Source: a bacterium
GTDB taxonomy: Bacteria > Patescibacteriota > Patescibacteriia > Magasanikbacterales > GWA2-37-8
Assembly: GCA_043821725.1 (NCBI GenBank)
Contig: JBDRCM010000006.1
Coordinates: 38,287-102,286, forward strand
Length of the DNA stretch: 64,000 nucleotides
Direction of reading: 5' to 3'
Within the stretch, counting starts at the first letter, position 1; the number at the start of each line of letters is the position of its first letter. Positions 1 through 64,000 of the stretch are shown piece after piece. The notes beneath the pieces are model-generated. The model was not told the origin of the DNA and did no database searches. It worked only from the letters and a program-made list of their open reading frames with translations. Both the position numbers and the translations under genes were made by a program.

Positions 1-1343
1 GAACTTGATCCGTTTGAACCCAAAACTTCAGATACAACTCGAATGGCATATGGAAAATCTTCTTCAGGCGGCAATACCGGCTCAATAGCGCGCTCTGCCA
101 AAGCTCCATGGCCTATTGCCCTTCGTCCCGGACCGCGCATAAATCCTGTTTCTCCATATGTGGCAGGAGTGTCATTATAATGATGCATGTATCTTTTAGT
201 TCCTTCTTCTTCCATTGAATCAAGTGTCTGCACGTCACCGGGCGCTCCAAGCGTTACTACTGAAAGCACTTGAGTGTCGCCTCTGCTGAAAAGCGCTGAA
301 CCGTGAGTGCGCGGCAAAAGCGCGATTTCTGAACTAAGATCCCGTATGTCAGTTAAAGAACGGCCGTCCAAACGTTTGTCTTTCTTGATAATCCAATCGG
401 TAATATGCTCTTCAATATATATTTTTATTCTTCCCAAAATATTTTTTTGAACTGTTTCGCTGGTTTCGCGCTCAGCCATCATCTTTACAATTACCGCTGT
501 AAAACGATCAACCATTTCATTGCGCTCTTTCCTCCCTTGCTTTACGCTGTCAAAAATCCAATCATCAACATGAGAAGTAATAAATTCTTTAATCTCCAAT
601 TCAATTTTTTCAAGCTCTAAACCCTGCTCGCTCTTTTCAATGCCAATATCTATCTTTTGTTTGCCAACTTCAGATTGAATTTTATTAATAAAATCCAAAA
701 CCGGTTGAAGTTCGGCAGCTCCAAATTTCATAGCACCCATTACTTCATCTTCGCTAACTTCCATGCATCCTGCCTCCACCATTACAAGCTTCTCCGGAGT
801 GCCAACAATTACAACATCAGTATCGCCTGCCTTTAGTTCTGTAGAAGTAGGATTAATTTTCCATTTGTTTTCCACACGGCCAATACGAGCGCCTGCAATC
901 GGGCCGTTCCAAGGTATATCTGAAATTGCCAGCACCGTTGAAGCGGCTAGTAAAGCGGCTATCTGCGTGTCATTTTCTCCGTCAACTGACAATGCCGTCA
1001 AAATGAGCTGAACATCATTGCGTATTGAATCATCAAACAAAGGTCTTATTGATCTATCAACAAGCCGTCCGCTCAAAATAGCGTCATCGCTCGGCCTGCC
1101 TTCACGCTTGATAAAACGACTCCCTTTTATCTTACCGGCGGCATATAATTTTTCCTCAAAATCAACAGACAGCGGAAAATAATCAATGCCATCACGGGTA
1201 TTCTTGCTCATTACTATTGTTGCTAAAATAACCGTATCGCCCAAGCTTACGGTGCAGGAAGCATTTGCCTGCTTAGCCAGCTTTCCAACTTCCACAGATA
1301 AGGAACGCCCGCTCCAGTCCATGGACCATTTTTTTGTTTCCAT
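1..1343 (-). CDS. pnp: polyribonucleotide nucleotidyltransferase (PNPase), N-terminal ~447 aa; C-terminus runs off the window start
   Basis: Manual translation of the minus strand from ATG at 1343..1341 gives METKKWSMDWSGRSLSVEVGKLAKQANASCTVSLGDTVILATIVMSK... with RNase-PH-like repeats typical of PNPase. It is absent from the ORF track because there is no stop inside the window. rpsO lies directly upstream, as in the conserved rpsO-pnp operon. Confidence 0.8.
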   Translation of the reverse strand, partial: METKKWSMDWSGRSLSVEVGKLAKQANASCTVSLGDTVILATIVMSKNTRDGIDYFPLSVDFEEKLYAAGKIKGSRFIKREGRPSDDAILSGRLVDRSIRPLFDDSIRNDVQLILTALSVDGENDTQIAALLAASTVLAISDIPWNGPIAGARIGRVENKWKINPTSTELKAGDTDVVIVGTPEKLVMVEAGCMEVSEDEVMGAMKFGAAELQPVLDFINKIQSEVGKQKIDIGIEKSEQGLELEKIELEIKEFITSHVDDWIFDSVKQGRKERNEMVDRFTAVIVKMMAERETSETVQKNILGRIKIYIEEHITDWIIKKDKRLDGRSLTDIRDLSSEIALLPRTHGSALFSRGDTQVLSVVTLGAPGDVQTLDSMEEEGTKRYMHHYNDTPATYGETGFMRGPGRRAIGHGALAERAIEPVLPPEEDFPYAIRVVSEVLGSNGSS

Positions 1344-1426
1344 ATTTTTCTCTTATGCTGGCTTGAGAGCTTGAGACCTCAAATCATTTGAAGTCCTTAT
1401 GTCCTCAAACCAACCATTTTAATTAA

Positions 1427-1993
1427 TTAAACTTTTTCACTTTTAATAAGTGATCTGGGTTTTGCCTTAATGAGAAATTTAGCTTTTTCCTGCGATAAAT
1501 CAACAAAATCATCAGCACACTCAATCAATTTTTTTGAAGTTGTGCCTCCAAAAGCCGCAACTTCAACCTGTTTTCCTTGATTGCGCAAATATTCAACTAA
1601 TGGGATATAGTCGCCATCGCCACTCACTAAAATCACAGCATCCAAACTCGGCGACAATCGTATTGCGTCAACAGTAATTCCTACATCCCAGTCAGCTTTT
1701 TTATCGCCTCCGTAAAAAACCTGCAAAGGCCTTTCTTTAGTTTCAATTCCCAAATTGTAAAGTGCGTCAAAAAACGGCTGTTCTTCCTTGGTTTCAGTGC
1801 GCACCACATAAGCTATTGCCCTGATTAATTTTCTTCCTGCTGTGGCTTCTTTTACAATATTGCCAAAATTCACCTTGCTACCAAACAAATTCTTGGCGCT
1901 GTAGTACATATTCTGCACATCAATAAACACCCCTACTCGTTGATCGGGGTGTTTTAAAGGATGCGTTTTTTTATTTAACAATTGGAGTTTCAT
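1427..1993 (-). CDS. NYN/LabA-like (PIN-fold) domain protein
   Basis: 188 aa. Motifs VGVFIDVQNMYYS, ...DAVILVSGDGDYIPLVEYLRNQGKQVEV resemble NYN/LabA-family nucleases. It overlaps the rpsO stop region by 23 nt. Confidence 0.5.
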   Translation of the reverse strand: MKLQLLNKKTHPLKHPDQRVGVFIDVQNMYYSAKNLFGSKVNFGNIVKEATAGRKLIRAIAYVVRTETKEEQPFFDALYNLGIETKERPLQVFYGGDKKADWDVGITVDAIRLSPSLDAVILVSGDGDYIPLVEYLRNQGKQVEVAAFGGTTSKKLIECADDFVDLSQEKAKFLIKAKPRSLIKSEKV

Positions 1994-2345
1994 TTCCTTT
2001 TTTATCTTCTACTTTGGCACCAACATTATCACTGCTTGGCGCTGTGACTTCAACGTCTTTTGGCTTGTCAATTGCGCGTGCTTTTTTAAGCTTCAATTTC
2101 TTGATAACATCTTCATAATTTTCAAGACCTTCTTTTTTCAAAAAACGTAGAAGATTACGGCGAGCGTTGACTTTGCGTAAAAGCCCTCGCCTTGATGAAT
2201 GGTCTTTTGGGTGCAATTTCAGATGGTCTATTATTTCCTGTATTTCAGTCGTTAATATGGCGATCTGCACCTGGCTGGAGCCGGTATCGCCTTCATGCGT
2301 CTGATATTTCTTAATAACTTTCTGCTTTTTTTTGACGTCTAACAT
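1971..2345 (-). CDS. rpsO: 30S ribosomal protein S15 with a ~35-aa lysine-rich C-terminal extension
   Basis: KYQTHEGDTGSSQVQIAILTTEIQEIIDHLKLHPKDHSSRRGLLRKVNARRNLLRFLKK matches the S15 consensus. It sits upstream of pnp. Confidence 0.85.
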   Translation of the reverse strand: MLDVKKKQKVIKKYQTHEGDTGSSQVQIAILTTEIQEIIDHLKLHPKDHSSRRGLLRKVNARRNLLRFLKKEGLENYEDVIKKLKLKKARAIDKPKDVEVTAPSSDNVGAKVEDKKGNETPIVK

Positions 2346-2511
2346 ACATGCATAAATTTTATTCGGCTAACCAAGAGCATGTTCCCAGCAGTCGATCTTG
2401 ACTTTGACTATGAATGCCAAAGACAAGTTAATTAAAAGTGGATAAACTATAGCATAAATTCGCTTTTTTGTCAATACATCAGCATATTTGGATGAATTGT
2501 TTCAGGTATGT

Positions 2512-2889
2512 TTAAGAAGATCCGACAAGCCGGCCAAAAATAAACGAGGATATTGCATAAGCTGAAATCGTGATTATCAGCCCTATAATAGAGGCAGTTA
2601 AAGCTGTTTTTGCCTTTTGCGAGATCTCATCATTGCCTCTGGCAGTCATCCATCGCAATCCGGCATACATCATTATACCAAAAAAGACAATTGCAATAAG
2701 GGAAAGTCCTGAACCCACAATTTTGTTGATGAGCACGTATATATCGCCTGTCTGACTGCTATATCCGGCTTTTGAGGCAGTTACTCCGGCACCAAAATCC
2801 TCAACAGCCAAAACCGAACCTGCACACAAAAAACCCATTGAAATGAACATAACCACAGAAATAATTTTTTTTATCATAAATTTAGCCAA
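2512..2889 (-). CDS. small secreted two-TM membrane protein, VirB2/TrbC-like pilin-fold candidate
   Basis: 125 aa with an N-terminal signal peptide (MAKFMIKKIISVVMFISMGFLCAGSVLA) followed by two hydrophobic helices separated by a short polar loop (RGNDEISQKAK). This topology is typical of T4SS-pilin-like proteins common in CPR, but it has not been proven here. Confidence 0.3.
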   Translation of the reverse strand: MAKFMIKKIISVVMFISMGFLCAGSVLAVEDFGAGVTASKAGYSSQTGDIYVLINKIVGSGLSLIAIVFFGIMMYAGLRWMTARGNDEISQKAKTALTASIIGLIITISAYAISSFIFGRLVGSS

Positions 2890-3061
2890 ATTCGGAATTA
2901 ATGCCTGTTTATTATATCACATCTTGATTTTATATTCAAAATATGTTAACATTGTGAGCGTAAAATATTTTTCAGAGGAAAAAAACCGGCAAGAACTGTG
3001 CCGTAAAGTAATACACAGTAACTGCTTTCTGCTCATGCTGTTTCCTCTTAACTCACACAAT

Positions 3062-3133
3062 GGCCCTGTAGTTAAATGGATATAACAGCAGCCTTCTAAG
3101 CTGTGGTTCTAGGTTCGATTCCTAGCGGGGCCA
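3062..3133 (+). tRNA. tRNA-Arg (anticodon TCT)
   Basis: A cloverleaf was folded by eye. The acceptor stem GGCCCTG pairs with CGGGGCC. The T-arm is CTAGG-TTCGATT-CCTAG. The anticodon stem GCAGC/GCTGT carries loop CTTCTAA, giving anticodon TCT. No CCA is encoded. Confidence 0.75.
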
Positions 3134-3180
3134 CTGGAACAAGATTTAATGATTTGAATTTAAAAAAGGTAAAAAATGAT

Positions 3181-3253
3181 GGTGGCTATGGTATAATGGT
3201 TATTACATCGGTTTGTGGTACCGATAATACGGGTTCAATTCCCGTTAGCCACC
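3181..3253 (+). tRNA. tRNA-His (anticodon GTG) with an encoded G-1
   Basis: An extra 5' G at 3181 pairs with discriminator C. The acceptor stem GTGGCTA pairs with TAGCCAC. The anticodon stem TCGGT/ACCGA carries loop TTGTGGT, giving GTG. The T-arm is ACGGG-TTCAATT-CCCGT. Confidence 0.75.
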
Positions 3254-3308
3254 CTAACAGGAATACTTTTTAAAAATATGGATAACTACCATTGACAAAC
3301 CATATGAT

Positions 3309-3617
3309 TTGTCATATAATATATTCATGAAATACTTTGATTGGGATAATAAAAAAAATGATAAATTGAAAACAGAACGCGGCATCTGTTTTGAAGAAAT
3401 ACTAATAGCCATTGAGGAGTGTGAGATTTTAGATATAGTTGAACATAAAAACAAAAAACGATATCCTAATCAAAAAATGTTTATTATAAAAATAGATGGG
3501 TATGCTTACTTAATTCCATTTGCAGAAGATGAACAAAAAATATTTTTAAAAACAATTATCCCTAGCCGTCAGGCAACAAAAAAATATTTATTTCAAACAA
3601 AAACTATCAAAAAATAA
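3309..3617 (+). CDS. brnT: BrnT-like toxin (DUF497/COG2929 ribonuclease toxin of a type II TA pair)
   Basis: 102 aa. FDWDNKKNDKLKTERGICFEEILIAIEE matches the BrnT signature (FEWD..K...N..KHGI.FEEA). It is immediately followed by its partner with a 1-nt gap. Confidence 0.6.
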   Translation: MSYNIFMKYFDWDNKKNDKLKTERGICFEEILIAIEECEILDIVEHKNKKRYPNQKMFIIKIDGYAYLIPFAEDEQKIFLKTIIPSRQATKKYLFQTKTIKK

Positions 3618-3618
3618 T

Positions 3619-3897
3619 ATGAAATATCTAATATTAGACAAGGGAGAAGAAAAAACAATAGATGATTTTGAAAAAAATGATTTTGTTAGTATTGTTAATT
3701 TAAAATCTTCCAAAACACAATATAAAAAATATGCTCAAAATACTTTGAATAAAAGTAAAAACATTAATCTTAGATTGAGTGAAAAAGATCTTCAAAGAGT
3801 TAAGACAAAAGCAATTAAAAACGGCATCCCCTATCAAACGCTTTTATCAACTCTTATACATCAATACGCTGATGATGTTGTTAGTATAAAAATATAA
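3619..3897 (+). CDS. brnA: BrnA-like antitoxin (CopG/RHH-like C-terminus)
   Basis: 92 aa. The C-terminal NINLRLSEKDLQRVKTKAIKNGIPYQTLLSTLIHQY matches the BrnA/COG3514 pattern. It is translationally coupled to brnT. Confidence 0.55.
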   Translation: MKYLILDKGEEKTIDDFEKNDFVSIVNLKSSKTQYKKYAQNTLNKSKNINLRLSEKDLQRVKTKAIKNGIPYQTLLSTLIHQYADDVVSIKI

Positions 3898-3924
3898 TTG
3901 GTTAATCAATTATACTTCAAAAAC

Positions 3925-4036
3925 TTAATTTTATTCCCAAACAAATCCTCCTTGGCACCCAAAATGAAACGCTAGCTCGCAGACATTATGCCTTTTGACC
4001 TGATACTCTGTGCTCTTGGCACAGGGAGGGGTTCAT
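3925..4036 (-). repeat. copy A (internally deleted) of the non-TIR structured repeat family ATGAACCCCTCC...TAATAAAA
   Basis: The reverse complement reads ATGAACCCCTCCCTGTGCCAAGAGCACAGAGTATCAGGTCAAAAGGCATAATGTCTGCGAGCTAGCG..TTTCATTTT. This is ~90% identical over about 60 nt to the copy at 50271. Confidence 0.6.
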
Positions 4037-4475
4037 TTAATAAAGATTTAATAATCATATAATTGAATTAAATCTCTAATTCCAATAAAAAATATATGTC
4101 AGAGATCAGAATACCGGGAAATTTTGATACGGAAAAGTCACAATACGCAGGTCAAGACCCTGAATATAAAAATAATAGTGTCATGCGGACAACTGACAAC
4201 AAAACGGTGTCATACAATATTTAAAAGATAAAGGCCTTTATGTTGTAATGGACGTGGATGAACCTGGCGTAAAAAGTTGTGCGTATAAAATTCATCCGGA
4301 TAAACTTATAAAAATGGAAGGAAAAAAATAAATCTTTTGAATTAAAAATTTTTTAATAAATATCATTAAGTCGCAAGACCTGCTCTTCCGGCCGTGTCAT
4401 AATGTTAGCCCATCAACTAAAAACATTTAACAAAAAACATTCCGCTGTAAAACGGAATGTTTTGGTTTGTTTCAA

Positions 4476-5378
4476 TTATTCCACTGTTATTACCTGGCCG
4501 TATGTAGTAGTCGGAGGTGCGGTTATAGTTTCAAGTGAAGCATTTCCAAATGCATTAACACCATTTTGAGGAATATAAGTGTATATGACAGCGGGAATTA
4601 GTTGGGCATTAATATCAGAAAAAACTCCAAGTGTGAGAGTATGCCCTTGCGGAATTAAATAATTAAGATTATTAAAAATAACTTCATTATGAAGAGGAAA
4701 CATTGTATGACCGATCTGTGTGCCGGTATTTTCATCTTTCAACATTAAAAAGCTAGTCTTGCTATAATCATTTATATTAATTTGTATGGAAGATATAATT
4801 ACATTTTCAATTGGTGCAGCAGTTAATTCATATTTCCCTATTAATACATTGGATGTTGGCGTAATATAATGTGCGCCATTAAATGAAGTGTCTTTTTTTA
4901 CATATAGCTCTCCTTTACTTACCACCGTGCCAGAAATATACCTGTTATATACTTCAGCATCGCTTAGGGCTTTGTTGTAAATCAATACCTCATCAATGGC
5001 ACCCATAAAGTGATAATTAATGCCATGCTTACCAATGGTAAGAGGCAAATCATTATCTTTAATAAGTCCACTGTGCGCTTTAGTTGCCTTTAACTGACCA
5101 TTGGCATATATCTTTATGAAAGCGCCATCATAAGTCATTACAATATGATTCCAAACATTTGCACTTACTGAAGATTTTGCATTTATAGTTGCTCTTGTGT
5201 TGCTTGCGTTTATTATGCCTCCGCGCAAAATTCCGCTTTTGGTAATAGTAAGCTCATAAGCCAAATTTTTTGACACAATTACTTGATATTCGGATAATGG
5301 TGATGTTGATGCCATTGGCTTAACCCATGCCTCAACTGAAACGGCATTTATCGGGCTCAAGCTGACTGAATCTTGCAC
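4476..5378 (-). CDS. second LamG/concanavalin-A-like domain, C-terminal half of the same frameshifted gene
   Basis: 300 aa. Upstream in the same frame, after a TAA, the sequence reads KNNQAAHFDGVDDFISVQDSVSLSP...VEAWVKP...WNHIVMTYDG...GAIDEVLIYNKALSDAEV. The LamG domain therefore starts before the annotated start and joins the upstream ORF at the T7 run at 5422..5428. Confidence 0.65.
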   Translation of the reverse strand: MQDSVSLSPINAVSVEAWVKPMASTSPLSEYQVIVSKNLAYELTITKSGILRGGIINASNTRATINAKSSVSANVWNHIVMTYDGAFIKIYANGQLKATKAHSGLIKDNDLPLTIGKHGINYHFMGAIDEVLIYNKALSDAEVYNRYISGTVVSKGELYVKKDTSFNGAHYITPTSNVLIGKYELTAAPIENVIISSIQININDYSKTSFLMLKDENTGTQIGHTMFPLHNEVIFNNLNYLIPQGHTLTLGVFSDINAQLIPAVIYTYIPQNGVNAFGNASLETITAPPTTTYGQVITVE

Positions 5379-6277
5379 GCTGATAAAATCATCAACCCCA
5401 TCAAAATGAGCTGCTTGATTATTTTTTTACCAATATAATATGGCGCAGCACATTGTCCTATTGCGCAACTGCCATGATTTCCATTAAAAGAAAGATCTTT
5501 ATAACTCACAGTGCTTGAAGCCATATCAAGTGGCATATATAGCAAACGATCCCCCAAATTTGCACGGTAATATGATTCAATTTCTTGAGCGCTTAAAGCT
5601 TTATTGCGAATTCTTAATTCATCAATTGAGCCATGATAATAATAACTGTTTGAAACCTGGCCAATTGTTAAAGGAAAACTATTTGTTCTGATATTGCCAT
5701 TTTGTGATTTGCTCACTGCCAATGCACCATTTACATACCCTTTAACATTAGTTCCATCATAAGTAAGCGCAATATGATTCCAAGCGCCTTTTTTTACAAT
5801 TCCAGGATTTGAATTTGTAACAACGCGAACATTCTGACTATTGATAATCCCAACGCGCAATCTACCGTCCACACTGATTGATAATTCATAATTATACTGT
5901 TTTGTCGCTATAACTTCATAATAATGATTATTGTTTGTTGAAACAGGGTAAATCCATGCTTCCACTGTTATTGCTTGCGTTGGATTTAAACTTGCACTAT
6001 TTGATACTGAAGCATAATCATCATTTCCATCAAAATAACGAGCCATGCCAAATCTTCCTAAAAATATATTAGGACAATTTGTTCCAGCACACGTTGCGTT
6101 ATTTCCACTAGGTGAAGCGTCAAAAAATGTTGTTGCCGAACTTGGCTCGTCAAAAAGCAATTCCATAATTACATCAGCAGGCGGAGCCGCATTTACTGTT
6201 GCTGTATTTATAGGAAACAAAACCGATAACGTTGCAACTTGCAACACTGCCATGATTGATATGAATAATTTTTTCAT
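5357..6277 (-). CDS. secreted LamG/concanavalin-A-like lectin domain protein, N-terminal half with signal peptide; frameshifted from the downstream half
   Basis: 306 aa with signal peptide MKKLFISIMAVLQVATLSVLF. The LamG_3-type motifs are YFDGNDDYASV...ITVEAWIYP...WNHIALTYDG...GSIDELRIRNKALSAQEI. The last ~20 aa after YYIGKK are out-of-frame read-through. Confidence 0.65.
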   Translation of the reverse strand: MKKLFISIMAVLQVATLSVLFPINTATVNAAPPADVIMELLFDEPSSATTFFDASPSGNNATCAGTNCPNIFLGRFGMARYFDGNDDYASVSNSASLNPTQAITVEAWIYPVSTNNNHYYEVIATKQYNYELSISVDGRLRVGIINSQNVRVVTNSNPGIVKKGAWNHIALTYDGTNVKGYVNGALAVSKSQNGNIRTNSFPLTIGQVSNSYYYHGSIDELRIRNKALSAQEIESYYRANLGDRLLYMPLDMASSTVSYKDLSFNGNHGSCAIGQCAAPYYIGKKIIKQLILMGLMILSACKIQSA

Positions 6278-6433
6278 ATTCGTTATTTAATGAATGAATA
6301 AAAATATATTGGTAGTAAAGCACAGATGAGAATAGAGGTCAATATACCAACGCGCCTTAATATTAAAAAATAATAGATGCAAATAATCGCAAACAGTCGA
6401 AAATTTTAGTATTCAATAGTTGTCACTTTAAAA

Positions 6434-6595
6434 GGGTCCGTCACCAAATACCATTTCTACTGTAATTAATAAATTATGGCCAAAATCGTTTCAAAATTTC
6501 TCGGCTTATCTTACAGATAGGGCTCAAAATTTGTTCAACAATTTTGTCTCATAATTTATCAATTTCGCTACGAAAGCGCATTTGGCGACAGACCC
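6434..6595 (+). mobile_element. Tn3-like MITE copy 1 (162 bp) with 5-bp TSD TAAAA
   Basis: TIR GGGTCCGTCACCAAAT ... ATTTGGCGACAGACCC. TAAAA is present at 6429..6433 and 6596..6600. Confidence 0.75.
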
Positions 6596-6639
6596 TAAAA
6601 AGAAAAAACGCTTGAATTATTGCGTTTTTTCGTATTTTT

Positions 6640-6960
6640 TTGAAAAAAAATGATGAGGGCCCCCTGTATTAGAGATGATATAGGGAGCCAACATCTTCCC
6701 TATACAGGGGGTATTTTATTTTCTGCCAGCACAGCGCATCCTAGTAGAGTAGTCCTGCGCGTTTTCCGGTGGGACGAGCCGTTATTTCACAGACGTCTTC
6801 CAAGCTCTGCACGCCAGAAGAGCTGTAAAACCACCACGGTGCACCTTGACTCTCCTTCCTGTTGTCAGGACTTCTTCTCGGGGTACTTTCTCTTCCTCCT
6901 CGACTTCCTGTTTTTTTGTATTTCTTTGCCACTGTCTGAGCTCCCTTTTTTCCGATTGAG
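6640..6960. other. GC-rich ~320-bp segment between two MITE copies; candidate structured RNA or gene remnant
   Basis: Local GC is clearly above surrounding DNA. A long imperfect hairpin sits at 6657..6710 (CCCCCTGTAT...ATACAGGGGG). Only low-complexity, unconvincing ORFs are present (6650..7006 +, 6741..6932 -). Confidence 0.25.
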
Positions 6961-6967
6961 GTTAACA

Positions 6968-7202
6968 GGATCTGTCACCAAATACCATTTCTACTGCAAT
7001 TCATAAATTATAGCCAAAATCGTTTCAAAATTTCTTGGCTTATCTTACAGATAGGCCTCAAAATTTTTTATCAAGCGAAGCGAGAGAAAAGAAAAATGAT
7101 AATTTTTCTTTTCCGAGCGAGCGAAGATAACTATGGAATTATCAACGATTTTGTCTCATAATATATTAATTTCGTTGCGAAAGCGCATTTGGCGACAGAC
7201 CC
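6968..7202 (+). mobile_element. Tn3-like MITE copy 2 (235 bp) with perfect 5-bp TSD TAACA
   Basis: TIR GGATCTGTCACCAAAT ... ATTTGGCGACAGACCC. TAACA is present at 6963..6967 and 7203..7207. Its internal sequence is shared with the copies at 19827 and 47110. Confidence 0.8.
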
Positions 7203-7383
7203 TAACAGGATTTATAATATTTTACACTTAAAACACTAAAATGTCAACAGTAATAAACCCGACATTGCAACAAGCCACCCCACATTTATGCTTGCACACC
7301 AGGCAAAAATATGCTAAAATATACTCATTCATAAACTTGTCAGATCCAAATATTTATTCATTTTTAGCAAAAAATTTACTTAT

Positions 7384-7998
7384 ATGCACATAAGCTGGCT
7401 CGGACAAACATGCGTAAAAATACAGACAAAAAATATCAATGTTGACTCTACTATTGTTATAAATGCGTATAAACCAAAAAAAGGATCTTTTCCCCGCTAT
7501 TTCAGCCCTGAAATCGCTCTGTTTTCATCAGGAATGGATAATACTGCCACTTTATCGCAAAATCCTTTTGTCATCAGTACATTAGGCGAATTTGAAATGC
7601 AAGGCATTGTGATATATTCTCTTCCGGACGATGAAAATAATCGAATTTTTAAACTGGTCAGTGAGGGAATGACCATTGTCCATCTTGGCAAATTAAACAA
7701 AAATATAGAAAACAGCCGATTGGAAAAAATAATGAATCCTGATATTTTATTCATTCCGGTTGGAGGAAGGCCGAATTATTTGGAAAGAAAAATGGCTGCC
7801 TCTTTGGCAACGGCAATTGAACCGCGCATAATTATTCCTATTGGATTCAAATGCGACACAGATCCAGACTCCAAGCCGATTTCAATGTTTGTTGATGAAG
7901 CAGGCCTTAAGCCGGAAAATCAAACCAAAAAAATTATTATCAAAAAAAAGGACTTGCCTGCGGATGAAACCAAATTGATAGTTCTGGACAAGGAGTAA
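7384..7998 (+). CDS. metallo-beta-lactamase-fold hydrolase (UPF0173-like)
   Basis: The N-terminus MHISWLGQTCVKIQ matches the M.ITWLGHSCF.IE start of UPF0173/MBL-fold metal-dependent hydrolases. 204 aa. Confidence 0.5.
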   Translation: MHISWLGQTCVKIQTKNINVDSTIVINAYKPKKGSFPRYFSPEIALFSSGMDNTATLSQNPFVISTLGEFEMQGIVIYSLPDDENNRIFKLVSEGMTIVHLGKLNKNIENSRLEKIMNPDILFIPVGGRPNYLERKMAASLATAIEPRIIIPIGFKCDTDPDSKPISMFVDEAGLKPENQTKKIIIKKKDLPADETKLIVLDKE

Positions 7999-8018
7999 AA
8001 AGAACAAAGGAATTAAAT

Positions 8019-8462
8019 ATGAATAAACCGCGGAAAAAAAATAAACATAAATTAACCATCAGGCCGGAAAATCCAAGAGCCAAAGCATTGATGTGGATCA
8101 GCGTTATTCTTTTTACGTGCGTAATTACCATCTTGTGGGCATGGTCAGCCAAAATTCAGCTGTCCGGAGTTGATCTGTCTATCAGCCAAGAAAGCGAAAT
8201 TTTAAGAAACACGCAAGCGCAATGGGAAAAAATATTTGCTGAAAATGACGTAACTCTGCCTTCTTCGCCAACATCTTCGGCCATTACAGCACCAACTTCA
8301 TCCGCTATAGAATTAATTGAATTGGAAAAAAGTTTGCGCGACTTATTTGGAAAAATGAATTCAACCACTACTGCCAGCACAACCACAAACTTTGGATCCT
8401 TAACCAAGATAACGTCAACGACAACAACCAATACTTTGAAGGCATCAACTTCATCACAATAA
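8019..8462 (+). CDS. hypothetical membrane-anchored protein with Ser/Thr-rich C-terminus
   Basis: 147 aa. A basic N-terminus is followed by one TM helix (ALMWISVILFTCVITILWAW) and an S/T-rich tail. Confidence 0.4.
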   Translation: MNKPRKKNKHKLTIRPENPRAKALMWISVILFTCVITILWAWSAKIQLSGVDLSISQESEILRNTQAQWEKIFAENDVTLPSSPTSSAITAPTSSAIELIELEKSLRDLFGKMNSTTTASTTTNFGSLTKITSTTTTNTLKASTSSQ

Positions 8463-8494
8463 GTTTTCAATATTGAAAAAGTAAATTATTATTT

Positions 8495-10981
8495 ATGCTC
8501 AAGAAAATCATTAAAAACAAGGAAGCAAAAATGTCAGATCTGAATACAACAGGCGAAACCAACATTTCAATTGTTGATGAAATGAGAAAATCATATTTGG
8601 AATACGCCTTGAGCGTAATTGTTTCGCGCGCCTTGCCTGACGTAAGAGACGGCCTCAAGCCGGTGCACAGGCGCATACTGTATGCCATGTGGAATATCGG
8701 ATTAAGGCACAACGCAAAATTCAGAAAATCAGCCCATGTGGTTGGAGAAGTGATGGCAAAATACCATCCGCACGGAGATGCCGCCATATATGATTCATTA
8801 GTAAGAATGGCACAATATTTTTCAATGCGAGAACCGCTTATCCACGGCCAAGGAAATTTCGGATCAATGGATGGCGACCCTGCGGCGGCCATGCGATATA
8901 CTGAAACTAAATTAAGAACAGCGGCCGAAGAGATGCTTTTTGACATTGAAAAAGACACTGTTGACTTCAGGCCCAATTATGACGGCTCTCACAATGAACC
9001 GGCTGTACTGCCTGCAAAAATACCCAACCTTTTGCTCAATGGAACTACCGGAATAGCTGTGGGCATGGCCACTTCAATTCCTCCCCACAATCTAATTGAA
9101 TTGTGCCAAGGAGTAGTTAAGATTATTGACAAGCCAAACTGTTCAATTGATGAACTCACTGAAATAATTAAAGGCCCTGACTTTCCTACAGGTGGCATAA
9201 TATATAATAAAAAAGATATGCTGGCCGCTTTTGCCACAGGCAAAGGCGGAATTGTAGTGCGCGCAAAAACAAACATTGAAGAATTAAAAGATTCAAAATA
9301 CCGAATTATTATCAGTGAAATTCCATACATGGTGAATAAAGCAACGCTTATCGGCAAAATTGCGACCTTAGTTCAAGAAAAAAAGATAGAAGGGATAAAA
9401 GATTTGCGGGACGAATCAAATAAAGACGGCGTAAGAATTGTTATTGAACTTAAAAAGGACTCATATCCTAAAAAAATACTAAACCGGCTATTCCAATTAA
9501 CAGACCTGCAGACAACCTTTCATTACAATATGCTTGCTTTGGTTGATGAATGCCGCCAGCCGCGAATACTCAACTTGAAAACCGTGCTTGAAGAATTTAT
9601 CAAACATAGGCAGATTATAATAAAAAGACGCACAACATTTGATTTGTTAAAAGCCAAAGAGCGAGCTCACATACTTGAGGGCTTGAAAAAAGCATTGGAT
9701 AATATCAATAAAGTAATTAAAATAATTCAGCAGTCAAAAGACAAAGAGGAAGCTAAAGTAAACTTAATTAAACAATTCAAATTTTCCGACAAGCAGACAA
9801 CAGCCATTTTGGAAATGAAACTGCAGCAGCTTGCCAACATGGAGCGCAAAAAAATATTGGACGAACTTAGGGAAAAAATGATTCTGATAAAGGGTCTTGA
9901 ATCAATTCTTGCTTCTCAAAAAAAGATGATGAACATCATCAGGGCTGAAACAATTGAAATTGAAAAAAAGTATGGAAATCCAAGGCGGACGGAAATAATA
10001 ACGCGCGGAGTCAAGGACTTTAAAATGGAGGATCTTGTGCCAAATGAAGGAACAATAATTATGGTAACTGTGGATGGCTACATTAAACGTCTGCCAATTG
10101 ATACTTTCAAACAGCAGTTGCGCGGTGGCAAGGGCGTGATAGGACTCACTACCAAAGAAGAAGATAGCATAGACATGTTGCAAGCCACTAATACGCATGA
10201 CAATATTCTTTTCTTGACCAACCGAGGCCGTGTTTTCCAAATGATGGCATATGACATTCCTCAAAGTACGCGAACATCCAAAGGCCAAGCGCTTGTTAAT
10301 TTCCTATTGCTTGCTCCAAATGAGAAGGTAACTGCTATGATTGCCATGAGCGACATTTCCAATTCAAAATACCTTGTAATGGTAACTCAAAAAGGGATTA
10401 TCAAAAAAAGCGCCATTGAAGATTTCGCAAATGTGCGCAAGAGCGGTCTTATAGCTGTAAAACTCAAAAGTGAAGACAACCTTGAATGGGTAAAGCCATC
10501 GTGCGGAAAGGATGAAATAATTATTGCCACTAAAAAAGGGCAGGCAATAAGATTTCGGGAAAAAGACATACGCGCCATGGGTCGGACCGCAGCAGGAGTA
10601 AGAGGAATACGTCTAAAGGCAAATGATGAAGTTATTTGCATGGATGTGGTTGATCCGAAAAATAAAAATCTTGAACTTTTTACAATTTCTGAAAATGGAT
10701 TGGGCAAACGAACTCCACTTTCTCAATACAGGATTCAAGGCAGGGGAGGCAGTGGAATCAAGAGCTCAACAATTAGCGCAAAGACAGGGAATCTTGCCGC
10801 ATCCCGCGTATGCGACCATATGGAAAACAAAGATAGTGATCTTATGGTTATGTCCAACAAAGGACAGGTTATACGCCTGCCTTATAAGGCAATAAGCGTT
10901 TCAAGCCGAGCCACACAAGGAGTACGGCTTATGCGATTTAAAGCTGAAGGCGATAAAGTTACAACCGTCACAATACTTTAA
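8495..10981 (+). CDS. gyrA: DNA gyrase subunit A
   Basis: [37 protein letters not shown], and the C-terminal beta-pinwheel repeats are present. The true start may be the internal MSDLNTT at 8531. Confidence 0.9.
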
Positions 10982-11005
10982 AACACAACATTAAAAAATG
11001 TTATT

Positions 11006-11035
11006 AAAAACCCCGATTTCGCAATCGGGGTTTTT
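11006..11035. terminator. bidirectional intrinsic terminator between gyrA (+) and ftsH (-)
   Basis: AAAAACCCCGATTTCGCAATCGGGGTTTTT. An 8-bp GC stem is flanked by an A-run and a T-run. Confidence 0.7.
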
Positions 11036-11073
11036 AATTAGTATGTATGTTCCAAATCTTTTTTTGCTCTGCA

Positions 11074-12924
11074 CTAAACAATAATTTCCTGCAATTTATC
11101 TTCGTCCTTAAAAATCATTCCAATCTCGTCTTGTTCAATTGTTTCTTTTTCCAACAATATCTTTACCATTTTTTCCATTTTATCACGATGTCCTCTTACA
11201 ACCTGTCCGGCCTTTTCTTTTGCCTCGTTAATAATCCTAATAATTTCCTTGTCAATTTCTTCAGCTGTCTTGTCGCTATAATCGCGCTGTTCATGAATAT
11301 CTCTACCAAGGAAAATCATATCTTCATGCTTGCCAAAAGTGCGAGGTCCGAGCTTTGACATGCCATAGCGAGTGACCATATCCCGCGCTATTTCAGTTGC
11401 CCTTTGTAAATCACTGCAGGGCCCGGTGGAAATATCGTGAAAAATCAACTGTTCAACAACATATCCGCCTAAAATCATAGCAAGGTCATCACTAAAATGT
11501 TCAAAGGTATTATATCGCCTGTCTTCTGTTGGCATATTGAGAGTATATCCGCCAGCTCTTCCGCGTGAAATGATTGAAACCTTTCTTACCGGATCGCAGT
11601 TTGGTAAAAAATGACCCACAATGGCGTGTCCTGCTTCGTGGTAAGCGGTCATATTTTTTTCCTTTTCACTGATTACCCTGTGCTTTCTTTCCGGACCAAG
11701 CAATACTTTTTCAATGCTTTCCAAAATTTCATCTTGGCTGACTTTTTTCTTATTGCGCCTTACCGCTAAAATGGCCGCCTCATTAAGAAGATTTTCAAGA
11801 TCAGCACCATTAAACCCCGGGGTTCGCTCTGCAATTATGCGCATTGATACTTCACGATTTAAGGGCTTATTTTTAGCATGAATACTCAATATTTCCTCCC
11901 TATCTTTAATGTCAGGCATATCCAGAGTAACGCGCCTGTAAAAACGACCGGGTCTTAACAGCGCAGGATCCAGCACATCAGGCCTGTTCGTTGCGGCCAT
12001 TACTATAACACCAATATTCGGTTCAAAACCATCCATTTCCACTAAAATTTGATTAAGTGTCTGCTCGCGCTCATCATGTCCGCCTCCGAGTCCGGCGCCT
12101 CTGCGCCTGCCTACCGCATCAATCTCATCAATAAATACAATGGCTGGCGCAGCTTTTTTGGCCTTGCCAAATAAATCTCTTACGCGGGAAGCTCCAACGC
12201 CAACAAACATTTCAACAAATTCAGACCCTGACATATTAAAAAACTGTACGTTTGCCTGTCCGGCAACTGCCTTTGCCAGCAATGTCTTGCCTGTTCCGGG
12301 TGCGCCCATGAGTAAAACGCCTTTTGGTATTTTTGCTCCCATTGCATCAAATTTCTTTGGATCGCGCAAAAATTCAACAATCTCCTGTAATTCTTCTTTA
12401 GCTTCTTTTACTCCGGCAACATCATCAAATGTTTTTTTGTCTTTTTTTTCTTTGGGATCTGTCTGCTTGGCTGAGCTCTGTCCAAATCCCATAGCGCGAT
12501 TATTCATCCCCTGCACTCCACGGGACATAAAATAGAAGAAAAGAACAAAGATAAGCAAGGGCAAAAGTATGGGAAAAAGATTCGCAGCCCAAAACTTTGC
12601 CGAATTCTCATCTTTAATTTCAACATCCAGCTCAGCGCGCACTGTATCTGAAACACCGTAATTTTTCATAATGTCACCGAATGACTCATTGGCTTCTTTT
12701 TTCGCTTCTTGAATCTTAGTGCTTCCGTCTTTCATTTCCGCGCTTACCATATTTCCCTGCACAATAATTTTTTTGACCTTGCTTTCATTTATCAATGCAA
12801 CCATTTTGCCCATGCTTATCTCTTCTTTCTTTTTTCCTTCATCAAATTTTACCATGCTGAAAATGCCCGCTATGAGCAAAATCACGATGAATATTATAAA
12901 AAAATTTTTAAAAAAATTCTTCAT
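11074..12924 (-). CDS. ftsH: ATP-dependent zinc metalloprotease FtsH
   Basis: N-terminal TM region, Walker [29 protein letters not shown] region, and zinc site HEAGHAIVG. Confidence 0.9.
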
Positions 12925-12939
12925 AGCAAATAATTAAGA

Positions 12940-14256
12940 TTATTCGGCTTTTGCGCCCTTGTCAGTGGTGTTAGTGGTGTCAGTGGTGTTAGTGGTGTTA
13001 GTGGTGTCAGTGGTGTTAGTGGTGTCAGTGGTGTTAGTGGTGTTAGTGGTGTCCGGGCTTTCTGCGCCACTGCCAACGTCAACATTTTCATCTTCTTTCT
13101 TGTCATCCAGCTTTTCCCCTGTCTTATCGTTGGTTGGTTTTTCCTGCTTTATTTGTGGCTTCTTTGCTGTTATGTCCGGAAGCTTTAAACCAAGACGATG
13201 CTCGGGTGGCTCCAAAGAAACCACTTCAAACTCTCTTAAATCACCTATGTTAAATTCGTTCTTTATGCTTTCATTACCATTGGACACTTCTGAAATATGA
13301 GCAAGCCCATGAATTTCTTCGTCAAGAGCAACCATCAGCCCGAAGGGTTCTATTTTTATTATTTTTCCCTGAACTTTATCTCCGACTTTATATTTATCTT
13401 TAACTTTTTTCCATGGATCATCAACCAGTCGCTTGATTGACAAATATATTTTTGATTTGTCAAGCTGAATTATTTGCGCTTCTATATTGTCACCGACTTT
13501 CAAAACATCTCTTGGGTGGTCAATGCGCTTCCATGCAATTTCAGAAATATGAACAAGTCCTTCCAGTCCGACTCCGAACTTCACAAACGCTCCGAATGAA
13601 GTAAGAGCGCTGACTTCTCCCTCAATCTTGTTGCCGATTTTGTACGATTCAAGCACTGCTTTTTGCGAATCTTCCCAAACCGCCTTTTCTGAAACTATTA
13701 ATTTTTCCTCATTTTGATTGGCATCTATAATTTTAACTTCCAGGTCATTATTGATTAGTTCCTGTAATTTTTCCAAAATTCTAAGCTTATCGCCACCTGC
13801 CACTCGCGGATAATTGTCCGGCGACAGCTGGCTAACCGGCATAAATCCGGTTAAAGCATCAACCTGCATGATTAAACCGCCTTTGTTAGCTGCCACCACT
13901 CGTGATTTAACGGCTATGCCTTCATTCATGTATTTTTTCATATTTTCCCAAGCCCGTTTATAGCCGGCACTTCTAAAAGAAAGCTCCATCTCGCCATTTT
14001 CGTTTTCCAATTCCAAAACAGTGGCTTCAACTTTGTCGCCCACTTTTATTTCTGAATATTCCTTTGATTCTGTAAACAATTCACGACCGCGCACAACGCC
14101 GACCGTTAACCCTCTGATGTCCAATTTTATTGACCCCTTGTCAATTGAGATTACTTCGCACTCAACCACTTCATTAACTTTTGGAATGTCAACCTGATAT
14201 GACTCCAATAATGTTTGAAAGCTTGGCTGGTTGCTTGTTGGTACGTTTACATTCAT
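12940..14256 (-). CDS. rpsA: 30S ribosomal protein S1 (4 S1 domains) with a C-terminal (TTN/TTD)n low-complexity tail
   Basis: S1-domain motifs EGEVSALTSFGAFVKF and GLAHISEVS are present. The C-terminus reads ...SPDTTNTTNTTDTTNTTDTTNTTNTTDTTNTTDKGAKAE. Confidence 0.8.
   Translation of the reverse strand: MNVNVPTSNQPSFQTLLESYQVDIPKVNEVVECEVISIDKGSIKLDIRGLTVGVVRGRELFTESKEYSEIKVGDKVEATVLELENENGEMELSFRSAGYKRAWENMKKYMNEGIAVKSRVVAANKGGLIMQVDALTGFMPVSQLSPDNYPRVAGGDKLRILEKLQELINNDLEVKIIDANQNEEKLIVSEKAVWEDSQKAVLESYKIGNKIEGEVSALTSFGAFVKFGVGLEGLVHISEIAWKRIDHPRDVLKVGDNIEAQIIQLDKSKIYLSIKRLVDDPWKKVKDKYKVGDKVQGKIIKIEPFGLMVALDEEIHGLAHISEVSNGNESIKNEFNIGDLREFEVVSLEPPEHRLGLKLPDITAKKPQIKQEKPTNDKTGEKLDDKKEDENVDVGSGAESPDTTNTTNTTDTTNTTDTTNTTNTTDTTNTTDKGAKAE
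12961..13053. repeat. 9-bp tandem repeat (AGTGGTGTY x ~10) encoding the S1 TTN/TTD tail
   Basis: A direct tandem array is visible in the sequence, in-frame with rpsA. Confidence 0.85.
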
Positions 14257-14505
14257 AAATTTATTTATCTTCCATCTTTGCCTTCACTTTCGGAAATATG
14301 ACAGTAGCCAAATAGCCGTAGGAGGCAATGATTGATAACAAAAAAAGATGTTCTTATCCCCTTGTCCTGCAACCAATGGGTTGAAAGACAAACGGGTGTT
14401 TTTCACTATGGTGGAAAAACTTGTTTTTTAATTGTTTGTATTATATTATATATATTACCACATGTCAATAGAGCGCAATTAAAATATTTTCTTACGCTAA
14501 ATATG

Positions 14506-14806
14506 AACTCATGTAGAGTTATTCAACATAATGCGCTATTACTAACGAAATGACAAATGTTAAAAAATGTCTGTCATTCTGAATCCCGACCTAGTCGGGA
14601 CTTATCCCGACCTAGTCGGGACTTATCCCGACCTAGTCGGGATGAAGAATCCCTTAAATAATTCACTTGAATTAATTTGAATGACCAGAGGGATCCTTCG
14701 CGGAGTTTATCCTCGAGCGTAGCGAAGGGCTCAGGATGACAGGTGAAGGAATCAGGATGACAGGTGACACGCTCAAGATGACATAGTGGTAAACTCTGTA
14801 TGAGTT
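14506..14806 (+). mobile_element. MITE family 2, copy L (~300 bp) with TIR AACTCATGTAGAGTT / AACTCTGTATGAGTT
   Basis: The terminal inverted repeats are visible. Internally there are 3 tandem 21-bp units CCCGACCTAGTCGGGACTTAT (14585..14641) and repeated TCAGGATGACAG motifs. It is an inverted near-copy of the element at 17039..17264. Confidence 0.7.
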
Positions 14807-14830
14807 CTATAACTAAAAAATACATCTTTT

Positions 14831-16180
14831 ATGAAATATTTTTTACTACGATTTCTACCAGCACTGTGTTTTGTATTGATTATAGGCGGGTGTAATACGA
14901 ATAGAAATACAGTCATTATAAAACCACCTGCAAGCGCAGTATCTAACACAAACGCAAATCCAACAGCCAATGTAAACATAACTGTTGTTGCCAAATCCAC
15001 TACCTTAAATTCAACAACAACTCCAATTGCAAAAACAATTGATAAATATGATCTTTGGTCAAAAGGCGTTAAACTGCGTGGCGCCAACATCTATCAAAGG
15101 CGGGTCTATCCGGATTTAGACGGCAACTCATTCGGTCCGGGTTTGGTTGGCCCTGTTTATACTCAAAAAGATTTTGATGGTTTATCCGCTTTAGGTGCCA
15201 ACTGGGTGCAAATTGAACATCCCGGCCTATATTCTGAAAAACCACCTTATAGATTAGATGGCGAAGTGCAAATCAATCTTGATAATCTCATTAGCATGGC
15301 TTCAAAAGCAAATATGTTTGTTACAATCGCTTTTCGAACAGGCCCGGGCAGATCTGAATTCACTTTTTATGATGAGGATGATGACGATTGGTTTGATGAC
15401 AGTTATAGAAATGACAAAGTATGGAAGGATGAAACCGCCCAGCAGGCATGGGCTGACATGTGGGAGTATACAGCTGAAAGATACAAAAACAATCCAATAG
15501 TTGTTGGCTATAATCTTATGGTTGAACCGAACGGCGAGTCCAGAGCGTTTTCAGAAGAGCTATGGGAGCCAGATGAATTTTATCCAAAATACAAAAATTC
15601 CATGGCTGATTGGAATCAAATGTATCCAAAGTTGGTTTCTGCAATCAGAAAAAACGACAAGAATACGCCGATTTTAGTCGGACATATGGCTTACAATTCC
15701 GTAAATTGGCTTCCATACTTAAATGATGTAAACGGCTCAAAAATAGTTTGGATAGCGCACCAATATGAACCATACGCATATACGCATGACGCGCAATCCA
15801 ATACAAAATACCCGTCAACATTTAAATGGTATGGAGAAAAAATTATTTTAGATAAGAACTATTTGAAAACGATTTACGATCTGGCGAAAAATACAGCAAC
15901 TAAAAATAGCAGACCGCTCGCAATTGATGAATTTGGTGTTTACAGATTTAAAGAAGGCGCTTCCCAATTTCTTGAAGATAGCATGAATCTTATGGAAGAG
16001 CGCGGTACCAATTATTGCATATGGTCATGGGATTCGGCGCAAAGGGCTAAAAACTTTCCTGAAGACGATCAATTTGATTTTACAAGAGGCGCCAACAAAA
16101 AAAATCATGAACCGGTTCAAAATCCGTTGCTGGATGTTGTAAAAAAATACTGGCAAAAAAATTCTGCCAGGCCTTTTTAA
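14831..16180 (+). CDS. glycoside hydrolase family 5 (cellulase-like) lipoprotein
   Basis: A lipoprotein signal (LIIGGC) is present. GH5 features are GANWVQIEHPG, a catalytic acid context GYNLMVEPNGE (NEP), and a nucleophile context IDEFGV. Confidence 0.6.
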   Translation: MKYFLLRFLPALCFVLIIGGCNTNRNTVIIKPPASAVSNTNANPTANVNITVVAKSTTLNSTTTPIAKTIDKYDLWSKGVKLRGANIYQRRVYPDLDGNSFGPGLVGPVYTQKDFDGLSALGANWVQIEHPGLYSEKPPYRLDGEVQINLDNLISMASKANMFVTIAFRTGPGRSEFTFYDEDDDDWFDDSYRNDKVWKDETAQQAWADMWEYTAERYKNNPIVVGYNLMVEPNGESRAFSEELWEPDEFYPKYKNSMADWNQMYPKLVSAIRKNDKNTPILVGHMAYNSVNWLPYLNDVNGSKIVWIAHQYEPYAYTHDAQSNTKYPSTFKWYGEKIILDKNYLKTIYDLAKNTATKNSRPLAIDEFGVYRFKEGASQFLEDSMNLMEERGTNYCIWSWDSAQRAKNFPEDDQFDFTRGANKKNHEPVQNPLLDVVKKYWQKNSARPF

Positions 16181-16202
16181 CAATTCTTAAACCACTGTAA
16201 TT

Positions 16203-16264
16203 TTTATTAACGCAACGTAGCGAGGATTTTGCTGAGCGGGATCTTGGCACAGGGAGGGGTTCAT
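16203..16264 (-). repeat. copy B (short, ~62 nt) of the ATGAACCCCTCC...GCGTTAATAAAA repeat family
   Basis: The reverse complement reads ATGAACCCCTCCCTGTGCCAAGATCCCGCTCAGCAAAATCCTCGCTACGTTGCGTTAATAAAA. It abuts the TGA stop of the GT2 gene. Confidence 0.6.
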
Positions 16265-17004
16265 AATTCATTTGTGCGAGGAGGCAAATAGTTGGTTTGC
16301 CTTCCAAAACACATCTTGACAAAATTCCAAGCAAGAACTGCCAGTTTTATGTTAAGTTTGAATCTGCGCGATGATACAAAATACCGCAATGAGCAATCAA
16401 CCTTGATTTTACCAAACTCACTTAATCTGCGGGTCAAGTCAGCGTCTTCTCCAAATTTTAAATTCTCATCAAACCCGCGTGTTTTATCATATAATTCTTT
16501 TTTAAAAACCATGCCATTGCCGATTGGGCCCACTTTATTGAATGAAGCTATTTTGGCAAAAAACAATATGGGTCTAAAAAAAACAACGCAAGCCGCGTTC
16601 TTCAAAATAGATCCATCATAAAAATAAAACTGTCCTCCAAGACAGGCAAGATTTTCATCCTCCTCAAATCGCTTAAGCGCCTGTTGTAAAAAATCACAAG
16701 GAAGATTAGTATCAGCGTCTATCTGTACTATGTATTTGCCTTGCGCGACTTCAGCGCCTTTTTTTCTAGCGCTTCCAACGCCTCTTTTATCTTCCTTTAC
16801 CAAACTTGCTCCTTTTGAACGCACTATTTGATTGCTCATGTCTGTTGAGCCGTTGTCAACCGCTATTATGTCATAATTAAAATCGCCTTGCTGATTTTTC
16901 GCGTGTTCAAGACAAGATCCAATATATTTCTCTTCATTATATAGAGGCACGACTATGCTGAACAATATCTCATCATTTAAATTATTGTGAGCGTTAATTT
17001 TCAT
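16261..17004 (-). CDS. family 2 glycosyltransferase
   Basis: FSIVVPLYNEEKYIGSCLEHAKNQ...DIIAVDNGSTD and the DxD context QIDADT are typical of a GT-A fold GT2. Confidence 0.7.
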   Translation of the reverse strand: MKINAHNNLNDEILFSIVVPLYNEEKYIGSCLEHAKNQQGDFNYDIIAVDNGSTDMSNQIVRSKGASLVKEDKRGVGSARKKGAEVAQGKYIVQIDADTNLPCDFLQQALKRFEEDENLACLGGQFYFYDGSILKNAACVVFFRPILFFAKIASFNKVGPIGNGMVFKKELYDKTRGFDENLKFGEDADLTRRLSEFGKIKVDCSLRYFVSSRRFKLNIKLAVLAWNFVKMCFGRQTNYLPPRTNEL

Positions 17005-17038
17005 AAATTGAACTGAATTTTTTGTAAACCTATAATTT

Positions 17039-17264
17039 AACTCATACAGAGTTTAGCACTATGTCATTCTGAACCCTTCGCTCGCTCGAGGATAAACTCC
17101 GCGAAGAATCCCTTAGATAACGCGAGAGGGCGCGGAGTTTACCCTTGAAGGAAGTGAAGGACTCCCTCAGGATGACAGGACAGATACTCAGGATGACAGA
17201 CATTTTTTAACATTTATCATTTCGCTAGTAATAGCGCACTATGTTGAATAACTCTATATGAGTT
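17039..17264 (-). mobile_element. MITE family 2, copy R (~226 bp), inverted relative to copy L
   Basis: TIR AACTCATACAGAGTT / AACTCTATATGAGTT. Its arms are reverse complements of both arms of the copy at 14506..14806, e.g. ATGTCTGTCAT(C/T)CTGA and CTTCGCGGAGTTTATCCTCGAGCG. Confidence 0.7.
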
Positions 17265-17416
17265 GGTTTACTATTGCCTTAGCAGTTTGATATTTCTTTT
17301 GCTTTTTAATATTTTATCACGACATCTCTATTATGATAAGGCCTTGAACAAATGGCCAAACTAAAAAACAAAAATACCTGTCTTCCTGACAGGTCTCATA
17401 CCATCTAAATACAAAA

Positions 17417-18622
17417 TTAGGCGTTTGGCACAAAATGCCGCATGATATCGTCAACTGTCACAATGCCGAGCAATCTATCATCATCATCAAGAACTGCAAC
17501 AGAATAAAGGTTGTATTTTGTAATAAGAGACGCCACTTCCAACAACTTATTGTTGACTTTAGCTGTGGGAATTTTTTTACCTTTTTTCATTATATCGCTC
17601 ATTTTCGCTTCTTTGTCAGCCAAAAGTAGCCAACGCAAAGATACCACTCCAAGAAACACATCATCCCGATCAATCACATAAACAAAATATATTGAACTGT
17701 GTATATGATTGATACGCCTAATTGTGCCCACCACTTCATTGACAGTATCTTCTGGGTAGGCAGTCAAATATTCAGTAGTCATCAAACCGCCGGCTTGGTC
17801 TTCATCATATTCAAGCATCTTTGTAACATGCTGTTTCTTTGCATCAGAAGGAAGCTCTTCCAAAATTTCACGCGACTCTCGCTCAGGCAAAAGTTGTATT
17901 AAATCTACCAATTCATCAACTGACATTTTCTGCATTACCAATGAAGCGCGCTCCGGCCCCAATTTTTCAACAAGAATCTTCTGAATACCCGGTTCAATTT
18001 CTTCCAACACGCGCGCAGCTGTTTGCTCATCCATGCTCTCCAAAAGCATACTGCCCTGATTCAAATTCATTTTTTCTATCAAATTCGCAACATCAGCCGG
18101 GTGTAGCTTATTCAAATCCCTGACTGAAGTGGAAAGCTGAATTTTATCATCAAGAAGGCGCACATCTTTCCATTCCAAAAGCTCTTTTCTGCCGATTTTA
18201 GTAATTCCCAATCGACGAAGCAAACCGGCCTGTCCTATGTCAATGGCTACCAAGCTCATTACATCCTTAATATACCCGACTTGTAAATCATTGACTCTTA
18301 CCACTCTTATTCCTTCCAAATCAACAATTTGCCTGTCCAATACGGCTTCCTTCAAATATATTACATCTTTATCAATTAAAATATCAGTAATAACTTCCTC
18401 AAGTTTTTTCTTAATTGTGATAACATTTTTTGAAAAACTTTCAATATCTTTGATTTTAATAAACCGCTTGTCTTTTTTGTTCAATTCAAAAATTACAACA
18501 CCAACAACAGGAGGATGATTTTGTGATGGCAAACTTTTTATTGCCACATCAACAACTATAGCTACTTTAGCATCAGTTTGATCCTGAACCGTAGCATTAA
18601 CAATGTTGCTTAAGTACAACAT
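17417..18622 (-). CDS. MgtE-N-domain plus CBS-pair protein with no transmembrane domain (Mg-sensor-like)
   Basis: The acidic MgtE_N-like helical region (LLESMDEQTAARVLEEIEP...LLPERESREILEELP) is followed by two CBS motifs (VFLGVVSLRWLL, RLLGIVTVDDIMRHF). No hydrophobic C-terminal channel domain is present. Confidence 0.5.
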   Translation of the reverse strand: MLYLSNIVNATVQDQTDAKVAIVVDVAIKSLPSQNHPPVVGVVIFELNKKDKRFIKIKDIESFSKNVITIKKKLEEVITDILIDKDVIYLKEAVLDRQIVDLEGIRVVRVNDLQVGYIKDVMSLVAIDIGQAGLLRRLGITKIGRKELLEWKDVRLLDDKIQLSTSVRDLNKLHPADVANLIEKMNLNQGSMLLESMDEQTAARVLEEIEPGIQKILVEKLGPERASLVMQKMSVDELVDLIQLLPERESREILEELPSDAKKQHVTKMLEYDEDQAGGLMTTEYLTAYPEDTVNEVVGTIRRINHIHSSIYFVYVIDRDDVFLGVVSLRWLLLADKEAKMSDIMKKGKKIPTAKVNNKLLEVASLITKYNLYSVAVLDDDDRLLGIVTVDDIMRHFVPNA

Positions 18623-18629
18623 ATATTAT

Positions 18630-19001
18630 TCAATTTAATGTTTCCAAATATGTATTAAGTAAAATGATTGCCGACTTCTCATCCCTGCTTGCGCTTTCTG
18701 CCCCTCCCATTCTATCTGACATTTGCGAGCTAAATCTTTCATCTACAAAATTAACTTCTACGCCTGATTGTTCTTTAATTTGTTCTGCAAAATTGCGGAT
18801 CTTGCGTGTATTGTCATTTTCAGAACTGTCCAAAGATAGCGGAAGACCCAACACTATTTTATCAATTTTTTCTTTTATAATCAAATCTATAACTTCAATT
18901 GGCCCGCCTGCTTGACCATAGGGAAGAACAACGTCTGCCGATGAATTCCAGATAGCAAGGCCTATTCGCTTGGTTCCAAAATCAATTGACAATATTTTCA
19001 T
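18630..19001 (-). CDS. ruvX: Holliday-junction resolvase-like RuvX/YqgF
   Basis: MKILSIDFGTKRIGLAIWNS...IVLGLPLSLD matches the YqgF consensus. Confidence 0.8.
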   Translation of the reverse strand: MKILSIDFGTKRIGLAIWNSSADVVLPYGQAGGPIEVIDLIIKEKIDKIVLGLPLSLDSSENDNTRKIRNFAEQIKEQSGVEVNFVDERFSSQMSDRMGGAESASRDEKSAIILLNTYLETLN

Positions 19002-19810
19002 ATGATTTCCTTTTGTTCATTCGGTCTTCTTGTTACGATTTTGTTGCCTCTCTTTCCTATAACCACAGTATGCTCATAATGAGCGCACAAAGAGCTGTCT
19101 GCCATTTCAATTGCCCAACCATCTGTTGCAGTGGCTATTTTATAATCGCCTAAAGACACCATTGGTTCAATGGCGATCACCATCCCGCTTTTCAATTTCC
19201 AATCCTGCAAACCCTTGTCAAAATAATTTGGAATGCGCGGCTCTTCATGAACCTCATATCCGACTCCATGCCCGACAAGATCCCGCACTATGCCATAATG
19301 ACCTTGGCTTTTTACATACTCCTCAATTGCTTTACCAATATCTGCCACGCTATTGCCGGGTTGAGCAGCTCTAATGCCCTCTTCCAGCGCCTGCTTTGTC
19401 ACTAATAATAAATCTCTGACTTCATCCGGTGCCTGTCCAATTATTATTGTTATTGATGTATCTGTATAAAAACCGCGATAATTTTTTTTAATTGGATATT
19501 CCATGCCAATATCAATGCTGAAAATATCGCCTTCTTTCAAACGCGCGCTTTTACGCGCGCAAGCATGCACCAACTGGTGATTTATAGAAGCGCAAATAGT
19601 GGAAGGAAAAGCTGATTCTTCAGGTCTGTTTCTATATCCTTTAAACGACGGCCTACCGCCTGCTTGTTGAATCATTTTTTCAGCCACCTGATCAATATCC
19701 CAAGTGCTTAATCCCGGCTTTGATATTTTAGCAAGCTTGGATAATATATTACCAAGAATTTTGCCGCCTTTTTCAATTTGTTGAATAGCTTCTTTATTCT
19801 TTATGTGCAT
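18998..19810 (-). CDS. map: methionine aminopeptidase type I
   Basis: FDIGMEYPIKKNYRGFYTDTSITI, HGVGYEVHEEPRIPNY, and the metal-ligand contexts are present. It lies at the end of the spc-secY-adk-map cluster. Confidence 0.85.
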   Translation of the reverse strand: MHIKNKEAIQQIEKGGKILGNILSKLAKISKPGLSTWDIDQVAEKMIQQAGGRPSFKGYRNRPEESAFPSTICASINHQLVHACARKSARLKEGDIFSIDIGMEYPIKKNYRGFYTDTSITIIIGQAPDEVRDLLLVTKQALEEGIRAAQPGNSVADIGKAIEEYVKSQGHYGIVRDLVGHGVGYEVHEEPRIPNYFDKGLQDWKLKSGMVIAIEPMVSLGDYKIATATDGWAIEMADSSLCAHYEHTVVIGKRGNKIVTRRPNEQKEII

Positions 19811-19826
19811 ATTATTTTGCTAATAA

Positions 19827-20089
19827 GGGTCTGTCGCCAAATACCATTTCTACTGCAATTGATAAATTATGACCAAAATCGTTTCAAAATTTCTTGGCTT
19901 ATCTTACAGATAGGCCTCAAAATTTTTTATCAAGCACTTAATATTAGGCCAAACGGTAAAGAATATCTCATATATTTTTTTCGCGCTGCCACTTCGCCGC
20001 GTCTGCGAAAAAGATATATGACATATTCTTCATCTTTATTACACTGCGTTAGTTAATTTCACTATGAAAGAGCATTTGGAGACAGACCC
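19827..20089 (+). mobile_element. Tn3-like MITE copy 3 (263 bp), inserted between the adk stop and the map start
   Basis: The left TIR GGGTCTGTCGCCAAAT is intact. The right TIR is degenerated (ATTTGGAGACAGACCC). The flanking 5-mers are AATAA and ACTAA, a 4/5 match. Confidence 0.7.
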
Positions 20090-20090
20090 A

Positions 20091-20759
20091 CTAAACAACG
20101 CCCAAAAGTATTTTTTCAATCAACAGTTCAACTTCGTCAATGGTTTTACTGCCATCAACTTTTTTCAGTACTCCCAATTGTCGGTAGTAATTCAGTATCT
20201 CAATCATTGCATTGTTTCCCTGTTTTTCAATTCTTCTTCTTATTATATCTTCAGAATCATCTTGCCGTTCAACAAGATTATTATTGCACTTTGGGCACGT
20301 TGCTAATTCTTTTGTTGATTCAAGCCAAGGAATTAATTCTTTGCATTGCTCGCACACACGCCTTTTTGTTAGACGGTTGAATGACTCTTCATCAGACAAA
20401 CTTACTTCCAATGCAATAAGTTCACTTTCCATCTTTATCTCTTTGATATGTTGCTGATACTTTTTTGCCTGCTCAATGTTGCGAACGGCTCCGTCCAAAA
20501 CAACTCCGCGCCCTTCATTAAAAATTTTATCCATTTCCTGAAATGCCAGATCATATATAAGCCAATCAGGAACTAACTTACCCTGTTTCATTTCCAAAAG
20601 AGCTTTTTTTTGCTTTTCATTGGCATTGCCATTGGCCTGAAGCGCCCGCAACAAATCACCGGTTGAAATATGGCCGTAATTGTATTTTTCAGCTATTTTT
20701 TTGGCTTGAGTTCCCTTGCCACTGCCCGGAGATCCTATCATTATGATTATTTTTTTCAT
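20091..20759 (-). CDS. adk: adenylate kinase with a zinc-binding lid
   Basis: MKKIIIMIGSPGSGKGTQAKKIAEKYNYGHISTGDLLR. The lid cysteines are CEQC...CPKC. Confidence 0.9.
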   Translation of the reverse strand: MKKIIIMIGSPGSGKGTQAKKIAEKYNYGHISTGDLLRALQANGNANEKQKKALLEMKQGKLVPDWLIYDLAFQEMDKIFNEGRGVVLDGAVRNIEQAKKYQQHIKEIKMESELIALEVSLSDEESFNRLTKRRVCEQCKELIPWLESTKELATCPKCNNNLVERQDDSEDIIRRRIEKQGNNAMIEILNYYRQLGVLKKVDGSKTIDEVELLIEKILLGVV

Positions 20760-20870
20760 ATTTTGGCTAAAATTACGATAATATTATATCACAGAGATTT
20801 ATTTCTCGCAACCATTCATTAAAAAATCCGGCCAATAACCGGATCTTAAATATAATGACAAATTATTTTT

Positions 20871-22145
20871 TTAAATCTTGTCGTAGGCATGCATTGTAAG
20901 CTGGGCATCTATTTGCTTTGATATTTCAATGGCAACGGCCACAACTATGAGCAAACTTGTACCCCCGATGGCCAAGCTTTGAGTTCCCAATCCTGCCTGC
21001 AACATTAAAGGAAGTATGGCTATCAATCCAAGAAAAGAAGCTCCTGTAAGATTTATTCTACTCATTGTTTTCTGCAAATATTTCTCAGTTTCCTTGCCCG
21101 GTCTTATGCCCGGAATAAATCCGCCTTGCTTCTGCAAATTTTCAGCTATTTTTTGCGGATGAAAAATTACAGCTGTGTAAAAATATGTAAATCCGAAAAC
21201 CAAAAAGAAATACATGAGTCCGTAAAACAATTGATTTTGGAAAAGTGCAACAGTGCCCATTGCAAATTTTGCAAGCCATGCGCTTTTAGCGCCAATAAAA
21301 AACTGCGCGACCATTGGTGGAAGTAGCACCAATGAAATGGCAAAGATGATCGGAATTACTCCGGCCATGTTTACGCGCATAGGCAGGTGCGAAGTAGATC
21401 CTCCAAAACTTTTGTTGCCTCTTACCTGCTTTGCATAATTAATCGGAATATTACGCTGCCCTTCGCTAATAAATACAACACCAACCACAGTAACGACTGC
21501 TATAACACCGAATAAAACAAAGGTATAAAAATCAGAACCAGTGTAATTGATTATAGCGTTTCTCATCAGGCCTGGCAGAGCCGCGATAATGCCGGCAAAG
21601 ATCAAAAGGGATATGCCATTGCCAACTTTTTTTTCAGAGATTAATTCGCCTATCCACATTAAAAATATTGTACCTGCCGTAATGGTGGTCATTATAATAA
21701 TCAAACGCCATGCATTTAAATCGGTAATAACCGGATTAGCTGAACTGTTCAAAATTTTTATCATTCCATATGATTGTATAAAAGCCAGCGGTACAGCCAA
21801 AAGTCGGGTATACATATTTATTTTCTGCTGTCCTGATTCTCCCTCTTTAGAAAGCTCTTCCAACTTTGGAACAATCATTGTAAGCAGTTGAAAAATGATT
21901 GAAGAGGTGATATACGGAGCAACACCAAGCATAACAACTGAAAAATTCTGCATTGTACCGCCGGAAAAAACATTAAGTAATCCCAAAATCTGATTACCGC
22001 TCAAAAAATCGCGCAAATTATCAATATTTACACCCGGAATCGGAATGTGCGCGACCAATCGAAAAATCACAAGCATTGAAATTACGAAAATAATCTTGTT
22101 TCTAATATCTTTAATTTTCCACGCCTGAATAATTTTATCAAACAT
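20871..22145 (-). CDS. secY: preprotein translocase subunit SecY
   Basis: 424 aa with 10 TM segments. SecY motifs are present and the operon position after rplO is conserved. Confidence 0.9.
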   Translation of the reverse strand: MFDKIIQAWKIKDIRNKIIFVISMLVIFRLVAHIPIPGVNIDNLRDFLSGNQILGLLNVFSGGTMQNFSVVMLGVAPYITSSIIFQLLTMIVPKLEELSKEGESGQQKINMYTRLLAVPLAFIQSYGMIKILNSSANPVITDLNAWRLIIIMTTITAGTIFLMWIGELISEKKVGNGISLLIFAGIIAALPGLMRNAIINYTGSDFYTFVLFGVIAVVTVVGVVFISEGQRNIPINYAKQVRGNKSFGGSTSHLPMRVNMAGVIPIIFAISLVLLPPMVAQFFIGAKSAWLAKFAMGTVALFQNQLFYGLMYFFLVFGFTYFYTAVIFHPQKIAENLQKQGGFIPGIRPGKETEKYLQKTMSRINLTGASFLGLIAILPLMLQAGLGTQSLAIGGTSLLIVVAVAIEISKQIDAQLTMHAYDKI

Positions 22146-22211
22146 AAACGTTTATTTCACCCCGCACCAGGAAGCAACAAACTTTGGCTTGTGGATGAAG
22201 GTGCAGAGCCG

Positions 22212-22691
22212 TTAGGCTTTCGGGGCGGAATTCCGTCCTGATGGACATCCGGACTTCACTTCTCCACCTGCAGATTTAATGGCTTCAGTAGCTTTGCCTG
22301 TGCATAAAATTTTAATAACCGTCAACTTTTTCTTGAGCTCGCCGTTGCCAAGCACTTTTGCACTTTTAGTTCCTTTTTTAATCAATTTTTTTTCAATAAG
22401 TACTTTTAAATCAACCGTATCGCCATCATTAAAATTTCTTTCAAGCACTGTAAGCGACAATTCAACCGGCTTGGTATTCAATGATTTGAAACCGCGTAAT
22501 TTAGGAGTGGATTGCAAAGTTGGCTTAAATCCTTTGAGCTTAAGGCCACTTTTTCCGCCTGAACGGCTTTTTTGTCCTTTCAATCCTCTACCTGAATAAT
22601 TACCTCTGCCTGAGGCATTACCACGCCCCTTTCTACGCTTGGATTTTTTAGCTCCTTTGGCGCATTTAATTGTATTTGGTCTTAATGGCAT
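22212..22691 (-). CDS. rplO: 50S ribosomal protein L15
   Basis: MPLRPNTIK...KGRGNASGRGNYSGRGLKGQKSRSGG. The start is taken at the internal ATG at 22691; the longer ORF running to 22742 overlaps rpsE. Confidence 0.85.
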   Translation of the reverse strand: MPLRPNTIKCAKGAKKSKRRKGRGNASGRGNYSGRGLKGQKSRSGGKSGLKLKGFKPTLQSTPKLRGFKSLNTKPVELSLTVLERNFNDGDTVDLKVLIEKKLIKKGTKSAKVLGNGELKKKLTVIKILCTGKATEAIKSAGGEVKSGCPSGRNSAPKA

Positions 22692-22701
22692 ATTGTTTAC
22701 G

Positions 22702-23268
22702 CTATTCTTTGACGTTTTTGTCAGTTTGATCAATTTTCTCAACTTGATCGTTGACTTTTTGATCGTTGACTTTTAATTTATCTTGATCAAATGAAGACAA
22801 TTTGAACGATTGAAGAGCTTGAAAAGTGGCTTTAACAATGCTGATTTTATTTTTCGTCTTTCCTAATATTTTGGCTGAAACATTAGGCACGCCTGCCAAA
22901 TCAAGCAGAGCGCGAACCGGTCCGCCTGCAATAATTCCGGTACCTTGCGGAGCAGGTTTAAGAAAAACAGTTGACGCCTTAAACTTATAATATATCGGAT
23001 GGGGAAGCGTGTTGTTAATAATCGGAACATTAATCATATTTTTCTTGGCTTGCTTTACGGCTTTTTCAACCCCTATCTGAACATCCTTGCCTTTGGCGAC
23101 GCCAAAACCAACTTTGCCCTTTCTATTTCCAAGAACAACGCAGACACGAAAACTCAAATGCTTGCCACCCTTGGTAACTCGCGTAACGCGCGCCAAGTCC
23201 AGAATGTATTGATCAAATTCCGGCTTTTCTTTCTTATAATTCATTTTTCTTCTTGTTGGTTTTCCCAT
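22702..23268 (-). CDS. rpsE: 30S ribosomal protein S5 with a C-terminal extension
   Basis: GGKHLSFRVCVVLGNRKGKVGFGVAKGKDVQIGVEKAVKQAKK. The next gene downstream in the operon is rplO, with no rpmD (L30) between them. Confidence 0.9.
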   Translation of the reverse strand: MGKPTRRKMNYKKEKPEFDQYILDLARVTRVTKGGKHLSFRVCVVLGNRKGKVGFGVAKGKDVQIGVEKAVKQAKKNMINVPIINNTLPHPIYYKFKASTVFLKPAPQGTGIIAGGPVRALLDLAGVPNVSAKILGKTKNKISIVKATFQALQSFKLSSFDQDKLKVNDQKVNDQVEKIDQTDKNVKE

Positions 23269-23293
23269 ATTTTAGTGTTGTGTGATGAAAAAA

Positions 23294-23668
23294 TTATAGC
23301 TTCAATCCTTGATCGCGCGCTCCGTCAGCCACTGCCTTGACTCTACCGTGATATTTGTAGCCGGCACGGTCAAAGACAGCTTCCTTTATATTTTTTTCAA
23401 GAGCCATTTCAGCAATTTTTTTGCCGGCCAAATAAGCTTTGGCAATCTTTCCGGAAAGCTCGCCGGCTTTTTGTTCCTTTATGGAAGCGGAATTTACAGA
23501 AGCTAAACTTACTCCGGCAACATCATCAACCAGCTGAATGTTTGTTGAGCGTAAACCTCTAAAAACCGAAATGCGGGGCCTTACAGCAGTGCCCTTTACT
23601 ATGGCGCGTACTCGCTTATGCCTTACTTGCCTAAGTGCGTTTTTGGTTTTATTGAATATTCTCTTCAT
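23294..23668 (-). CDS. rplR: 50S ribosomal protein L18
   Basis: RLSVFRGLRSTNIQLVDDVAGVSLAS...GYKYHGRVKAVADGARDQG. Confidence 0.9.
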   Translation of the reverse strand: MKRIFNKTKNALRQVRHKRVRAIVKGTAVRPRISVFRGLRSTNIQLVDDVAGVSLASVNSASIKEQKAGELSGKIAKAYLAGKKIAEMALEKNIKEAVFDRAGYKYHGRVKAVADGARDQGLKL

Positions 23669-23682
23669 AATTATTCTTCATT

Positions 23683-24258
23683 TTACTCTCCTTTTGAAGC
23701 GGTTTTTCCCGCCTTGCGCCTTATTTGCTCGTCAATATATTTAATCCCCTTGCCTTTGTATGGCTCTGGCTTTCTTATTTTTCTTATATTAGCGGCAACC
23801 TCTCCGACTAACTGTTTGTCAATGCCTTCAATGGTGATTTGATTTTTTTCCACTGAATACTGAATACGATCATTTGCTTTAACTTCAACCGGATGCGAAT
23901 AGCCGACCTCCAATATTAAATCATTACCTTTCATTGCGGCTTTATATCCAACGCCGTTAATTTCAAGCTGTTTTTTAAATCCTTCGCTCACTCCTTTAAT
24001 CATATTACCAAGTATGCTGGAATAAGTGCCCCACAAAGATTTCTGCTGTTTGTCACTTTCATCAGCAATCTTGACTGTTGCGCCTTCCTGCTCAACAATA
24101 ATGGAAACATCGGGATGTATGGCTTGTTTTAATTCACCTTTTGGGCCTTTAACGATAATCAAGCCGTCCTGAACTGCAACAGTTACGCCGTTTGGAATTT
24201 CTCTTATTATTTTTCCTATTCTGGACATATTAATAGATTTCACAAATAATTTCGCCAC
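23683..24258 (-). CDS. rplF: 50S ribosomal protein L6
   Basis: MSRIGKIIREIPNGVTVAVQDGLIIVKGPKGEL...GVGYKAAMKGNDLILEVGYSHPV. Confidence 0.9.
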   Translation of the reverse strand: MAKLFVKSINMSRIGKIIREIPNGVTVAVQDGLIIVKGPKGELKQAIHPDVSIIVEQEGATVKIADESDKQQKSLWGTYSSILGNMIKGVSEGFKKQLEINGVGYKAAMKGNDLILEVGYSHPVEVKANDRIQYSVEKNQITIEGIDKQLVGEVAANIRKIRKPEPYKGKGIKYIDEQIRRKAGKTASKGE

Positions 24259-24622
24259 CCATTTTCATCTTCCTGGCCTCTTGATTGGTCATAAGTCCTT
24301 TAGGCGTTGATATAATTGATATTCCAATTCCGCTCAGTACTTGCTTGATCTCGTCATTTTTAACATAAACACGCCTGCCCGGTTTGCTTATTCTCTTGAT
24401 ATGAGAAACTGCCGGCTCCTTATTGTTATATTTTAGAGTAACCAATAAATATGGGTGTGTTGCATCATTTTTCTTTTCCACATTTTTAAGATAACCATTG
24501 CCGACCAATATATCTGCGATAGATTTTTTAATTTTGGAAAAAGGTATGCAAACTTCGCGCTTGTTTATCATGGAAGCATTTCTGACTCTTGTTAGCATGT
24601 CCGCGATTGGGTCGGTCATCAT
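24230..24622 (-). CDS. rpsH: 30S ribosomal protein S8
   Basis: MMTDPIADMLTRVRNASMINKREVCIPFSKIKKSIADILVGNGYL. Confidence 0.9.
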   Translation of the reverse strand: MMTDPIADMLTRVRNASMINKREVCIPFSKIKKSIADILVGNGYLKNVEKKNDATHPYLLVTLKYNNKEPAVSHIKRISKPGRRVYVKNDEIKQVLSGIGISIISTPKGLMTNQEARKMKMGGEIICEIY

Positions 24623-24659
24623 ATTTTATTTTCTTTTTTTATATTTAATTATTTGATAT

Positions 24660-24848
24660 TTACCAGCTTGATTTTCTTATGCCGGGCAATCTGCCTTCAT
24701 TCGCCATTTCCCTAAAACAGATGCGGCAAATGCCGAACTTTCTAATAAAAGCTCTGGCACGGCCACACTTCCAACACCGTCTCACGATTCTGGTTGAATA
24801 TTTTGGTTTTTTATCAATTGACTTAGAAATTTTCGCTTTAGTAGCCAT
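24660..24848 (-). CDS. rpsN: 30S ribosomal protein S14 type Z (zinc-binding, 62 aa)
   Basis: [62 protein letters not shown]. The start is set at the ATG at 24848; the 102-aa ORF in the track is an upstream read-through. Confidence 0.9.
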
Positions 24849-24858
24849 AAAATATTTT

Positions 24859-25401
24859 CTATTTTTTAAACGGAAAACCGAGCATTGCCAGCAATTTTCT
24901 TCCTTCATCAGCATTAGATGCTGTCGTGCATATAGCAACTTCAAGCCCGTGTATTTTGTCAACTTCATCAGCTCTTATTTCCGGAAAAGACAGATGTTCT
25001 TTCATTCCCAAAGTATAGTTGCCGACCTTGTCAAAACTGTTTGGTGAAATTCCGCGAAAATCTCTTACTCGCGGTAAAGTCAAACATAAAAATTTTTCTA
25101 GAAAATCATACATCCTTTTGCCCCTTAATGTAACCATCACTCCAATTTCCATTCCTTGCCTTACTTTAAAATTTGATATGGCTTTTTTGGCTTTAGTGCG
25201 AATTGGCTTCTGGCCTGTGATTTTTGTTAATGTACTTTCAACATTTTCAATATATCCGGATTCCTTTAAAAATCTGCCTACTCCAACATTTAGTACTACT
25301 TTATTTATTTTAGGCACTTGCATAATGTTGGACAGCTTTAATTCGGCCTTTAGCTTAGGAACGATTACTTTTTTGTATTGTTTATACAAATTATTTTCCA
25401 T
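24859..25401 (-). CDS. rplE: 50S ribosomal protein L5
   Basis: [22 protein letters not shown]...[11 protein letters not shown]. Confidence 0.9.
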
Positions 25402-25409
25402 AATATATA

Positions 25410-25718
25410 TTATTCAACTGTTTCTTTGCACTTTCTACAAATTCTTTGCTTTTTATTTCCTTCCACCAAATAACCGACTCTGGTTCTTTTCTCGCATTTT
25501 GGACATAAAAGAGCAACCTTGGAGACTGTTAAAGGAGCTGAAATCTCAATTATCTGGCCCTTGTCTCCGCGCTTGCTGGGCTTCATGTGTTTTTTAATTA
25601 TATTGAGCCCTTCTACCACAACCTTGTTCTCTTTTGGAAAACATTGAATAACCTTTCCATTTTTTGCAAGGTCTTTCCCCTTAATTATGACTACTTTGTC
25701 TCCTGTCTTTATTTTCAT
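25410..25718 (-). CDS. rplX: 50S ribosomal protein L24 with a C-terminal zinc-ribbon-like CxxC..CxxC
   Basis: MKIKTGDKVVIIKGKDLAKNGKVIQ...CPKCEKRTRV...CRKC. Confidence 0.85.
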   Translation of the reverse strand: MKIKTGDKVVIIKGKDLAKNGKVIQCFPKENKVVVEGLNIIKKHMKPSKRGDKGQIIEISAPLTVSKVALLCPKCEKRTRVGYLVEGNKKQRICRKCKETVE

Positions 25719-25732
25719 ATTTATCTGATTGA

Positions 25733-26104
25733 TTACAGCACTTCAGGTGAGAGTGATATTATCTTCTTGTATCCTCTAAATCGCAATTCTCTTGCCACAG
25801 GCCCGAATATGCGAGTACCTTTTGGCTCTTTTGTCTTGCGATCAATAACAACGGCCGCGTTTTCATCAAATCTTATATAAATACCATTACTGCGCCTTAT
25901 TTCTTTTCTCTGGCGAACTATAACAGCATGTATAACTTCGCCTTTTTTTACCATTCCTCTTGGAACGGCTTCCTTTACTGTGCAGGTGATTACATCTCCA
26001 ATTCTGGCGTATCTCTTTTTATATCCACCCAAAACTCGGATGCACATTAGTTTCTTGGCTCCGCTGTTATCTGCAACTTTTAACATTGAACGGTGTTGAA
26101 TCAT
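25733..26104 (-). CDS. rplN: 50S ribosomal protein L14
   Basis: [27 protein letters not shown]. Confidence 0.9.
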
Positions 26105-26105
26105 A

Positions 26106-26387
26106 TTATTTTATGACTTGTAACAATCTCCATCTTACTGTCTTTGATAAAGGTCGGCAACCCATGAACGTTACTTTATCACCGGCTTTTGCCATTCCTT
26201 TTTCATCCCGCACGTGATATTTCTTTGTGCTTTTATAATATTTCTTGTATTTGCGATGCAATTTTCGGGATTCAACAACCACATTGATTGTCTTGTCCAT
26301 TGAATTTGAAAACACAACGCCGGTAAAAATCTTTAAATTTGCTTTTTTTTGCTTTTTAATTTCCATAATAATCAAATTATTTTTCAT
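26106..26387 (-). CDS. rpsQ: 30S ribosomal protein S17
   Basis: [44 protein letters not shown]. Confidence 0.85.
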
Positions 26388-26586
26388 CTTTTGCTTTTTC
26401 GAAAATTCTGGCGGCCAGTAATGAACGGAGTCTGCTTATTGTTTTCTTTGCTTCATTAACCTTATGAACCTGCTTGAGCTGTTTTGAGCTGGCCTGAAAA
26501 TTAAGATTGTGCAAAATAGACCGTTGCTCTGCCAGCAGTTCTTTAATTTCATCCGTATTTTTATTTTTTAAATCATCCCATTTCAT
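26377..26586 (-). CDS. rpmC: 50S ribosomal protein L29
   Basis: 69 aa. A helical MKWDDLKNKNTDEIKELLAEQRSILHNLNFQ sits between L16 and S17. Confidence 0.8.
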   Translation of the reverse strand: MKWDDLKNKNTDEIKELLAEQRSILHNLNFQASSKQLKQVHKVNEAKKTISRLRSLLAARIFEKAKDEK

Positions 26587-26588
26587 AA

Positions 26589-26999
26589 CTATTTTTTTAC
26601 AAACTTTGTTCTTATACCTAATTTATATCCTGCCAAATCCATAGCTTCTTTAGCTTTGACTTCTGTTATGCCGTCCATCTCAAACAGCACGGTGCCGGGC
26701 TTTACTATTGCAACATAATGATCTGGAGCTCCTTTTCCTTTACCCATTGGCATTTCATTTCCTTTTTTCGTTATGGGCTTGTCAGGAAAAATTCTTATCC
26801 AAATTTTTCCTCCCTTTCTTACGTAGCGTGTTAAAACTCTTCTGGTTGCTTCAATTTGCCGGCTTGTAATCCATCCATGGCTCAATCCTTTCATTCCAAA
26901 ACTGCCAAAATCAACTGAATTGATCCGAGTGGCCACGCCTTTGTTCCTGCGCCTGCCTTTATGCCATTTTCTATGTAATACTTTTTTGGGAATCAACAT
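26589..26999 (-). CDS. rplP: 50S ribosomal protein L16
   Basis: [39 protein letters not shown]...[14 protein letters not shown]. Confidence 0.9.
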
Positions 27000-27005
27000 A
27001 CTTGG

Positions 27006-27689
27006 TTATTTTTTTTCTTTTTCATCCTTGGAAGCGCTGAATTTATCATGTTTGCCAAATGACTCTCCCTTGTATATCCACACTTTTACTCCAATTACGC
27101 CATAAATCGTATGGGCTGTAACAAAAGCATAATCAATATCACTTCTCATTGTAATTAACGACATTTTTCCGGCGCTTATTTTTTCGGTTCTGGCAATTTC
27201 AACTCCATTTAATCTTCCGGCCATGCAAACCTTGACACCAAGCGCGCCCACACTCATAACTTTTTCTATGGCCTGCTTCATTACTCGCCTGAATGGAAAA
27301 CGCCTTTCAATTTCAGTTGCCATGGTTTGAGCCATTATAGCGGCGCTAAGAGCGGGCTGTCTGACTTCTTGAACGTTAATCTGCACTTTCAATTTGAACT
27401 GTAAAATATTCCTTTCAATGTATTTTTTAATAACGTCCAATTCTTTACCTCCACGTCCAATAATCACGCCCGGACGTCCGGCAAGAATAATTACCTTCAT
27501 TTCTTTGGCATTCCTTTCAATTCCAATAGCGTCAATAGCCGCATCTTTCAACTTCTTATTAAGGTATTCCCTAACTAACGTCTCTTGTTGAAGCATTACC
27601 GGCATGCAGTTCTTCTTGGCGAACCATTTAGAATCCCAGGTATACAATGTAGGTATCCTATATATTGTGGGGTGTACTTTATGACCCAT
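27006..27689 (-). CDS. rpsC: 30S ribosomal protein S3
   Basis: MGHKVHPTIYRIPTLYTWDSKWFAKK...KH domain...GRLNGVEIARTE. Confidence 0.9.
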   Translation of the reverse strand: MGHKVHPTIYRIPTLYTWDSKWFAKKNCMPVMLQQETLVREYLNKKLKDAAIDAIGIERNAKEMKVIILAGRPGVIIGRGGKELDVIKKYIERNILQFKLKVQINVQEVRQPALSAAIMAQTMATEIERRFPFRRVMKQAIEKVMSVGALGVKVCMAGRLNGVEIARTEKISAGKMSLITMRSDIDYAFVTAHTIYGVIGVKVWIYKGESFGKHDKFSASKDEKEKK

Positions 27690-27718
27690 AGATTGGTGGT
27701 TTGTTTTTTGTTTTTATA

Positions 27719-28225
27719 TTATTCTTTTTTCTTTGCCTCGTTGGTATCTTCTTTTAATTTTACGCCGTCTTTTTTGTCTTGCTTTTTCTCTTTTGATTTC
27801 ATTTCAGTTTTTTTCTCTTTTTTTTCATGTTTTAGCTCACTTACTTTTGATTCACCAGCTTTCAATTTTTCACTTTCCAGTTTCAAATCCTTAATTGAAG
27901 TCAAAATAATTGTAATGTGAGACGTCCTCTTCATGATTGAAGCTGCTCGACCGCGAGCTCTTGGCCTCCATCTTTTCAAGGTAGGGCCTTCATTTACTGT
28001 AATTGAAGAGATCTTAAGGTCAGCTTCGTCAAGTTGAAAATTATTTTTTGCATTCGCCACTGCTGATCTCAGTAATTCGGCAATTGGTTTTGTAGCTTTT
28101 TTTGGGAGCAAAGTCAAAATCTCCTGTGCTTTAATAGCTTTTTTTTCTCGTATTAAATTAGCCACCAATCTTGTCTTGCGCGGGCTAATTCTTAAATATC
28201 TTAGTTTTGCTTTAACTTCAATCAT
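27719..28225 (-). CDS. rplV: 50S ribosomal protein L22 with a lysine-rich C-terminal extension
   Basis: MIEVKAKLRYLRISPRKTRLVANLIREKKAIKAQEIL...HITIILTS followed by a ~60-aa K/E-rich tail. Confidence 0.85.
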   Translation of the reverse strand: MIEVKAKLRYLRISPRKTRLVANLIREKKAIKAQEILTLLPKKATKPIAELLRSAVANAKNNFQLDEADLKISSITVNEGPTLKRWRPRARGRAASIMKRTSHITIILTSIKDLKLESEKLKAGESKVSELKHEKKEKKTEMKSKEKKQDKKDGVKLKEDTNEAKKKE

Positions 28226-28286
28226 ATTTTATATATCTTTGTCCTTGGCAATAGCGCTGACATCACGCCGGCTAAATCAATTTTTT

Positions 28287-28577
28287 CTATTTTTTATCTT
28301 TTTTCTCATCTTTTGCTTTTTTTCCGCCATGACCTACAAACTTTCTGGTTGGCGAAAACTCTCCAAGCTTATGTCCTACCATATTTTCATCAACCAAAAC
28401 AGAAATAAAATTCTTTCCATTGTGAACCAAAAAAGTCATTGAGATCATTAACGGCGTTATTGTGCTGGATCTGGCCCATGTCTTAATTGGCTTATTGTCA
28501 TTCAAATCTTTGGCTTTTTTCACCTTTATCATCAATTTTTCATCAGTAAAAGGGCCTTTTTTTAAACTTCTGCTCAT
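28287..28577 (-). CDS. rpsS: 30S ribosomal protein S19
   Basis: [19 protein letters not shown]...[19 protein letters not shown]. Confidence 0.9.
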
Positions 28578-28586
28578 AATTTTATA

Positions 28587-29438
28587 TTATTTTTTTCTTC
28601 TTGATTTTCGCCTGCTTTTAACAATAAACTTAGTGCTGAATTTGCCTTTTTTCCTAGTACGCACTCCCATTGCCGTCTTGCCATAAACTGTCTGTGGACC
28701 TCTCTTCTGTCCGATCGGGCTGTGTCCTTCGCCTCCGCCATGCGGATGATCATTTGGGTTCATGTTCTTTCCTTTAACAGTTGGTCTTACGCCAAGGTGT
28801 CTTTTTCTACCGGCTTTGCCCCAACGAATCAATCGATAATCTTCATTCCCAACTTCACCTATTGTAGCAGCGCACTTTTTTGAAACTTTTCTAATTTCAG
28901 CTGATGGTAGCTTTATTATGGCATAATCTTCCTCAATTGTCATGAGCTGTGCGGAATTGCCGGCTCCTCGCACCATCTGGCCACCCTTGCCCGGTGTAAT
29001 TTCAATATTGTAGACGAACATGCCAATAGGTATGTAATCCAATGGCATTCTATTTCCAATCTTTGCTTCAATTAATTTGTCTGATGACATTACTTTATCG
29101 CCCACATTCATTCCTTTAGGGCATAAAATATATGACATTCTCTTGTCTTCATATTCCAAAAGCGCAATTCTTGGCGCTCTGTTCGGATCATATTCTATGG
29201 CTTTTACTTCAGCTTCCTTATTATAAAAACTTCTTTTAAAATCAACCATTCTATAATTTCTTTTAGCGCCTCCGCCTTTGTGTCTTACTGTAATTTTTCC
29301 TTGATTGTTGCGGCCTGCCTTTTTTTTCAACGGTTTTATTAAACTTTTTGTGGGTTCTTTTTTTGTAATGTCACTAAAAACCTGGACGCTTGATTGGCGT
29401 CTGCCCGGTGTTGTTGGTTTGTAACGTTTAATTGGCAT
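28587..29438 (-). CDS. rplB: 50S ribosomal protein L2
   Basis: MPIKRYKPTTPGRRQSSV...MNPNDHPHGGGEGHSPIG. Confidence 0.9.
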   Translation of the reverse strand: MPIKRYKPTTPGRRQSSVQVFSDITKKEPTKSLIKPLKKKAGRNNQGKITVRHKGGGAKRNYRMVDFKRSFYNKEAEVKAIEYDPNRAPRIALLEYEDKRMSYILCPKGMNVGDKVMSSDKLIEAKIGNRMPLDYIPIGMFVYNIEITPGKGGQMVRGAGNSAQLMTIEEDYAIIKLPSAEIRKVSKKCAATIGEVGNEDYRLIRWGKAGRKRHLGVRPTVKGKNMNPNDHPHGGGEGHSPIGQKRGPQTVYGKTAMGVRTRKKGKFSTKFIVKSRRKSRRKK

Positions 29439-29447
29439 AATTATTTC

Positions 29448-30014
29448 TTATACTCCCTTGTGCACGTCAATACTCTTTCCCTTTTGCAAAGTAACCACTG
29501 CTTTTTTATAATCCTGTCTGCGGCCACGCGTTCTACGAAAAGTTGTCTTTCGTCCGTCAATATTCATTATGGTTATTCCTGTAGGCCTGATTCCGTATAT
29601 TTCCTCCATTGCTTTTTTAATGTTATTCTTTGTGCTCCACTTTGCCACTAAAAAAGTATACTTTCCAAAACTTTCAGCCACAGCCGCTTTTTCAGTGACT
29701 AACGGGCTTAAAATAACTTTATCTGAAATACTATACAAAGGCAGTTTTTTAAGCTTTTTAACTTCAGTTACTTTTTCTTTTTTAGCTTCTTTGGTTTTGC
29801 GCTCGGGTTGCTTTTTCTCGGATTGCTTTTTTACGCCATCCTTTTCAGATATGTCTATACCAGTGCTTTTTTTAGCAATAGCTTTTTCAGCTGAAAAAGA
29901 TGGCAAATGTTCCGGCTCCTTTTTCTGAGTTGCTATAATCTCAACAGCTTCTTCAGCTGTTTCCTTGATTCCCTTTTTGTTTTTTTTGTTTAATATCTTG
30001 TTAAAAAATCTCAT
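29448..30014 (-). CDS. rplW: 50S ribosomal protein L23 with a ~90-aa lysine-rich N-terminal extension
   Basis: The C-terminal 95 aa (LYSISDKVILSPLVTEKAAVAE...YKKAVVTLQKG) match L23. No internal Met precedes the domain, so the extension appears real. Confidence 0.8.
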   Translation of the reverse strand: MRFFNKILNKKNKKGIKETAEEAVEIIATQKKEPEHLPSFSAEKAIAKKSTGIDISEKDGVKKQSEKKQPERKTKEAKKEKVTEVKKLKKLPLYSISDKVILSPLVTEKAAVAESFGKYTFLVAKWSTKNNIKKAMEEIYGIRPTGITIMNIDGRKTTFRRTRGRRQDYKKAVVTLQKGKSIDVHKGV

Positions 30015-30023
30015 ATGGGACGC

Positions 30024-30683
30024 CTATTTTGTATCAACCTTTTTTGTATCAACCTTTCCATTTAACATTTTTTCAAGCTTGCTAATTGCCTGCTTGCTTA
30101 ACATTAGCTGTGCTTTATTCAAAACAGCGAGAACGTTTGCATCATTAGCGCGCATAACCTCAATTTTTGGAATGTTTCGCGCCATTTTAAGCACTGCTTC
30201 ATCTTTTTTATCAGTTAGTATCAAAAATGACTTTTTTTCACACGGCAAATTCTTAATCAATTCACACAAAAATTTTGTTTTTGGCTGTTCAAAATCATAA
30301 TTTTCAATAATCCACAAATTTTTATTGTTTGCACGGTCGCTAAGACACATCTTTAAAGCTAAACGGCGTGTCTTTTTATTTATCTTCTGCTTGTAATTCT
30401 CAATGTTTCTTGGTCCAAAAGTAGCTCCGCCACCGCGCCACAAAGGCGAGCGTATTGAGCCATGTCGCGCTCTTCCAGTTCCTTTTTGAGCCCATGGTTT
30501 GCGTCCGCCTCCTCTTACTTCTCCCTTGTTTTTAACATGAGCATTAGACTCGCGCGCATTTGCACTTTGAGCCACAAAAACCTGGTGGACAACTTCCTTT
30601 TTTGGTTCAATCGAAAAAATCAAGTTATCCAACTCCATGTCTCCGCTTTCTTGTCCTTTTATATTGTAAACCTTGATCTTCAT
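30024..30683 (-). CDS. rplD: 50S ribosomal protein L4
   Basis: MKIKVYNIKGQESGDMELDNLIF...GGGRKPWAQKGTGRARHGSIRSPLWRGGG. Confidence 0.9.
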   Translation of the reverse strand: MKIKVYNIKGQESGDMELDNLIFSIEPKKEVVHQVFVAQSANARESNAHVKNKGEVRGGGRKPWAQKGTGRARHGSIRSPLWRGGGATFGPRNIENYKQKINKKTRRLALKMCLSDRANNKNLWIIENYDFEQPKTKFLCELIKNLPCEKKSFLILTDKKDEAVLKMARNIPKIEVMRANDANVLAVLNKAQLMLSKQAISKLEKMLNGKVDTKKVDTK

Positions 30684-31603
30684 ACTTTGTCTGTTTGTAA
30701 TTGCTTTTCTTGCTCTTCTTCTTCATTCAATTCCTGATTCAATTCCTGTTTTGGATTCAATTCCGTCTCTGCAATATCTTGTGCCGGCTCAATACTGTCG
30801 CCATTGTTTTCCGTTTCAACAACTGTTGTGCCTGCATTTTCTTCTATTTCTGCTTGTTCTTTACTTTGCATATCATCATTATTAACCTCAACTACATCAA
30901 CCGCATCTGTATTTACGGCGTCATTATTTACGGTGTCATTTACTTCTTCTTTAATTTGCTCATCGCTTTGAACAATTATTTTCAATTGTCCTTCTCCTTT
31001 AATAGTCAATAAGCCACTATTGGCTCCGGGAACCGCTCCTTTTACATAAAGCTCCTGCTCTTGCGGTCTAACTTCAACAACTTCCAAATTTCTTACTGTA
31101 ACTTGATTATTGCCCATGTGGCCACCCATTCGCGTTCCTTTAAATACTCTCTGCGGACCTGTTGCTCCAATGGAGCCGGGCATCCTTAGCTGATCTTTGT
31201 GGCCATGACTGGCAGGTGAGCCGGAAAAACCGTGTCTTTTAACAACTCCTTGAAATCCTTTGCCTTTGGAAACTCCGGTAACTGAAATTTTATCTCCATT
31301 AACAAAGGTTGTAACGTCTATAAAATCGCCTCTTTTCAAATCCTTGGCATCTTCCGCTTTGATTGGAATTTCACGCAAATACTTGAATTTTTTCAGCCCT
31401 TTTAAATGATTGATTTGTGGCTTGTTTAATGTTTTTTCTCTTGTTTCATGGCATCCGAGCTGTATTGACACTTTTTCCTTGTTGCTGTTATTTACCATGG
31501 TTATTTGGCACGGACCACAAAAAATTCGCGTTACCGGCACAACGGTTCCGTCTTCCTTAAACATCTGTGTCATTCCGTTTTTTTTACCTAGGATAAACTT
31601 CAT
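30680..31603 (-). CDS. rplC: 50S ribosomal protein L3 with a ~90-aa acidic C-terminal extension
   Basis: MKFILGKKNGMTQMFKEDGTVVPVTRI...GFSGSPASHGHKDQLRMPGSIG, followed by a D/E/N-rich tail. The start is the ATG at 31603. Confidence 0.9.
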   Translation of the reverse strand: MKFILGKKNGMTQMFKEDGTVVPVTRIFCGPCQITMVNNSNKEKVSIQLGCHETREKTLNKPQINHLKGLKKFKYLREIPIKAEDAKDLKRGDFIDVTTFVNGDKISVTGVSKGKGFQGVVKRHGFSGSPASHGHKDQLRMPGSIGATGPQRVFKGTRMGGHMGNNQVTVRNLEVVEVRPQEQELYVKGAVPGANSGLLTIKGEGQLKIIVQSDEQIKEEVNDTVNNDAVNTDAVDVVEVNNDDMQSKEQAEIEENAGTTVVETENNGDSIEPAQDIAETELNPKQELNQELNEEEEQEKQLQTDKV

Positions 31604-31623
31604 ATTTGAAATTCGCACTATAA

Positions 31624-31677
31624 GGATCTGTCACCAAATACCATTTCTACTGCGAAAGCGCATTTGGCGATAGACCC
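31624..31677 (+). mobile_element. Tn3-like MITE copy 4 (54-bp minimal version: fused TIRs only) with perfect 5-bp TSD TATAA, inserted between rpsJ and rplC
   Basis: GGATCTGTCACCAAATACCATTTCTACTGCGAAAGCGCATTTGGCGATAGACCC. TATAA is present at 31619..31623 and 31678..31682. Confidence 0.8.
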
Positions 31678-31680
31678 TAT

Positions 31681-31733
31681 AAAACAAAAACTAGGAACAA
31701 TGACGCTATTAACAATAGTGGCGTTGTTCCTAG
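31681..31733 (-). terminator. intrinsic terminator downstream of rpsJ (minus strand)
   Basis: The minus strand reads CTAGGAACAA-(21 nt loop)-TTGTTCCTAG followed by TTTTTGTTTT. Confidence 0.6.
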
Positions 31734-31958
31734 CCTTTCTTGTATATTAAGAGCTAATTTGGCTCTAAAGATTGGCTTGTGTGATTATTAATTTGCAATT
31801 TTTTCCTTTGTTTTCAATAAACCTGATAGATGTTTTCCAGCTTGTTGCAGGATCTTATCTACGTGGTATAAAAAAAACTTTTGTTCTGCTAAATTATACG
31901 CGATGGCTATAAAACTGTCAAGCCGATGGCTCAATTTAATAGGAAGCGTATTTATCGC

Positions 31959-32321
31959 TTACATTTTTATTTCAATATCAACTCCGGCTGGAATCTGTAA
32001 ACTCATCAAGGCGTCAATGCACTTTGGAGTCGGATTTATAACATCAATCAACCGCTTATGCACACGCATCTCGTACTGCTCGCGAGATGTCTTGTTAATA
32101 AAAGTTGACCGATTGACAGTGAACTTTGTTTTTTCGGTTGGCAATGGAACCGGTCCAACTACTTTTGCATTGTTTCTCAATGCCGTATCAATAATATTTT
32201 TAGCGGCCTGATCAATTATCTTATTGTCATAGGCCCTAATCTTTATCCGTATCCTGTTAATGACATCAGTATTGGTGCTATCCACCTTTTTCTTGATTGT
32301 GCTTTCAGTTGGGTCTGGCAT
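31959..32321 (-). CDS. rpsJ: 30S ribosomal protein S10
   Basis: INRIRIKIRAYDNKIIDQAAKNIIDTALRNNAKVVGPVPLPTEK...RLIDVINPTPK. The start is taken at the internal MPDPTES (32321); the ORF-track start 32381 nearly abuts tuf. Confidence 0.85.
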   Translation of the reverse strand: MPDPTESTIKKKVDSTNTDVINRIRIKIRAYDNKIIDQAAKNIIDTALRNNAKVVGPVPLPTEKTKFTVNRSTFINKTSREQYEMRVHKRLIDVINPTPKCIDALMSLQIPAGVDIEIKM

Positions 32322-32388
32322 GTTGTAAAAGGAAATATTCAAGAAATGCCAGATCCCCGGATATAATCCGAGGATCTGCACTTGCTTT

Positions 32389-33579
32389 TTACTTAATTAT
32401 TTTTATTACCACTCCTGCGCCAACAGTTCGGCCACCTTCGCGAATGGCAAAATTCATCTTGTCTTCCATAGCTACCGGCGTAATCAACTTTACTTTAATG
32501 TTAACGGTATCACCAGGCATTACCATTTCAGTTCCTTCAGGCAATTCAACCTCACCTGTCACATCAGTAGTTCTGATATAGAACTGTGGCTTGTATCCCT
32601 TGAAAAAAGGCTTGTGCCTGCCACCTTCTTCTTTAGTAAGAACATATACTTCTGCCTCAAATTCTGTGTGTGGAGTAATACTGCCCGGAGCAGCCAAAAC
32701 AACTCCTCTTTCAATTTCATCTTTCTTAATGCCTCGAAGTAAAATCCCCGCATTATCTCCGGCTTGTCCTTCTGAAAGAGATTTGTTAAACATTTCTATG
32801 CCAGTAACAACTGTTTTTGCGTTATTTTTGCCCAAACCAACCATTTCAACTTCATTATTGATCTTTACCATACCGCGCTCAATCCTTCCGGTTACCACTG
32901 TTCCACGGCCTTCAATACTGAATACATCTTCAATCGGCATTAAAAACGGCTTTTCAACATCTCGCTGTGGTTCAGGAATAAATTCATCCAATGCCTTAAG
33001 AAGTTCAAAAATTGGCTTTGAAGCGGCTTCATCAGTTGGATTTTCCAATGCTTTAAGAGCTGACCCGCGAATAATAGGAGTTTTGTCTCCTGGAAATTCA
33101 TATTTATTAAGGAGATCTTTAACTTCTTCTTCAACCAAATCAATCAATTCAGGATCTGAAACTTGGTCAATCTTATTTAGAAATACCACTATATAAGGAA
33201 CACCAACCTGCCTTGCAAGCAAAATATGCTCTCTGGTCTGAGGCATTGGACCATCAGCCGCAGAAACAACAAGAATGGCTCCGTCCATTTGAGCGGCGCC
33301 TGTAATCATGTTCTTCACATAATCAGCATGACCCGGACAGTCAACATGGGCATAGTGACGAGCATCGCTTTCATACTCAACATGAGCTGTGGCAATTGTA
33401 ATACCTCGCTCTTTTTCTTCAGGAGCAGAGTCAATCTCGTCCACGCTTTTGCTTTGAGCAATTTTACCGGCAGCGACTAGTACCTTAAGAATGGCAGCTG
33501 TTAAAGTTGTCTTTCCATGGTCAACATGACCTATGGTACCGACATTAACGTGAGGCTTATTTCTTACGAAGTCAGCCAT
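32389..33579 (-). CDS. tuf: elongation factor Tu
   Basis: [44 protein letters not shown]. 396 aa. Confidence 0.95.
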
Positions 33580-33770
33580 ATTAATAAACTTTACTCGGCA
33601 CTGTTTTGAGTGGTCAAAACAGATTTGTTATCCAGCCGATTTACTTTTTATAATAAGTTAATTCCCGAATATATTTCCGGGATTTTATAACGGATAAATT
33701 ATAACAAATTAATCAAAAAAAAGCAAGGGGATAAAGTGTGAATAACTCAACACAGCAAAAAAATGATCAA

Positions 33771-34511
33771 CTATTCAATCGGCTCTAAAAAAAATTGCTC
33801 TTCTTCCTCTTCTTCAGCAATATCATCAAGTGGCTCTTCAACATTAATTTCCTGAAAATCAGGCCGATTATGATCTTTTTCCGGCTCAAAACCGCTATTA
33901 CCCTGCGGTTCAATATATAGGGGATCATCAATTGGCGCATCAGTTGACATTTTATTCGGCAAACCAGAGGCAACTTTTTCATCCTTATTAAAGCCGTCAA
34001 TTGTTTCAGAATCTTGAATTGAAGAAGAATCCTTATCTCTTTCCAGATCTTCAGGCGCGTCAAAATCTTCAACTAAAAAATTTTCATTTCCGGATTTTTC
34101 CATTGATTCGGGAAAAATCTCGTTTTTTACCAAAAAATTGTCTTTTGGCTCGTTTGGCATGTCATAATCTGCCTTACTTGGCATGTCATAACCCATGCTT
34201 AAATCTTCATCGTCGTAATCTTCATCATCAAACCAATAATCATCATAATCATCAAAATCCCCACAATTATCATAAAAATCAAGCGATTGGCTCTCATTTA
34301 GAGCTCTCCATAGAGAAATATCTCTATTTATCCGGTTCATCATTTCATCTTCGGGCATTCCTTTAAGCTGAACATTGGAAGCCAGCATTCGCTCATACTC
34401 ATTAAGATCCATTAAAACAAACACGCTGTCTGATTCAGAATCAGGAACAATTATTTTATCGCCTGTCCTGCGCATTACTTTAATTATCTTTTTAAACTGG
34501 TTGGAATTCAT
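33771..34511 (-). CDS. hypothetical highly acidic protein (D/E/Y-rich)
   Basis: 246 aa. The N-terminal ~60 aa are moderately conserved-looking (KIIVPDSESDSVFVLMDLNEYERML). The rest is acidic low-complexity. Confidence 0.35.
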   Translation of the reverse strand: MNSNQFKKIIKVMRRTGDKIIVPDSESDSVFVLMDLNEYERMLASNVQLKGMPEDEMMNRINRDISLWRALNESQSLDFYDNCGDFDDYDDYWFDDEDYDDEDLSMGYDMPSKADYDMPNEPKDNFLVKNEIFPESMEKSGNENFLVEDFDAPEDLERDKDSSSIQDSETIDGFNKDEKVASGLPNKMSTDAPIDDPLYIEPQGNSGFEPEKDHNRPDFQEINVEEPLDDIAEEEEEEQFFLEPIE

Positions 34512-34694
34512 AATTAATAATGTTATTTGTGGATTTTACCATTGTTGCATAAAAAGTCAAATGGCGATGTTGAAAAATGCAGATAAAAAAACAGACCCTA
34601 AATATATAACATCTCATTGACTTTTATTTATTTGTGTTCTAAAATATGGCTCATATAATATTGAGCCGTTGGCTCAAATAATAATTTTTCCTGT

Positions 34695-36164
34695 ATGAAC
34701 AAAGTTGAATGGGTGTCGGCCAAAATAAAAAAATCAGCCGACTCAATAAACAACAAACGCGTGTTGTTTTTTCTTTTGCTACTTGGAGCAGTTATCGCGC
34801 CAACAGTATTGGCCGGGGAAAGTAATTCGGAAGTCGCTCAAAGCGCCGGACATGGTTCAGAGACCGCAGTCACGTTCTTATGGATTGCTGTTATTTTAAT
34901 AGCTGCAAAAATTTCATCACTTATTGAAAAAATCGGCCAGCCATCTGTGCTTGGAGAACTGGTGATCGGTGTGATTTTGGGAAATCTGGCATTGCTCGGC
35001 ATTGGATTGTTTGACCCAATAAAAACAAACCACATCATAGAATTTTTAGCCGAACTCGGAGTAGTCATTTTACTTTTTCAAATAGGGCTTGAATCCAACA
35101 TAAGGGAAATGAAAAAAGTGGGTTTAAAAGCCGGGCTGGTTGCGATAGTCGGAGTTGTTGCCCCGTTTGTGCTCGGAACATATGTTGTTGGACCATGGCT
35201 TCTTCCTGGGCTTGGCTTTAATGCTTATCTTTTTTTGGGAGCCACTCTGACAGCCACTTCAGTGGGTATTACCGCGCGCGTATTTAAAGATCTTAATAAA
35301 TTACAAACAAAAGAAGCTCAAATAGTGCTTGGAGCGGCTGTGATTGATGATGTGCTGGGTTTGATTATTCTAGCCGTTGTATCTGCGATTGTAACAGTCG
35401 GTTCAGTGGGCATTGGAGTAATTACATGGATAACGGCCAAAGCCGTTCTATTTCTGATTGGCTCAATTATAATCGGTCAAATTCTTGCTCCAATTTTGAG
35501 CAAATTCTTTGCAAAAATCCATACGGGAGTGGCTATGAAATTTACTTTGGCAGTATGTTTCGGCCTAGTATTTGCTTATCTGGCGCAAGTAATAGGCCTT
35601 GCCCCAATAGTTGGGGCATTTGCAGCCGGTCTTATTCTTGATCCTGTTCATTTTAGATATTTTAAAGATCCAAAAGTGGTGCGTGATGTTAAAAAATCCA
35701 TTGAAGGGATTGAATGTAGCGATAACATCAGAGAAAAAATTGGAAAGGCAATTGAACCGCACGCGCACAGGCATATTGAAGATCTGATTGAGCCACTTGG
35801 CAACTTCTTAATTCCAATATTCTTTGTAATGACTGGCATGACAGTTAAAATTGAAACAATGTTTGATTTCAAAGTTTTGGGTTTGGCAATTGGAATTACA
35901 ATAGTCGCATTTTTCGGCAAAATTATTGCAGGATTTGTTGCGGGAAAAGGCGTGAACAAAACAATTATCGGATTTGGCATGGTACCGAGAGGAGAAGTTG
36001 GTTTGATTTTCGCAGTAATCGGCAAATCACTTGGAGTTGTAACAGATGAAATATTTTCCATTATAGTCATCATGGTAATCCTAACAACGCTTCTTACTCC
36101 TCCTATTCTGACTTACTTGCTTAAAAAGCAGGATAAAAACGTAAGTAAAACGGAACAAGTTTAA
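34695..36164 (+). CDS. cation:proton antiporter (CPA1/CPA2, Kef-type membrane domain without KTN)
   Basis: 12 or more TM helices. GQPSVLGELVIGVILGNLAL and LAELGVVILLFQIGLESN match the Na_H_Exchanger family. Confidence 0.75.
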   Translation: MNKVEWVSAKIKKSADSINNKRVLFFLLLLGAVIAPTVLAGESNSEVAQSAGHGSETAVTFLWIAVILIAAKISSLIEKIGQPSVLGELVIGVILGNLALLGIGLFDPIKTNHIIEFLAELGVVILLFQIGLESNIREMKKVGLKAGLVAIVGVVAPFVLGTYVVGPWLLPGLGFNAYLFLGATLTATSVGITARVFKDLNKLQTKEAQIVLGAAVIDDVLGLIILAVVSAIVTVGSVGIGVITWITAKAVLFLIGSIIIGQILAPILSKFFAKIHTGVAMKFTLAVCFGLVFAYLAQVIGLAPIVGAFAAGLILDPVHFRYFKDPKVVRDVKKSIEGIECSDNIREKIGKAIEPHAHRHIEDLIEPLGNFLIPIFFVMTGMTVKIETMFDFKVLGLAIGITIVAFFGKIIAGFVAGKGVNKTIIGFGMVPRGEVGLIFAVIGKSLGVVTDEIFSIIVIMVILTTLLTPPILTYLLKKQDKNVSKTEQV

Positions 36165-36190
36165 GTGAAAATATTCTTAACATACCAAAA

Positions 36191-36220
36191 AAGCCCTGCA
36201 ATCGCGCGGGGCTTTTTTGT
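36191..36220 (+). terminator. intrinsic terminator after the antiporter gene
   Basis: AAGCCC-TGCAATCGCGCG-GGGCTT followed by TTTTTGTTTT. Confidence 0.6.
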
Positions 36221-36325
36221 TTTAAGTAAATTTTAATTCCTGCCGTGCCTTGCTTTAATATTTCATTATATGTGATATAATATAATTAGAGAGGCATATT
36301 TTTAATACACATAATATTTCACGAT

Positions 36326-38929
36326 ATGAAATTACAAAAATTAAAATATCTGGCAAAAATTTTAATCCCCTGTGTGATGCTATGGTGTGCAAGCATAAGC
36401 GCCCTCCCCATACAAACAGCACAAGCAAAACAAACTTACGGCAGTCCTGTAGCATGCACTTTGTTAAAAGCCGGCGATAATGTAAAAGTGAACGAACTGA
36501 ACAAGCCGGCAATATGGAATATTGGTGAGGATGGATTGTTAAGGCCATACCCGGACGGCAACATTTTCAAAAGCTGGTTTAGCAATGAAAAATATTCAGG
36601 CCATTACAAACTTATTACGGAAAGTTGTATAAACACATACAACACAGCCACAAACTTTCCAATTTATGTTAATTTTAGGCCTGCTTCATATGTCATAAAA
36701 AGAATGTATTATGACCAGCTTTATGTTGTTCTTCCAAATAATACAAAAGCGCCCATAACATGGCAGGCCGCTGAAGCACTTTATGGGAAAAAATTCAAAG
36801 TAATGGAAGTTAAATTGTATTTATGGGACAACTATTATAATGATTCCTCTGAAATATCTGGCTCTGACCCCATGCCTCATGCCGGAAGCATAGTAAAAAA
36901 AGACAATAAAAAATATTATGTAAATGAAAATGGCACGCTTAGTGAAATAAATACCAATGCCTTTATACAAAATGAATTTAAAGAGCAATTCGCGCGCCAG
37001 CTGTCCAACACATACTCTTCTTCTGTATCATTCGGAACTTCAATCTCAAATAAAATTGAAACTATTGTAAGTAAAACGCAAAACAAAAATATAACAACCA
37101 ATCCTGTCTCTTCCAATTCATCCTCAGGAGCAACTTCATCCAATTCAACAAGCTCGGGAAGCTCTGCATCTTCAGGAACAGGAACAAACGCTCCTTCAAC
37201 AAACACCGGCTCAACAAGCAGTGGCTCTTCAAGCACAGGGTCATCTTCAAGCAACACCAATTCAACCGGCAGTAGCACTACCGGCAGTGGCACTTCAACA
37301 GGAAGTTCAACCAACACAACCGGAAGCCAAACAACATCAACCAACATTTCAACTGGAACCGGTTCAACTGGAACGGGAACGGGCTCATCCTCAACAGGAT
37401 CATCAAGTTCAGGAAGTGGAACCACATATTATGTGCGCACAGATGGAGGTAGTGCCAGTCAATGCAATGGACTTTCCAACTCCGCATACCCGGGCACAGG
37501 CACCAACCAAAACTGCGCTTGGAAGCATCCGTTTGTAGCGCTTCCACCGGAAGGCACAGCGCGAATTTCAGGCGGGGATACTTTAATGATAGCAAACGGA
37601 TCTTACAAAATGGGATATGGAGCGTCTGTCGGAGCTGAAAACTGCAGTGAATACTGGCCATGGGACTGCCACATGCCCGCTATACCTTCAGGCACAAGTT
37701 CTGCAAATAAAACCAGAATACTTGGAGAATCATGGGATAGCGGATGCTCTACAAAACCACAGCTTTACGGCGCTGAAAGGTCATATATGATTTTTGACTT
37801 GCGAGGCACTAATAATATTGAAATGCAGTGTTTGGAAATAACAGACAGGTCAGCTTGCGTTGAATTCCACAGCGGAGGCAACGCGTGCAATAGAGACAAC
37901 TACCCGTATGGCAATTGGGCATCAGTCGGGATATGGGCTGAAGATTCATCAAACGGTCTTTTGAAAAATATTGATGTGCACGGACTTGCAGGCCGTGGAT
38001 TGATGGCAGGCCGACTGACCGACTGGACAATTGAAGACACAAAAATTCAAGGAAACGGATGGGCCGGCTGGGACGGAGATATTGACGGCAGTGATTCCAA
38101 CAGCGGAACGATTACTCTAACGCGCGTTAATATTGATTGGAATGGATGCGGAGAAACATACCCAGGAAGACTGCCAACCGGTTGTTGGGGACAAAGCGCC
38201 GGAGGATATGGCGACGGACTAGGAACAGGCGAAACAGGAGGAAATTGGATAATACAGGATTCAACATTTTTGCATAATACTTCAGACGGACTTGATCTGT
38301 TGTACCACAGAAGCGGAGGTACAATTACCATCAACAGAGTTCATGCCGAGGGCAATGCAGGCAATCAAGTAAAAACAACAGGAAACGCTCAAATCACTGA
38401 CAGCGTGATAGTTGGCAATTGCGCGTATTTTGAAGGCAAATCATTCACGCACAATGTTGATGCCTGCAGAGCGCTTGGTAATGCTGTATCATTAAATCTT
38501 ACAGGCGCAACCACTCCGGCATTATTCTATAACAATTCCGTTTACAGCCAAGGAGACGGGCTTTTGCTTGTTGATGGAGGAGGAACAATTAAAGCGCGCA
38601 ACAATATTTTTTACGCGGGAGTTGATTACTGGCAAAATTATGAAAATTCATTTTACTTCTATACTGAAAGCAACACTACACTGGATGGCGACTATAATCT
38701 GGTATATAACGCCAAGGACAACAGCAATTACTGCGCCACAGGTTCTCATAATTTATGCACCTCAAATCCTCAATTTAATTCAACATCTGCAAACAGTTTT
38801 AATTTAAGATTGAACGCGACAAGCCCGGCCATTGATGCGGGCACGACAGCTATCACAACAATTGATTTTACAGGCGCAAGCAGGACAAAAGGAAGTTCAC
38901 CTGATATGGGAGCTTATGAAATTAATTAA
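36326..38929 (+). CDS. large secreted protein: N-terminal ~230-aa domain, Ser/Thr/Gly-rich linker, and a C-terminal ~480-aa right-handed parallel beta-helix (pectin-lyase-fold) domain ending DMGAYE
   Basis: Signal peptide (ILIPCVMLWCASISALPIQTAQA). The linker runs 37080..37430 (NSSSGATSSNSTSSGSS...). Beta-helix rungs show repeated N/D/G motifs (GNGWAGWDGDIDGSDSNSG, NNSVYSQGDGLLLVDGGG). It is a paralogue of the next gene. Confidence 0.55.
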   Translation: MKLQKLKYLAKILIPCVMLWCASISALPIQTAQAKQTYGSPVACTLLKAGDNVKVNELNKPAIWNIGEDGLLRPYPDGNIFKSWFSNEKYSGHYKLITESCINTYNTATNFPIYVNFRPASYVIKRMYYDQLYVVLPNNTKAPITWQAAEALYGKKFKVMEVKLYLWDNYYNDSSEISGSDPMPHAGSIVKKDNKKYYVNENGTLSEINTNAFIQNEFKEQFARQLSNTYSSSVSFGTSISNKIETIVSKTQNKNITTNPVSSNSSSGATSSNSTSSGSSASSGTGTNAPSTNTGSTSSGSSSTGSSSSNTNSTGSSTTGSGTSTGSSTNTTGSQTTSTNISTGTGSTGTGTGSSSTGSSSSGSGTTYYVRTDGGSASQCNGLSNSAYPGTGTNQNCAWKHPFVALPPEGTARISGGDTLMIANGSYKMGYGASVGAENCSEYWPWDCHMPAIPSGTSSANKTRILGESWDSGCSTKPQLYGAERSYMIFDLRGTNNIEMQCLEITDRSACVEFHSGGNACNRDNYPYGNWASVGIWAEDSSNGLLKNIDVHGLAGRGLMAGRLTDWTIEDTKIQGNGWAGWDGDIDGSDSNSGTITLTRVNIDWNGCGETYPGRLPTGCWGQSAGGYGDGLGTGETGGNWIIQDSTFLHNTSDGLDLLYHRSGGTITINRVHAEGNAGNQVKTTGNAQITDSVIVGNCAYFEGKSFTHNVDACRALGNAVSLNLTGATTPALFYNNSVYSQGDGLLLVDGGGTIKARNNIFYAGVDYWQNYENSFYFYTESNTTLDGDYNLVYNAKDNSNYCATGSHNLCTSNPQFNSTSANSFNLRLNATSPAIDAGTTAITTIDFTGASRTKGSSPDMGAYEIN

Positions 38930-38963
38930 CTACTACTAATACTAAATAATTATCATTAATTAC

Positions 38964-41564
38964 ATGACCCCAACAATCAAAAAAATAACTTTTTTAAGTT
39001 CGCTTGTGATGGTTTTAATTACAGCGCTTATACTTGCAAAATATCTTCCGGCAAGTCCGGCTATTTCAGCGGACAGTTCTTGCCCCGCTCTCAATCTGGG
39101 TGACTTAATAAAAGTAAACGGTGACAGCAAAACAGTATATACTCTCAATCCCAACAACGAACTAGTGTACTTTCCAAATATAAATGTATTAAGAACTTGG
39201 GAATATAGCCCGACAAATTATGTAACAATAGGCGCGGACTGCTTGGAATCGTTTCCCGTGCCAACCGGCCAATCAGCAGTTATACAACGCGCAGGTACAT
39301 ATATTGTCAAACGCCAATACGGCAATGAACTTCGCGCTGTTCTTCCAGGCGGAATTCTATCAACAATAACACCTGAAGCGGCGCGCGTTCTTTATGGAAA
39401 CAAAAAAGGTGAATATGTTGTGCTTGCAATCAATCACTATATATGGCCAAACTACCTAACCACCGGACAACCAATCAACGCGCTGGAAGAAAGTGATGTG
39501 CGGTTGCATCCGGGAATGTTGGCTTATGTAAAAGGAAGATCATATTATGTTGATACAAGCAATGTATTGCATGAAATAACTGCTGAAGGGATAAGAGCTA
39601 ATAACTTTCAAACTCGTTTTAGACGCGGATTTTTAGAAAATGTCATAAAAGATATGACAATGGGCAGTAAAATAAACAGAGCCCTTCCTCATTTGCTTGA
39701 TATGACCCAGCGCACAACTGAAAATTATGATCTAACTCCGCCAATGCCAACTCTAACGGGAGCGGCATCAACAAATACAGTACGCGTAAACTGGAAGGCT
39801 TACGCCGGATCCGGCTTTAAAAAATATTATATTGTCAGATCTGAAACAAACACAAATCCAAAATATCCGACTGACGCTGTAATTTCCTCATCAACGCGCA
39901 TTAACTTTATTAATTATACTGACTTGAATCTGCCTGATGACTTCACATACCATTACAACTTATGCGTTGAGCAAGCAAGCAATGTTATTGTGTGCTCAGA
40001 ACCAATTACAGTTTCTCAAAGTCCTATAATACCGCCACCAACAACAAATGGAACGGTTTACTATATCCGAACGGATGGTGGTAATGCCAGCCAATGTGAT
40101 GGTTTGGAAAACACTGCATACCCGGGCACAGGCACCAACCAAAACTGCGCTTGGAAGCATCCGTTTGTAGCGCTTCCACCGGAAGGCACAGCGCGAATTT
40201 CAGGCGGGGATACTTTAATGATAGCAAACGGATCTTACAAAATGGGATATGGCGCCTCTGCAGGAGATGAAGGATGTGCAAGCGCATATTCTTATGACTG
40301 CATTATGGCTCCAATACCGTCCGGACCTGATGCCAGCCACAAGACCCTTATTCTTGGAGAAAACTGGAACACAGGATGTTCAAGCAAGCCACAGCTTTGG
40401 GGTTCAGGCAGGCCTTGGGCAATTCTTGATATGAATAATAAAAGCAACATTGAATTGCAGTGTTTGGAAATAACAGACAGGTCATCTTGCGTTGAATTCC
40501 ACAGCGGAGGTAACTCATGCAATAGAGACAGCGCGCCTTTTGGCGACTGGGCATCAACCGGATTGCGCGCTTCCGGTTCAAGCAATGTGCTGTTAAAGAA
40601 TTTGGATATTCATGGACTGGCGCACACAGGGATTTATGCCGGCCGACTAACCAACTGGACAATTGAAGATACAAAAATTCAAGGCAATGGCTGGGTTGGA
40701 TGGGACGGAGATGTTGACGGCAATGATTCAAACAGCGGAACAACCACTTTCAAACGCGTTAATATTGATTGGAATGGATGCGGAGAAACATACCCGGGAA
40801 GACTGCCAACCGGTTGCTGGGGACAAAGCGCCGGCGGATATGGAGACGGACTTGGAACAGGAGCCACAGCAGGCAACTGGCTAATTGAGGACTCAACATT
40901 TTTGCACAATACTTCTGATGGGCTTGATCTGCTATACCACAGAGGCGGAGGCAAAATTACCATCAGGCGCGTCCATGCTGAAGGCAATGCAGGCAACCAA
41001 ATTAAAACAAATGGCAATGCTGAAATAACAGACAGCGTAATAGTTGGCAATTGCGGATATTTTCAAGGAAAATCATTTACCCATAATGTTGATGCTTGCA
41101 GGGCGCTTGGAAATGCCATGTCAGTAAATATGGAGGGATCTACCAGCCCAATACTAATCTACAACAATTCAATTTACAGTGAAGGCGATTGCGCCTTAAT
41201 AAGCGAAGGCGGATCAAACACAATTACATCAAGAAATAATATATATTATGCGGGCACTGATTATTGGCAACCGTTTGAAAAATCCTGCTTATTCTATACC
41301 GGCGCTAACGCAAGATTTGATACTGACTATGATATTGCGTTTCAAACCAAAGACAGCAATAATTATTGTGCACTAGGAAGCCATAATCTTTGCAATACAG
41401 ATCCAAAATTCGCTTCAATTGAGCCAACATCATTTGATTTGCGCTTAAAGGATTCCAGCCCAGGAATCAATAGAGGAACAACGCCTATCACAACAATTGA
41501 TTTTATGGGCGACAACAGGACAAAAGGAAGTACAACTGACATTGGCGCGTATGAAATGAAATAG
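38964..41564 (+). CDS. paralogous large secreted beta-helix protein (N-terminal domain, FN3-like insert, C-terminal beta-helix ending DIGAYE)
   Basis: The C-terminal ~480 aa are roughly 75-80% identical to the upstream paralogue and include a 135-bp stretch of 100% DNA identity (40117..40251 = 37486..37620). An FN3-like segment (VRVNWKAYAGSGFKKYYIVRSE) replaces the S/T/G linker. Confidence 0.55.
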   Translation: MTPTIKKITFLSSLVMVLITALILAKYLPASPAISADSSCPALNLGDLIKVNGDSKTVYTLNPNNELVYFPNINVLRTWEYSPTNYVTIGADCLESFPVPTGQSAVIQRAGTYIVKRQYGNELRAVLPGGILSTITPEAARVLYGNKKGEYVVLAINHYIWPNYLTTGQPINALEESDVRLHPGMLAYVKGRSYYVDTSNVLHEITAEGIRANNFQTRFRRGFLENVIKDMTMGSKINRALPHLLDMTQRTTENYDLTPPMPTLTGAASTNTVRVNWKAYAGSGFKKYYIVRSETNTNPKYPTDAVISSSTRINFINYTDLNLPDDFTYHYNLCVEQASNVIVCSEPITVSQSPIIPPPTTNGTVYYIRTDGGNASQCDGLENTAYPGTGTNQNCAWKHPFVALPPEGTARISGGDTLMIANGSYKMGYGASAGDEGCASAYSYDCIMAPIPSGPDASHKTLILGENWNTGCSSKPQLWGSGRPWAILDMNNKSNIELQCLEITDRSSCVEFHSGGNSCNRDSAPFGDWASTGLRASGSSNVLLKNLDIHGLAHTGIYAGRLTNWTIEDTKIQGNGWVGWDGDVDGNDSNSGTTTFKRVNIDWNGCGETYPGRLPTGCWGQSAGGYGDGLGTGATAGNWLIEDSTFLHNTSDGLDLLYHRGGGKITIRRVHAEGNAGNQIKTNGNAEITDSVIVGNCGYFQGKSFTHNVDACRALGNAMSVNMEGSTSPILIYNNSIYSEGDCALISEGGSNTITSRNNIYYAGTDYWQPFEKSCLFYTGANARFDTDYDIAFQTKDSNNYCALGSHNLCNTDPKFASIEPTSFDLRLKDSSPGINRGTTPITTIDFMGDNRTKGSTTDIGAYEMK

Positions 41565-41621
41565 CAAATCGCGCATAATTTGCGCAACTTTGACGCAAGA
41601 AAAGCGCGAAAAAAAATAATT

Positions 41622-41653
41622 AAAAAAGCTCCGACAATATGCCGGAGCTTTTA
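41622..41653. terminator. bidirectional intrinsic terminator between the beta-helix paralogue (+) and fusA (-)
   Basis: AAAAAGCTCCG-ACAATATG-CCGGAGCTTTT. Confidence 0.65.
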
Positions 41654-41710
41654 AAAATTTTAATAGCCATATTGCCAAATTCCATTTTGGCCGGAGGGCT
41701 TGATTTACGA

Positions 41711-43786
41711 TTACTTTAATTTTCCACTTATAATATCAACTGCCGCGCTTGCCGGAACTTCAGCATAATGGCCGAATTCCATTGTAGAGCTTGCGCGCCC
41801 TTGTGATAAGGATCGCAAAGTTGTGGTGTATCCGAACATAGTAGCCAGCGGAACAATGCATTTGACTGTCTTCATTTGTCCTCTATCTCCCATTTCTTGA
41901 ATTTGAGCTCTGCGTGAATTAAGATCGCCAATAACATCACCCATATATTCTTCAGGCATTACAGCTTCAACTTTCATAATTGGCTCCAATATGATTGGAT
42001 TGGCTTTTTTGCATGCCGCTTGAAACGCCATTGATCCGGCCATTTTAAATGCCGCCTCAGAACTGTCAACTTCATGATAAGAACCGTCAAAACAAGTTGC
42101 CTTAACATCAACAACCGGATAGCCGGCTTGTATTCCGCGATCAATTGCTTCCTTAATTCCTTTTTGAATTGCAGGCAGATATTCTTTTGGAACTATCCCG
42201 CCTTTAATGGCATCCACAAATTCAAATCCAACACCGCGATCCATTGGCTCAACTTTAAGCCAGCAATGACCATATTGTCCGCGACCACCGGACTGCTTTA
42301 TGTATTTGCCTTCGCCTTCTGCGCTCATCTTTATTGTTTCTTTGTAAGCGACCTGCGGCTTGCCGACATTTGCCTGCACTTTAAATTCGCGCTTTAAACG
42401 ATCAACAATAATATCAAGATGAAGCTCGCCCATTCCGGAAATTATCGTCTGCAAAGTTTCCTCGTCAGTATGAACTTTAAAAGTTGGATCTTCTTCCATA
42501 AGCTTTTGTAATGAAAGCCCAATTCTCTCTTGATCGGATTTTGTCTGGGGTTCAATGGCAACTGATATAACTGGCTCCGGAAATGTCATTTTTTCAAGCA
42601 CAATCAATTTATTTTCATCGCATAAAGTATCTCCTGTTCCGGTATTCTTTAAACCGATGGCAGCCGCAATGTCGCCGGCAAATACTTCAGTAACATCTTC
42701 ACGGCTATTGGAATGCATTCTCACGATTCTTCCAAGCCGTTCCTTTTTCTCGCTTATTGGATTGTAAACATAGGTGCCGGCTCCCACAGTTCCGGAATAT
42801 ACTCGGAAAAAGATGAGCTTTCCAACAAACGGATCGGTTGCCACCTTAAAAGCCAGCGCGCTGAATGGAGCGTCATCGCTTGCCGGCCTGCTTTCTTCCT
42901 CTTCTGTGTCAGGATTAATTCCTTTGACAGGCAAAAGGTCGGTTGGAGCGGGCAGATAAGCTACAACAGCGTCCAGCATCGGCTGTACTCCGATATTGCT
43001 GAGAGCAGATCCGCACAGCACAGGAAAAAGATTTCCTTTTACTGTCATGATTCTTAATGCATCTTTTATTTCCTCCACAGTTAATTCTTTTCCTTCAAGA
43101 TATTTATTCATGTATTCATCATTAGCTTCAGCCACTTTTTCAATCATTTCATCTCTATATTTTTTTACTTGCTCAATCATGTCTGTTGGAATTTCAATTT
43201 CAATGACATTTTCACCATGCTGGCCTTCAAATTTATATGCCTTTTGACCAATCAAATCAATCAACCCTTTAAAAGTGCCTTCAGCGCCAATCGGCAATTG
43301 AACGGCCAGAGCATTTTTTGAAAGACGCTCGCGGATGGAACTTAAACTCGCGTAAAAGTCAGCTCCCATTTTATCCATTTTGTTAATAAATGCAAAACGA
43401 GGCACATTGTATTTGTCGGCCTGATGCCACACTGTCTCAGATTGCGGTTCAACTCCTTGAGAACCGTCAAAAACAGCTACAGCGCCATCCAATACGCGCA
43501 AGGATCTTTCAACTTCCACTGTAAAATCCACATGTCCCGGCGTATCTATAATGTTTATGCGATGATCTTTCCAAAAACACGTAGTTGCCGCTGAAGTGAT
43601 TGTAATTCCTCGCTCGCGCTCCTGCTCCATCCAATCCATCTCGGCCTCGCCTTGATGAACTTCGCCCATTTTGTGTTTTTTACCTGTATAGAAAAGCACG
43701 CGCTCGGTAGTTGTTGTTTTGCCGGCGTCAATATGGGCCATGATCCCTATATTACGAGTGTTTTCCAATGAATATTCTCTTGGCAT
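41711..43786 (-). CDS. fusA: elongation factor G
   Basis: [31 protein letters not shown]..., and domains II-V are present. The start is the ATG at 43786; the ORF-track start at 43894 runs into rpsG. Confidence 0.95.
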
Positions 43787-43802
43787 ATTAATGCTTTTAT
43801 TG

Positions 43803-44312
43803 TTATTTTTTCTTTTTTCTAAATCTGGCAAAATGGGCAAATGCCTTATTGGCTTCAGCCATGCGATGTATATCATCCCTCTTTTTAATTGCATCGCCCA
43901 AATTCTGCACGCTTTCCTGCAGTATGTCAGCCAGCTTATCGCTCATTGTCCTGCCTTTTTTGGCTTTTGCCGCCCCAATTATCCAGCGGAAAGCCAAAGC
44001 TTGCTGTCGTTTTGAACTAACCGGAATAGGCACCTGATAGTTGGCGCCACCCACCCTTCTTGACCTTACTTCAACCTGTGGAGAGACATTTTTAACTGCT
44101 TCCTCAAAAATCTTAAGCGGATCTTTTTTTGTTTCACCCTCTCCTTTTGCCTCAGCCCCTATTTTTTCCAAGGCCTTATAGACAACCGACTGAGCGATTG
44201 TCTTCTTGCCGTCCTTCATTACATAATTAATGAATTTAGCCAGTTGCTCACTGCTGTACTTTGCCTCAGCCGGCAATTTTCTGGTTAAATCCTTGTTTTT
44301 TTTACCTCTCAT
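43803..44312 (-). CDS. rpsG: 30S ribosomal protein S7
   Basis: [25 protein letters not shown]...[26 protein letters not shown]. Confidence 0.9.
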
Positions 44313-44328
44313 AGTATCAAGATGTTAA

Positions 44329-44757
44329 TTATTGCTTGGCTTCTTTGGGCTTTTTAGCGCCGTACAAGCTTCGACCACGTCTTCGCCCTTCCACCCCTTG
44401 GGCATCATAAACTCCGCGCACAACATGATAGCGCACACCCGGAAGATCACGTACTTTTCCACCGCGAAGCATTACTATTGAATGTTCCTGCAAATTGTGT
44501 CCCTCACCCGGAATATATGCGATCACTTCCATTCCATTGGATAATCTTACTTTTGCCACCTTGCGCAAAGCGGAATTCGGCTTTTTTGGAGTTGTTGTAT
44601 AAACCTTAGTACAAACTCCGCGCTTGAAAGTAGCGCCTTTGCGCAATATTGTTTTCTTGCGATGAAGAGTATCCAGAGTAAACTGCAGTGCCGGCACCTT
44701 GCTCTTTTTTACTTTTGATTGCCTTGGCTTGCGCACGAGCTGATTTATTGTAGGCAT
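44329..44757 (-). CDS. rpsL: 30S ribosomal protein S12
   Basis: [24 protein letters not shown]...[37 protein letters not shown]. Confidence 0.95.
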
Positions 44758-44926
44758 AATGTCCTATAAATTATTTAATATGCTTTGTAATTACAGACGC
44801 GAATTTTTTAAGCGCCTGATTTTGTAATAAAAAACTGACCTTTTACAATCAGCCACGATTTTTTAAGGTTTTACCCGTTCCCAGCCATATTATTATGAGC
44901 AAGGGCGGATTTAATATTCTGACAAA

Positions 44927-44955
44927 ATTATACGATAATTTAGCAAGTGTGTCAA
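44927..44955 (-). promoter_or_regulatory. consensus sigma-70-type promoter for the rpsL-rpsG-fusA operon
   Basis: The minus strand reads TTGACA (44955..44950), a 17-nt spacer, then TATAAT (44932..44927), roughly 170 nt upstream of the rpsL ATG. Confidence 0.55.
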
Positions 44956-45113
44956 TGGTACCTGTGGATTTCTTTGCAGGCTTGGCATGATCAGGACAAA
45001 AAACACAAAATTATTTCAAAGAATTCCACCGCCCTTGCCACATATCTTTCATGGTATCTGCTATAATAATATCCTCAATAATAGTGACAGAATATGGCTT
45101 TTTTAATCTTAAC

Positions 45114-45142
45114 TTGACAAACCATAGATTTTATGATATAAT
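45114..45142 (+). promoter_or_regulatory. consensus sigma-70-type promoter for the abiEii-abiEi pair
   Basis: TTGACA (45114..45119), a 17-nt spacer, then TATAAT (45137..45142), 40 nt upstream of the ATG at 45183. Confidence 0.55.
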
Positions 45143-45182
45143 AATGTTAACAAATATGATAACTTTCTCCAATCATTAAAAT

Positions 45183-45866
45183 ATGGACAATATAGAATTA
45201 GACAAGTTGGTTTCTGAATTGCAAATATCAAAAGATCAAATATTGCGTGAGGAAGCAGAAATGTTATTTTTAGATCAGCTTGGAAAAAATAGAATATCTT
45301 CAAAACTGGTTTTTTATGGTGGAACTGCTTTGCGGTTAGCATATAATTCCCCCCGTTTCTCTGAAGACATAGATTTACTAATGATTGGCAATGTATCACT
45401 ATCAGAGCTTAAAATTTTTTTGAACACAATTCTTAAAAAGAACGATAATTGGAAGTTGATTGATATAAAGAACAAGCGCCAGATATTATTTGCCTTGATA
45501 AATATCAAAGATGAAAAATTAAAACATAATTTTTCAATTAAGATAGAGATTCATAAACCCAAGAAAAAAATAGATGTTGAATATAATTTGGCCTCAATCC
45601 AGAGCCCAACAAGTATAGCTCAACCCCTGTTATTAGTACCGAGCATAGAAGCAATGAAAGAATTAAAAATAGCAACAATTAAAGACAAAAAAAAAGCGCG
45701 AGATATATTTGATTTATGGTTCATCTTCCAAAAAATGCGAGAACCCTTTGTTATAGGGCAAAAAGTTAAATACAAAGAAAATGAGTTTAAAAATGAATTA
45801 CAAGTTTTTTTACCCAAAAAATATTATCCGCTAGTAAAACAATTGTATGAACAAGTTAGTGAGTAG
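45183..45866 (+). CDS. abiEii: AbiEii/AbiGii-family nucleotidyltransferase toxin (DUF1814)
   Basis: LVFYGGTALRLAYNSPRFSEDIDLLMIGN is the hallmark AbiEii motif. 227 aa. Confidence 0.7.
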   Translation: MDNIELDKLVSELQISKDQILREEAEMLFLDQLGKNRISSKLVFYGGTALRLAYNSPRFSEDIDLLMIGNVSLSELKIFLNTILKKNDNWKLIDIKNKRQILFALINIKDEKLKHNFSIKIEIHKPKKKIDVEYNLASIQSPTSIAQPLLLVPSIEAMKELKIATIKDKKKARDIFDLWFIFQKMREPFVIGQKVKYKENEFKNELQVFLPKKYYPLVKQLYEQVSE

Positions 45867-46422
45867 AATAAAAAGGATACCGAGAATAACCTTTAATTAT
45901 AATGACTTAAAAAAAATTACCGATCTTGAGGACGGTAGTTTGCGAGTCGCTGTTTTTCGGTTGATAAAAAGCGGAGCAATAACAAGAATAAGCAAAGGTA
46001 TTTATACTACTGATATTTCTAAAGTTGATTGGGAAATCTTTGCTGTCCAGAATTATGAACCCAGCTACCTTTCTTTTGAATGGGTGTTGGGCAAATATGG
46101 TGTGTTGAGTCAAAAGCCATATAATTTAACTTTGGCGACTAGTAGACAAACTAAGATAATTAATACAGTTCATAATATTATTTCCTATCATCATCTACAA
46201 ACAAAAATGTATTGGGGTTATGTAAAAAAGAATGGGTATCTGGAAGCAGACTTGGAAAAGGCGTGGCTAGATTTGGCATATTTATCTTTAAATGGCTATA
46301 CAAAGTTTGATTGCCAAGAAATGAATTTATCTTTGCTGAATAAAAATAAAATAAAAAAATATTTAAAAAAAATAGGGATAAAAAAATTATCCAATTTGGT
46401 TTTAAGCACAGGAATGATTTAG
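45847..46422 (+). CDS. abiEi: AbiEi-family antitoxin-like winged-HTH protein
   Basis: RVAVFRLIKSGAITRISKGIYT matches the AbiEi N-terminal wHTH. It overlaps abiEii by 20 nt. The gene order (toxin first) is inverted relative to canonical AbiE. Confidence 0.5.
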   Translation: MNKLVSRIKRIPRITFNYNDLKKITDLEDGSLRVAVFRLIKSGAITRISKGIYTTDISKVDWEIFAVQNYEPSYLSFEWVLGKYGVLSQKPYNLTLATSRQTKIINTVHNIISYHHLQTKMYWGYVKKNGYLEADLEKAWLDLAYLSLNGYTKFDCQEMNLSLLNKNKIKKYLKKIGIKKLSNLVLSTGMI

Positions 46423-46488
46423 GTTCAACAGATATCCGCACGCTTGACATAAAGCCATTATAGTGTAAATGTAGTATAAAATGAGACA

Positions 46489-46938
46489 ATGGAGAAGATC
46501 ATGAAAAGATACAGAGTGATTTCGCTTTTGATGCTGTTCACACTTTCACCCGCCTGCGCGCGCAAGCAGGTGCTCAGATCCGAATTGGTTCGCGTAGAAA
46601 TCCGTGCAAAAGGCGCAAGCAATTCTAGTAGAGAAAGCCTACTTAAGGCCATTACCTTCAGTGGCTTGATGATCAGCGTCCACAAGACCGAAAGCTTGCA
46701 GGGCGTGAGCAAGCTCAGCAAGAAGGCCACTTCGCGGATGCTGTTCAACCAGTGGTCCGAGTGCATTATCGGATCTGACAATGATCAGCTTATCCTAATG
46801 CTCAGGCGATATAAGTATGAATTCGGAATTGAATTGTGGTATCTCAACAAAGCAGTGTATCCCACAAAAAAAATGGCACGTCAAACATTGAGACACTTCA
46901 TCAAAGCAGATGCCTCTGAACTTCTGTGCTTCAAGTAG
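46489..46938 (+). CDS. hypothetical exported protein encoded in a GC-rich (about 50%) islet, likely horizontally acquired
   Basis: 149 aa with an N-terminal hydrophobic signal. Local GC is well above the window average. A stem plus T-run terminator lies at about 46975..47030 (GCAACCC...GGGTTGC TTCATTTTTT). Confidence 0.4.
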   Translation: MEKIMKRYRVISLLMLFTLSPACARKQVLRSELVRVEIRAKGASNSSRESLLKAITFSGLMISVHKTESLQGVSKLSKKATSRMLFNQWSECIIGSDNDQLILMLRRYKYEFGIELWYLNKAVYPTKKMARQTLRHFIKADASELLCFK

Positions 46939-47109
46939 CACCTCCCCCCGGAGTCGAACACATCGACTGCCCCGTAGCAACCCCGGTCTTTCCGACTGCC
47001 GACAAGGGTTGCTTCATTTTTTATAATCCGCGTTTGCGCTTTGCGCGATAATGCCGTATCATAATATACAACATTTGATATTGAATCTGATGACATAAAT
47101 ATCTAATAC

Positions 47110-47344
47110 GGGTCTGTCGCCAAATGTGCTTTCGTAGCGAAATTGATAAATTATGAGACAAAATTGTTGATAATTCCATAGTTATCTTCGCTCGCTCGGA
47201 AAAGAAAAATTATCATTTTTCTTCTCTCTCGCTTCGCTTGATAAAAAATTTTGAGGCCTATCTGTAAGATAAGCCAAGAAATTTTGAAACGATTTTGGCC
47301 ATAATTTATTAATTGCAGTAGAAATGGTATTTGGTGGCAGACCC
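47110..47344 (-). mobile_element. Tn3-like MITE copy 5 (235 bp, reverse orientation) with perfect 5-bp TSD AATAC
   Basis: GGGTCTGTCGCCAAATGTGCTTTCG ... AGTAGAAATGGTATTTGGTGGCAGACCC. AATAC is present at 47105..47109 and 47345..47349. Confidence 0.8.
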
Positions 47345-47399
47345 AATACGCACATCATCAGCCATAAGTCCACATTAAATTAATTGCTAACCCACTAAT

Positions 47400-48515
47400 A
47401 TGCAACTACTGCTAACTTTTATTTTCTGCGCTCTATCGCTCGCCGTACTTGCGGCATTGTATCTTTTTTATAAAAAAATATCAGCTTCCCAAAAGTCGCC
47501 TGACTCAGACCAGCACTTGTTCGTAATGCTACAAAATCAAATTCAGGAAACAAACAGATTGATTGACCAAAAAATGAATGAAACAAACAAAACAATGAAT
47601 GATACGCGCCACAACCTCAACCAAACAATACAGGATCAGTTCGGGCAAAGCGCCAAGTTTATCAGAGGAATAACCGAGCAGAGCAACAAAATGATTGTTG
47701 ACATAACTGAAAAATTAACCAGCTTGGATAAAACCAATCAACAGGTCATTGGATTTTCCGAACAATTGAACAACTTGGAAAAAGTTTTAACAAGCCAAAA
47801 AACGCGTGGTAATCTTGGCGAAGCCGGACTTCAGCTTGTTTTGGAAAACATACTTCCGCCGGGCGCTTATAAATCCCAATACCAATTTGAAGACGGCGAC
47901 ATTGTGGACGCGGTCATAATAACAAAGGAAGGCATGATTCCGATTGATGCAAAATTCTCACTTACTAACTACCAGCGCTTGTTCGACGAAAAAGACGAGC
48001 GCAGGCGCGTTGAATTGGAAAAAGAATTTAAAAATGATTTAAAAAAGCGCATTGATGAAACATCCAAGTATATAAAACCAAAATACGGAACAATGGAATT
48101 TGCTTTTATGTTCATTCCGGCTGAAGCAATTTATTATGACTTGCTTGTAAATCAAGTTGGCGCCATAAAAAGCAACACACGCAATATGATTGATTATGCT
48201 TTTACTGAAAAAAAAGTCATCATTGTTTCGCCAACCACATTTTCCGCTTATTTGCAGACAGTGCTTCAGGGACTAAGGGCTTTCAAAATTGAAGAAAGCG
48301 CCAAAGAAATCCGCGAAAATGTGCAAAAACTGGGTAAGCACATTATTACCTATGAAGATTTCATGAAAAAGCTGGGCTCCAGCATAGGAACATCGGTCAA
48401 TCATTATAATCATGCTTACAAAGAGCTTGCTAAAATAGACAAAGATGTGGTGCGCATTACTCAAGGAGAGCGCGCCATTGAACCGGAGCTGATTGAAAAA
48501 CCTGCGGTTGAATAA
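47400..48515 (+). CDS. rmuC: DNA recombination protein RmuC
   Basis: N-terminal TM helix, a long coiled coil, and a C-terminal domain (EFAFMFIPAEAIYYDLL...VSPTTFSAYLQTV) typical of RmuC. Confidence 0.65.
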   Translation: MQLLLTFIFCALSLAVLAALYLFYKKISASQKSPDSDQHLFVMLQNQIQETNRLIDQKMNETNKTMNDTRHNLNQTIQDQFGQSAKFIRGITEQSNKMIVDITEKLTSLDKTNQQVIGFSEQLNNLEKVLTSQKTRGNLGEAGLQLVLENILPPGAYKSQYQFEDGDIVDAVIITKEGMIPIDAKFSLTNYQRLFDEKDERRRVELEKEFKNDLKKRIDETSKYIKPKYGTMEFAFMFIPAEAIYYDLLVNQVGAIKSNTRNMIDYAFTEKKVIIVSPTTFSAYLQTVLQGLRAFKIEESAKEIRENVQKLGKHIITYEDFMKKLGSSIGTSVNHYNHAYKELAKIDKDVVRITQGERAIEPELIEKPAVE

Positions 48516-48748
48516 AAACACTCAGCTATTTTTTTTACATGTCGTTCTGGGGGGCACACCTGTGGTTCCCGAACGAATTAAAGGATCCCTCCGGGAAGTG
48601 AATTTAAATTTGTTATTTCGCCAGTAATTTAATGTTAAGTTGTATAACTAACAATGAGTTCTAACAAAAAAATACTAATAAATAATAAAAGACCCCCTTT
48701 TGTAAGGAGATCTTTTGCTCGGGTAAATTTGCTATAATAATGACTTTT

Positions 48749-49237
48749 TTAGACGCTTGAGCGTAAATCCTCAACCCTTTTATCACCGCCTCTATCTTCA
48801 TCATTTTTTTGTTGAATCATGCTCCACGCCGACCTGACAATCTGTTCGCGCCCTTTAACATCGACTGCAGAACCGCGAATATCACCACCTAACTCATCCG
48901 GTGACACATTAATCAAATCCTCATACTCACCTTTTTTCGGCAATGAATTATCTATTTTTGAATCCACATTATAGAATATTTTATAACCAGCAGGACCTTG
49001 CGGCTCGGCTAAAATAATTACGAGATGCTGTTTGCCTGTAAAATCAATTATTTTGAAACCTCCGCGTGAATTTTTTATTGTTACGCCCAGATCTTTTTTT
49101 AGCTGATCGTACATTTTTCGTACTGTTTCAGGATCATCATCAAAATCCAAAACTCCTCCATCCTCTAATTTATCTTCAGGTCCTAAACCCAATACATTCT
49201 TGGCTTTTTCTGCAAAGTCAGAATTTAATTCTGGCAT
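48749..49237 (-). CDS. hypothetical protein
   Basis: 162-aa acidic ORF with no recognizable motif. Confidence 0.35.
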   Translation of the reverse strand: MPELNSDFAEKAKNVLGLGPEDKLEDGGVLDFDDDPETVRKMYDQLKKDLGVTIKNSRGGFKIIDFTGKQHLVIILAEPQGPAGYKIFYNVDSKIDNSLPKKGEYEDLINVSPDELGGDIRGSAVDVKGREQIVRSAWSMIQQKNDEDRGGDKRVEDLRSSV

Positions 49238-49366
49238 AGTATTATATTAAGAATAATAATATTTTAAATTATACCAAAATCCACTTAATTGGTCAATACG
49301 ATTCAATTAAAAAATCATGTAAAAATACTTGAAAATTAATTGTTATTATGATATAAAGCTCATAGC

Positions 49367-49438
49367 GACCCTGTAGTTAAATGGATATAACGAGAACCTC
49401 CTAAGTTCTAGTTCCAGGTTCGATTCCTGGTGGGGTCA
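49367..49438 (+). tRNA. tRNA-Arg (anticodon CCT)
   Basis: Near-paralogue of the tRNA at 3062. The acceptor stem GACCCTG pairs with TGGGGTC (two G-U pairs). The anticodon stem AGAAC/GTTCT carries loop CTCCTAA, giving CCT. The T-arm is CCAGG-TTCGATT-CCTGG. Confidence 0.7.
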
Positions 49439-49486
49439 CTAAAACAAGCTTCGTAAATCTAAACCTGTTAATCCGCAAAAACTATC

Positions 49487-49729
49487 TCATCTCTTAATTG
49501 TCTTCTTTGTTCGCACTTGCTTTAATAATTTCTTCAAATAAACAGGATCAGATATTAGCTCTAAATCATGAATTAAAACATCAAACTGATCCTTTGACAA
49601 AAAAAATCCAAGCGTATCTTTGCCTCTCAAAATTCGCGTAATCCCACGCAAATGGCGTGAAGGGCTTTTTTGCAATTCTTTAATATTCACCACATACTCA
49701 TTTTGAATTGATTTTAATGTTTTAAGCAT
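49487..49729 (-). CDS. small Phd/YefM-like antitoxin candidate (orphan)
   Basis: 80 aa. The pattern ...ITRILRGKDTLGFFLSKDQFDVLIHDLELISDPVYLKKL resembles the antitoxin fold and C-terminal DLEL..DP motif. No adjacent toxin ORF is present. Confidence 0.3.
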   Translation of the reverse strand: MLKTLKSIQNEYVVNIKELQKSPSRHLRGITRILRGKDTLGFFLSKDQFDVLIHDLELISDPVYLKKLLKQVRTKKTIKR

Positions 49730-50270
49730 ATTTGTTATATATACAATAGTATATACCTCTTCAAAATTATAGTCAAGCTTATGCTAAGCTATCATATATC
49801 TTAATTCAATCAATTACTCACTTTAACCGACTTTACATGTCCCAATAGTTAATGATATTGTTACTATCTATTAAAATCGCGCTATAAATTAGTGCATAAT
49901 TCGTCTTGGAGGTTAGATGTCAACGACAACTAACAGCGTAAAAATCGAAAATCTGAGGATATGTATCAATATAGTTCCGGTCACGAGTTTGATCGAACTG
50001 TATAAAGATGGTAAAATCTCAGAACTGAAACTGGAGTTTGAAAGAGACTCAGCCGGCAACATCATTTATACAGATAGCTTTATGGCAGACTACTGCGACA
50101 TTCTCGCCGGTTTCGGCATACAGGGGCTGATTTAAATCTGATTTTTGCATTGCTCAAAGTCCAGGCCCTCCATGCTCGTGCGTTGTTAACGGCTCAAACA
50201 CGGATGGGCAACATTATCCACTCTATTGAGGAGTGTTTTTTTATCACAATTATAGCTAATGGGGATGCGA

Positions 50271-50424
50271 ATGAACCCCTCCCTGTGCCAAGAGCACAGG
50301 GTATCAGGTCAAAAGGCATAATGTCTGCGACTCTACGCCGTGGCAAGACCACGGGGTACTTTACCTGCGCTCGCTCGGAAATGAAAACAAGTTTTCATTT
50401 CTCTCACTTCGCTTGGTAATAAAA
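50271..50424 (+). repeat. copy C (~154 nt) of the ATGAACCCCTCC...TAATAAAA structured repeat family
   Basis: ATGAACCCCTCC, then hairpin CTGTGCCAAGAGCACAG, then GGTATCAGG..., then hairpin CCGTGGCAAGACCACGG, then hairpin GGAAATGAAAACAAGTTTTCATTTC, then CTTCGCTTGGTAATAAAAAG. Confidence 0.65.
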
Positions 50425-50615
50425 AGATAATCTTGCCTAAATTTATTTTTATGATATACTTATGCTAATTTAACTTGTCCCATTGGTATCCTTTTGGGAC
50501 TTGTTCAGTAATAGAAAACTATACCTTTGACTATTCTCTACGTGCCCATCATGAGGGGCAAGCCACTGCTATGCCTTAATAACTCTGCTTCAATTTTAAA
50601 AACCCAATCAAATTT

Positions 50616-51083
50616 ATGAAGACAATCCTATTCATCGGCAGATTTCAACCTTTTCACATAGGTCATTTGTCAGTATTAAAAAAGATTGACAAGCGAAATG
50701 ATGTAAAAAAAATTATAATAGGAATTGGAAGCGCTCAATATAGCAATACGCAAAAAAATCCATACAGTTTTGAACAAAGAAAAAAGATGATTGTAAACGT
50801 TTGTAAATCCAAAATAAAAAAGTCGATTACGGTTATTCCTTTAGATGATTTTAACAATAACGCGAAATGGGTTAAAAACGTTGAAAAAATGGCTAAAATC
50901 TTCAATGAGGCCTACTCAGGAAATGATTTAGTGACAAAACTACTGTCCGAACGGGGATATTTGATCAATAAAATAGACAAATCAATTGACATTAGCGCGA
51001 CAAAAATCAGAGAAATGATTAAAAAAGGAGATATTCAATGGAAAAAATACATTCCCTATTCTGATGCTGAAATCTATAATTAA
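50616..51083 (+). CDS. nicotinamide-nucleotide adenylyltransferase-like cytidylyltransferase (archaeal NadM type)
   Basis: ILFIGRFQPFHIGHLSVLKKI matches the (H/T)xGH nucleotidyltransferase motif of NMNAT. Confidence 0.55.
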   Translation: MKTILFIGRFQPFHIGHLSVLKKIDKRNDVKKIIIGIGSAQYSNTQKNPYSFEQRKKMIVNVCKSKIKKSITVIPLDDFNNNAKWVKNVEKMAKIFNEAYSGNDLVTKLLSERGYLINKIDKSIDISATKIREMIKKGDIQWKKYIPYSDAEIYN

Positions 51084-51100
51084 TGCCTGCCATGGCCTAT

Positions 51101-51171
51101 GGGCCTATGGTCTAATGGTACGACGCCACACTCGCATTGTGGAAATAGGAGTTCGATTCTCCTTAGGTCCA
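51101..51171 (+). tRNA. tRNA-Ala (anticodon CGC) with the G3:U70 identity pair
   Basis: The acceptor stem GGGCCTA pairs with TAGGTCC, with G3 pairing T. The anticodon stem CCACA/TGTGG carries loop CTCGCAT, giving CGC. The T-arm is AGGAG-TTCGATT-CTCCT. Confidence 0.7.
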
Positions 51172-51239
51172 CGGGCGATGGCAGGCAAAAATGAATTTAC
51201 TCGCAATCAACCTCCGAAAATTTAAAAATCTTTAAAATA

Positions 51240-51560
51240 ATCGTAAAATCCTTAAAAAAACAGGCCAAGTTCCGATAAAACGCAGATTCCCCCGAAAAGA
51301 GAACTCTTTCTTTGCTAAAAACAGATAGTTCCGATAAAAGGAAATAATGCGTTTGTATACACTATCCTGTACAAAAAATACTTATTTAAGTATTTTTTTG
51401 ATTTTTTGGTATATTTTGTTAATTTTCTGTGGATAAAGTTGTGCATAAAGTGTTGAATCTGGGGATAATTTGTATAGGATAGCGTATACAAATTAAGATT
51501 TTTTGAAATTTTGCGTTTTTTTGGTCTTTTTTTTGTATAGGATACTCTATACATTTAGAA
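51240..51560. promoter_or_regulatory. AT-rich non-coding region with three copies of a 24-bp palindromic motif and a 13-bp direct repeat (operator/iteron-like)
   Basis: TTTGTATAGGATAGCGTATACAAA at 51471..51494. Variants occur at 51352..51375 (TTTGTATACACTATCCTGTACAAA) and 51532..51555. AGTTCCGATAAAA is repeated at 51258 and 51328. Confidence 0.4.
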
Positions 51561-51763
51561 CCATATTTTTTATCAATATTTTTCAAAATCGTCGTTCCCT
51601 GTGAAACCGGTATATATTTTATGTAAAAATTGATTATCAACAAAAAAACCGCCAAATGTAAATCATGGCGATTTTTTTATTCTCACTGCGCACCATATTT
51701 TGATGCGAAGAATTGAATCCCAACTTGTCCGGACGGACTTAACCTGCTGTTGGGGGAGCAGTA

Positions 51764-52237
51764 CTATTTATAATGAGCCGTAGAAGGTGGATCAACGATG
51801 GTGAGATACCCTTCTAGCCATGTACCCTCCAACTCTTTGGTCAGTAATCTAGCGAATTTTTTAACCAAGATATGGTCAAAATAGCCGAAGCTACCACTGG
51901 CGCCATAGAAACGGATGGTTCCACAGACATGGTTCACCGATATTACTCCACCACCGAAGATGTGGAGATCGCCTCCATGTTCTTGGAGGTAGTACTTGGC
52001 TATATCACTATGATAGGATCCGTCGCCTCCACTGATGAGAGTGTATTCATTGTTATGAGAGCCAACAATGAATTTAACACCATATTTATCGGCCATGACG
52101 TGTTCAATTTCGCTCATGGCATCTTCGACTTCTCCTTTCACAATCCGCTGTTCTATATCTTCCCAATCTTCTCCGATTAATTCTTCCCATTCTGCAAGTT
52201 TATCTTTATTGGTCAACCAGTCGATCACAATCTTCAT
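51764..52237 (-). CDS. hypothetical protein
   Basis: 157 aa (MKIVIDWLTNKDKLAEWEELIGEDWEDIEQR...). It is flanked by a MITE and a family-3 repeat. Confidence 0.4.
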   Translation of the reverse strand: MKIVIDWLTNKDKLAEWEELIGEDWEDIEQRIVKGEVEDAMSEIEHVMADKYGVKFIVGSHNNEYTLISGGDGSYHSDIAKYYLQEHGGDLHIFGGGVISVNHVCGTIRFYGASGSFGYFDHILVKKFARLLTKELEGTWLEGYLTIVDPPSTAHYK

Positions 52238-52281
52238 TTAACCCTCCTGTGCAATACAAGTATTTGTATATTTGCCTGTAT

Positions 52282-52361
52282 GGGCCTGTCGCCAAATACC
52301 ATTTCTACTACAATTGATAAATTATGAATTTCGTCACGAAAGCGCATTTGGCGACAGACCC
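52282..52361 (+). mobile_element. Tn3-like MITE copy 6 (80 bp) with perfect 5-bp TSD TGTAT
   Basis: GGGCCTGTCGCCAAATACCATTTCTACTACAATTGATAAATTATGAATTTCGTCACGAAAGCGCATTTGGCGACAGACCC. TGTAT is present at 52277..52281 and 52362..52366. Confidence 0.8.
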
Positions 52362-52548
52362 TGTATGCTCAAGGATTGAAAGTCTATAAGCATAGCAAGG
52401 AAATAATATTAGTAAGCGGATAAATTGTAAATACTAATCACATTATTTATATATTAATTTAGCTATAATATAATAAAAAATAAATAAAATATACAAAATG
52501 TAAGTAATCCTTGACACAAATTTCAAAATATGCTAAATTACATTCATA

Positions 52549-52715
52549 ATGAACCCCTCCCTGTTTCAAGACCTGCCTGCCCGTAGGCAGTGCATCAGAC
52601 ACAGCAGTTTGGTAGTCCGCCCCGATAGACATCGGGGGACATTTAACTTGCTTGCCGGCAGGCAAGATCGCTCGATCCCGCTAAGCGGAATCCTCGCTAC
52701 GATGCGTTAATAAAA
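52549..52715 (+). repeat. copy D (~167 nt) of the ATGAACCCCTCC...GCGTTAATAAAA structured repeat family, ending 5 nt before the trmB-like ATG
   Basis: ATGAACCCCTCC, then hairpin CTGCCTGCCCGTAGGCAG, then CACAGCAGTTTGGTAGTCCGC, then hairpin CCCCGATAGACATCGGGGG, then ATTTAACTTGCTTGCC, then hairpin GGCAGGCAAGATCGCTCGATCCCGCTAAGCGG, then CTCGCTACGATGCGTTAATAAAA. Confidence 0.65.
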
Positions 52716-52720
52716 CAACT

Positions 52721-53507
52721 ATGCAAAATTCAATAATCAAAAACCTAGGATTAGATGACAATCAAGCAAAAGTATACGAGGCCTTGTTAGGTTTGGGAGC
52801 TTCCACAGTTAGCCAAATTACAAAAAAAGCCGGAATCACCCGTACTTTTGGCTATGAAATACTGGAAAAATTAAGCGTTCAGGGTTTGGTTAATCGTGCA
52901 TCAAGCAAAGGCAAAAAAATCAAATATGTGGCTGAACATCCGCGCAGATTTGTGCAATATATAAAAAATAATAAAAACCAATGGGAAAGGCGCCTAAAAG
53001 AAGCAGAAAATAAATTGCCGGATTTAATCTCTTTGTTTAATGTTGCTGATAAGCCGATCGTTAAGTACCAAGAAGGTATTGAGGGAATTAAAAGTATATT
53101 TTGTCAAACGCTTGAATCTAAAGAAGAAATTTTATCAATACTTGATATTGAAGGATGGGATGTTCCGGAGTTTAGGCAATGGGGCAAAAAATATAATCGT
53201 GAAAGAAGCCAAAAAAAAAATAAAAGAAAGAATACTTATGCTTGATACTCCGCAAGGCAGAGAATGGATGAAAAATTACAAAGGATCTTACAAATATACG
53301 CAATATCGCTGGATTAAACCGGAAGAAATACCAGGAATTAAGAACTTTGGCGGTGAAATCAATATTTATCAGAATAAAGTAGTTATGGCTTTGTTGAAAA
53401 AGCCGAACTTAATGGGAGCTATAATTGAAAGCTCAGCGCTGTCCAATATTTTAAAGGGGCTGTTTGAATTGGCTTGGAAACAAGGGATTGAGACAAAGAA
53501 AAAATGA
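52721..53507 (+). pseudogene. TrmB-family transcriptional regulator, split by a frameshift (N-terminal HTH ORF 52721..53245, C-terminal domain ORF 53040..53507)
   Basis: The N-terminus LGLDDNQAKVYEALLGLGASTVSQITKKAGITRTFGYEILEKLSVQGLV is a TrmB HTH. The C-terminal domain continues in another frame (GAKNIIVKEAKKKIKERILMLDTPQ...). The overlap contains A6 (53186..53191) and A10 (53211..53220) homopolymers. Confidence 0.6.
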
Positions 53508-53646
53508 TGAAGTGGTTTTTAAAAGCAAATTATTTTTCGAAACAGATTTGCACTTCGTTTTAGATTAAAATAATTTTATATTTTTTTTTATTTTTATTTT
53601 ATCTTCAGTATGTTATGATTGATACACAAATAATAAATACTTTTAA

Positions 53647-53982
53647 ATGCACACTCCTAATTCTGGTAAAATGGTGAGGATTTACAGTTTAGACGTTATT
53701 ATTTCAGTTGGATATATGGTTAATTCTAAATGTGCCACTCATTTCAGAATTTGGGTCACTAGTATTCTTAAAAAATATCTAATAGATGGGTATGCAATAA
53801 ATGAAAAAAGATTATTTGGATTGACAAAACTGTCAAAATATTATAAAATGCAAGTCAATATGAATAATATATTAAATACAATTAATTTAGTAACCACCAA
53901 AGTAAAAGCTTGCATAATGTTTGGCAGCTTTTTTGGCTTCAAAAACACTGTACAAGGGAGCTTTGGGTCTAATTCCTGTTAA
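53647..53982 (+). pseudogene. truncated RhuM-family (virulence-protein-like) gene fragment
   Basis: IYSLDVIISVGYMVNSKCATHFRIWVTSILKKYLIDGYAINEKRL matches the conserved N-terminal core of RhuM-family proteins (DVIISVGYRVNS...). Full-length members are about 330 aa; this ORF is 111 aa with a non-homologous tail. Confidence 0.5.
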
Positions 53983-54010
53983 TTTGTAATAAAAATAACA
54001 AAAAATAACA

Positions 54011-54039
54011 AACTCCCAAAGCTCAAATGGGAGTTTTTT
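54011..54039 (+). terminator. intrinsic terminator after the RhuM fragment
   Basis: ACTCCCA-AAGCTCAAA-TGGGAGT followed by TTTTTT. Confidence 0.6.
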
Positions 54040-54050
54040 AATTATCAATC

Positions 54051-54197
54051 AATGAACCCCTCGCCGACTCAGTCGGGGTAATCAGGCACAGCAGTTTGGA
54101 AGACCGCTGTGGCAAAACCACAGAGGATTTAACTTGCTTGCTCGGTAATGAAAATAAATTTTCATTACCCTCCTACGCTGCGTCAACAAAAAATAAT
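54051..54197 (+). repeat. copy E (~147 nt) of the structured repeat family, ending at the ABC-F ATG
   Basis: ATGAACCCCTCG, then hairpin CCGACTCAGTCGG, then GGTAATCAGGCACAGCAGTTTGGAAGACCGC, then hairpin TGTGGCAAAACCACA, then GAGGATTTAACTTGCTTGC, then hairpin TCGGTAATGAAAATAAATTTTCATTACCC, then TCCTACGCTGCGTCAACAAAAAATAAT. Confidence 0.65.
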
Positions 54198-55655
54198 ATG
54201 TTAAAAACAAATAATTTATCTCTACATTACAGCAGTGATAATAAGCTATTCAAGAATATTAATATTTCTCTTGATAGCTCATCTAACAAAAAAGTGGCGT
54301 TAGTGGGCAGAAATGGATGTGGCAAATCATCTTTGCTTAAGATATTAAATAAAGAAATTAAGCCAACAAGTGGAAGTATAGACTTTGCCAATGAAATAAT
54401 TGGATATTTACCACAGGTAATTAATCTACCGGACTTTAAATTAGTGGGTGAATATCTAGAAAGTAAACTTGATGAATCTTGGATGGAATACAAAATTGAT
54501 ATGGCGCTGGCTGACGTTGGGCTTGCAGATGAGTGTATAATCAAAGAAATAGACGACCTTAGCGGTGGAGAAAAAGTCAGAGTTGCCCTCGCGGGTATTC
54601 TACTTGATGAACCTACCATACTACTTTTGGATGAACCTACTAATAATCTTGATTCTGAAGGTGTAGAGTGGTTAGAAAAATTTATCAACAGCTTCTATGG
54701 ATCAATAATTCTAGTTTCTCACGATAGATATTTGATAAACAATACTGTAGATAATATCTGGGAAATAGACTTGGATACGCTGGGTTTAAAAATATATGAT
54801 GGAAATTATGATAAATTCGTAGAAGAAAAAGAAAAGTGTTTCCATAAGTCAATGACTGAATATAAATCTAAAGAGCGAGAAATTAATAGAATTGAAAAAT
54901 GGCTTACAGAACATGAATTCCATCCCAAATATAGATTTGGCAGTCTTGTCATGAGCCAGAAAACTAAGTTAGAAAAATTGAAAAACGCCAGAACTGACAA
55001 ACCTGCTGGAAATACAAAAATAAAAATGCAAAAATTGGAATCTAAAAAACGTGGTTTGATTATTAATGTTAAAATAAATTCTAAAAAATTTGGTCGGAAA
55101 GAAATACTCAATAATATATCGTTCAAAATACACAAAGACAAAAAAATACTATTAAGTGGACCAAACGGTAGTGGAAAGACCACTCTTCTGCAAATCATAT
55201 ATGGTGAAGATAATGATTATGATGGTAATATTGAGCTTGGCGAAAATGTTACGATTGGATACTTAAGACAATTTAGTACGCTTAACGAAAACAAAAGCAT
55301 ATTAGATGAGTTCGAGAATAAGACTAAAATAATCAATCCTAAATCTAGAAGTACTCTGGCTACCTACTCTTTTTTTTCAGATCAAGTAATGCGCAAAGTT
55401 GGTATGTTAAGCTTTGGCCAAAGAAAAAGATTGGAATTGGCTATCATCTTAGCACAAAATCCCACTCTATTAATATTAGATGAGCCAACTAATCATCTGG
55501 ATATATATACTAGAGAAGAATTAGAAAAATTTATCTTATCACAGTCAATTCCAATGATAATCGTATCTCATGATAGATACTTTATTGAGAAAATTGGGGT
55601 TGATAAATGTGTTGAGCTATGTATAGACCAATCCATCTACAAATACCAATACTAA
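54198..55655 (+). CDS. ABC-F family ATPase (two nucleotide-binding domains, no membrane domain)
   Basis: Two Walker A boxes (GRNGCGKSSLL, GPNGSGKTTLL) and two signature/Walker B contexts (LSGGEKVRVALA...LLLDEPTNNLD, LSFGQRKRLELA...LILDEPTNHLD). The start is set at the ATG at 54198 because the upstream ORF-track extension overlaps repeat copy E. Confidence 0.7.
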   Translation: MLKTNNLSLHYSSDNKLFKNINISLDSSSNKKVALVGRNGCGKSSLLKILNKEIKPTSGSIDFANEIIGYLPQVINLPDFKLVGEYLESKLDESWMEYKIDMALADVGLADECIIKEIDDLSGGEKVRVALAGILLDEPTILLLDEPTNNLDSEGVEWLEKFINSFYGSIILVSHDRYLINNTVDNIWEIDLDTLGLKIYDGNYDKFVEEKEKCFHKSMTEYKSKEREINRIEKWLTEHEFHPKYRFGSLVMSQKTKLEKLKNARTDKPAGNTKIKMQKLESKKRGLIINVKINSKKFGRKEILNNISFKIHKDKKILLSGPNGSGKTTLLQIIYGEDNDYDGNIELGENVTIGYLRQFSTLNENKSILDEFENKTKIINPKSRSTLATYSFFSDQVMRKVGMLSFGQRKRLELAIILAQNPTLLILDEPTNHLDIYTREELEKFILSQSIPMIIVSHDRYFIEKIGVDKCVELCIDQSIYKYQY

Positions 55656-56060
55656 ACGCTTTGTATTTGTTGTGCTTGATTAAAAAGTATATTGATGAAG
55701 TATAACTTAAGTGTACACACTTATTTTATAGCTGCCAAGTATTAACAACGTATAAATATACACATATAATATGCGGCTTCCACCAACCGACGGATTAGAT
55801 CACAAATTTCGTCGCAGAGTTGCAAAAAATGGATTTATTGAAAATATTTTCCAGTCCCATTAATTAATCCCCACCACAAAAACCCAATATTGAATACTAA
55901 TTTATTGTTTTTTTAAGTTATGCTGTGATATAATATGACTTATGGAAAAGCTCAAAAAAAAGAGCAGATTTTGAATTATACTTCAACATCCGATTTTATC
56001 TTTTTTCTAATTATTTTTTTAAAAAACCATTTTTAATCTAACAAAATATTCATCCTATTT

Positions 56061-58385
56061 ATGCAAAATACCCACATAATCAAAATGCTGGAAACAGCGC
56101 AATACGCAACATTAATAGCAACAATAATAGCGGTTCCCCTTTTAATTGATAGATCTCTTATAAATTATTTTGTCTTAATCAAGCAATATTTGTTTGTAAG
56201 CTTAATTCTGCTCAACTTGATTTTATTTAGCATTAAAACGATAATATCTCGCCAGCTGAATTACTCCCAATCACTTTTAGATGTTCCGCTCGCGCTTTTG
56301 CTTGGATTTATGTTTCTGTCATCAATATTTTCTTCTAATCAGCAAACCAGCTTTCTTGGAAGGAACGATATTTTTTTGATGAATTTTACTTTTTTCGCGT
56401 TCTTAATAATTTTTTATATTATCGTCGTAAACTGCATTTCAAATTATGAAAAGTGGAAAACAGCCATAATGATATTGGCCGGAGTAGGTGGCATAAGCGC
56501 CTTGTCATTTATACTTACATCTTTTTTCAAATTTCAAATTCCATATATCAATTCAACTTTAAACATTGTGTCTGCCTCAATTACCGGATTTGGAATATGG
56601 CTTGTAGCGATTTTTTTAATCTGCGCCGGACAAATCTTAAAAAAGAACACAAAAATCAACTCAACCGTTTATTACTGGATAGTTATGGCTCTATGCGGAT
56701 GGGGAATTATTCTTATCAGCTATAACGTGCTTTGGTGGCTCCTATTAATTGGAACGTTAATAATATTGCTTATTGGCATAAGCTTTATTAAAGAGGTCAG
56801 AATGTATTTTCTTTCGTTTTTATTCGCCTTAATGGTAGCTGTAGTAATTTTCATTATTATGGGAAGCCCAAAATCACTGCAAGCAAACCTGCCTCTGGAA
56901 ATGTCTCTTGGATTTAAGCCGTCATGGTCAATAACAAGCGAGTCAATATTTGACAATGCTAAAAATTTCATTCTTGGAAGCGGTCCGGGTTCTTTTAGCG
57001 CTGATTTTTCAAAATTTCGCACAACAGAATTCAACTATAACCAACTGGCGTGGTCTTTGCGCTTTAGCCAGCCATTTAATACATACCTCGCGATTTTAAG
57101 CGAGCATGGAATAGCAACCGGCTTGGCATTTGTGCTTGTTATTTTGCTTGCCATTGGCTCTATTTTTAATTCAAACAGGAAAAAAAGATTTGGATTGGAA
57201 AATTTTGCCATTATGACCGACAAAACCAACCAAGCCAGCCAGATTGATATTTATCTTCTGCTTTCGGTTTTCCTTATTTTGCTTGGCGGAATGACAATCA
57301 ACTTTTTCAGCCCAAGTTTATGGATGATGTGGTGGCTATTACTTGGATTGCTCATTTCAGGTCTGCACTTAAATGGAAACAAGATCATTAAATCCAGATC
57401 ACTTGTCTTGCAAAATGTTCCTCAATATAATTTAGCTTTTTCTTTCAGCATAATAGTAATAACAGGACTTGTAATAATGCTCGGAATTCTTGGAACAAGA
57501 TTTTATCTTGCTGAATTCGCGTATGCTCAAGCCGTGCATGAAACAGAATATCCTAAAATTGACGCCAAACTGCAAAAAGCAATCAGCTTAAGATCCAACT
57601 ATGATTCCTATCATATGGCTCAAGCCAGAAGCTATTTAAATCAAGCGGCTAATGATGCAAAGCAAGGAGCCAAAGAGGAAGATATTGCCGCGCTGGTTGC
57701 GTCAGCTGTAAATGAAGCTAAAAGAGCAACTGAGCTATCTCCTAATACAGTATCAGCTTGGGAAAACTTGGCCACAATGTATGAAAACGCATCAATGCTT
57801 GTTCCTGAAGCAAATGAATGGGCTGTTAAATCATTAGAAAAAGCAATTGAACTTGAACCAACAAACGCGATGTTGCACTGGCAGTTGGCAAATAATTATT
57901 ATTTTGCGAATAATTTACCCAAAGCTGAAACAAATTTTAAAAAAGCCATTGATTTAAAAAACGATTACTTGCAGGCATATTTGGGATTGGCCCAGGTTTA
58001 TGAAGCCAATAATAAAATAGATGAAGCAATAAATACACTTGACTTAATAACCCGCAACAGTCCGAGAGACACAGGCGTTCTATTCAACTATGGCCGTCTG
58101 TTATATAACCGCAATCGCGCGGGTGATCGCGTTAAAGCAGAGCGCTTGTGGCTATTAGTAATACAAGACCAGCCAAAATATTCCAATGCACTCTACAGCT
58201 TGGGACTTCTCTATGAAACACAAGGCGAAAAGCAAAAGGCATTATATTATTACTACAAAGTCAGGGATTTGAATCCAACAAATCAAGAAATTAAAAAAAA
58301 GATAGACAATCTAAACTATGTTGTAAAGCCAGCTCCAGTTTTTCCGACCAGCACAAGCACTACCTCCAGTTTTGGCAATAATTAA
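56061..58385 (+). CDS. O-antigen ligase/polymerase-like (Wzy_C) polytopic membrane protein fused to C-terminal TPR repeats
   Basis: About 12 TM helices, with an extracellular loop carrying the GSGPGSF motif. The C-terminal ~270 aa contain TPR-like repeats (AWENLATMYENAS, AMLHWQLANNYYFANNLPKAETNFKKAIDL, AYLGLAQVYEANNKIDEA). Confidence 0.55.
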   Translation: MQNTHIIKMLETAQYATLIATIIAVPLLIDRSLINYFVLIKQYLFVSLILLNLILFSIKTIISRQLNYSQSLLDVPLALLLGFMFLSSIFSSNQQTSFLGRNDIFLMNFTFFAFLIIFYIIVVNCISNYEKWKTAIMILAGVGGISALSFILTSFFKFQIPYINSTLNIVSASITGFGIWLVAIFLICAGQILKKNTKINSTVYYWIVMALCGWGIILISYNVLWWLLLIGTLIILLIGISFIKEVRMYFLSFLFALMVAVVIFIIMGSPKSLQANLPLEMSLGFKPSWSITSESIFDNAKNFILGSGPGSFSADFSKFRTTEFNYNQLAWSLRFSQPFNTYLAILSEHGIATGLAFVLVILLAIGSIFNSNRKKRFGLENFAIMTDKTNQASQIDIYLLLSVFLILLGGMTINFFSPSLWMMWWLLLGLLISGLHLNGNKIIKSRSLVLQNVPQYNLAFSFSIIVITGLVIMLGILGTRFYLAEFAYAQAVHETEYPKIDAKLQKAISLRSNYDSYHMAQARSYLNQAANDAKQGAKEEDIAALVASAVNEAKRATELSPNTVSAWENLATMYENASMLVPEANEWAVKSLEKAIELEPTNAMLHWQLANNYYFANNLPKAETNFKKAIDLKNDYLQAYLGLAQVYEANNKIDEAINTLDLITRNSPRDTGVLFNYGRLLYNRNRAGDRVKAERLWLLVIQDQPKYSNALYSLGLLYETQGEKQKALYYYYKVRDLNPTNQEIKKKIDNLNYVVKPAPVFPTSTSTTSSFGNN

Positions 58386-58407
58386 TCTCTTTCGCACTAA
58401 GATCCTT

Positions 58408-59097
58408 ATGACAACAGAATTGATTGTCAGAAAAAAAGCAAGCAAAAAAATATTTAAAAATAACGTTGTAATTTATCCTTTTTCAACGGTTTTTTTGTGT
58501 TTGCTCATCTGTCTTGTTTTTGTTCAACCGGTTTTTTGCTTAATGTCATCAACAAATTACACCATATTTGCAGATGATTTTCATTCTGGATTGGTTGCTA
58601 CTTCAACAAATTATCGACTAGAAGGCACTGCTGGTGAATCGCCTGTGGGATCAACCACTGGAGCAACTTACCAAATATTAGGAGGTTATCAATCAATGGA
58701 CAGATCGTCATTGAGCATGTCCATAACCGACTCATCAATAAATCTGGGGGACTTGAGCACAACTGCTGTGAGCTCTGCAAATACCACTGTAACCATTACA
58801 ACTGATTCTTCAAGCGGATACACTCTTTCAATTTCAAATGTTTCAGGAAGTACGATCACATCTGTTGCTGATGGAGCTGTAACAGCCGGACAAACAGAAT
58901 ATGGCTTTTCAGCAAGCGGTAGTCAGTCAATTATTTCCGGAGATGTTTCTGTTTCAGCAAAAGACATATCAACGGCTGTAGCGGCAATTACAAACAGTCA
59001 AACCGTGCTATCTTTTAAGGCATCAGTTGCTTCTTTGGGATCAAGCAGGCAAACATATCAGCAAACAATTACTCTATCGGCCAGCAATAATTTGTGA
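58408..59097 (+). CDS. secreted Ser/Thr-rich hypothetical protein
   Basis: Signal/TM FSTVFLCLLICLVFVQPVFC is followed by a beta-rich S/T/G-rich region. The start is uncertain (58372 or 58408). Confidence 0.4.
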   Translation: MTTELIVRKKASKKIFKNNVVIYPFSTVFLCLLICLVFVQPVFCLMSSTNYTIFADDFHSGLVATSTNYRLEGTAGESPVGSTTGATYQILGGYQSMDRSSLSMSITDSSINLGDLSTTAVSSANTTVTITTDSSSGYTLSISNVSGSTITSVADGAVTAGQTEYGFSASGSQSIISGDVSVSAKDISTAVAAITNSQTVLSFKASVASLGSSRQTYQQTITLSASNNL

Positions 59098-59984
59098 AAA
59101 AAACTGTCTTACAAATCTCTATCATAATAATCTCGCTGATTGCTCTCGTTAATAACGCGAGCGCTTTTAGCATAACTCCAAGCAAGCTGGGAATATCAAT
59201 AGATCCCGGACAATCAGCCAATTTCTCAATATCTTTGGAAAATACTGAAAAATCCGATCTTGTATTTGAAACAAAAATTTTAAGCGTAAGGCAAAATAAT
59301 GCCGGACGACCTGAATTTCTATCAAATTTTTCAAATACTGAAAAATGGGTGGCTTCTTTAACAAAAAATGAAGTTGTGAAAGCCAATAAGCAAGCGGAAT
59401 TTGATTTTAACTTATCAGTGCCAATTAAAACAGCGCCAGGCACATATTATATTGGAATGGCTTTCCAACCAATGCCAACAGCACAAGCAGACATGGGAAT
59501 TACTCCTCAATTGGTGACTATTTTAGAAGTAAAAGTAAGTGGAACTGCTTATGAAAATCTTGAAATCACAAAATGGGAGTTAAATAAGGGAATTTCAGGA
59601 AAAAATAATTGGGAATTTTGGCTAAATCTTAACAATGCAAGCAATGTTGAAATTTTTGCAAGCTCCACTGTTTCAATCCAAAAGAAAAAAGGGCAGGAAA
59701 TATTTTCCTCTGCAATCAATCTTGGAGGAGTAATTCTGCCGGAAACAGTCAGATTCTTAAAACCTTCAGTTATACTACCGGATAGCATCAATAAATGGCC
59801 GGCAATATATGTTGCTAAAATAAAAATTGAATATGGAAAAACCAGACAAACAATAGAATCTCAAACCGCAATTATTGTCTTGCCGGCGTGGTTTAAAATT
59901 TTAATTATCCTGTTGCTTGTTATTACTTTTTGTATCATTTTTTGGCGCATTTTTCTTAGAAAGAAAATTAACAAGAATAACTAA
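59094..59984 (+). CDS. cell-surface protein with N-terminal signal peptide and C-terminal TM anchor
   Basis: Signal MKKTVLQISIIIISLIALVNNASA, a ~230-aa beta-rich ectodomain, then a C-terminal helix WFKILIILLLVITFCIIFW and a basic tail RKKINKNN. The topology resembles DUF916/DUF3324-type surface proteins. Confidence 0.4.
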   Translation: MKKTVLQISIIIISLIALVNNASAFSITPSKLGISIDPGQSANFSISLENTEKSDLVFETKILSVRQNNAGRPEFLSNFSNTEKWVASLTKNEVVKANKQAEFDFNLSVPIKTAPGTYYIGMAFQPMPTAQADMGITPQLVTILEVKVSGTAYENLEITKWELNKGISGKNNWEFWLNLNNASNVEIFASSTVSIQKKKGQEIFSSAINLGGVILPETVRFLKPSVILPDSINKWPAIYVAKIKIEYGKTRQTIESQTAIIVLPAWFKILIILLLVITFCIIFWRIFLRKKINKNN

Positions 59985-60010
59985 AGGATACAAAACATTC
60001 TTATCCACAC

Positions 60011-60035
60011 ATCTCGCTAAAAAACGAGATTTTTT
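60011..60035 (+). terminator. intrinsic terminator after the 59094..59984 gene
   Basis: ATCTCG-CTAAAAAA-CGAGAT followed by TTTTTT. Confidence 0.5.
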
Positions 60036-60045
60036 AATAAAAAAA

Positions 60046-60054
60046 TGGTATAAT
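60046..60054 (+). promoter_or_regulatory. extended -10 promoter element (TGGTATAAT) upstream of the giant surface-protein gene
   Basis: TG-n-TATAAT at 60046..60054, 34 nt upstream of the ATG at 60088. Confidence 0.4.
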
Positions 60055-60087
60055 ACATAAAATTTAATTCAAAGCGACCAAACAACG

Positions 60088-63000
60088 ATGAGAAATACCC
60101 GATTGCAAGAAAGTAGGATTTCAAAACCTCAAATTTTTGGTATTTTGAGTTTGTTTTTGTGTACAATTTTTGTTATTTTTGCCATTGCTTTTGTGCAAGC
60201 ACAAAGAGCTGAAGCAGCTATCCCCCCAGGCCTAATTACATATCAAGGAAAACTGTTGGACAATGGCTCTCTTGCCACCACCACTAAGAGCGCAACATTT
60301 ACTTTGCACGACGCTCTAACAGGAGGCAACACTCTGCACACAACTGCGACAAGCGTTGTGCCTTCTGACGGATTATTTTCAATTGATATTTCAGCGACAT
60401 CAACAATCTTTAGAGATAATTCAGCTGTATATTTGCAGGTACAAATTGATGGCGAAACATTAAGCCCTCGTAAGCGCATTACTGCCTCTCCATATTCTTT
60501 TAACTCGCGTTATCTTGATGGAGTGGCACCTGACACGGTTTCCACTTCGCAATATATTCCTCTTTCAGATACCAATGGATTTTTTACATTTACTAGCGCC
60601 ACCATTACAACAGCCACTGTGAGCAATCTTACTGTAAGCGGGCAGATGACAATGAGCAATGTGAGTACAACTAATTTAACAGTTTCAGGAAATCTTGCAG
60701 TAAGCGGCACAACTACTTTGGCAACAACCACAATAACAAGTTCAACAATCACAAACTTAATTGTGGGAACTTCAATCCAGCTTCCAAATGATTCAATTGA
60801 CGTTGACGCAATGGCGCCGAATTCAGTTGGTTCGTCAGAGCTCATATCATCAGGCGTTGTTGCTGAAATTTACGGCTCATCAACTCATTCCGGAAGAATT
60901 ACAGTTGATGAGGACGGAAGAATCACTTCAGCATCTTCGCAATTGATTTCCATAAATGCCAACCAAGTGAGCGCCGGAATATTGGCAACAGCAAGAGGCG
61001 GAACAGGCACTTCAACGCTTGGATCCAATGGCTCAATGGTTTATTCCAACGGTACAACTTACTCTTTTGTATCTCCGGGAACATCCGGACAAATCTTGCT
61101 ATCAAACGGCGCTGCATCACCCAGCTGGACAAACACTTCCACTCTAGGTCTTGCAGCTGCTTCTCATGATCATGACAGCGCTTATGTAAATGTAAGCGGT
61201 GATATAATGACCGGCGCGTTAAGCATAAACAACACTTTGGGAGTATCAGGCACAACTACTTTGGCAACCAGTTCAGGCCGAGTCGGAATAGGTACTACCT
61301 CCCCAAGCTCAAGCTTGCATATAAACGAAGGCGGATTATTAATAACAGGCACGACTGGCGCCACTCCTGTTTCAGGAGCAGGAACGCGGTTGATGTGGAT
61401 ACCTGCTAAAAGCGCGTTTAGAGCAGGAATAGTAACGGGTGCTCAATGGGATGATGCAAATATTGGAAACTATTCGATGGCTTTTGGTTATGATTCAATG
61501 GCAACAGGCACTCAGACTTATGCTTTTGGTAGTGAAGCTGTTGCAGGAGGTGAAGCATCATATGCTTTTGGACCAAACGCGGTTGTAAATGGCGCCGGTT
61601 CATTTGCAATTGGACAGTCAGCAAATGTAACGGGTTATAATTCTTATGCGATTGGACGTGAAGGAACAGTAAACGGCAATTATTCACAACTATTTACATT
61701 AAATTCAGCCGGCCATACTCTTTCTGATTCAAATACATTATCCATTATGGGTGGGGAAGTCGGAATAGGTACTACAACGCCCATAGCTGAATTGGATATA
61801 TATGGAAACATAGCTTTAACAGGAGGATCGCCTAGATACATCAATTTTAATACCTCAACAGGATCCGATGGATATGGCTTAAGAGATAACAGCGGAACAA
61901 TGCAATATAAAAATCTAAGCGGCAGCTGGCTTAATTTAAGCAATGCCGGTTCATATTGGACTTTGAACGGATCAGATATTTACTACAACAACGGAAATGT
62001 GGGCATCGGCACAACCACCCCATCATACTTATTAGATGTTGCAGGCGATGTCCGCATAGGCACATCAACTTCTTCCACAATAATAATACGCGGATTGGTT
62101 GGCTCTGATATTATACCTACAACCGACGCCACCTACGCCCTAGGTTCATCTGCTTTACGCTGGTCAAATGTTTATTCTGCAACAGGCACATTTGGCAATT
62201 CCACAATAATCGGCACCAATAGCATTACCGCTGACACAGATTCACTATGGAGCACCACGAACAGCTCTAATTTATCAATAATGAGCTCAGCTAATTTAAC
62301 AATATCATCACAAGGAGAGATGATGTTTGGAACGCAAGGAAGTGAAAAAATGAGAATAGCTTCATCTACAGGTTATGTTGGAATAAATAATACAGATCCA
62401 CAACAGCTTTTACATATTAGCGGAGTTACACCGGCAATACTGGTGCAAACAACTAACAGTACCACTGACTCCAGCATCAATTTCGCGGACACCGAAGGCG
62501 GAGACACATGGCAAATAGGAAAGAAAGGATCAAACGACGGAGGTGTAAATAACTATTTGTTTTTCTCCTATGCCGGAGAAAAAGTGGTTGTAAATCCTGA
62601 CGGGCAAATGGGAATAGGCACTTTAGCTCCGCAAACCCTTTTGCATTTAAGCGAGGAGGATGGAGGAGGAGCTGACTCTTCAGCACCCTTAACGCTTTTA
62701 ACTCTCACGCATACGGCTGCTTCCACTTCATCCGCTGGCATTGGGGCTCAAATAAATTTTGAACTTGAACATGAGGGAGGCGCAACTGTGACAGGAGCGG
62801 CAATAACCGGAGAACTATCAGATGCAAGCTCTACTGTGCCTTTAGGCGCATTATTATTTAAAACCAACGATGCAAATCCAATGCTTGGATTACAGGAAAG
62901 AGCTAGAATAAATTCTAATGGATATATGGGTATAGGCACTGATGATCCTGGCGCGCGTCTTCAAATAGAGAATCAAGACGTATCAAACGCGCAATTAAGA

Positions 63001-64000
63001 ATATCACAAAATGCTTCCAATTATGTTGACTTTAAAATGAGCACAACTTCGCTATACATCAATACTTCAGTACCGACCACTACTTTAAACAGCGTATATT
63101 TCTATCTAACTAACAACACAAACACATCAACTTTGGTGATTGAAAGTAATGTTGACAGCGGCCCGTTCGGCTCGGAAATCCGTCTAATAGACAACCACAG
63201 TGAGGGATGGAGAATATTCAGTGATTCACAAGACCATCACTTATTTTTTAGAAATCAAAATCAAACAGTCACTACCACGCTATTTTTAGATAATAATACA
63301 GGATATGTAGGTATTGGAGCGGCATCAGCTTCTTCATCACTATTTGTCAACGGACTTGCTGGAGGCACAGATACATGGTACTCATCTTCTGACATGCGCC
63401 TTAAAACCAATGTTGTATCAATTGAAAATGCTTTGGAAAAAGTTAAACAGTTGCGTGGAGTACAATTTGATTGGATTGATGACACAAATAGATCCAAAGG
63501 AAAACAAATTGGCTTTATTGCACAAGAAACCTTGCCGATTGTACCTGAAGTTGTAAATCAAATAGGAGATATGTATAGCATTAAATATGGCGCCTTAACA
63601 GCTCTGCTTGCTGAAGCGATAAAGGAACAGCAAATAAAAATTGAACAGCTGGAAGGCATGCTTACATTAAATGCTTCTTCCACAAGCGTTGGCCCAATAT
63701 CATATATTGGCGACAACATAAATCTGAATGGAAATATAATACTCAATACTGGAGGAATTATTGGATTTAATAATGCCTGGCAAATTGATACGTCAGGAAA
63801 TTTAATCCGCCGTCTGGCTACTAACAAAGGAGTAAAAGAGGTTTATGGATTGCAATCAACATCAAAAAGCGAAATCGTCATATCTGGAACCAGCCAACTT
63901 CAAGGCGGACAAAAGAAAATTAAACTTGATGATTTGGACGTTGAAATTATAGATACAAGCATTCCTTTAAAAGTGAGTATTACCATGGCAGGACCTTCGG
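60088..64000 (+). CDS. giant fibrous surface protein (>1304 aa, 3' end beyond window): signal anchor, long Thr/Ser/Gly-rich beta-repeat shaft with recurring VGIGTTTP motifs, and a phage-tail-fibre/endosialidase-type intramolecular chaperone (peptidase S74-like) domain
   Basis: Manual translation of frame 1 from the ATG at 60088 finds no stop through 64000; it is absent from the ORF track only because it is open-ended. The N-terminus is MRNTRLQESRISKPQIFGILSLFLCTIFVIFAIAFVQA. Repeats include GRVGIGTTSPSSSLH, GEVGIGTTTPIAELD, GNVGIGTTTPSYLLD and GQMGIGTLAPQTLLH. Residues ~1100-1190 (63395..63660) read SSDMRLKTNVVSIENALEKVKQLRGVQFDWIDDTNRSKGKQIGFIAQETLPIVPEVV...YSIKYGALTALLAEAIKEQQIKIEQLEG. This matches the S-D-x-R-x-K...G.IAQE...Y.....L..E.IKEL pattern of the S74 auto-processing chaperone domain. 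Confidence 0.7.
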   Translation, partial: MRNTRLQESRISKPQIFGILSLFLCTIFVIFAIAFVQAQRAEAAIPPGLITYQGKLLDNGSLATTTKSATFTLHDALTGGNTLHTTATSVVPSDGLFSIDISATSTIFRDNSAVYLQVQIDGETLSPRKRITASPYSFNSRYLDGVAPDTVSTSQYIPLSDTNGFFTFTSATITTATVSNLTVSGQMTMSNVSTTNLTVSGNLAVSGTTTLATTTITSSTITNLIVGTSIQLPNDSIDVDAMAPNSVGSSELISSGVVAEIYGSSTHSGRITVDEDGRITSASSQLISINANQVSAGILATARGGTGTSTLGSNGSMVYSNGTTYSFVSPGTSGQILLSNGAASPSWTNTSTLGLAAASHDHDSAYVNVSGDIMTGALSINNTLGVSGTTTLATSSGRVGIGTTSPSSSLHINEGGLLITGTTGATPVSGAGTRLMWIPAKSAFRAGIVTGAQWDDANIGNYSMAFGYDSMATGTQTYAFGSEAVAGGEASYAFGPNAVVNGAGSFAIGQSANVTGYNSYAIGREGTVNGNYSQLFTLNSAGHTLSDSNTLSIMGGEVGIGTTTPIAELDIYGNIALTGGSPRYINFNTSTGSDGYGLRDNSGTMQYKNLSGSWLNLSNAGSYWTLNGSDIYYNNGNVGIGTTTPSYLLDVAGDVRIGTSTSSTIIIRGLVGSDIIPTTDATYALGSSALRWSNVYSATGTFGNSTIIGTNSITADTDSLWSTTNSSNLSIMSSANLTISSQGEMMFGTQGSEKMRIASSTGYVGINNTDPQQLLHISGVTPAILVQTTNSTTDSSINFADTEGGDTWQIGKKGSNDGGVNNYLFFSYAGEKVVVNPDGQMGIGTLAPQTLLHLSEEDGGGADSSAPLTLLTLTHTAASTSSAGIGAQINFELEHEGGATVTGAAITGELSDASSTVPLGALLFKTNDANPMLGLQERARINSNGYMGIGTDDPGARLQIENQDVSNAQLRISQNASNYVDFKMSTTSLYINTSVPTTTLNSVYFYLTNNTNTSTLVIESNVDSGPFGSEIRLIDNHSEGWRIFSDSQDHHLFFRNQNQTVTTTLFLDNNTGYVGIGAASASSSLFVNGLAGGTDTWYSSSDMRLKTNVVSIENALEKVKQLRGVQFDWIDDTNRSKGKQIGFIAQETLPIVPEVVNQIGDMYSIKYGALTALLAEAIKEQQIKIEQLEGMLTLNASSTSVGPISYIGDNINLNGNIILNTGGIIGFNNAWQIDTSGNLIRRLATNKGVKEVYGLQSTSKSEIVISGTSQLQGGQKKIKLDDLDVEIIDTSIPLKVSITMAGPS

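What the first reader, a model, noticed from the sequence alone, without database searches (positions are those of the whole stretch)
45100..55700. About 10 kb accessory/defence islet mixing core housekeeping genes with TA modules, tRNAs, gene fragments and all three repeat families
From the rpsL promoter region onward the window contains: an AbiEii-AbiEi pair with a textbook TTGACA-17-TATAAT promoter and inverted (toxin-first) gene order; a roughly 50%-GC foreign-looking exported-protein gene with its own terminator; a Tn3-like MITE; rmuC; tRNA-Arg(CCT); an orphan Phd/YefM-like antitoxin; NMNAT; tRNA-Ala; an AT-rich region with palindromic iteron/operator-like repeats; an unknown gene; a second MITE; three structured-repeat copies; a frameshifted TrmB; a RhuM N-terminal fragment; and an ABC-F ATPase. 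The density of tRNA genes, toxin-antitoxin or abortive-infection modules, gene remnants and repeats marks an integration hotspot in an otherwise streamlined genome.
Basis: partly seen in the sequence, partly recalled or inferred. Interest (0 to 1): 0.5.

Follow-up and report, generated by a model that had tools for sequence, protein, structure and literature searches.

The report
Patchwork variable zone, not one island
This 10-kb stretch of a tiny-genome (Patescibacteria) bacterium is a conserved chromosomal junction that has been inverted at one point and padded with several small unrelated insertions, which is fairly ordinary, although the "iteron-like" repeats in it turn out to be a conserved DnaA-box element shared by related genomes.

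Summary
The inventory is almost entirely correct. The window comes from a Magasanikbacteria-like Patescibacteria genome assembled from a metagenome.

About 40 related loci share a short conserved backbone: a TPR-protein operon, a 65-75-nt module (three DnaA boxes plus a 24-bp palindrome, often with parS sites), tRNA-Ala(CGC), tRNA-Arg(CCT) and a divergent RmuC. RmuC, both tRNAs, the "iteron" region, TrmB and the Janus/Ocnus-like "unknown gene" all belong to this backbone. They are not cargo.

Specific to this genome:
- the AbiEii-AbiEi pair
- two genes with no homologues anywhere (149 and 162 aa)
- a 1.64-kb block wedged between the two tRNAs (an 80-aa ORF, a 72-aa ORF, a structured repeat and a solitary NMNAT)
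- two Tn3-like MITEs with intact 5-bp target duplications
- three structured repeats
- a RhuM remnant and an ABC-F gene

Third-codon-position GC skew points to an old inversion with its breakpoint between RmuC and tRNA-Arg.

The TPR-RmuC interval spans 1-9 kb in 16 relatives, so this is a real variable zone. I found no integrase, no att repeats and only one defence module. The DnaA-box cluster is not oriC, because strand skew does not switch across it.

Verdict: a known kind of integrase-free hotspot, of modest interest.

The parts
45114..45142 (+). Perfect sigma-70-type promoter (TTGACA-17-TATAAT with TG) in front of the AbiE pair
   Evidence: 12 of 12 matches. It is 74% identical over 43 nt to the promoter of the BrnT/BrnA-like pair at 3292-3334 (D17).
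45183..45866 (+). AbiEii nucleotidyltransferase toxin; 29.8% GC
   Evidence: Pfam PF08843 at 2.5e-18; PADLOC at 8.2e-22. The motif GGTALRLAY..RFSEDIDL is visible in the translation. GC z=-2.6.
45847..46422 (+). AbiEi antitoxin, downstream of the toxin and overlapping it by 20 nt
   Evidence: PADLOC AbiEi at 3.3e-28; NCBIfam NF047376 at 1.3e-11, below its cutoff.
46489..46938 (+). 149-aa ORF with no homologues; likely start 46501 after GGAG; signal-peptide-like N-terminus; 46% GC and 60% GC3
   Evidence: Self-hit only. GC3 z=+4.8. No Pfam, NCBIfam, PHROG or PADLOC hit.
47110..47344 (.). 235-nt Tn3-like MITE with target duplication AATAC
   Evidence: It is 95% complementary to the copy at 6968-7202.
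47400..48515 (+). RmuC, a backbone gene whose orientation relative to the tRNA/TPR block is reversed compared with all relatives
   Evidence: Pfam 1.3e-52. 78% and 76% identity to L001 and L002. Synteny.
48749..49237 (-). 162-aa acidic ORF with no homologues, with its own TTGACC-17-TATAAT promoter (49296-49268), sitting at the inversion breakpoint
   Evidence: Self-hit only in 5.8 billion proteins and in 1.84 billion representatives. Promoter. The AlphaFold model is unusable, pLDDT 44.
49367..49439 (+). tRNA-Arg(CCT), backbone
   Evidence: Present beside RmuC in 22 of 25 relatives scanned.
49445..51083 (.). About 1.64 kb of non-syntenic DNA wedged between the two ancestrally adjacent tRNAs: the 80-aa ORF (49487-49729, minus strand), the 72-aa ORF (49917-50135, plus strand), a structured repeat (50271-50420) and NMNAT (50616-51083, plus strand)
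   Evidence: tRNA spacing in relatives is 5-315 bp. Alignment to L002 sets the right edge at the conserved tRNA-Ala leader. In a relative, NMNAT sits in a nadE-NMNAT-nadA cluster on another contig.
51101..51172 (+). tRNA-Ala(CGC), backbone, enclosed by a conserved flanking stem GCCTGCCATGGCC / GGCGATGGCAGGC
51354..51553 (-). Conserved module: three DnaA boxes at 51428-51468 (TTATCCCCA-N11-TTATGCACA-N3-TTATCCACA on the minus strand) flanked by 20-bp palindromes at 51354-51373, 51471-51490 and 51534-51553, in AT-rich DNA
   Evidence: The three-box unit with fixed 20/12 spacing occurs only in the nearest relatives and never in shuffles.
51764..52237 (-). Janus/Ocnus (PHPT1-like) family gene, divergent partner of TrmB, as in L002
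   Evidence: PF05005 at 1.3e-6. PDB PHPT1 at 0.065. 30% identity to L002 8150-8686, which is itself PF05005 at 4.7e-9.
52282..52361 (.). 80-nt mini-MITE of the same family, with target duplication TGTAT
52549..52715 (+). 167-nt structured repeat (head ATGAACCCCTC, tail CTACGATGCGTTAA) preceded by a promoter at 52511-52539 and ending about 10 nt before the TrmB start codon
   Evidence: Fold energy -58.4 kcal/mol, z=-3.3. No Rfam family.
52721..53507 (+). TrmB-family regulator, backbone, split by +1 A in an A10 run at 53211-53220
53647..53982 (+). RhuM-family remnant; homology covers only about 53650-53814
   Evidence: PF13310 at 1e-17, profile positions 19-80 of 252. 49% identity to residues 85-158 of the RhuM-Fic protein of L086, which lies in the same interval.
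54052..54190 (+). Structured repeat copy ending 8 nt before the ABC-F start codon
54198..55655 (+). ABC-F ATPase; 31.7% GC; not syntenic in relatives
   Evidence: NF000355, 397 bits against a cutoff of 380..
56061..58385 (+). 774-aa TPR membrane protein, first gene of the conserved operon that anchors the right side of the backbone
   Evidence: Its coding-strand GC3 skew is -0.105 here, against +0.06 to +0.53 in 14 of 15 relatives.

Best explanation
The stretch is not a single islet. It is the expanded and rearranged version of a short junction that is conserved in Magasanikbacteria-like genomes.

**Backbone in relatives.** The TPR-protein operon is transcribed leftward. Next comes a module of three DnaA boxes plus 24-bp palindromes, often with parS sites. 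Then tRNA-Ala(CGC) and tRNA-Arg(CCT) read leftward, and RmuC reads rightward. In the minimal form all of this fits in about 1 kb.

**What happened in this genome.**
1. The tRNA-to-TPR segment was inverted relative to RmuC and to the direction of replication. The breakpoint lies between RmuC and tRNA-Arg, where a promoter-equipped 162-aa ORF with no homologues now sits. (Inferred.)
2. At least five separate blocks of non-syntenic DNA accumulated. (Their presence is shown; that they arrived independently is inferred.)
   - The AbiEii/AbiEi pair, the 149-aa ORF and a MITE, to the left of RmuC.
   - The 162-aa ORF at the breakpoint.
   - A 1.64-kb block between the two tRNAs: the 80-aa ORF, the 72-aa ORF, a structured repeat and a solitary low-GC NMNAT.
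   - A MITE and a structured repeat between the Janus/Ocnus-like gene and TrmB.
   - A RhuM remnant, a structured repeat and ABC-F between TrmB and the TPR operon.
3. Two genes are decayed: TrmB has a +1 frameshift in an A10 run, and RhuM is truncated at both ends.

**Mechanism.**
- Shown: Tn3-type transposition for the MITEs, from their 5-bp target duplications.
- Inferred: piecemeal illegitimate or homology-assisted insertion into a permissive, gene-poor zone near the replication origin. This was not site-specific integration at a tRNA.
- Inferred: the AbiE pair probably acts as a self-stabilising toxin-antitoxin or abortive-infection module.
- Inferred: the DnaA-box/palindrome module is a conserved chromosomal binding platform for DnaA and an unknown dimeric factor. 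In relatives it lies upstream of an outward-reading operon. Here 4.5 kb of inserted DNA separates it from that operon.
For: **Backbone and synteny**
- tblastn of all window ORFs against 160 RmuC loci.
- tRNA-Arg and tRNA-Ala are adjacent and divergent from RmuC in relatives.
- The window aligns with L002 across tRNA-Ala, its flanking stem and the DnaA boxes.
- The three-box unit and abutting palindrome are conserved at two sites per genome.
- The TrmB / Janus-Ocnus divergent pair is shared with L002.

**Variable interval**
- The interval is 0.96-9.2 kb in 16 relatives, with different cargo in each.
- The same MITE family sits in the same interval in L013.

**Non-syntenic blocks**
- They have no homologues in any related locus at E<1e-6, apart from RhuM-family matches in two loci and weak generic ABC-ATPase matches.
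- Two of the ORFs have no homologues at all.
- NMNAT sits in a NAD-synthesis operon in a relative.
- Composition deviates.

**Inversion**
- TPR-block GC3 skew is negative here but strongly positive in relatives, while RmuC skew is unchanged.
- The genes downstream of RmuC in relatives (rpsT, holA and others) are absent from the window.

**Transposition and decay**
- MITE target duplications.
- TrmB frameshift and RhuM truncation.
Against: - The nearest available relatives are distant: RmuC is at most 78% identical. The order and timing of events cannot be resolved, and some "insertions" could be ancestral genes lost elsewhere.
- Only 10 kb either side of RmuC was visible in relatives, so the accessory genes may be core genes located elsewhere in those genomes. 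NMNAT is one such case.
- The A10 frameshift could be a sequencing error.
- The window comes from a metagenome-assembled contig, so junctions at repeats cannot be verified without the reads.
Confidence: 0.7

Rival explanations
1. One reading: one or more integrase-mediated genomic islands integrated at the 3' end of tRNA-Arg(CCT) and/or tRNA-Ala(CGC). They were later degraded, so only cargo remains (toxin-antitoxin genes and gene fragments).
For: - A 1.64-kb non-syntenic block begins within about 6 nt of the tRNA-Arg 3' end.
- The block's genes have low GC.
- A second tRNA pair in the window (Arg-TCT and His) is followed directly by a BrnT/BrnA-like toxin-antitoxin pair. tRNA-proximal insertion therefore recurs in this genome.
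Against: - No integrase or recombinase domain appears in any ORF or alternative-frame ORF.
- No duplicate of either tRNA's 3' end of 11 nt or more exists anywhere in the window.
- The non-syntenic DNA is in at least five separate pieces interleaved with conserved backbone.
- Most pieces are not next to a tRNA.
Confidence: 0.12
2. The AT-rich DnaA-box/palindrome region is the chromosomal replication origin (oriC). The surrounding mosaic would then reflect the rearrangement-prone surroundings of an origin.
For: - Three DnaA boxes plus a fourth lie within 215 bp.
- The three-box arrangement is conserved.
- parS clusters are interleaved with it in many relatives, with 11 perfect sites in L008.
- dnaA lies 8-10 kb from RmuC in L015, L017 and L025.
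- Flanks are 72-82% AT.
- The window's cumulative GC skew reaches its minimum at 52,745.
Against: - In 14 of 15 relatives the divergent TPR and RmuC genes have opposite coding-strand GC3 skew. That gives the same top-strand sign on both sides, so there is no strand switch at the site.
- Where dnaA is visible, the cumulative-skew minimum sits at dnaA and not at the three-box unit.
- In the window, skew is flat rather than rising to the right of the site.
- Two copies of the module exist per genome, in L003 and L013.
- There is no dnaA in the 64-kb window.
Confidence: 0.08
3. The mosaic is an assembly artefact: a chimeric metagenome contig joined at dispersed repeats, with a homopolymer error producing the TrmB frameshift.
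For: - The source is a metagenome-assembled genome (NCBI locus tags ABH832_..., 127,915-bp contig).
- MITEs and structured repeats lie near several junctions.
- The frameshift is in an A10 run.
Against: - Both MITEs have matching 5-bp target duplications on their two sides. That would not survive a chimeric join or recombination through them.
- The reversed GC3 skew of the TPR block is intrinsic to the gene sequences and independent of how contigs were joined.
- The tRNA-Ala leader, DnaA boxes and palindrome are collinear with L002.
- The TrmB / Janus-Ocnus divergent pair is preserved.
Confidence: 0.07

Closest known systems
Integrase-free hotspots of horizontal gene transfer / small defence-and-TA islets between conserved core genes
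   Same: - The position is fixed between conserved flanks (the TPR operon and RmuC).
- Content and size differ between relatives, from 1 to 9 kb.
- Cargo includes a toxin-antitoxin/Abi module, gene remnants, MITEs, genes with no homologues and compositionally deviant genes.
- tRNA genes are nearby.
   Different: - Only one recognised defence module is present.
- The cargo is split into at least five pieces interleaved with backbone elements.
- The zone also contains a conserved DnaA-box/parS-type cis-element and an old inversion breakpoint.
AbiE type IV toxin-antitoxin / abortive-infection system (AbiEi antitoxin, AbiEii GTP-specific nucleotidyltransferase)
   Same: Both protein families are present, adjacent and overlapping, behind one strong promoter. 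The nucleotidyltransferase motif is intact.
   Different: The gene order is toxin-first. From my own knowledge, the characterised systems are antitoxin-first with autoregulation by AbiEi. No function was tested.
Tn3-derived inverted-repeat miniature elements (TIMEs)
   Same: - Terminal inverted repeats of about 45 bp that begin GGGTCTGTCGC. From memory, Tn3's begin GGGGTCTGACGC.
- 5-bp target duplications.
- No coding capacity.
- Six copies of 54-263 nt in 64 kb.
- A copy in a related genome (L013).
   Different: - No cognate Tn3-family transposase is visible in the window.
- Internal deletion derivatives go down to 54 nt.
- This is a Patescibacteria host.
Non-origin DnaA-box clusters (B. subtilis DnaA-box clusters; E. 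coli datA/DARS) and origin-proximal parS centromere regions
   Same: - Several closely spaced consensus DnaA boxes lie outside oriC but within about 10 kb of dnaA in relatives.
- parS sites are interleaved with them in many relatives.
- They sit in intergenic DNA upstream of operons.
   Different: - The fixed three-box geometry (N11 and N3 spacers, all boxes in one orientation) directly abuts a 24-bp palindrome, TTTGTATASACTAGTSTATACAAA, whose binding protein is unknown.
- There are two inverted copies per genome in L003 and L013.
- This window and its closest relatives have no parS at the site.
- No binding data exist.

Membership tests
tRNA-targeting integrative genomic island | Integrase or recombinase gene, or a remnant of one, next to the tRNA | tested here: not met
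   No integrase or recombinase family in any ORF of 50 aa or more in 45.1-55.7 kb, including alternative frames.
tRNA-targeting integrative genomic island | Direct repeat of the tRNA 3' end (attL/attR) bounding the insert | tested here: not met
   The longest matches of either tRNA elsewhere are 10-mers, at chance level, apart from the paralogous tRNA-Arg(TCT).
tRNA-targeting integrative genomic island | Insert absent from the same tRNA locus in related genomes | tested here: met
   The tRNA-Arg to tRNA-Ala spacer is 5-315 bp in 11 relatives and 1,661 bp here. None of the inserted genes is in related loci.
AbiE toxin-antitoxin / abortive infection | AbiEii (DUF1814) nucleotidyltransferase | tested here: met
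   PF08843 at 2.5e-18, 67.3 bits against a cutoff of 22.5. PADLOC at 8.2e-22.
AbiE toxin-antitoxin / abortive infection | AbiEi antitoxin encoded alongside | tested here: met
   PADLOC AbiEi at 3.3e-28, nearly full length. NCBIfam at 1.3e-11, but 44.5 bits is below its cutoff of 150.
AbiE toxin-antitoxin / abortive infection | Antitoxin-first bicistronic operon | tested here: not met
   The toxin (45183-45866) precedes the antitoxin (45847-46422).
AbiE toxin-antitoxin / abortive infection | Growth arrest neutralised by the antitoxin; phage defence | not testable with these tools
   Needs expression and phage assays.
Tn3-derived MITE (TIME) | Tn3-like terminal inverted repeats of about 38-45 bp | tested here: met
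   GGGTCTGTCGCCAAAT is conserved at both ends of six elements, and similarity extends to about 45 nt. The resemblance to the Tn3 inverted repeat is from memory.
Tn3-derived MITE (TIME) | 5-bp target-site duplication | tested here: met
   AATAC, TGTAT, TAACA, TAAAA and TATAA are exact. AATAA/ACTAA has one mismatch.
Tn3-derived MITE (TIME) | Cognate Tn3-family transposase in the genome | not testable with these tools
   None is in the 64-kb window, and the rest of the genome is not available.
Chromosomal origin oriC | Cluster of DnaA boxes with adjacent AT-rich DNA | tested here: met
   Three boxes in 41 bp plus a fourth at 51634. Flanks are 72-76% AT.
Chromosomal origin oriC | Switch of strand compositional skew at the site | tested here: not met
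   GC3 skew shows no switch across the orthologous site in 14 of 15 relatives. Skew minima lie at dnaA in L015, L017 and L025. The right arm of the window is flat.
Phd/YefM antitoxin (the 80-aa ORF) | Match to the Phd/YefM sequence family | tested here: inconclusive
   Only the NCBIfam YafN model, at E=0.0074 and 16.8 bits against a cutoff of 99. No Pfam hit even at E up to 5.
Phd/YefM antitoxin (the 80-aa ORF) | Phd/YefM fold and an adjacent toxin gene | tested here: not met
   The AlphaFold model (pLDDT 67) has no PDB match at E<=0.001. No toxin ORF fits between it and tRNA-Arg.
Defence island | Two or more recognised defence systems clustered | tested here: not met
   PADLOC finds only AbiEi/AbiEii. 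The RmuC and ABC-F hits are generic domain similarities.

The most novel reading that the evidence does not exclude
The 65-75-nt unit is a previously undescribed control element that is conserved across Magasanikbacteria-like genomes and lies near the replication origin. It consists of three co-oriented DnaA boxes with fixed N11/N3 spacing fused to the 24-bp palindrome TTTGTATASACTAGTSTATACAAA.

- It occurs at two conserved sites, in inverted orientation. One is upstream of the TPR operon beside the tRNA pair and the parS sites. The other lies between holA and a dksA-lspA-comM operon.
- It would couple DnaA to a second dimeric DNA-binding protein, either to regulate flanking operons or to titrate or recycle DnaA in the way datA and DARS do.
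- Candidates for that second protein are the locally abundant TrmB paralogues and the single-domain LAGLIDADG-like protein. The latter is encoded 60-170 bp upstream of a palindrome in four distinct relatives (five loci, two of them near-identical).
- The variable islet in this window would then be cargo accumulating around, and uncoupling, this element.
Probability: 0.3. Interest if true: 0.55.

Novelty: new member of a known kind. Interest (0 to 1): 0.3.

Why it matters
As a gene inventory it matters little. It is one more small variable zone with one toxin-antitoxin module, MITEs and gene debris, here in a streamlined genome.

Two points are more useful.

First, it shows how such zones grow in Patescibacteria without integrases. 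Small pieces are added around a conserved junction near the replication origin, even between two adjacent tRNA genes. An inversion has also put a whole operon head-on to replication.

Second, it corrects a tempting misreading. The "iteron-like" repeats and the tRNAs are ancient backbone, not marks of a mobile element. They point to a conserved DnaA-box/palindrome module (with parS in many relatives) that could be tested as part of replication or segregation control. No experimental work on either process turned up in my literature searches for this uncultured phylum.

Tried and rejected
1. **oriC at 51.4 kb.** Attractive because of the DnaA boxes, parS in relatives, dnaA nearby in three relatives and the cumulative-skew minimum at 52,745. 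Rejected because GC3 skew does not switch across the orthologous site, and skew minima sit at dnaA.
2. **MITE-mediated inversion of the RmuC segment.** The inverted MITE copies at 47.1 and 52.3 kb suggested it (I7/I8). Rejected because each copy keeps its own matching 5-bp target duplication.
3. **att sites.** No tRNA 3'-end duplicates.
4. **Integrase or transposase remnants.** None, including alternative-frame ORFs.
5. **Closer relatives.**
   - Exact-protein look-ups for RmuC, RpsL and the 162-aa ORF found nothing.
   - The metagenome scan gave at most 75% identity.
   - Fine-scale boundaries could therefore not be drawn.
6. **Phd/YefM identity of the 80-aa ORF.** No support from Pfam, PDB sequence search, or AlphaFold plus Foldseek.
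7. **Structure of the 162-aa ORF.** pLDDT 44, unusable.
8. **Rfam, for the structured repeats.** Nothing at gathering thresholds. At relaxed thresholds the only overlap was a chance-level match at 54135-54173 (24.4 bits against a gathering score of 65.5, E=0.17).
9. **Palindromes as a replacement for parS.** Rejected because the two co-occur in many relatives.
10. **Palindromes as operators strictly tied to an adjacent TrmB gene.** Not consistent, because minimal loci have palindromes without TrmB.
11. **Literature.** No paper on Patescibacteria origins or on this motif was found.
12. **One script timed out** and was rewritten.

Full report
**Source and gene map**

RmuC (47400-48515) is at most 78% identical to proteins of metagenome-assembled genomes labelled Candidatus Magasanikbacteria or Patescibacteria. 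Two ORFs match only NCBI entries with locus tags ABH832_00965 and _00975, on a 127,915-bp contig. The window is therefore a Patescibacteria genome with no close relative in the collections searched. Exact-protein look-ups failed, and the best metagenome match was 75%.

ORF listing, tRNA scans and four profile libraries give this order:
- rpsL on the minus strand, with a perfect promoter at 44955-44927.
- A perfect plus-strand promoter at 45114-45142.
- AbiEii, 45183-45866.
- AbiEi, 45847-46422.
- The 149-aa ORF.
- A MITE, 47110-47344.
- RmuC.
- The 162-aa ORF, minus strand.
- tRNA-Arg(CCT).
- The 80-aa ORF, minus strand.
- The 72-aa ORF.
- A structured repeat.
- NMNAT.
- tRNA-Ala(CGC).
- The AT-rich palindrome region.
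- A Janus/Ocnus-like gene, minus strand.
- A mini-MITE.
- A structured repeat.
- TrmB, frameshifted.
- A RhuM fragment.
- A structured repeat.
- ABC-F.
- The 774-aa TPR protein.

**The observation**

Two points are weak. The Phd/YefM label for the 80-aa ORF rests on a YafN hit at E=0.0074 only, with no Pfam hit and no fold match. The 162-aa ORF was overlooked.

The region stands out from the rest of the window:
- Coding density is 70-73% against 89.5% outside.
- Five of 11 repeat copies fall within it, P=0.024.
- Composition is heterogeneous. AbiEii, AbiEi, NMNAT and the RhuM fragment are about 30% GC and ABC-F about 32% (z from -2.0 to -2.7). The 149-aa ORF has 60% GC3 (z=+4.8).

**Comparative anatomy**

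I fetched 10 kb on each side of RmuC in 160 related loci and compared every window ORF with them. Only RmuC, TrmB, the TPR protein and the three genes after it are syntenic.

In relatives the order is:
- the TPR operon, reading leftward
- a short non-coding stretch
- tRNA-Ala(CGC) and tRNA-Arg(CCT), reading leftward
- RmuC, reading rightward

The two tRNAs are 5-315 bp apart in 11 relatives. Here they are 1,661 bp apart.

Alignment with L002 shows that the tRNA-Ala leader and trailer stem, and the downstream DnaA boxes and palindrome, are orthologous. This places the inserted block at about 49445-51083. It holds the 80-aa and 72-aa ORFs, a structured repeat and NMNAT. In a related genome, NMNAT lies in a nadE-NMNAT-nadA...nadC-nadB cluster on another contig. 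The solitary low-GC copy here is therefore displaced or acquired.

The TPR-RmuC interval ranges from 0.96 to 9.2 kb in 16 relatives. Its cargo differs from genome to genome:
- one to three TrmB paralogues
- a Janus/Ocnus-like gene in L002, 30% identical to the one here
- a RhuM-Fic fusion plus a NYN-domain protein in L086; its residues 85-158 are 49% identical to the fragment here
- a radical-SAM protein
- a vitamin transporter
- a single-domain LAGLIDADG-like ORF

The same MITE family sits in this interval in L013.

**The "iterons"**

The three palindromes (TGTATA-N8-TATACA) flank three DnaA boxes on the minus strand at 51428-51468: TTATCCCCA-N11-TTATGCACA-N3-TTATCCACA.
- A three-box unit with exactly this spacing occurs in 11 of 81 sources, all among the nearest relatives, and never in shuffled sequence.
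- More copies turned up in the metagenome loci.
- A palindrome directly abuts the boxes in nearly all of them.
- The conserved core is 65-75 nt.
- Forty-five unique palindromes give the consensus TTTGTATASACTAGTSTATACAAA.
- L003 and L013 carry two copies in inverted orientation. One is at the tRNA/TPR site. The other lies between holA and a dksA-like/lspA/comM operon.
- Canonical parS sites cluster at the first site in many relatives, with 11 perfect copies in L008. There are none in this window or its closest relatives.
- dnaA lies 8-10 kb from RmuC in three relatives. I detected it with a B. subtilis DnaA sequence written from memory.

**Is it oriC?**

I tested this directly, and the answer is no.
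- In 14 of 15 relatives the TPR orthologue has positive coding-strand GC3 skew (+0.06 to +0.53).
- The divergent RmuC has negative skew (-0.01 to -0.32).
- Both genes therefore show the same top-strand sign, so there is no switch between them.
- Where dnaA is visible, the cumulative-skew minimum lies at dnaA.

The module is best read as a non-origin DnaA-box cluster near the origin, combined with the binding site of an unknown dimeric factor. In relatives it lies 0.4-0.7 kb upstream of an outward-reading operon.

**Inversion**

In this window the TPR block has negative GC3 skew: -0.105, -0.088 and -0.243 for three of its genes. RmuC keeps its usual negative value. The genes downstream of RmuC in relatives (rpsT, holA, dksA-like, lspA, comM) are absent from all 64 kb.

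The simplest reading is an old inversion that flipped the tRNA-to-TPR segment relative to RmuC and to the direction of replication. Its breakpoint lies at 48516-49366, which now holds the promoter-equipped 162-aa ORF with no homologues. The MITEs did not mediate the inversion, because each keeps its own 5-bp target duplication.

**Repeats**

The MITE family has six copies of 54-263 nt. Its inverted ends begin GGGTCTGTCGCCAAAT, and five of the six copies have exact 5-bp duplications; the sixth has one mismatch. This fits Tn3-derived miniature elements.

The structured repeat has the head ATGAACCCCTC and five copies in the window, three of them in the region.
- It folds stably, z=-3.3.
- It matches no Rfam family.
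- It is absent from all 163 loci.
- Two copies end 8-10 nt before the start codons of TrmB and ABC-F, and one has its own promoter. A role as a 5' leader is possible but untested.

- Whole-genome synteny was done as far as the data allow.
- There are no tRNA 3'-end duplications.
- There are no integrase remnants.

**Verdict**

This is a variable zone near the replication origin, without an integrase, built piecemeal on a conserved backbone. It contains one AbiE module in unusual toxin-first order, two genes with no homologues, MITEs and decaying genes. It belongs to a known kind and is of modest interest. The conserved DnaA-box/palindrome module is the part most worth following up.

Noticed in passing
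window 3292-3897 (next to tRNA-Arg(TCT) 3062-3134 and tRNA-His 3182-3254): A second toxin-antitoxin pair lies directly after a tRNA pair: a BrnT-like toxin (3309-3617; PF04365 at 8.3e-6, below cutoff) and a CopG/BrnA-like antitoxin (3619-3897; PF12441 at 1.1e-7). Its TTGACA-17-TATAAT promoter is 74% identical over 43 nt to the AbiE promoter. A structured-repeat copy follows at 3977-4037.
   Followed up: partly
window 33771-41564: The str operon is interrupted. About 8 kb sits between fusA (41711-43894, minus strand) and tuf (32389-33579, minus strand). It carries a 246-aa ORF, a Na+/H+ exchanger (34695-36164) and two tandem paralogous proteins of about 866 aa, one with a beta-helix match. Their DNA is 73-88% identical at a 2,632-nt offset.
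   Followed up: partly
window 31624-31677: A 54-nt mini-MITE of the same family, with target duplication TATAA, sits between rpsJ and rplC inside the S10 ribosomal-protein operon.
   Followed up: partly
L003 7765 and 18475; L013 1432 and 6618: The DnaA-box/palindrome module occurs twice per genome in inverted orientation, bracketing the segment tRNAs-RmuC-rpsT-holA (5-11 kb). At the first site the palindrome precedes box 1; at the second it follows box 3.
   Followed up: partly
L008 2363-3311; also L003, L006, L011, L012, L019, L021, L024, L082, L083: Clusters of perfect or near-perfect parS sites (TGTTTCACGTGAAACA), up to 11 in 1 kb, are interleaved with the DnaA-box module just upstream of RmuC. 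The window and its closest relatives (L001, L002, L013, L016, L022, L081, L086) have none there.
   Followed up: partly
L016 9072-9458, L091 491-877, L096 8370-8822, L032 7427-7792, L076 4458-4835: A conserved single-domain LAGLIDADG-like ORF of 121-150 aa (PDB LAGLIDADG endonucleases at 4.8e-5) lies in the TPR-RmuC interval. It is always 60-170 bp upstream of a 20-bp palindrome, which has the size and symmetry a homodimeric LAGLIDADG protein would recognise. This is a lead for what binds the palindrome.
   Followed up: partly
window 56061-63999: The TPR operon genes have negative coding-strand GC3 skew here (-0.09 to -0.24), whereas the TPR774 orthologue is strongly positive in most relatives. 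This implies that a run of plus-strand genes at least 8 kb long is head-on to replication in this genome.
   Followed up: partly
window 14506-17264: Long inverted repeats (77 nt at 94%, 34 nt at 91% and 31 nt at 97%) bracket a 2.6-kb segment carrying a GH5 cellulase-family gene (14831-16180) and a family-2 glycosyltransferase (16261-17004). A short structured-repeat copy sits at 16202-16264.
   Followed up: no
window 12942-13076: Eleven or more tandem 9-nt units (TGTTAGTGG/TGTCAGTGG) lie at the 3' end of an S1-domain protein gene (12940-14256, minus strand).
   Followed up: no
window 51084-51189: tRNA-Ala is enclosed by a 10-13-nt inverted repeat (GCCTGCCATGGCC ... GGCGATGGCAGGC) that is conserved in L002. 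It is probably a precursor-processing stem.
   Followed up: partly
window 8495-10981: gyrA lies here, 37 kb from RmuC. In more distant Patescibacteria (for example L049, L080, L101, L125), gyrA sits immediately upstream of RmuC. This is further sign of rearrangement.
   Followed up: no

Follow-up and report, generated by a model that had tools for sequence, protein, structure and literature searches.

The block formed by ORF2, ORF3, ORF4 and a giant fibre gene at the end of the analysed window (the whole stretch of DNA under study, 64,000 nt, from an uncultured MAG) is best explained, with a probability of about 0.6, as a chromosomal cell-surface fibre locus, in which a trimeric fibre similar to the mosaic adhesive trimer (MAT) fibres of Bdellovibrio bacteriovorus is encoded beside a minimal pilin-chaperone module of the Pam/WxL-like type. 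Its product probably functions as a cell-surface attachment fibre. Related systems were already described between 2023 and 2026, and the locus is a variation on these and not wholly new. All features reported here are located on the plus strand, and positions are counted from the first nucleotide of the window.

According to this explanation, the giant protein would be exported through Sec and would fold as a trimeric fibre consisting of a cell-proximal N-domain, a beta-helical shaft and the S74 module. On the model of phage fibres and of the MAT fibres of Bdellovibrio, trimer folding would start at the S74 module, which would then cut itself at Ser1101 by means of a Ser1101/Lys1106 dyad. Cleavage would free a C-terminal fragment of ~415 aa, because the S74 module is internal and followed by a lineage-specific, tip-like beta-sandwich and an acidic tail. 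ORF3 and ORF4 most likely work as a pair at the cytoplasmic membrane, ORF3 as pilin and ORF4 as strand-donating chaperone and anchor; together with the accompanying ORF2 they may build a base or adaptor displaying the fibre, which in turn may serve attachment to a host or substrate.

Gene model and architecture of the giant protein

The reading frame beginning with ATG 60088 contains no stop over 1,304 codons up to the end of the window (60088..64000), as described in the first-pass annotation, where a frame of more than 1300 codons leaving the window had been reported. The same annotation regarded the frame as unannotated, which does not hold: an identical protein is present at NCBI under the accession MFH1789637.1 with the name 'MAG: tail fiber domain-containing protein [bacterium]' on a contig of 127,915 bp. 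From the length of this protein the stop sought beyond the window was placed at ~64635, ~635 nt downstream of the window end. The protein comprises 1,492 aa from the TTG used by NCBI (60157) and 1,515 aa from ATG 60088; the latter is the better start for the family, since the N-domain begins at residue 37-48 in most relatives.

The leader (aa 1-44, 60088..60219) contains a hydrophobic segment at aa 16-34 as judged by hydropathy, and the AEA-A sequence behind it is likely a signal peptidase I site, with the cut after AEA. It is followed by the conserved N-domain (aa 41-205, 165 aa, 60208..60702), which defines the giant-protein family. This domain is N-terminal in 38 (phmmer) to 42 (HMM) of the 120 top homologs and is carried by the giant proteins of loci L003, L005, L006, L008 and L010, while searches of Pfam and of 50,697 phage genomes gave no match to it. 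When the 120 homologs were sorted by architecture with phmmer, 24 were of the type N-C, 4 N-S74-C, 3 N-S74 and 7 had the N-domain only; the recount by HMM gave 26, 4, 3 and 9, respectively. Family members lacking S74 carry LVIVD repeats.

The variable shaft (aa 206-1100, 60703..63387) comprises YadA-head-like repeats at aa ~463-530 (61474-61677; YadA_head, 25.2 bits at a cutoff of 25) and seven capping-loop motifs of the form VGIGxxxPxxxL at aa 399, 558, 638, 764, 841, 947 and 1074, the last of them 27 aa ahead of Ser1101. The recurring (V/M)GIGT(T/L)xP motifs noticed earlier in this fibrous region were thus confirmed: [VM]GI[GN]xxx[PA]xxxL occurs in 7 copies compared to 0.0008 expected from 5,000 shuffles. 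Judged from the sequence, the seven capping loops and the YadA-head repeats point to a trimeric fibre. Moreover, PHROG tail-fibre families align with aa ~830-1192, and these matches agree with the S74 match in supporting the initial description of the protein as tail-fibre-like.

S74 module and C-terminal part

The S74 intramolecular chaperone and self-cleaving module is located at aa 1101-1192 (63388..63663). A chaperone domain had been proposed at 63395..63660, and the Pfam search of the translated frame agrees with it, as PF13884 matched aa 1101-1156 with 62.5 bits at a cutoff of 22 and the motif SDMRLK (aa 1101-1106, from nt 63388, including Ser1101 and Lys1106) lies ~7 nt from the proposed start. 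SDxxxK is the Ser-Lys dyad motif of S74 domains (PMC10769870), and SDxRLK is kept in every homolog combining S74 with the C-domain. A tblastn search with the module gave 1,650 phage records with identities of 46% or less, most of them carrying a tail-fibre annotation.

Ser1101 is followed by 415 aa. The usual layout, a C-terminal S74 releasing a short fragment of ~100-150 aa, is not found in the giant protein. Among 54 S74-bearing homologs, 41 finish within 153 aa of the S74 start and 13 have at least 200 aa, so that the long extension is atypical, yet not unique. The first-pass annotation was right in pointing out this extension, which a separate conserved domain accounts for; the reading of the 415 aa as an extended chaperone was rejected in favour of this domain and an acidic tail. 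The C-domain (aa 1193-~1345, 63664..64000, truncated by the window at aa 1304) was predicted to be a beta-sandwich of the type seen in distal domains of phage tail fibres and tailspikes, i.e. its modelled fold is of the tail-fibre-tip type, and it is absent from the 50,697 phage genomes. An acidic tail of 170 aa, rich in Thr, Ser, Asn and Asp, comes next outside the window; it is predicted to be disordered, and neither a TM segment nor a sorting motif nor any other anchor was found in it. The C-domain and the low-complexity tail also terminate family members without S74. The internal S74 with a tip-like domain behind it counts against the preferred explanation, since it agrees poorly with the simple phage model: cutting would discard the tip-like domain.

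Upstream genes ORF2, ORF3 and ORF4

ORF2 (774 aa, 56061..58385) is the first gene of the conserved cluster, and its orthologs are 45-50% identical. It combines a polytopic membrane domain (aa 1-476), with about 12-13 TM segments in the protein according to hydropathy, and C-terminal TPR repeats (aa ~545-750), for which TPR families scored above the Pfam cutoffs. Of the earlier designation as a Wzy-TPR membrane protein, the TPR and the membrane part stand and the Wzy part finds no profile support. No Wzy_C or O-antigen-ligase Pfam match was obtained for four ORF2 orthologs at E≤10, hhalign against E. coli WaaL gave a probability of 0.4%, and a PDB profile search with the membrane domain returned nothing relevant. 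The candidate identity as a Wzy/O-antigen ligase, tested by these sequence comparisons, was discarded.

ORF3 (229 aa, 58408..59097, alternative TTG at 58372) encodes a leader and a single Ser/Thr-rich domain of ~185 aa. The mature protein has 36% Ser+Thr, no Trp and no cysteines, in line with the small secreted S/T-rich protein recognised initially. The topology of the upstream proteins had also been likened to WxL/DUF916-type surface complexes; ORF3 gave no Pfam match to a WxL domain and is, as far as its sequence indicates, instead a distant PamT-type, pilus-tip-like pilin of the CPR Pam pilin superfamily. The NCBIfam model NF058579 (CPR_pilus_PamT) matched with 55.4 bits (E 5.4e-15), the equivalog cutoff of 240 bits not being reached; ORF3 orthologs reached 55-60 bits, and one also matched CPR_Pam_pilin_C. 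The score far below the PamT cutoff and the lack of cysteines in the mature protein, unlike Pam pilins, count against the preferred explanation of the locus. Its predicted fold is that of a pilin in which the Ig-type domain is incomplete. The ORF3 family comprises 390 cluster representatives at E≤1e-3, among them proteins of 330-400 aa in which the C-terminal domain alone is shared, a pattern also seen in the Pam two-domain pilins. MSSxNYxIxAD at the mature N-terminus is conserved, and the family HMM picked out one gene only in the 64-kb window and likewise one per close locus. Profile comparison of the ORF3 family to the N-domain and the C-domain of the giant protein by hhalign gave probabilities below 1%.

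The GTG start of ORF4 (296 aa, 59094..59984) overlaps the stop of ORF3 (GTGA). ORF4 contains a leader and a C-terminal TM helix at aa ~265-295, as expected for the signal-peptide plus C-terminal-anchor protein noticed at first, and between them two predicted Ig-like beta-sandwich domains, giving a modelled two-domain PapD/WxLIP fold with C-terminal anchor. The best structural match of the predicted fold was WxLIP (PDB 9i1y); Pfam WxLIP_PGBD remained below the cutoff, no NCBIfam match was obtained, and no member of the ORF4 family occurs on IMG/VR contigs. Between ORF4 and the giant gene, at 60011..60054, a terminator-like hairpin with a T-run (60011-60030 onwards) and the extended -10-like element TGGTATAAT (60046-60054, a consensus match) were read from the sequence. 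They suggest that the giant gene may be a transcription unit of its own, and this separation from ORF4 speaks against the preferred explanation.

Conservation and genomic context

ORF2, ORF3 and ORF4 are collinear in all 6 loci analysed (the window and 5 fetched loci). Among the metagenome loci that could be assessed, ORF2 directly precedes the ORF3 homolog in 33 of 35 and ORF4 lies downstream of it in 29 of 32. Of the 10 loci in which 5.5 kb or more could be inspected, 8 have an N-domain giant gene downstream on the same strand; such a gene was also present in 5 of the 6 analysed ORF2-4 loci, the sixth (L001) stopping at a contig edge. It comes directly after ORF4 in 9 loci and is separated from it by other genes in 8. 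In one genome (L010) an N-C giant gene adjoins YchF with no ORF2-4 within 10 kb; loci L013 and L024 have ORF2-4 together with the B/m genes, and over 10 kb an N-domain giant is missing there. Because of these exceptions, adjacency of the giant gene and ORF2-4 is frequent, not obligatory.

The order of ORF2-ORF3-ORF4 and an N-domain giant gene was found in dozens of related contigs amid housekeeping genes. The locus is flanked by RmuC, TrmB, ABC-F, YchF, NUDIX and type IV pilus genes, and the housekeeping flanks (RmuC ... YchF) recur from genome to genome. Capsid, terminase and other phage structural or packaging genes were absent from the window and from the 10-kb flanks of six related loci. 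Since the gene order recurs between housekeeping genes, the locus is not a prophage, and the block is chromosomal and non-phage as had been supposed. All relatives with a taxon name belong to Patescibacteria, namely Magasanikbacteria (Parcubacteria group) and not Saccharimonadia or Microgenomatia; the source is probably a Magasanikbacteria-like member of the Patescibacteria with a small genome, consistent with the reduced CPR-like genome proposed at the outset.

Comparison with known systems

The closest counterparts of the giant protein are found among the MAT fibres of B. bacteriovorus, in particular the S74 subgroup with e.g. Bd3182 (Caulton et al. 2024, PMC10769870). Both are chromosomal, non-phage surface fibres of ~1,000 or more aa in a bacterium living on other bacteria, with a signal peptide, shaft capping loops and an S74 module with SDxxxK. 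The conserved 165-aa N-domain behind the leader is a putative counterpart of the conserved, beta-rich MAT N-domain (~130 aa), which directly follows the signal peptide. In both cases the family is mosaic, with swappable distal parts and members with and without S74. The printed MAT capping-loop consensus is V-G-(G/N)-pi-x-x-P-x-x-x-L (PMC10769870), from which the spacing in the giant protein is off by one residue. Differences are the internal position of S74 in the giant protein, followed by the conserved tip-like domain and the acidic tail, the linked pilin/chaperone-like gene pair, none being reported for MAT fibres (PMC10769870), and a CPR host, taken to lack an outer membrane, as CPR are described (10.64898/2026.03.03.709456).

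The Pam pilus system was described for Candidatus Mycosynbacter amalyticus (Troman et al. [quoted passage not shown] A chromosomal tail-fibre-like adhesin, initially expected to be unusual, is less so than this wording implied, given these operons and the Bdellovibrio MAT fibres (PMC10769870). [quoted passage not shown] Unlike Pam, the window and the close loci contain neither PamA/PamB/PamE-type two-domain major pilins nor a recognisable PamR, and because such a major pilin is missing there, the locus is not a Pam pilus as described. ORF3 also differs in its score and its missing cysteines, the flanks are RmuC/YchF and not ATP synthase genes (none occur in the gene lists of the loci), the named relatives belong to a different group, and no counterparts of ORF2, B and m are described for Pam.

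WxL/WxLIP surface clusters (DUF916-DUF3324-TM) are known from Lactobacillales and Bacillales (Hassan et al. 2023, PMC10599100; PDB 9i1y). As in the locus, a small secreted protein of one domain and a large multidomain surface protein occur together with a protein of two Ig domains and a C-terminal TM helix; the corresponding predicted fold of ORF4 has WxLIP as best structural match. For assignment to WxLIP, DUF916, DUF3324 and a TM helix with Pfam PF06030 above the cutoff were used; in ORF4 WxLIP_PGBD is below the cutoff. Furthermore, mature ORF3 is free of Trp and lacks the WxL domain with its two Trp-x-Leu motifs, and the phylum is another one. In WxL clusters the large protein ends in the domain of the small one, but the giant C-domain is not homologous to ORF3. 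Phage fibres and tailspikes (K1F endosialidase, 3GW6; T5 pb1, 4UW8) share with the giant protein the S74 module, the Ser/Lys motif and a preceding beta-helical region with capping loops, but their chaperone is terminal and short, whereas the giant protein starts with a Sec leader, carries N- and C-modules that are cell-specific and is encoded in a non-phage context.

Alternative explanations

ORF2-4 and the giant gene might be independent neighbours in a shared 'surface-protein island', which we consider unlikely, though deserving attention. ORF2-4 would then form a small surface structure of their own (a short Pam-like pilus, a tip complex or a WxL-like wall-associated complex), and the giant protein would be a stand-alone adhesin or envelope protein. 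The terminator-like hairpin and the extended -10 in the gap, the varying position of the giant gene, its occurrence apart from ORF2-4 in L010 and the reverse in L013 and L024, as well as the missing profile similarity of ORF3 to the N- or C-domain, are in favour of this. Against it stand the same-strand downstream giant in most of the sufficient loci, the central place given to the tail-fibre-like protein in pam neighbourhoods (10.64898/2026.03.03.709456), and the consideration that persistent linkage in streamlined genomes usually would reflect a shared function.

Two further explanations concern the giant protein itself. MyRF is a membrane-tethered transcription factor in which an internal S74 frees an N-terminal trimer from a membrane-anchored C-terminal part, and tails rich in P/T/S/E look like the regions with which Gram-positive surface proteins span the wall. 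MyRF has a long region after S74 and a capping-loop motif upstream of it, as does the giant protein. With this eukaryotic S74 protein (cited as such in PMC10769870) as precedent, the C-domain and the tail could hold the giant protein in or at the envelope until the S74 cut lets go of the N-terminal trimeric fibre, which would then be free or relocated; S74 would in that case be no disposable folding aid. Such a release switch is improbable. It would fit the internal S74 with the 415 aa after Ser1101, the conservation of C-domain and tail even without S74, and the P/T/S/E-rich composition of the tail; however, no TM segment follows S74 and the tail has no sorting motif, the predicted C-domain fold matches distal receptor-binding ends of phage fibres, and the N-domain is better conserved, directly follows the leader and is taken as cell-proximal in MAT fibres (PMC10769870). 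That the giant protein is cargo of phage origin, i.e. the tail fibre of a prophage, tailocin or contractile injection system, is very improbable. The match of S74 and aa ~830-1192 to phage tail-fibre families and the phage-tip-like predicted fold of the C-domain would agree with this origin, but the Sec-type leader, the identical housekeeping flanks across genomes, the lack of phage structural and packaging genes in the window and the six sets of flanks, and the absence of N- and C-domains from phage genomes and of the ORF4 family from IMG/VR contigs do not.

Promoter-like sites

Sigma-70-like sites in the region did not exceed the shuffled expectation in number, and the best match upstream of ORF2 was TTAACA-17-TATAAT at 55742..55770, with 11 of 12 consensus positions.

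Giant gene and its start

The gene for the tail-fibre-like protein is intact, its frame running from the ATG at position 60088 (+) to the end of the window over 1,304 codons with neither a stop nor a frameshift. The first-pass annotation had treated this open reading frame as unannotated; this had to be corrected, since a word-indexed search retrieved an identical protein (P0001) that is already in NCBI as MFH1789637.1, 'MAG: tail fiber domain-containing protein [bacterium]', from a contig of 127,915 bp. The full-length sequence was taken from this protein database record. MFH1789637.1 comprises 1,492 aa counted from the TTG start used by NCBI; counted from the ATG at 60088, its length is 1,515 aa, which would place the end of the stop codon near 64635. 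We prefer the ATG because the N-terminal domain of most relatives starts at residue 37-48 and not at residue 15-20. The accession just before that of the giant protein, MFH1789636.1 (locus tag ABH832_01035), is ORF4, the upstream gene for an anchored protein. Between ORF4 and the giant gene a terminator-like hairpin with a T-run (60011-60030, +) and an extended -10-like element, TGGTATAAT (60046-60054, +), were found, which suggests that the fibre gene may be transcribed separately from ORF4. The evidence is computational throughout, and the sequence comes from a MAG of an uncultured organism.

Leader, N-terminal domain, shaft and S74 module

The giant protein begins with a leader, consisting of a hydrophobic segment at aa 16-34 followed by AEA/A, and continues with an N-terminal domain (N-domain, aa 41-205) and a long shaft (aa ~206-1100). 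The N-domain matched no Pfam family and is located at the extreme N-terminus in 38-42 of the 120 best homologs. YadA-head-type repeats in the shaft were marginal (25.2 bits at a cutoff of 25). The 'GIGT' repeat noticed at first sight could be formulated as [VM]GI[GN]xxx[PA]xxxL, of which the shaft contains seven copies compared to 0.0008 expected from shuffled sequences. This motif is the counterpart of the 'capping loops' reported in the S74-type beta-helices of the mosaic adhesive trimer (MAT) fibres of Bdellovibrio and of the eukaryotic protein MyRF, its spacing being one residue off the printed consensus (PMC10769870).

The S74 intramolecular chaperone module proposed from the sequence proved to be genuine (PF13884 at aa 1101-1156, 62.5 bits vs. 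22); its SDMRLK motif provides Ser1101 and Lys1106, and PHROG tail-fibre families match the module down to an E-value of 7.5e-28. Phage records matching the S74 segment numbered 1,650, the majority of them carrying a tail-fibre annotation, with identities of up to 46%, and for the N-domain and the domain following S74 no match was obtained among 50,697 phage genomes. Judged by these matches, a module shared with phages between ends without phage match, the giant protein is a mosaic in which lineage-specific ends are joined to a phage-shared module. A PDB sequence search with the S74/C-terminal segment by itself gave no matches.

Domain following the S74 module

After Ser1101 the giant protein continues for 415 residues, comprising the remainder of the S74 module with its helix, which extends to about aa 1192, a beta-rich C-terminal domain (C-domain, aa 1193-1345) and an acidic tail of 170 aa rich in Thr, Ser, Asn, Asp and Gln, in which neither a TM segment nor a sorting motif was found. 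The C-terminal extension had been regarded as atypical, and it is indeed real and uncommon, as 41 of the 54 S74-bearing homologs end within 153 aa from the S74 start; the remaining 13, however, also carry at least 200 aa, and the extension turned out to be a separate conserved domain. Near the C-terminus, the C-domain is present in 30-34 of the 120 homologs, in each case followed by a low-complexity tail of 46-170 aa. Between 24 and 26 of these C-domain homologs combine N-domain and C-domain without S74, and in many such proteins LVIVD repeats take the place of S74. By this distribution, aa 1193-1345 constitute an independent conserved domain.

An AlphaFold2 model of the C-domain, built from 24 sequences, is a beta-sandwich with a pLDDT of 80.8. 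Its best fold matches in the PDB were Klebsiella phage depolymerases, the K1 lyase, LKA1 gp49, AP22 gp53, R2 pyocin fibres and H-type lectins, and a viral structure library returned tail, minor-tail and tail-fibre proteins (best E-value 5.9e-7). Pfam yielded only weak FlgD_ig matches. Conservation of the C-domain in proteins without S74, together with the tail-fibre-like fold of the model, indicates that the extension is a tip-like module of the family itself, upstream of which S74 is inserted in a minority of members. Since SDxRLK is kept in all members with both S74 and the C-domain, the Ser/Lys dyad is probably active; if so, cleavage at Ser1101 would detach the C-domain and the tail.

Genes upstream of the giant gene

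ORF3 (58408-59097) encodes a leader and a mature part of 185 aa, which contains neither Trp nor Cys and, in agreement with its first description as Ser/Thr-rich, consists of Ser and Thr to 36%. It matched NCBIfam NF058579, 'CPR-type pilus protein PamT', with an E-value of 5.4e-15, its 55 bits lying below the cutoff of 240 bits; its orthologs likewise match PamT below cutoff, and one of them also touches CPR_Pam_pilin_C. [quoted passage not shown] An exhaustive HMMER search gave 390 cluster representatives of the ORF3 family, most of them of ~210 aa; some members of 330-400 aa have only the C-terminal domain in common, which matches the two-domain pattern of Pam pilins. Proteins of ~307 aa from the loci L058-L063 (e.g. 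L059 531-1511 and L061 80-1000) contain a partly duplicated ORF3 domain, seen as two HMM stretches, and by their sequence are an intermediate between the single-domain and the two-domain form. The ORF3-family profile gave no PDB match even at E<=10, so that Pam pilins are either absent from the PDB copy searched or too distant.

The product of ORF2 (56061-58385) is a membrane protein in which 12-13 TM segments are combined with unambiguous TPR repeats. The assignment of its membrane domain to Wzy/O-antigen ligases was dropped, as negative results were obtained in Pfam searches with four orthologs, in an hhalign comparison with WaaL and with two PDB profiles. ORF4 encodes a membrane-anchored protein resembling PapD/WxLIP, for which a predicted model was built from three sequences; its family profile gave only non-significant PDB matches, and no family member was found among IMG/VR contigs. 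A divergent multi-gene Pam-like locus (L057 2656-7948) encodes four such proteins: one that is PamT-like (247 aa), one that has a leader and ends in a TM helix (348 aa), one that bears the ORF3-like domain at its C-terminus (519 aa), and a member of the ORF4 family (374 aa, E-value 9e-21) that likewise has a C-terminal TM helix. By sequence this locus ties the ORF4 family to multi-pilin operons; the neighbouring genes in L057 and L058 received no Pam chaperone names from NCBIfam.

Conservation and genomic context

The window and the fetched loci were searched with HMMs for each module. ORF2, ORF3 and ORF4 are collinear in the window and in L001, L003, L005, L006 and L008, and giant proteins with the N-domain follow them in the window, L003, L005, L006 (two giants) and L008. 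A further 52 loci, representing the close ORF3 subfamily only, came from scanning metagenomes with the motif MSS[TD]NY[YT]I of ORF3 as seed. Among the non-redundant metagenome loci, which are skewed towards close relatives of ORF3, ORF2 lies directly upstream of ORF3 in 33/35 and ORF4 directly downstream in 29/32, and an N-domain giant is found downstream in eight of the ten non-redundant loci in which 5.5 kb or more can be seen. The giant gene is located right after ORF4 in nine loci and beyond intervening genes in eight. In L010 it adjoins YchF without ORF2-4, and L013 and L024 contain no N-domain giant within 10 kb. A second giant gene of L006 is split over two frames (16821-21215 and 21064-25242), one containing the N-domain and the other S74 and the C-domain; a frameshift, a pseudogene or a misassembly may account for the split.

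Many loci possess two additional genes that are not present in the window, namely 'm' (~340 aa; N-terminal TM segment, Cys-rich part, dockerin-like end) and 'B' (856-1,182 aa; CarboxypepD_reg/SdrD_B-like domains, internal TM helices), which are fused ('Bm') in many metagenome loci. The B/m region spans L001 10948-14673, L005 7176-11004, L006 5738-9524, L008 6868-9930 and L003 16303-19470. As the B gene of L003 comes after the giant gene, the B gene of the present contig is probably located just beyond the window end. Between B and the giant gene, L001 (14732-15100) and L005 (11035-11406) contain a gene for a 122-123-aa protein of the 23S-rRNA-intervening-sequence type.

Genes flanking the loci encode RmuC, TrmB, ABC-F, YchF, NUDIX, methyltransferase and type IV pilus proteins, and the rest of the window is of housekeeping character (GyrA, FtsH, S1, EF-G, EF-Tu, tRNAs). 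No phage structural genes were seen in the window or the flanks, in line with the non-prophage setting assumed in the first-pass annotation.

Interpretation of the locus

The giant protein resembles the MAT fibres almost point for point, with regard to the leader, the conserved N-domain, the trimer-type shaft with capping loops, S74 with SDxxxK, and the existence of relatives with other distal modules (PMC10769870). On account of this fit it is read, by analogy, as a Sec-exported trimeric surface fibre that would fold with the assistance of S74. The PamT-like ORF3 and ORF4 carry, again by analogy, the hallmarks of a pilin and a membrane-anchored strand-donating partner, such a partner having been proposed both for the Pam chaperones and for the WxLIP-WxL pairs of Firmicute surface clusters. 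The locus is no Pam pilus operon in the published sense, because only one pilin-like gene is present and both major pilins and an ATP synthase neighbourhood are missing. Nor is it a WxL cluster, as had been considered, because ORF3 lacks the WxL motif and shares no domain with the giant protein (hhalign probability <1% for either the C- or the N-domain against ORF3). The best reading is a conserved locus for surface fibres that combines interchangeable giant fibres with a minimal pilin/chaperone-like module and a TPR membrane protein; ORF3, ORF4 and ORF2 may anchor the fibre physically.

It is conceivable, though rather unlikely, that the ORF3/ORF4 pair has been repurposed as a docking module for giant fibres instead of building pili. 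Membrane-fixed ORF4 would then hold ORF3 by strand complementation, and ORF3 would accept a donor strand from the conserved N-terminus of the fibre (mature end AIPPGLITYQGKLL). If true, this would name the 'unknown surface element' bound by MAT-type fibres, and would unite WxL/WxLIP clusters, CPR Pam pili and chaperone-usher pili in one strand-complementation family that functions without an outer membrane. The locus also suggests, as a testable idea, how adhesins of the tail-fibre-like type may be held on the cell, a point left unsettled for the MAT fibres of Bdellovibrio.

CPR bacteria rely on attachment to other cells, and to our knowledge few of their attachment structures are known; the surface-fibre locus represents a concrete and conserved candidate for one. 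Examples of every component type were described in 2023-2026, namely MAT fibres, Pam pili next to which a tail-fibre-like protein is encoded, and WxLIP, so the locus refines known systems and overturns none. On S74 tail fibres of CPR, a literature search turned up no work other than the Pam preprint. What appears to be new is the recurrent order ORF2-ORF3-ORF4-(m)-(B)-giant, in a lineage for which Magasanikbacteria/Patescibacteria are the sole taxon labels, the lack of major pilins, a giant-protein family with fixed N- and C-modules and a swappable middle, either S74 beta-helix fibre or LVIVD propeller, and a bacterial surface protein with S74 in an internal position, ahead of a tip-like domain. 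This family is genetically tied to the minimal pilin/chaperone-like pair. The locus extends PamT-type proteins past the classes reported for Pam pilins.

Other genes in the window

Two adjacent ORFs of ~866 aa (36326-38929 and 38964-41564, +) have a raised G+C content (0.41-0.44) and may encode further surface or fibre-like proteins; the first gave no match and the second matched only Pfam Beta_helix (E-value 1e-7). Neighbouring genes for Laminin_G_3 (concanavalin-A-like lectin) proteins (4476-5378 and 5357-6277, -) possibly represent more surface-binding proteins of this genome. Just upstream of RmuC, an AbiEii-type nucleotidyltransferase toxin gene (45183-45866, +; Pfam E-value 2.5e-18) overlaps an ORF of 191 aa (45847-46422), and the two form a possible type IV toxin-antitoxin pair. 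A protein of the GH5 cellulase family is encoded amid housekeeping genes (14831-16180, +).
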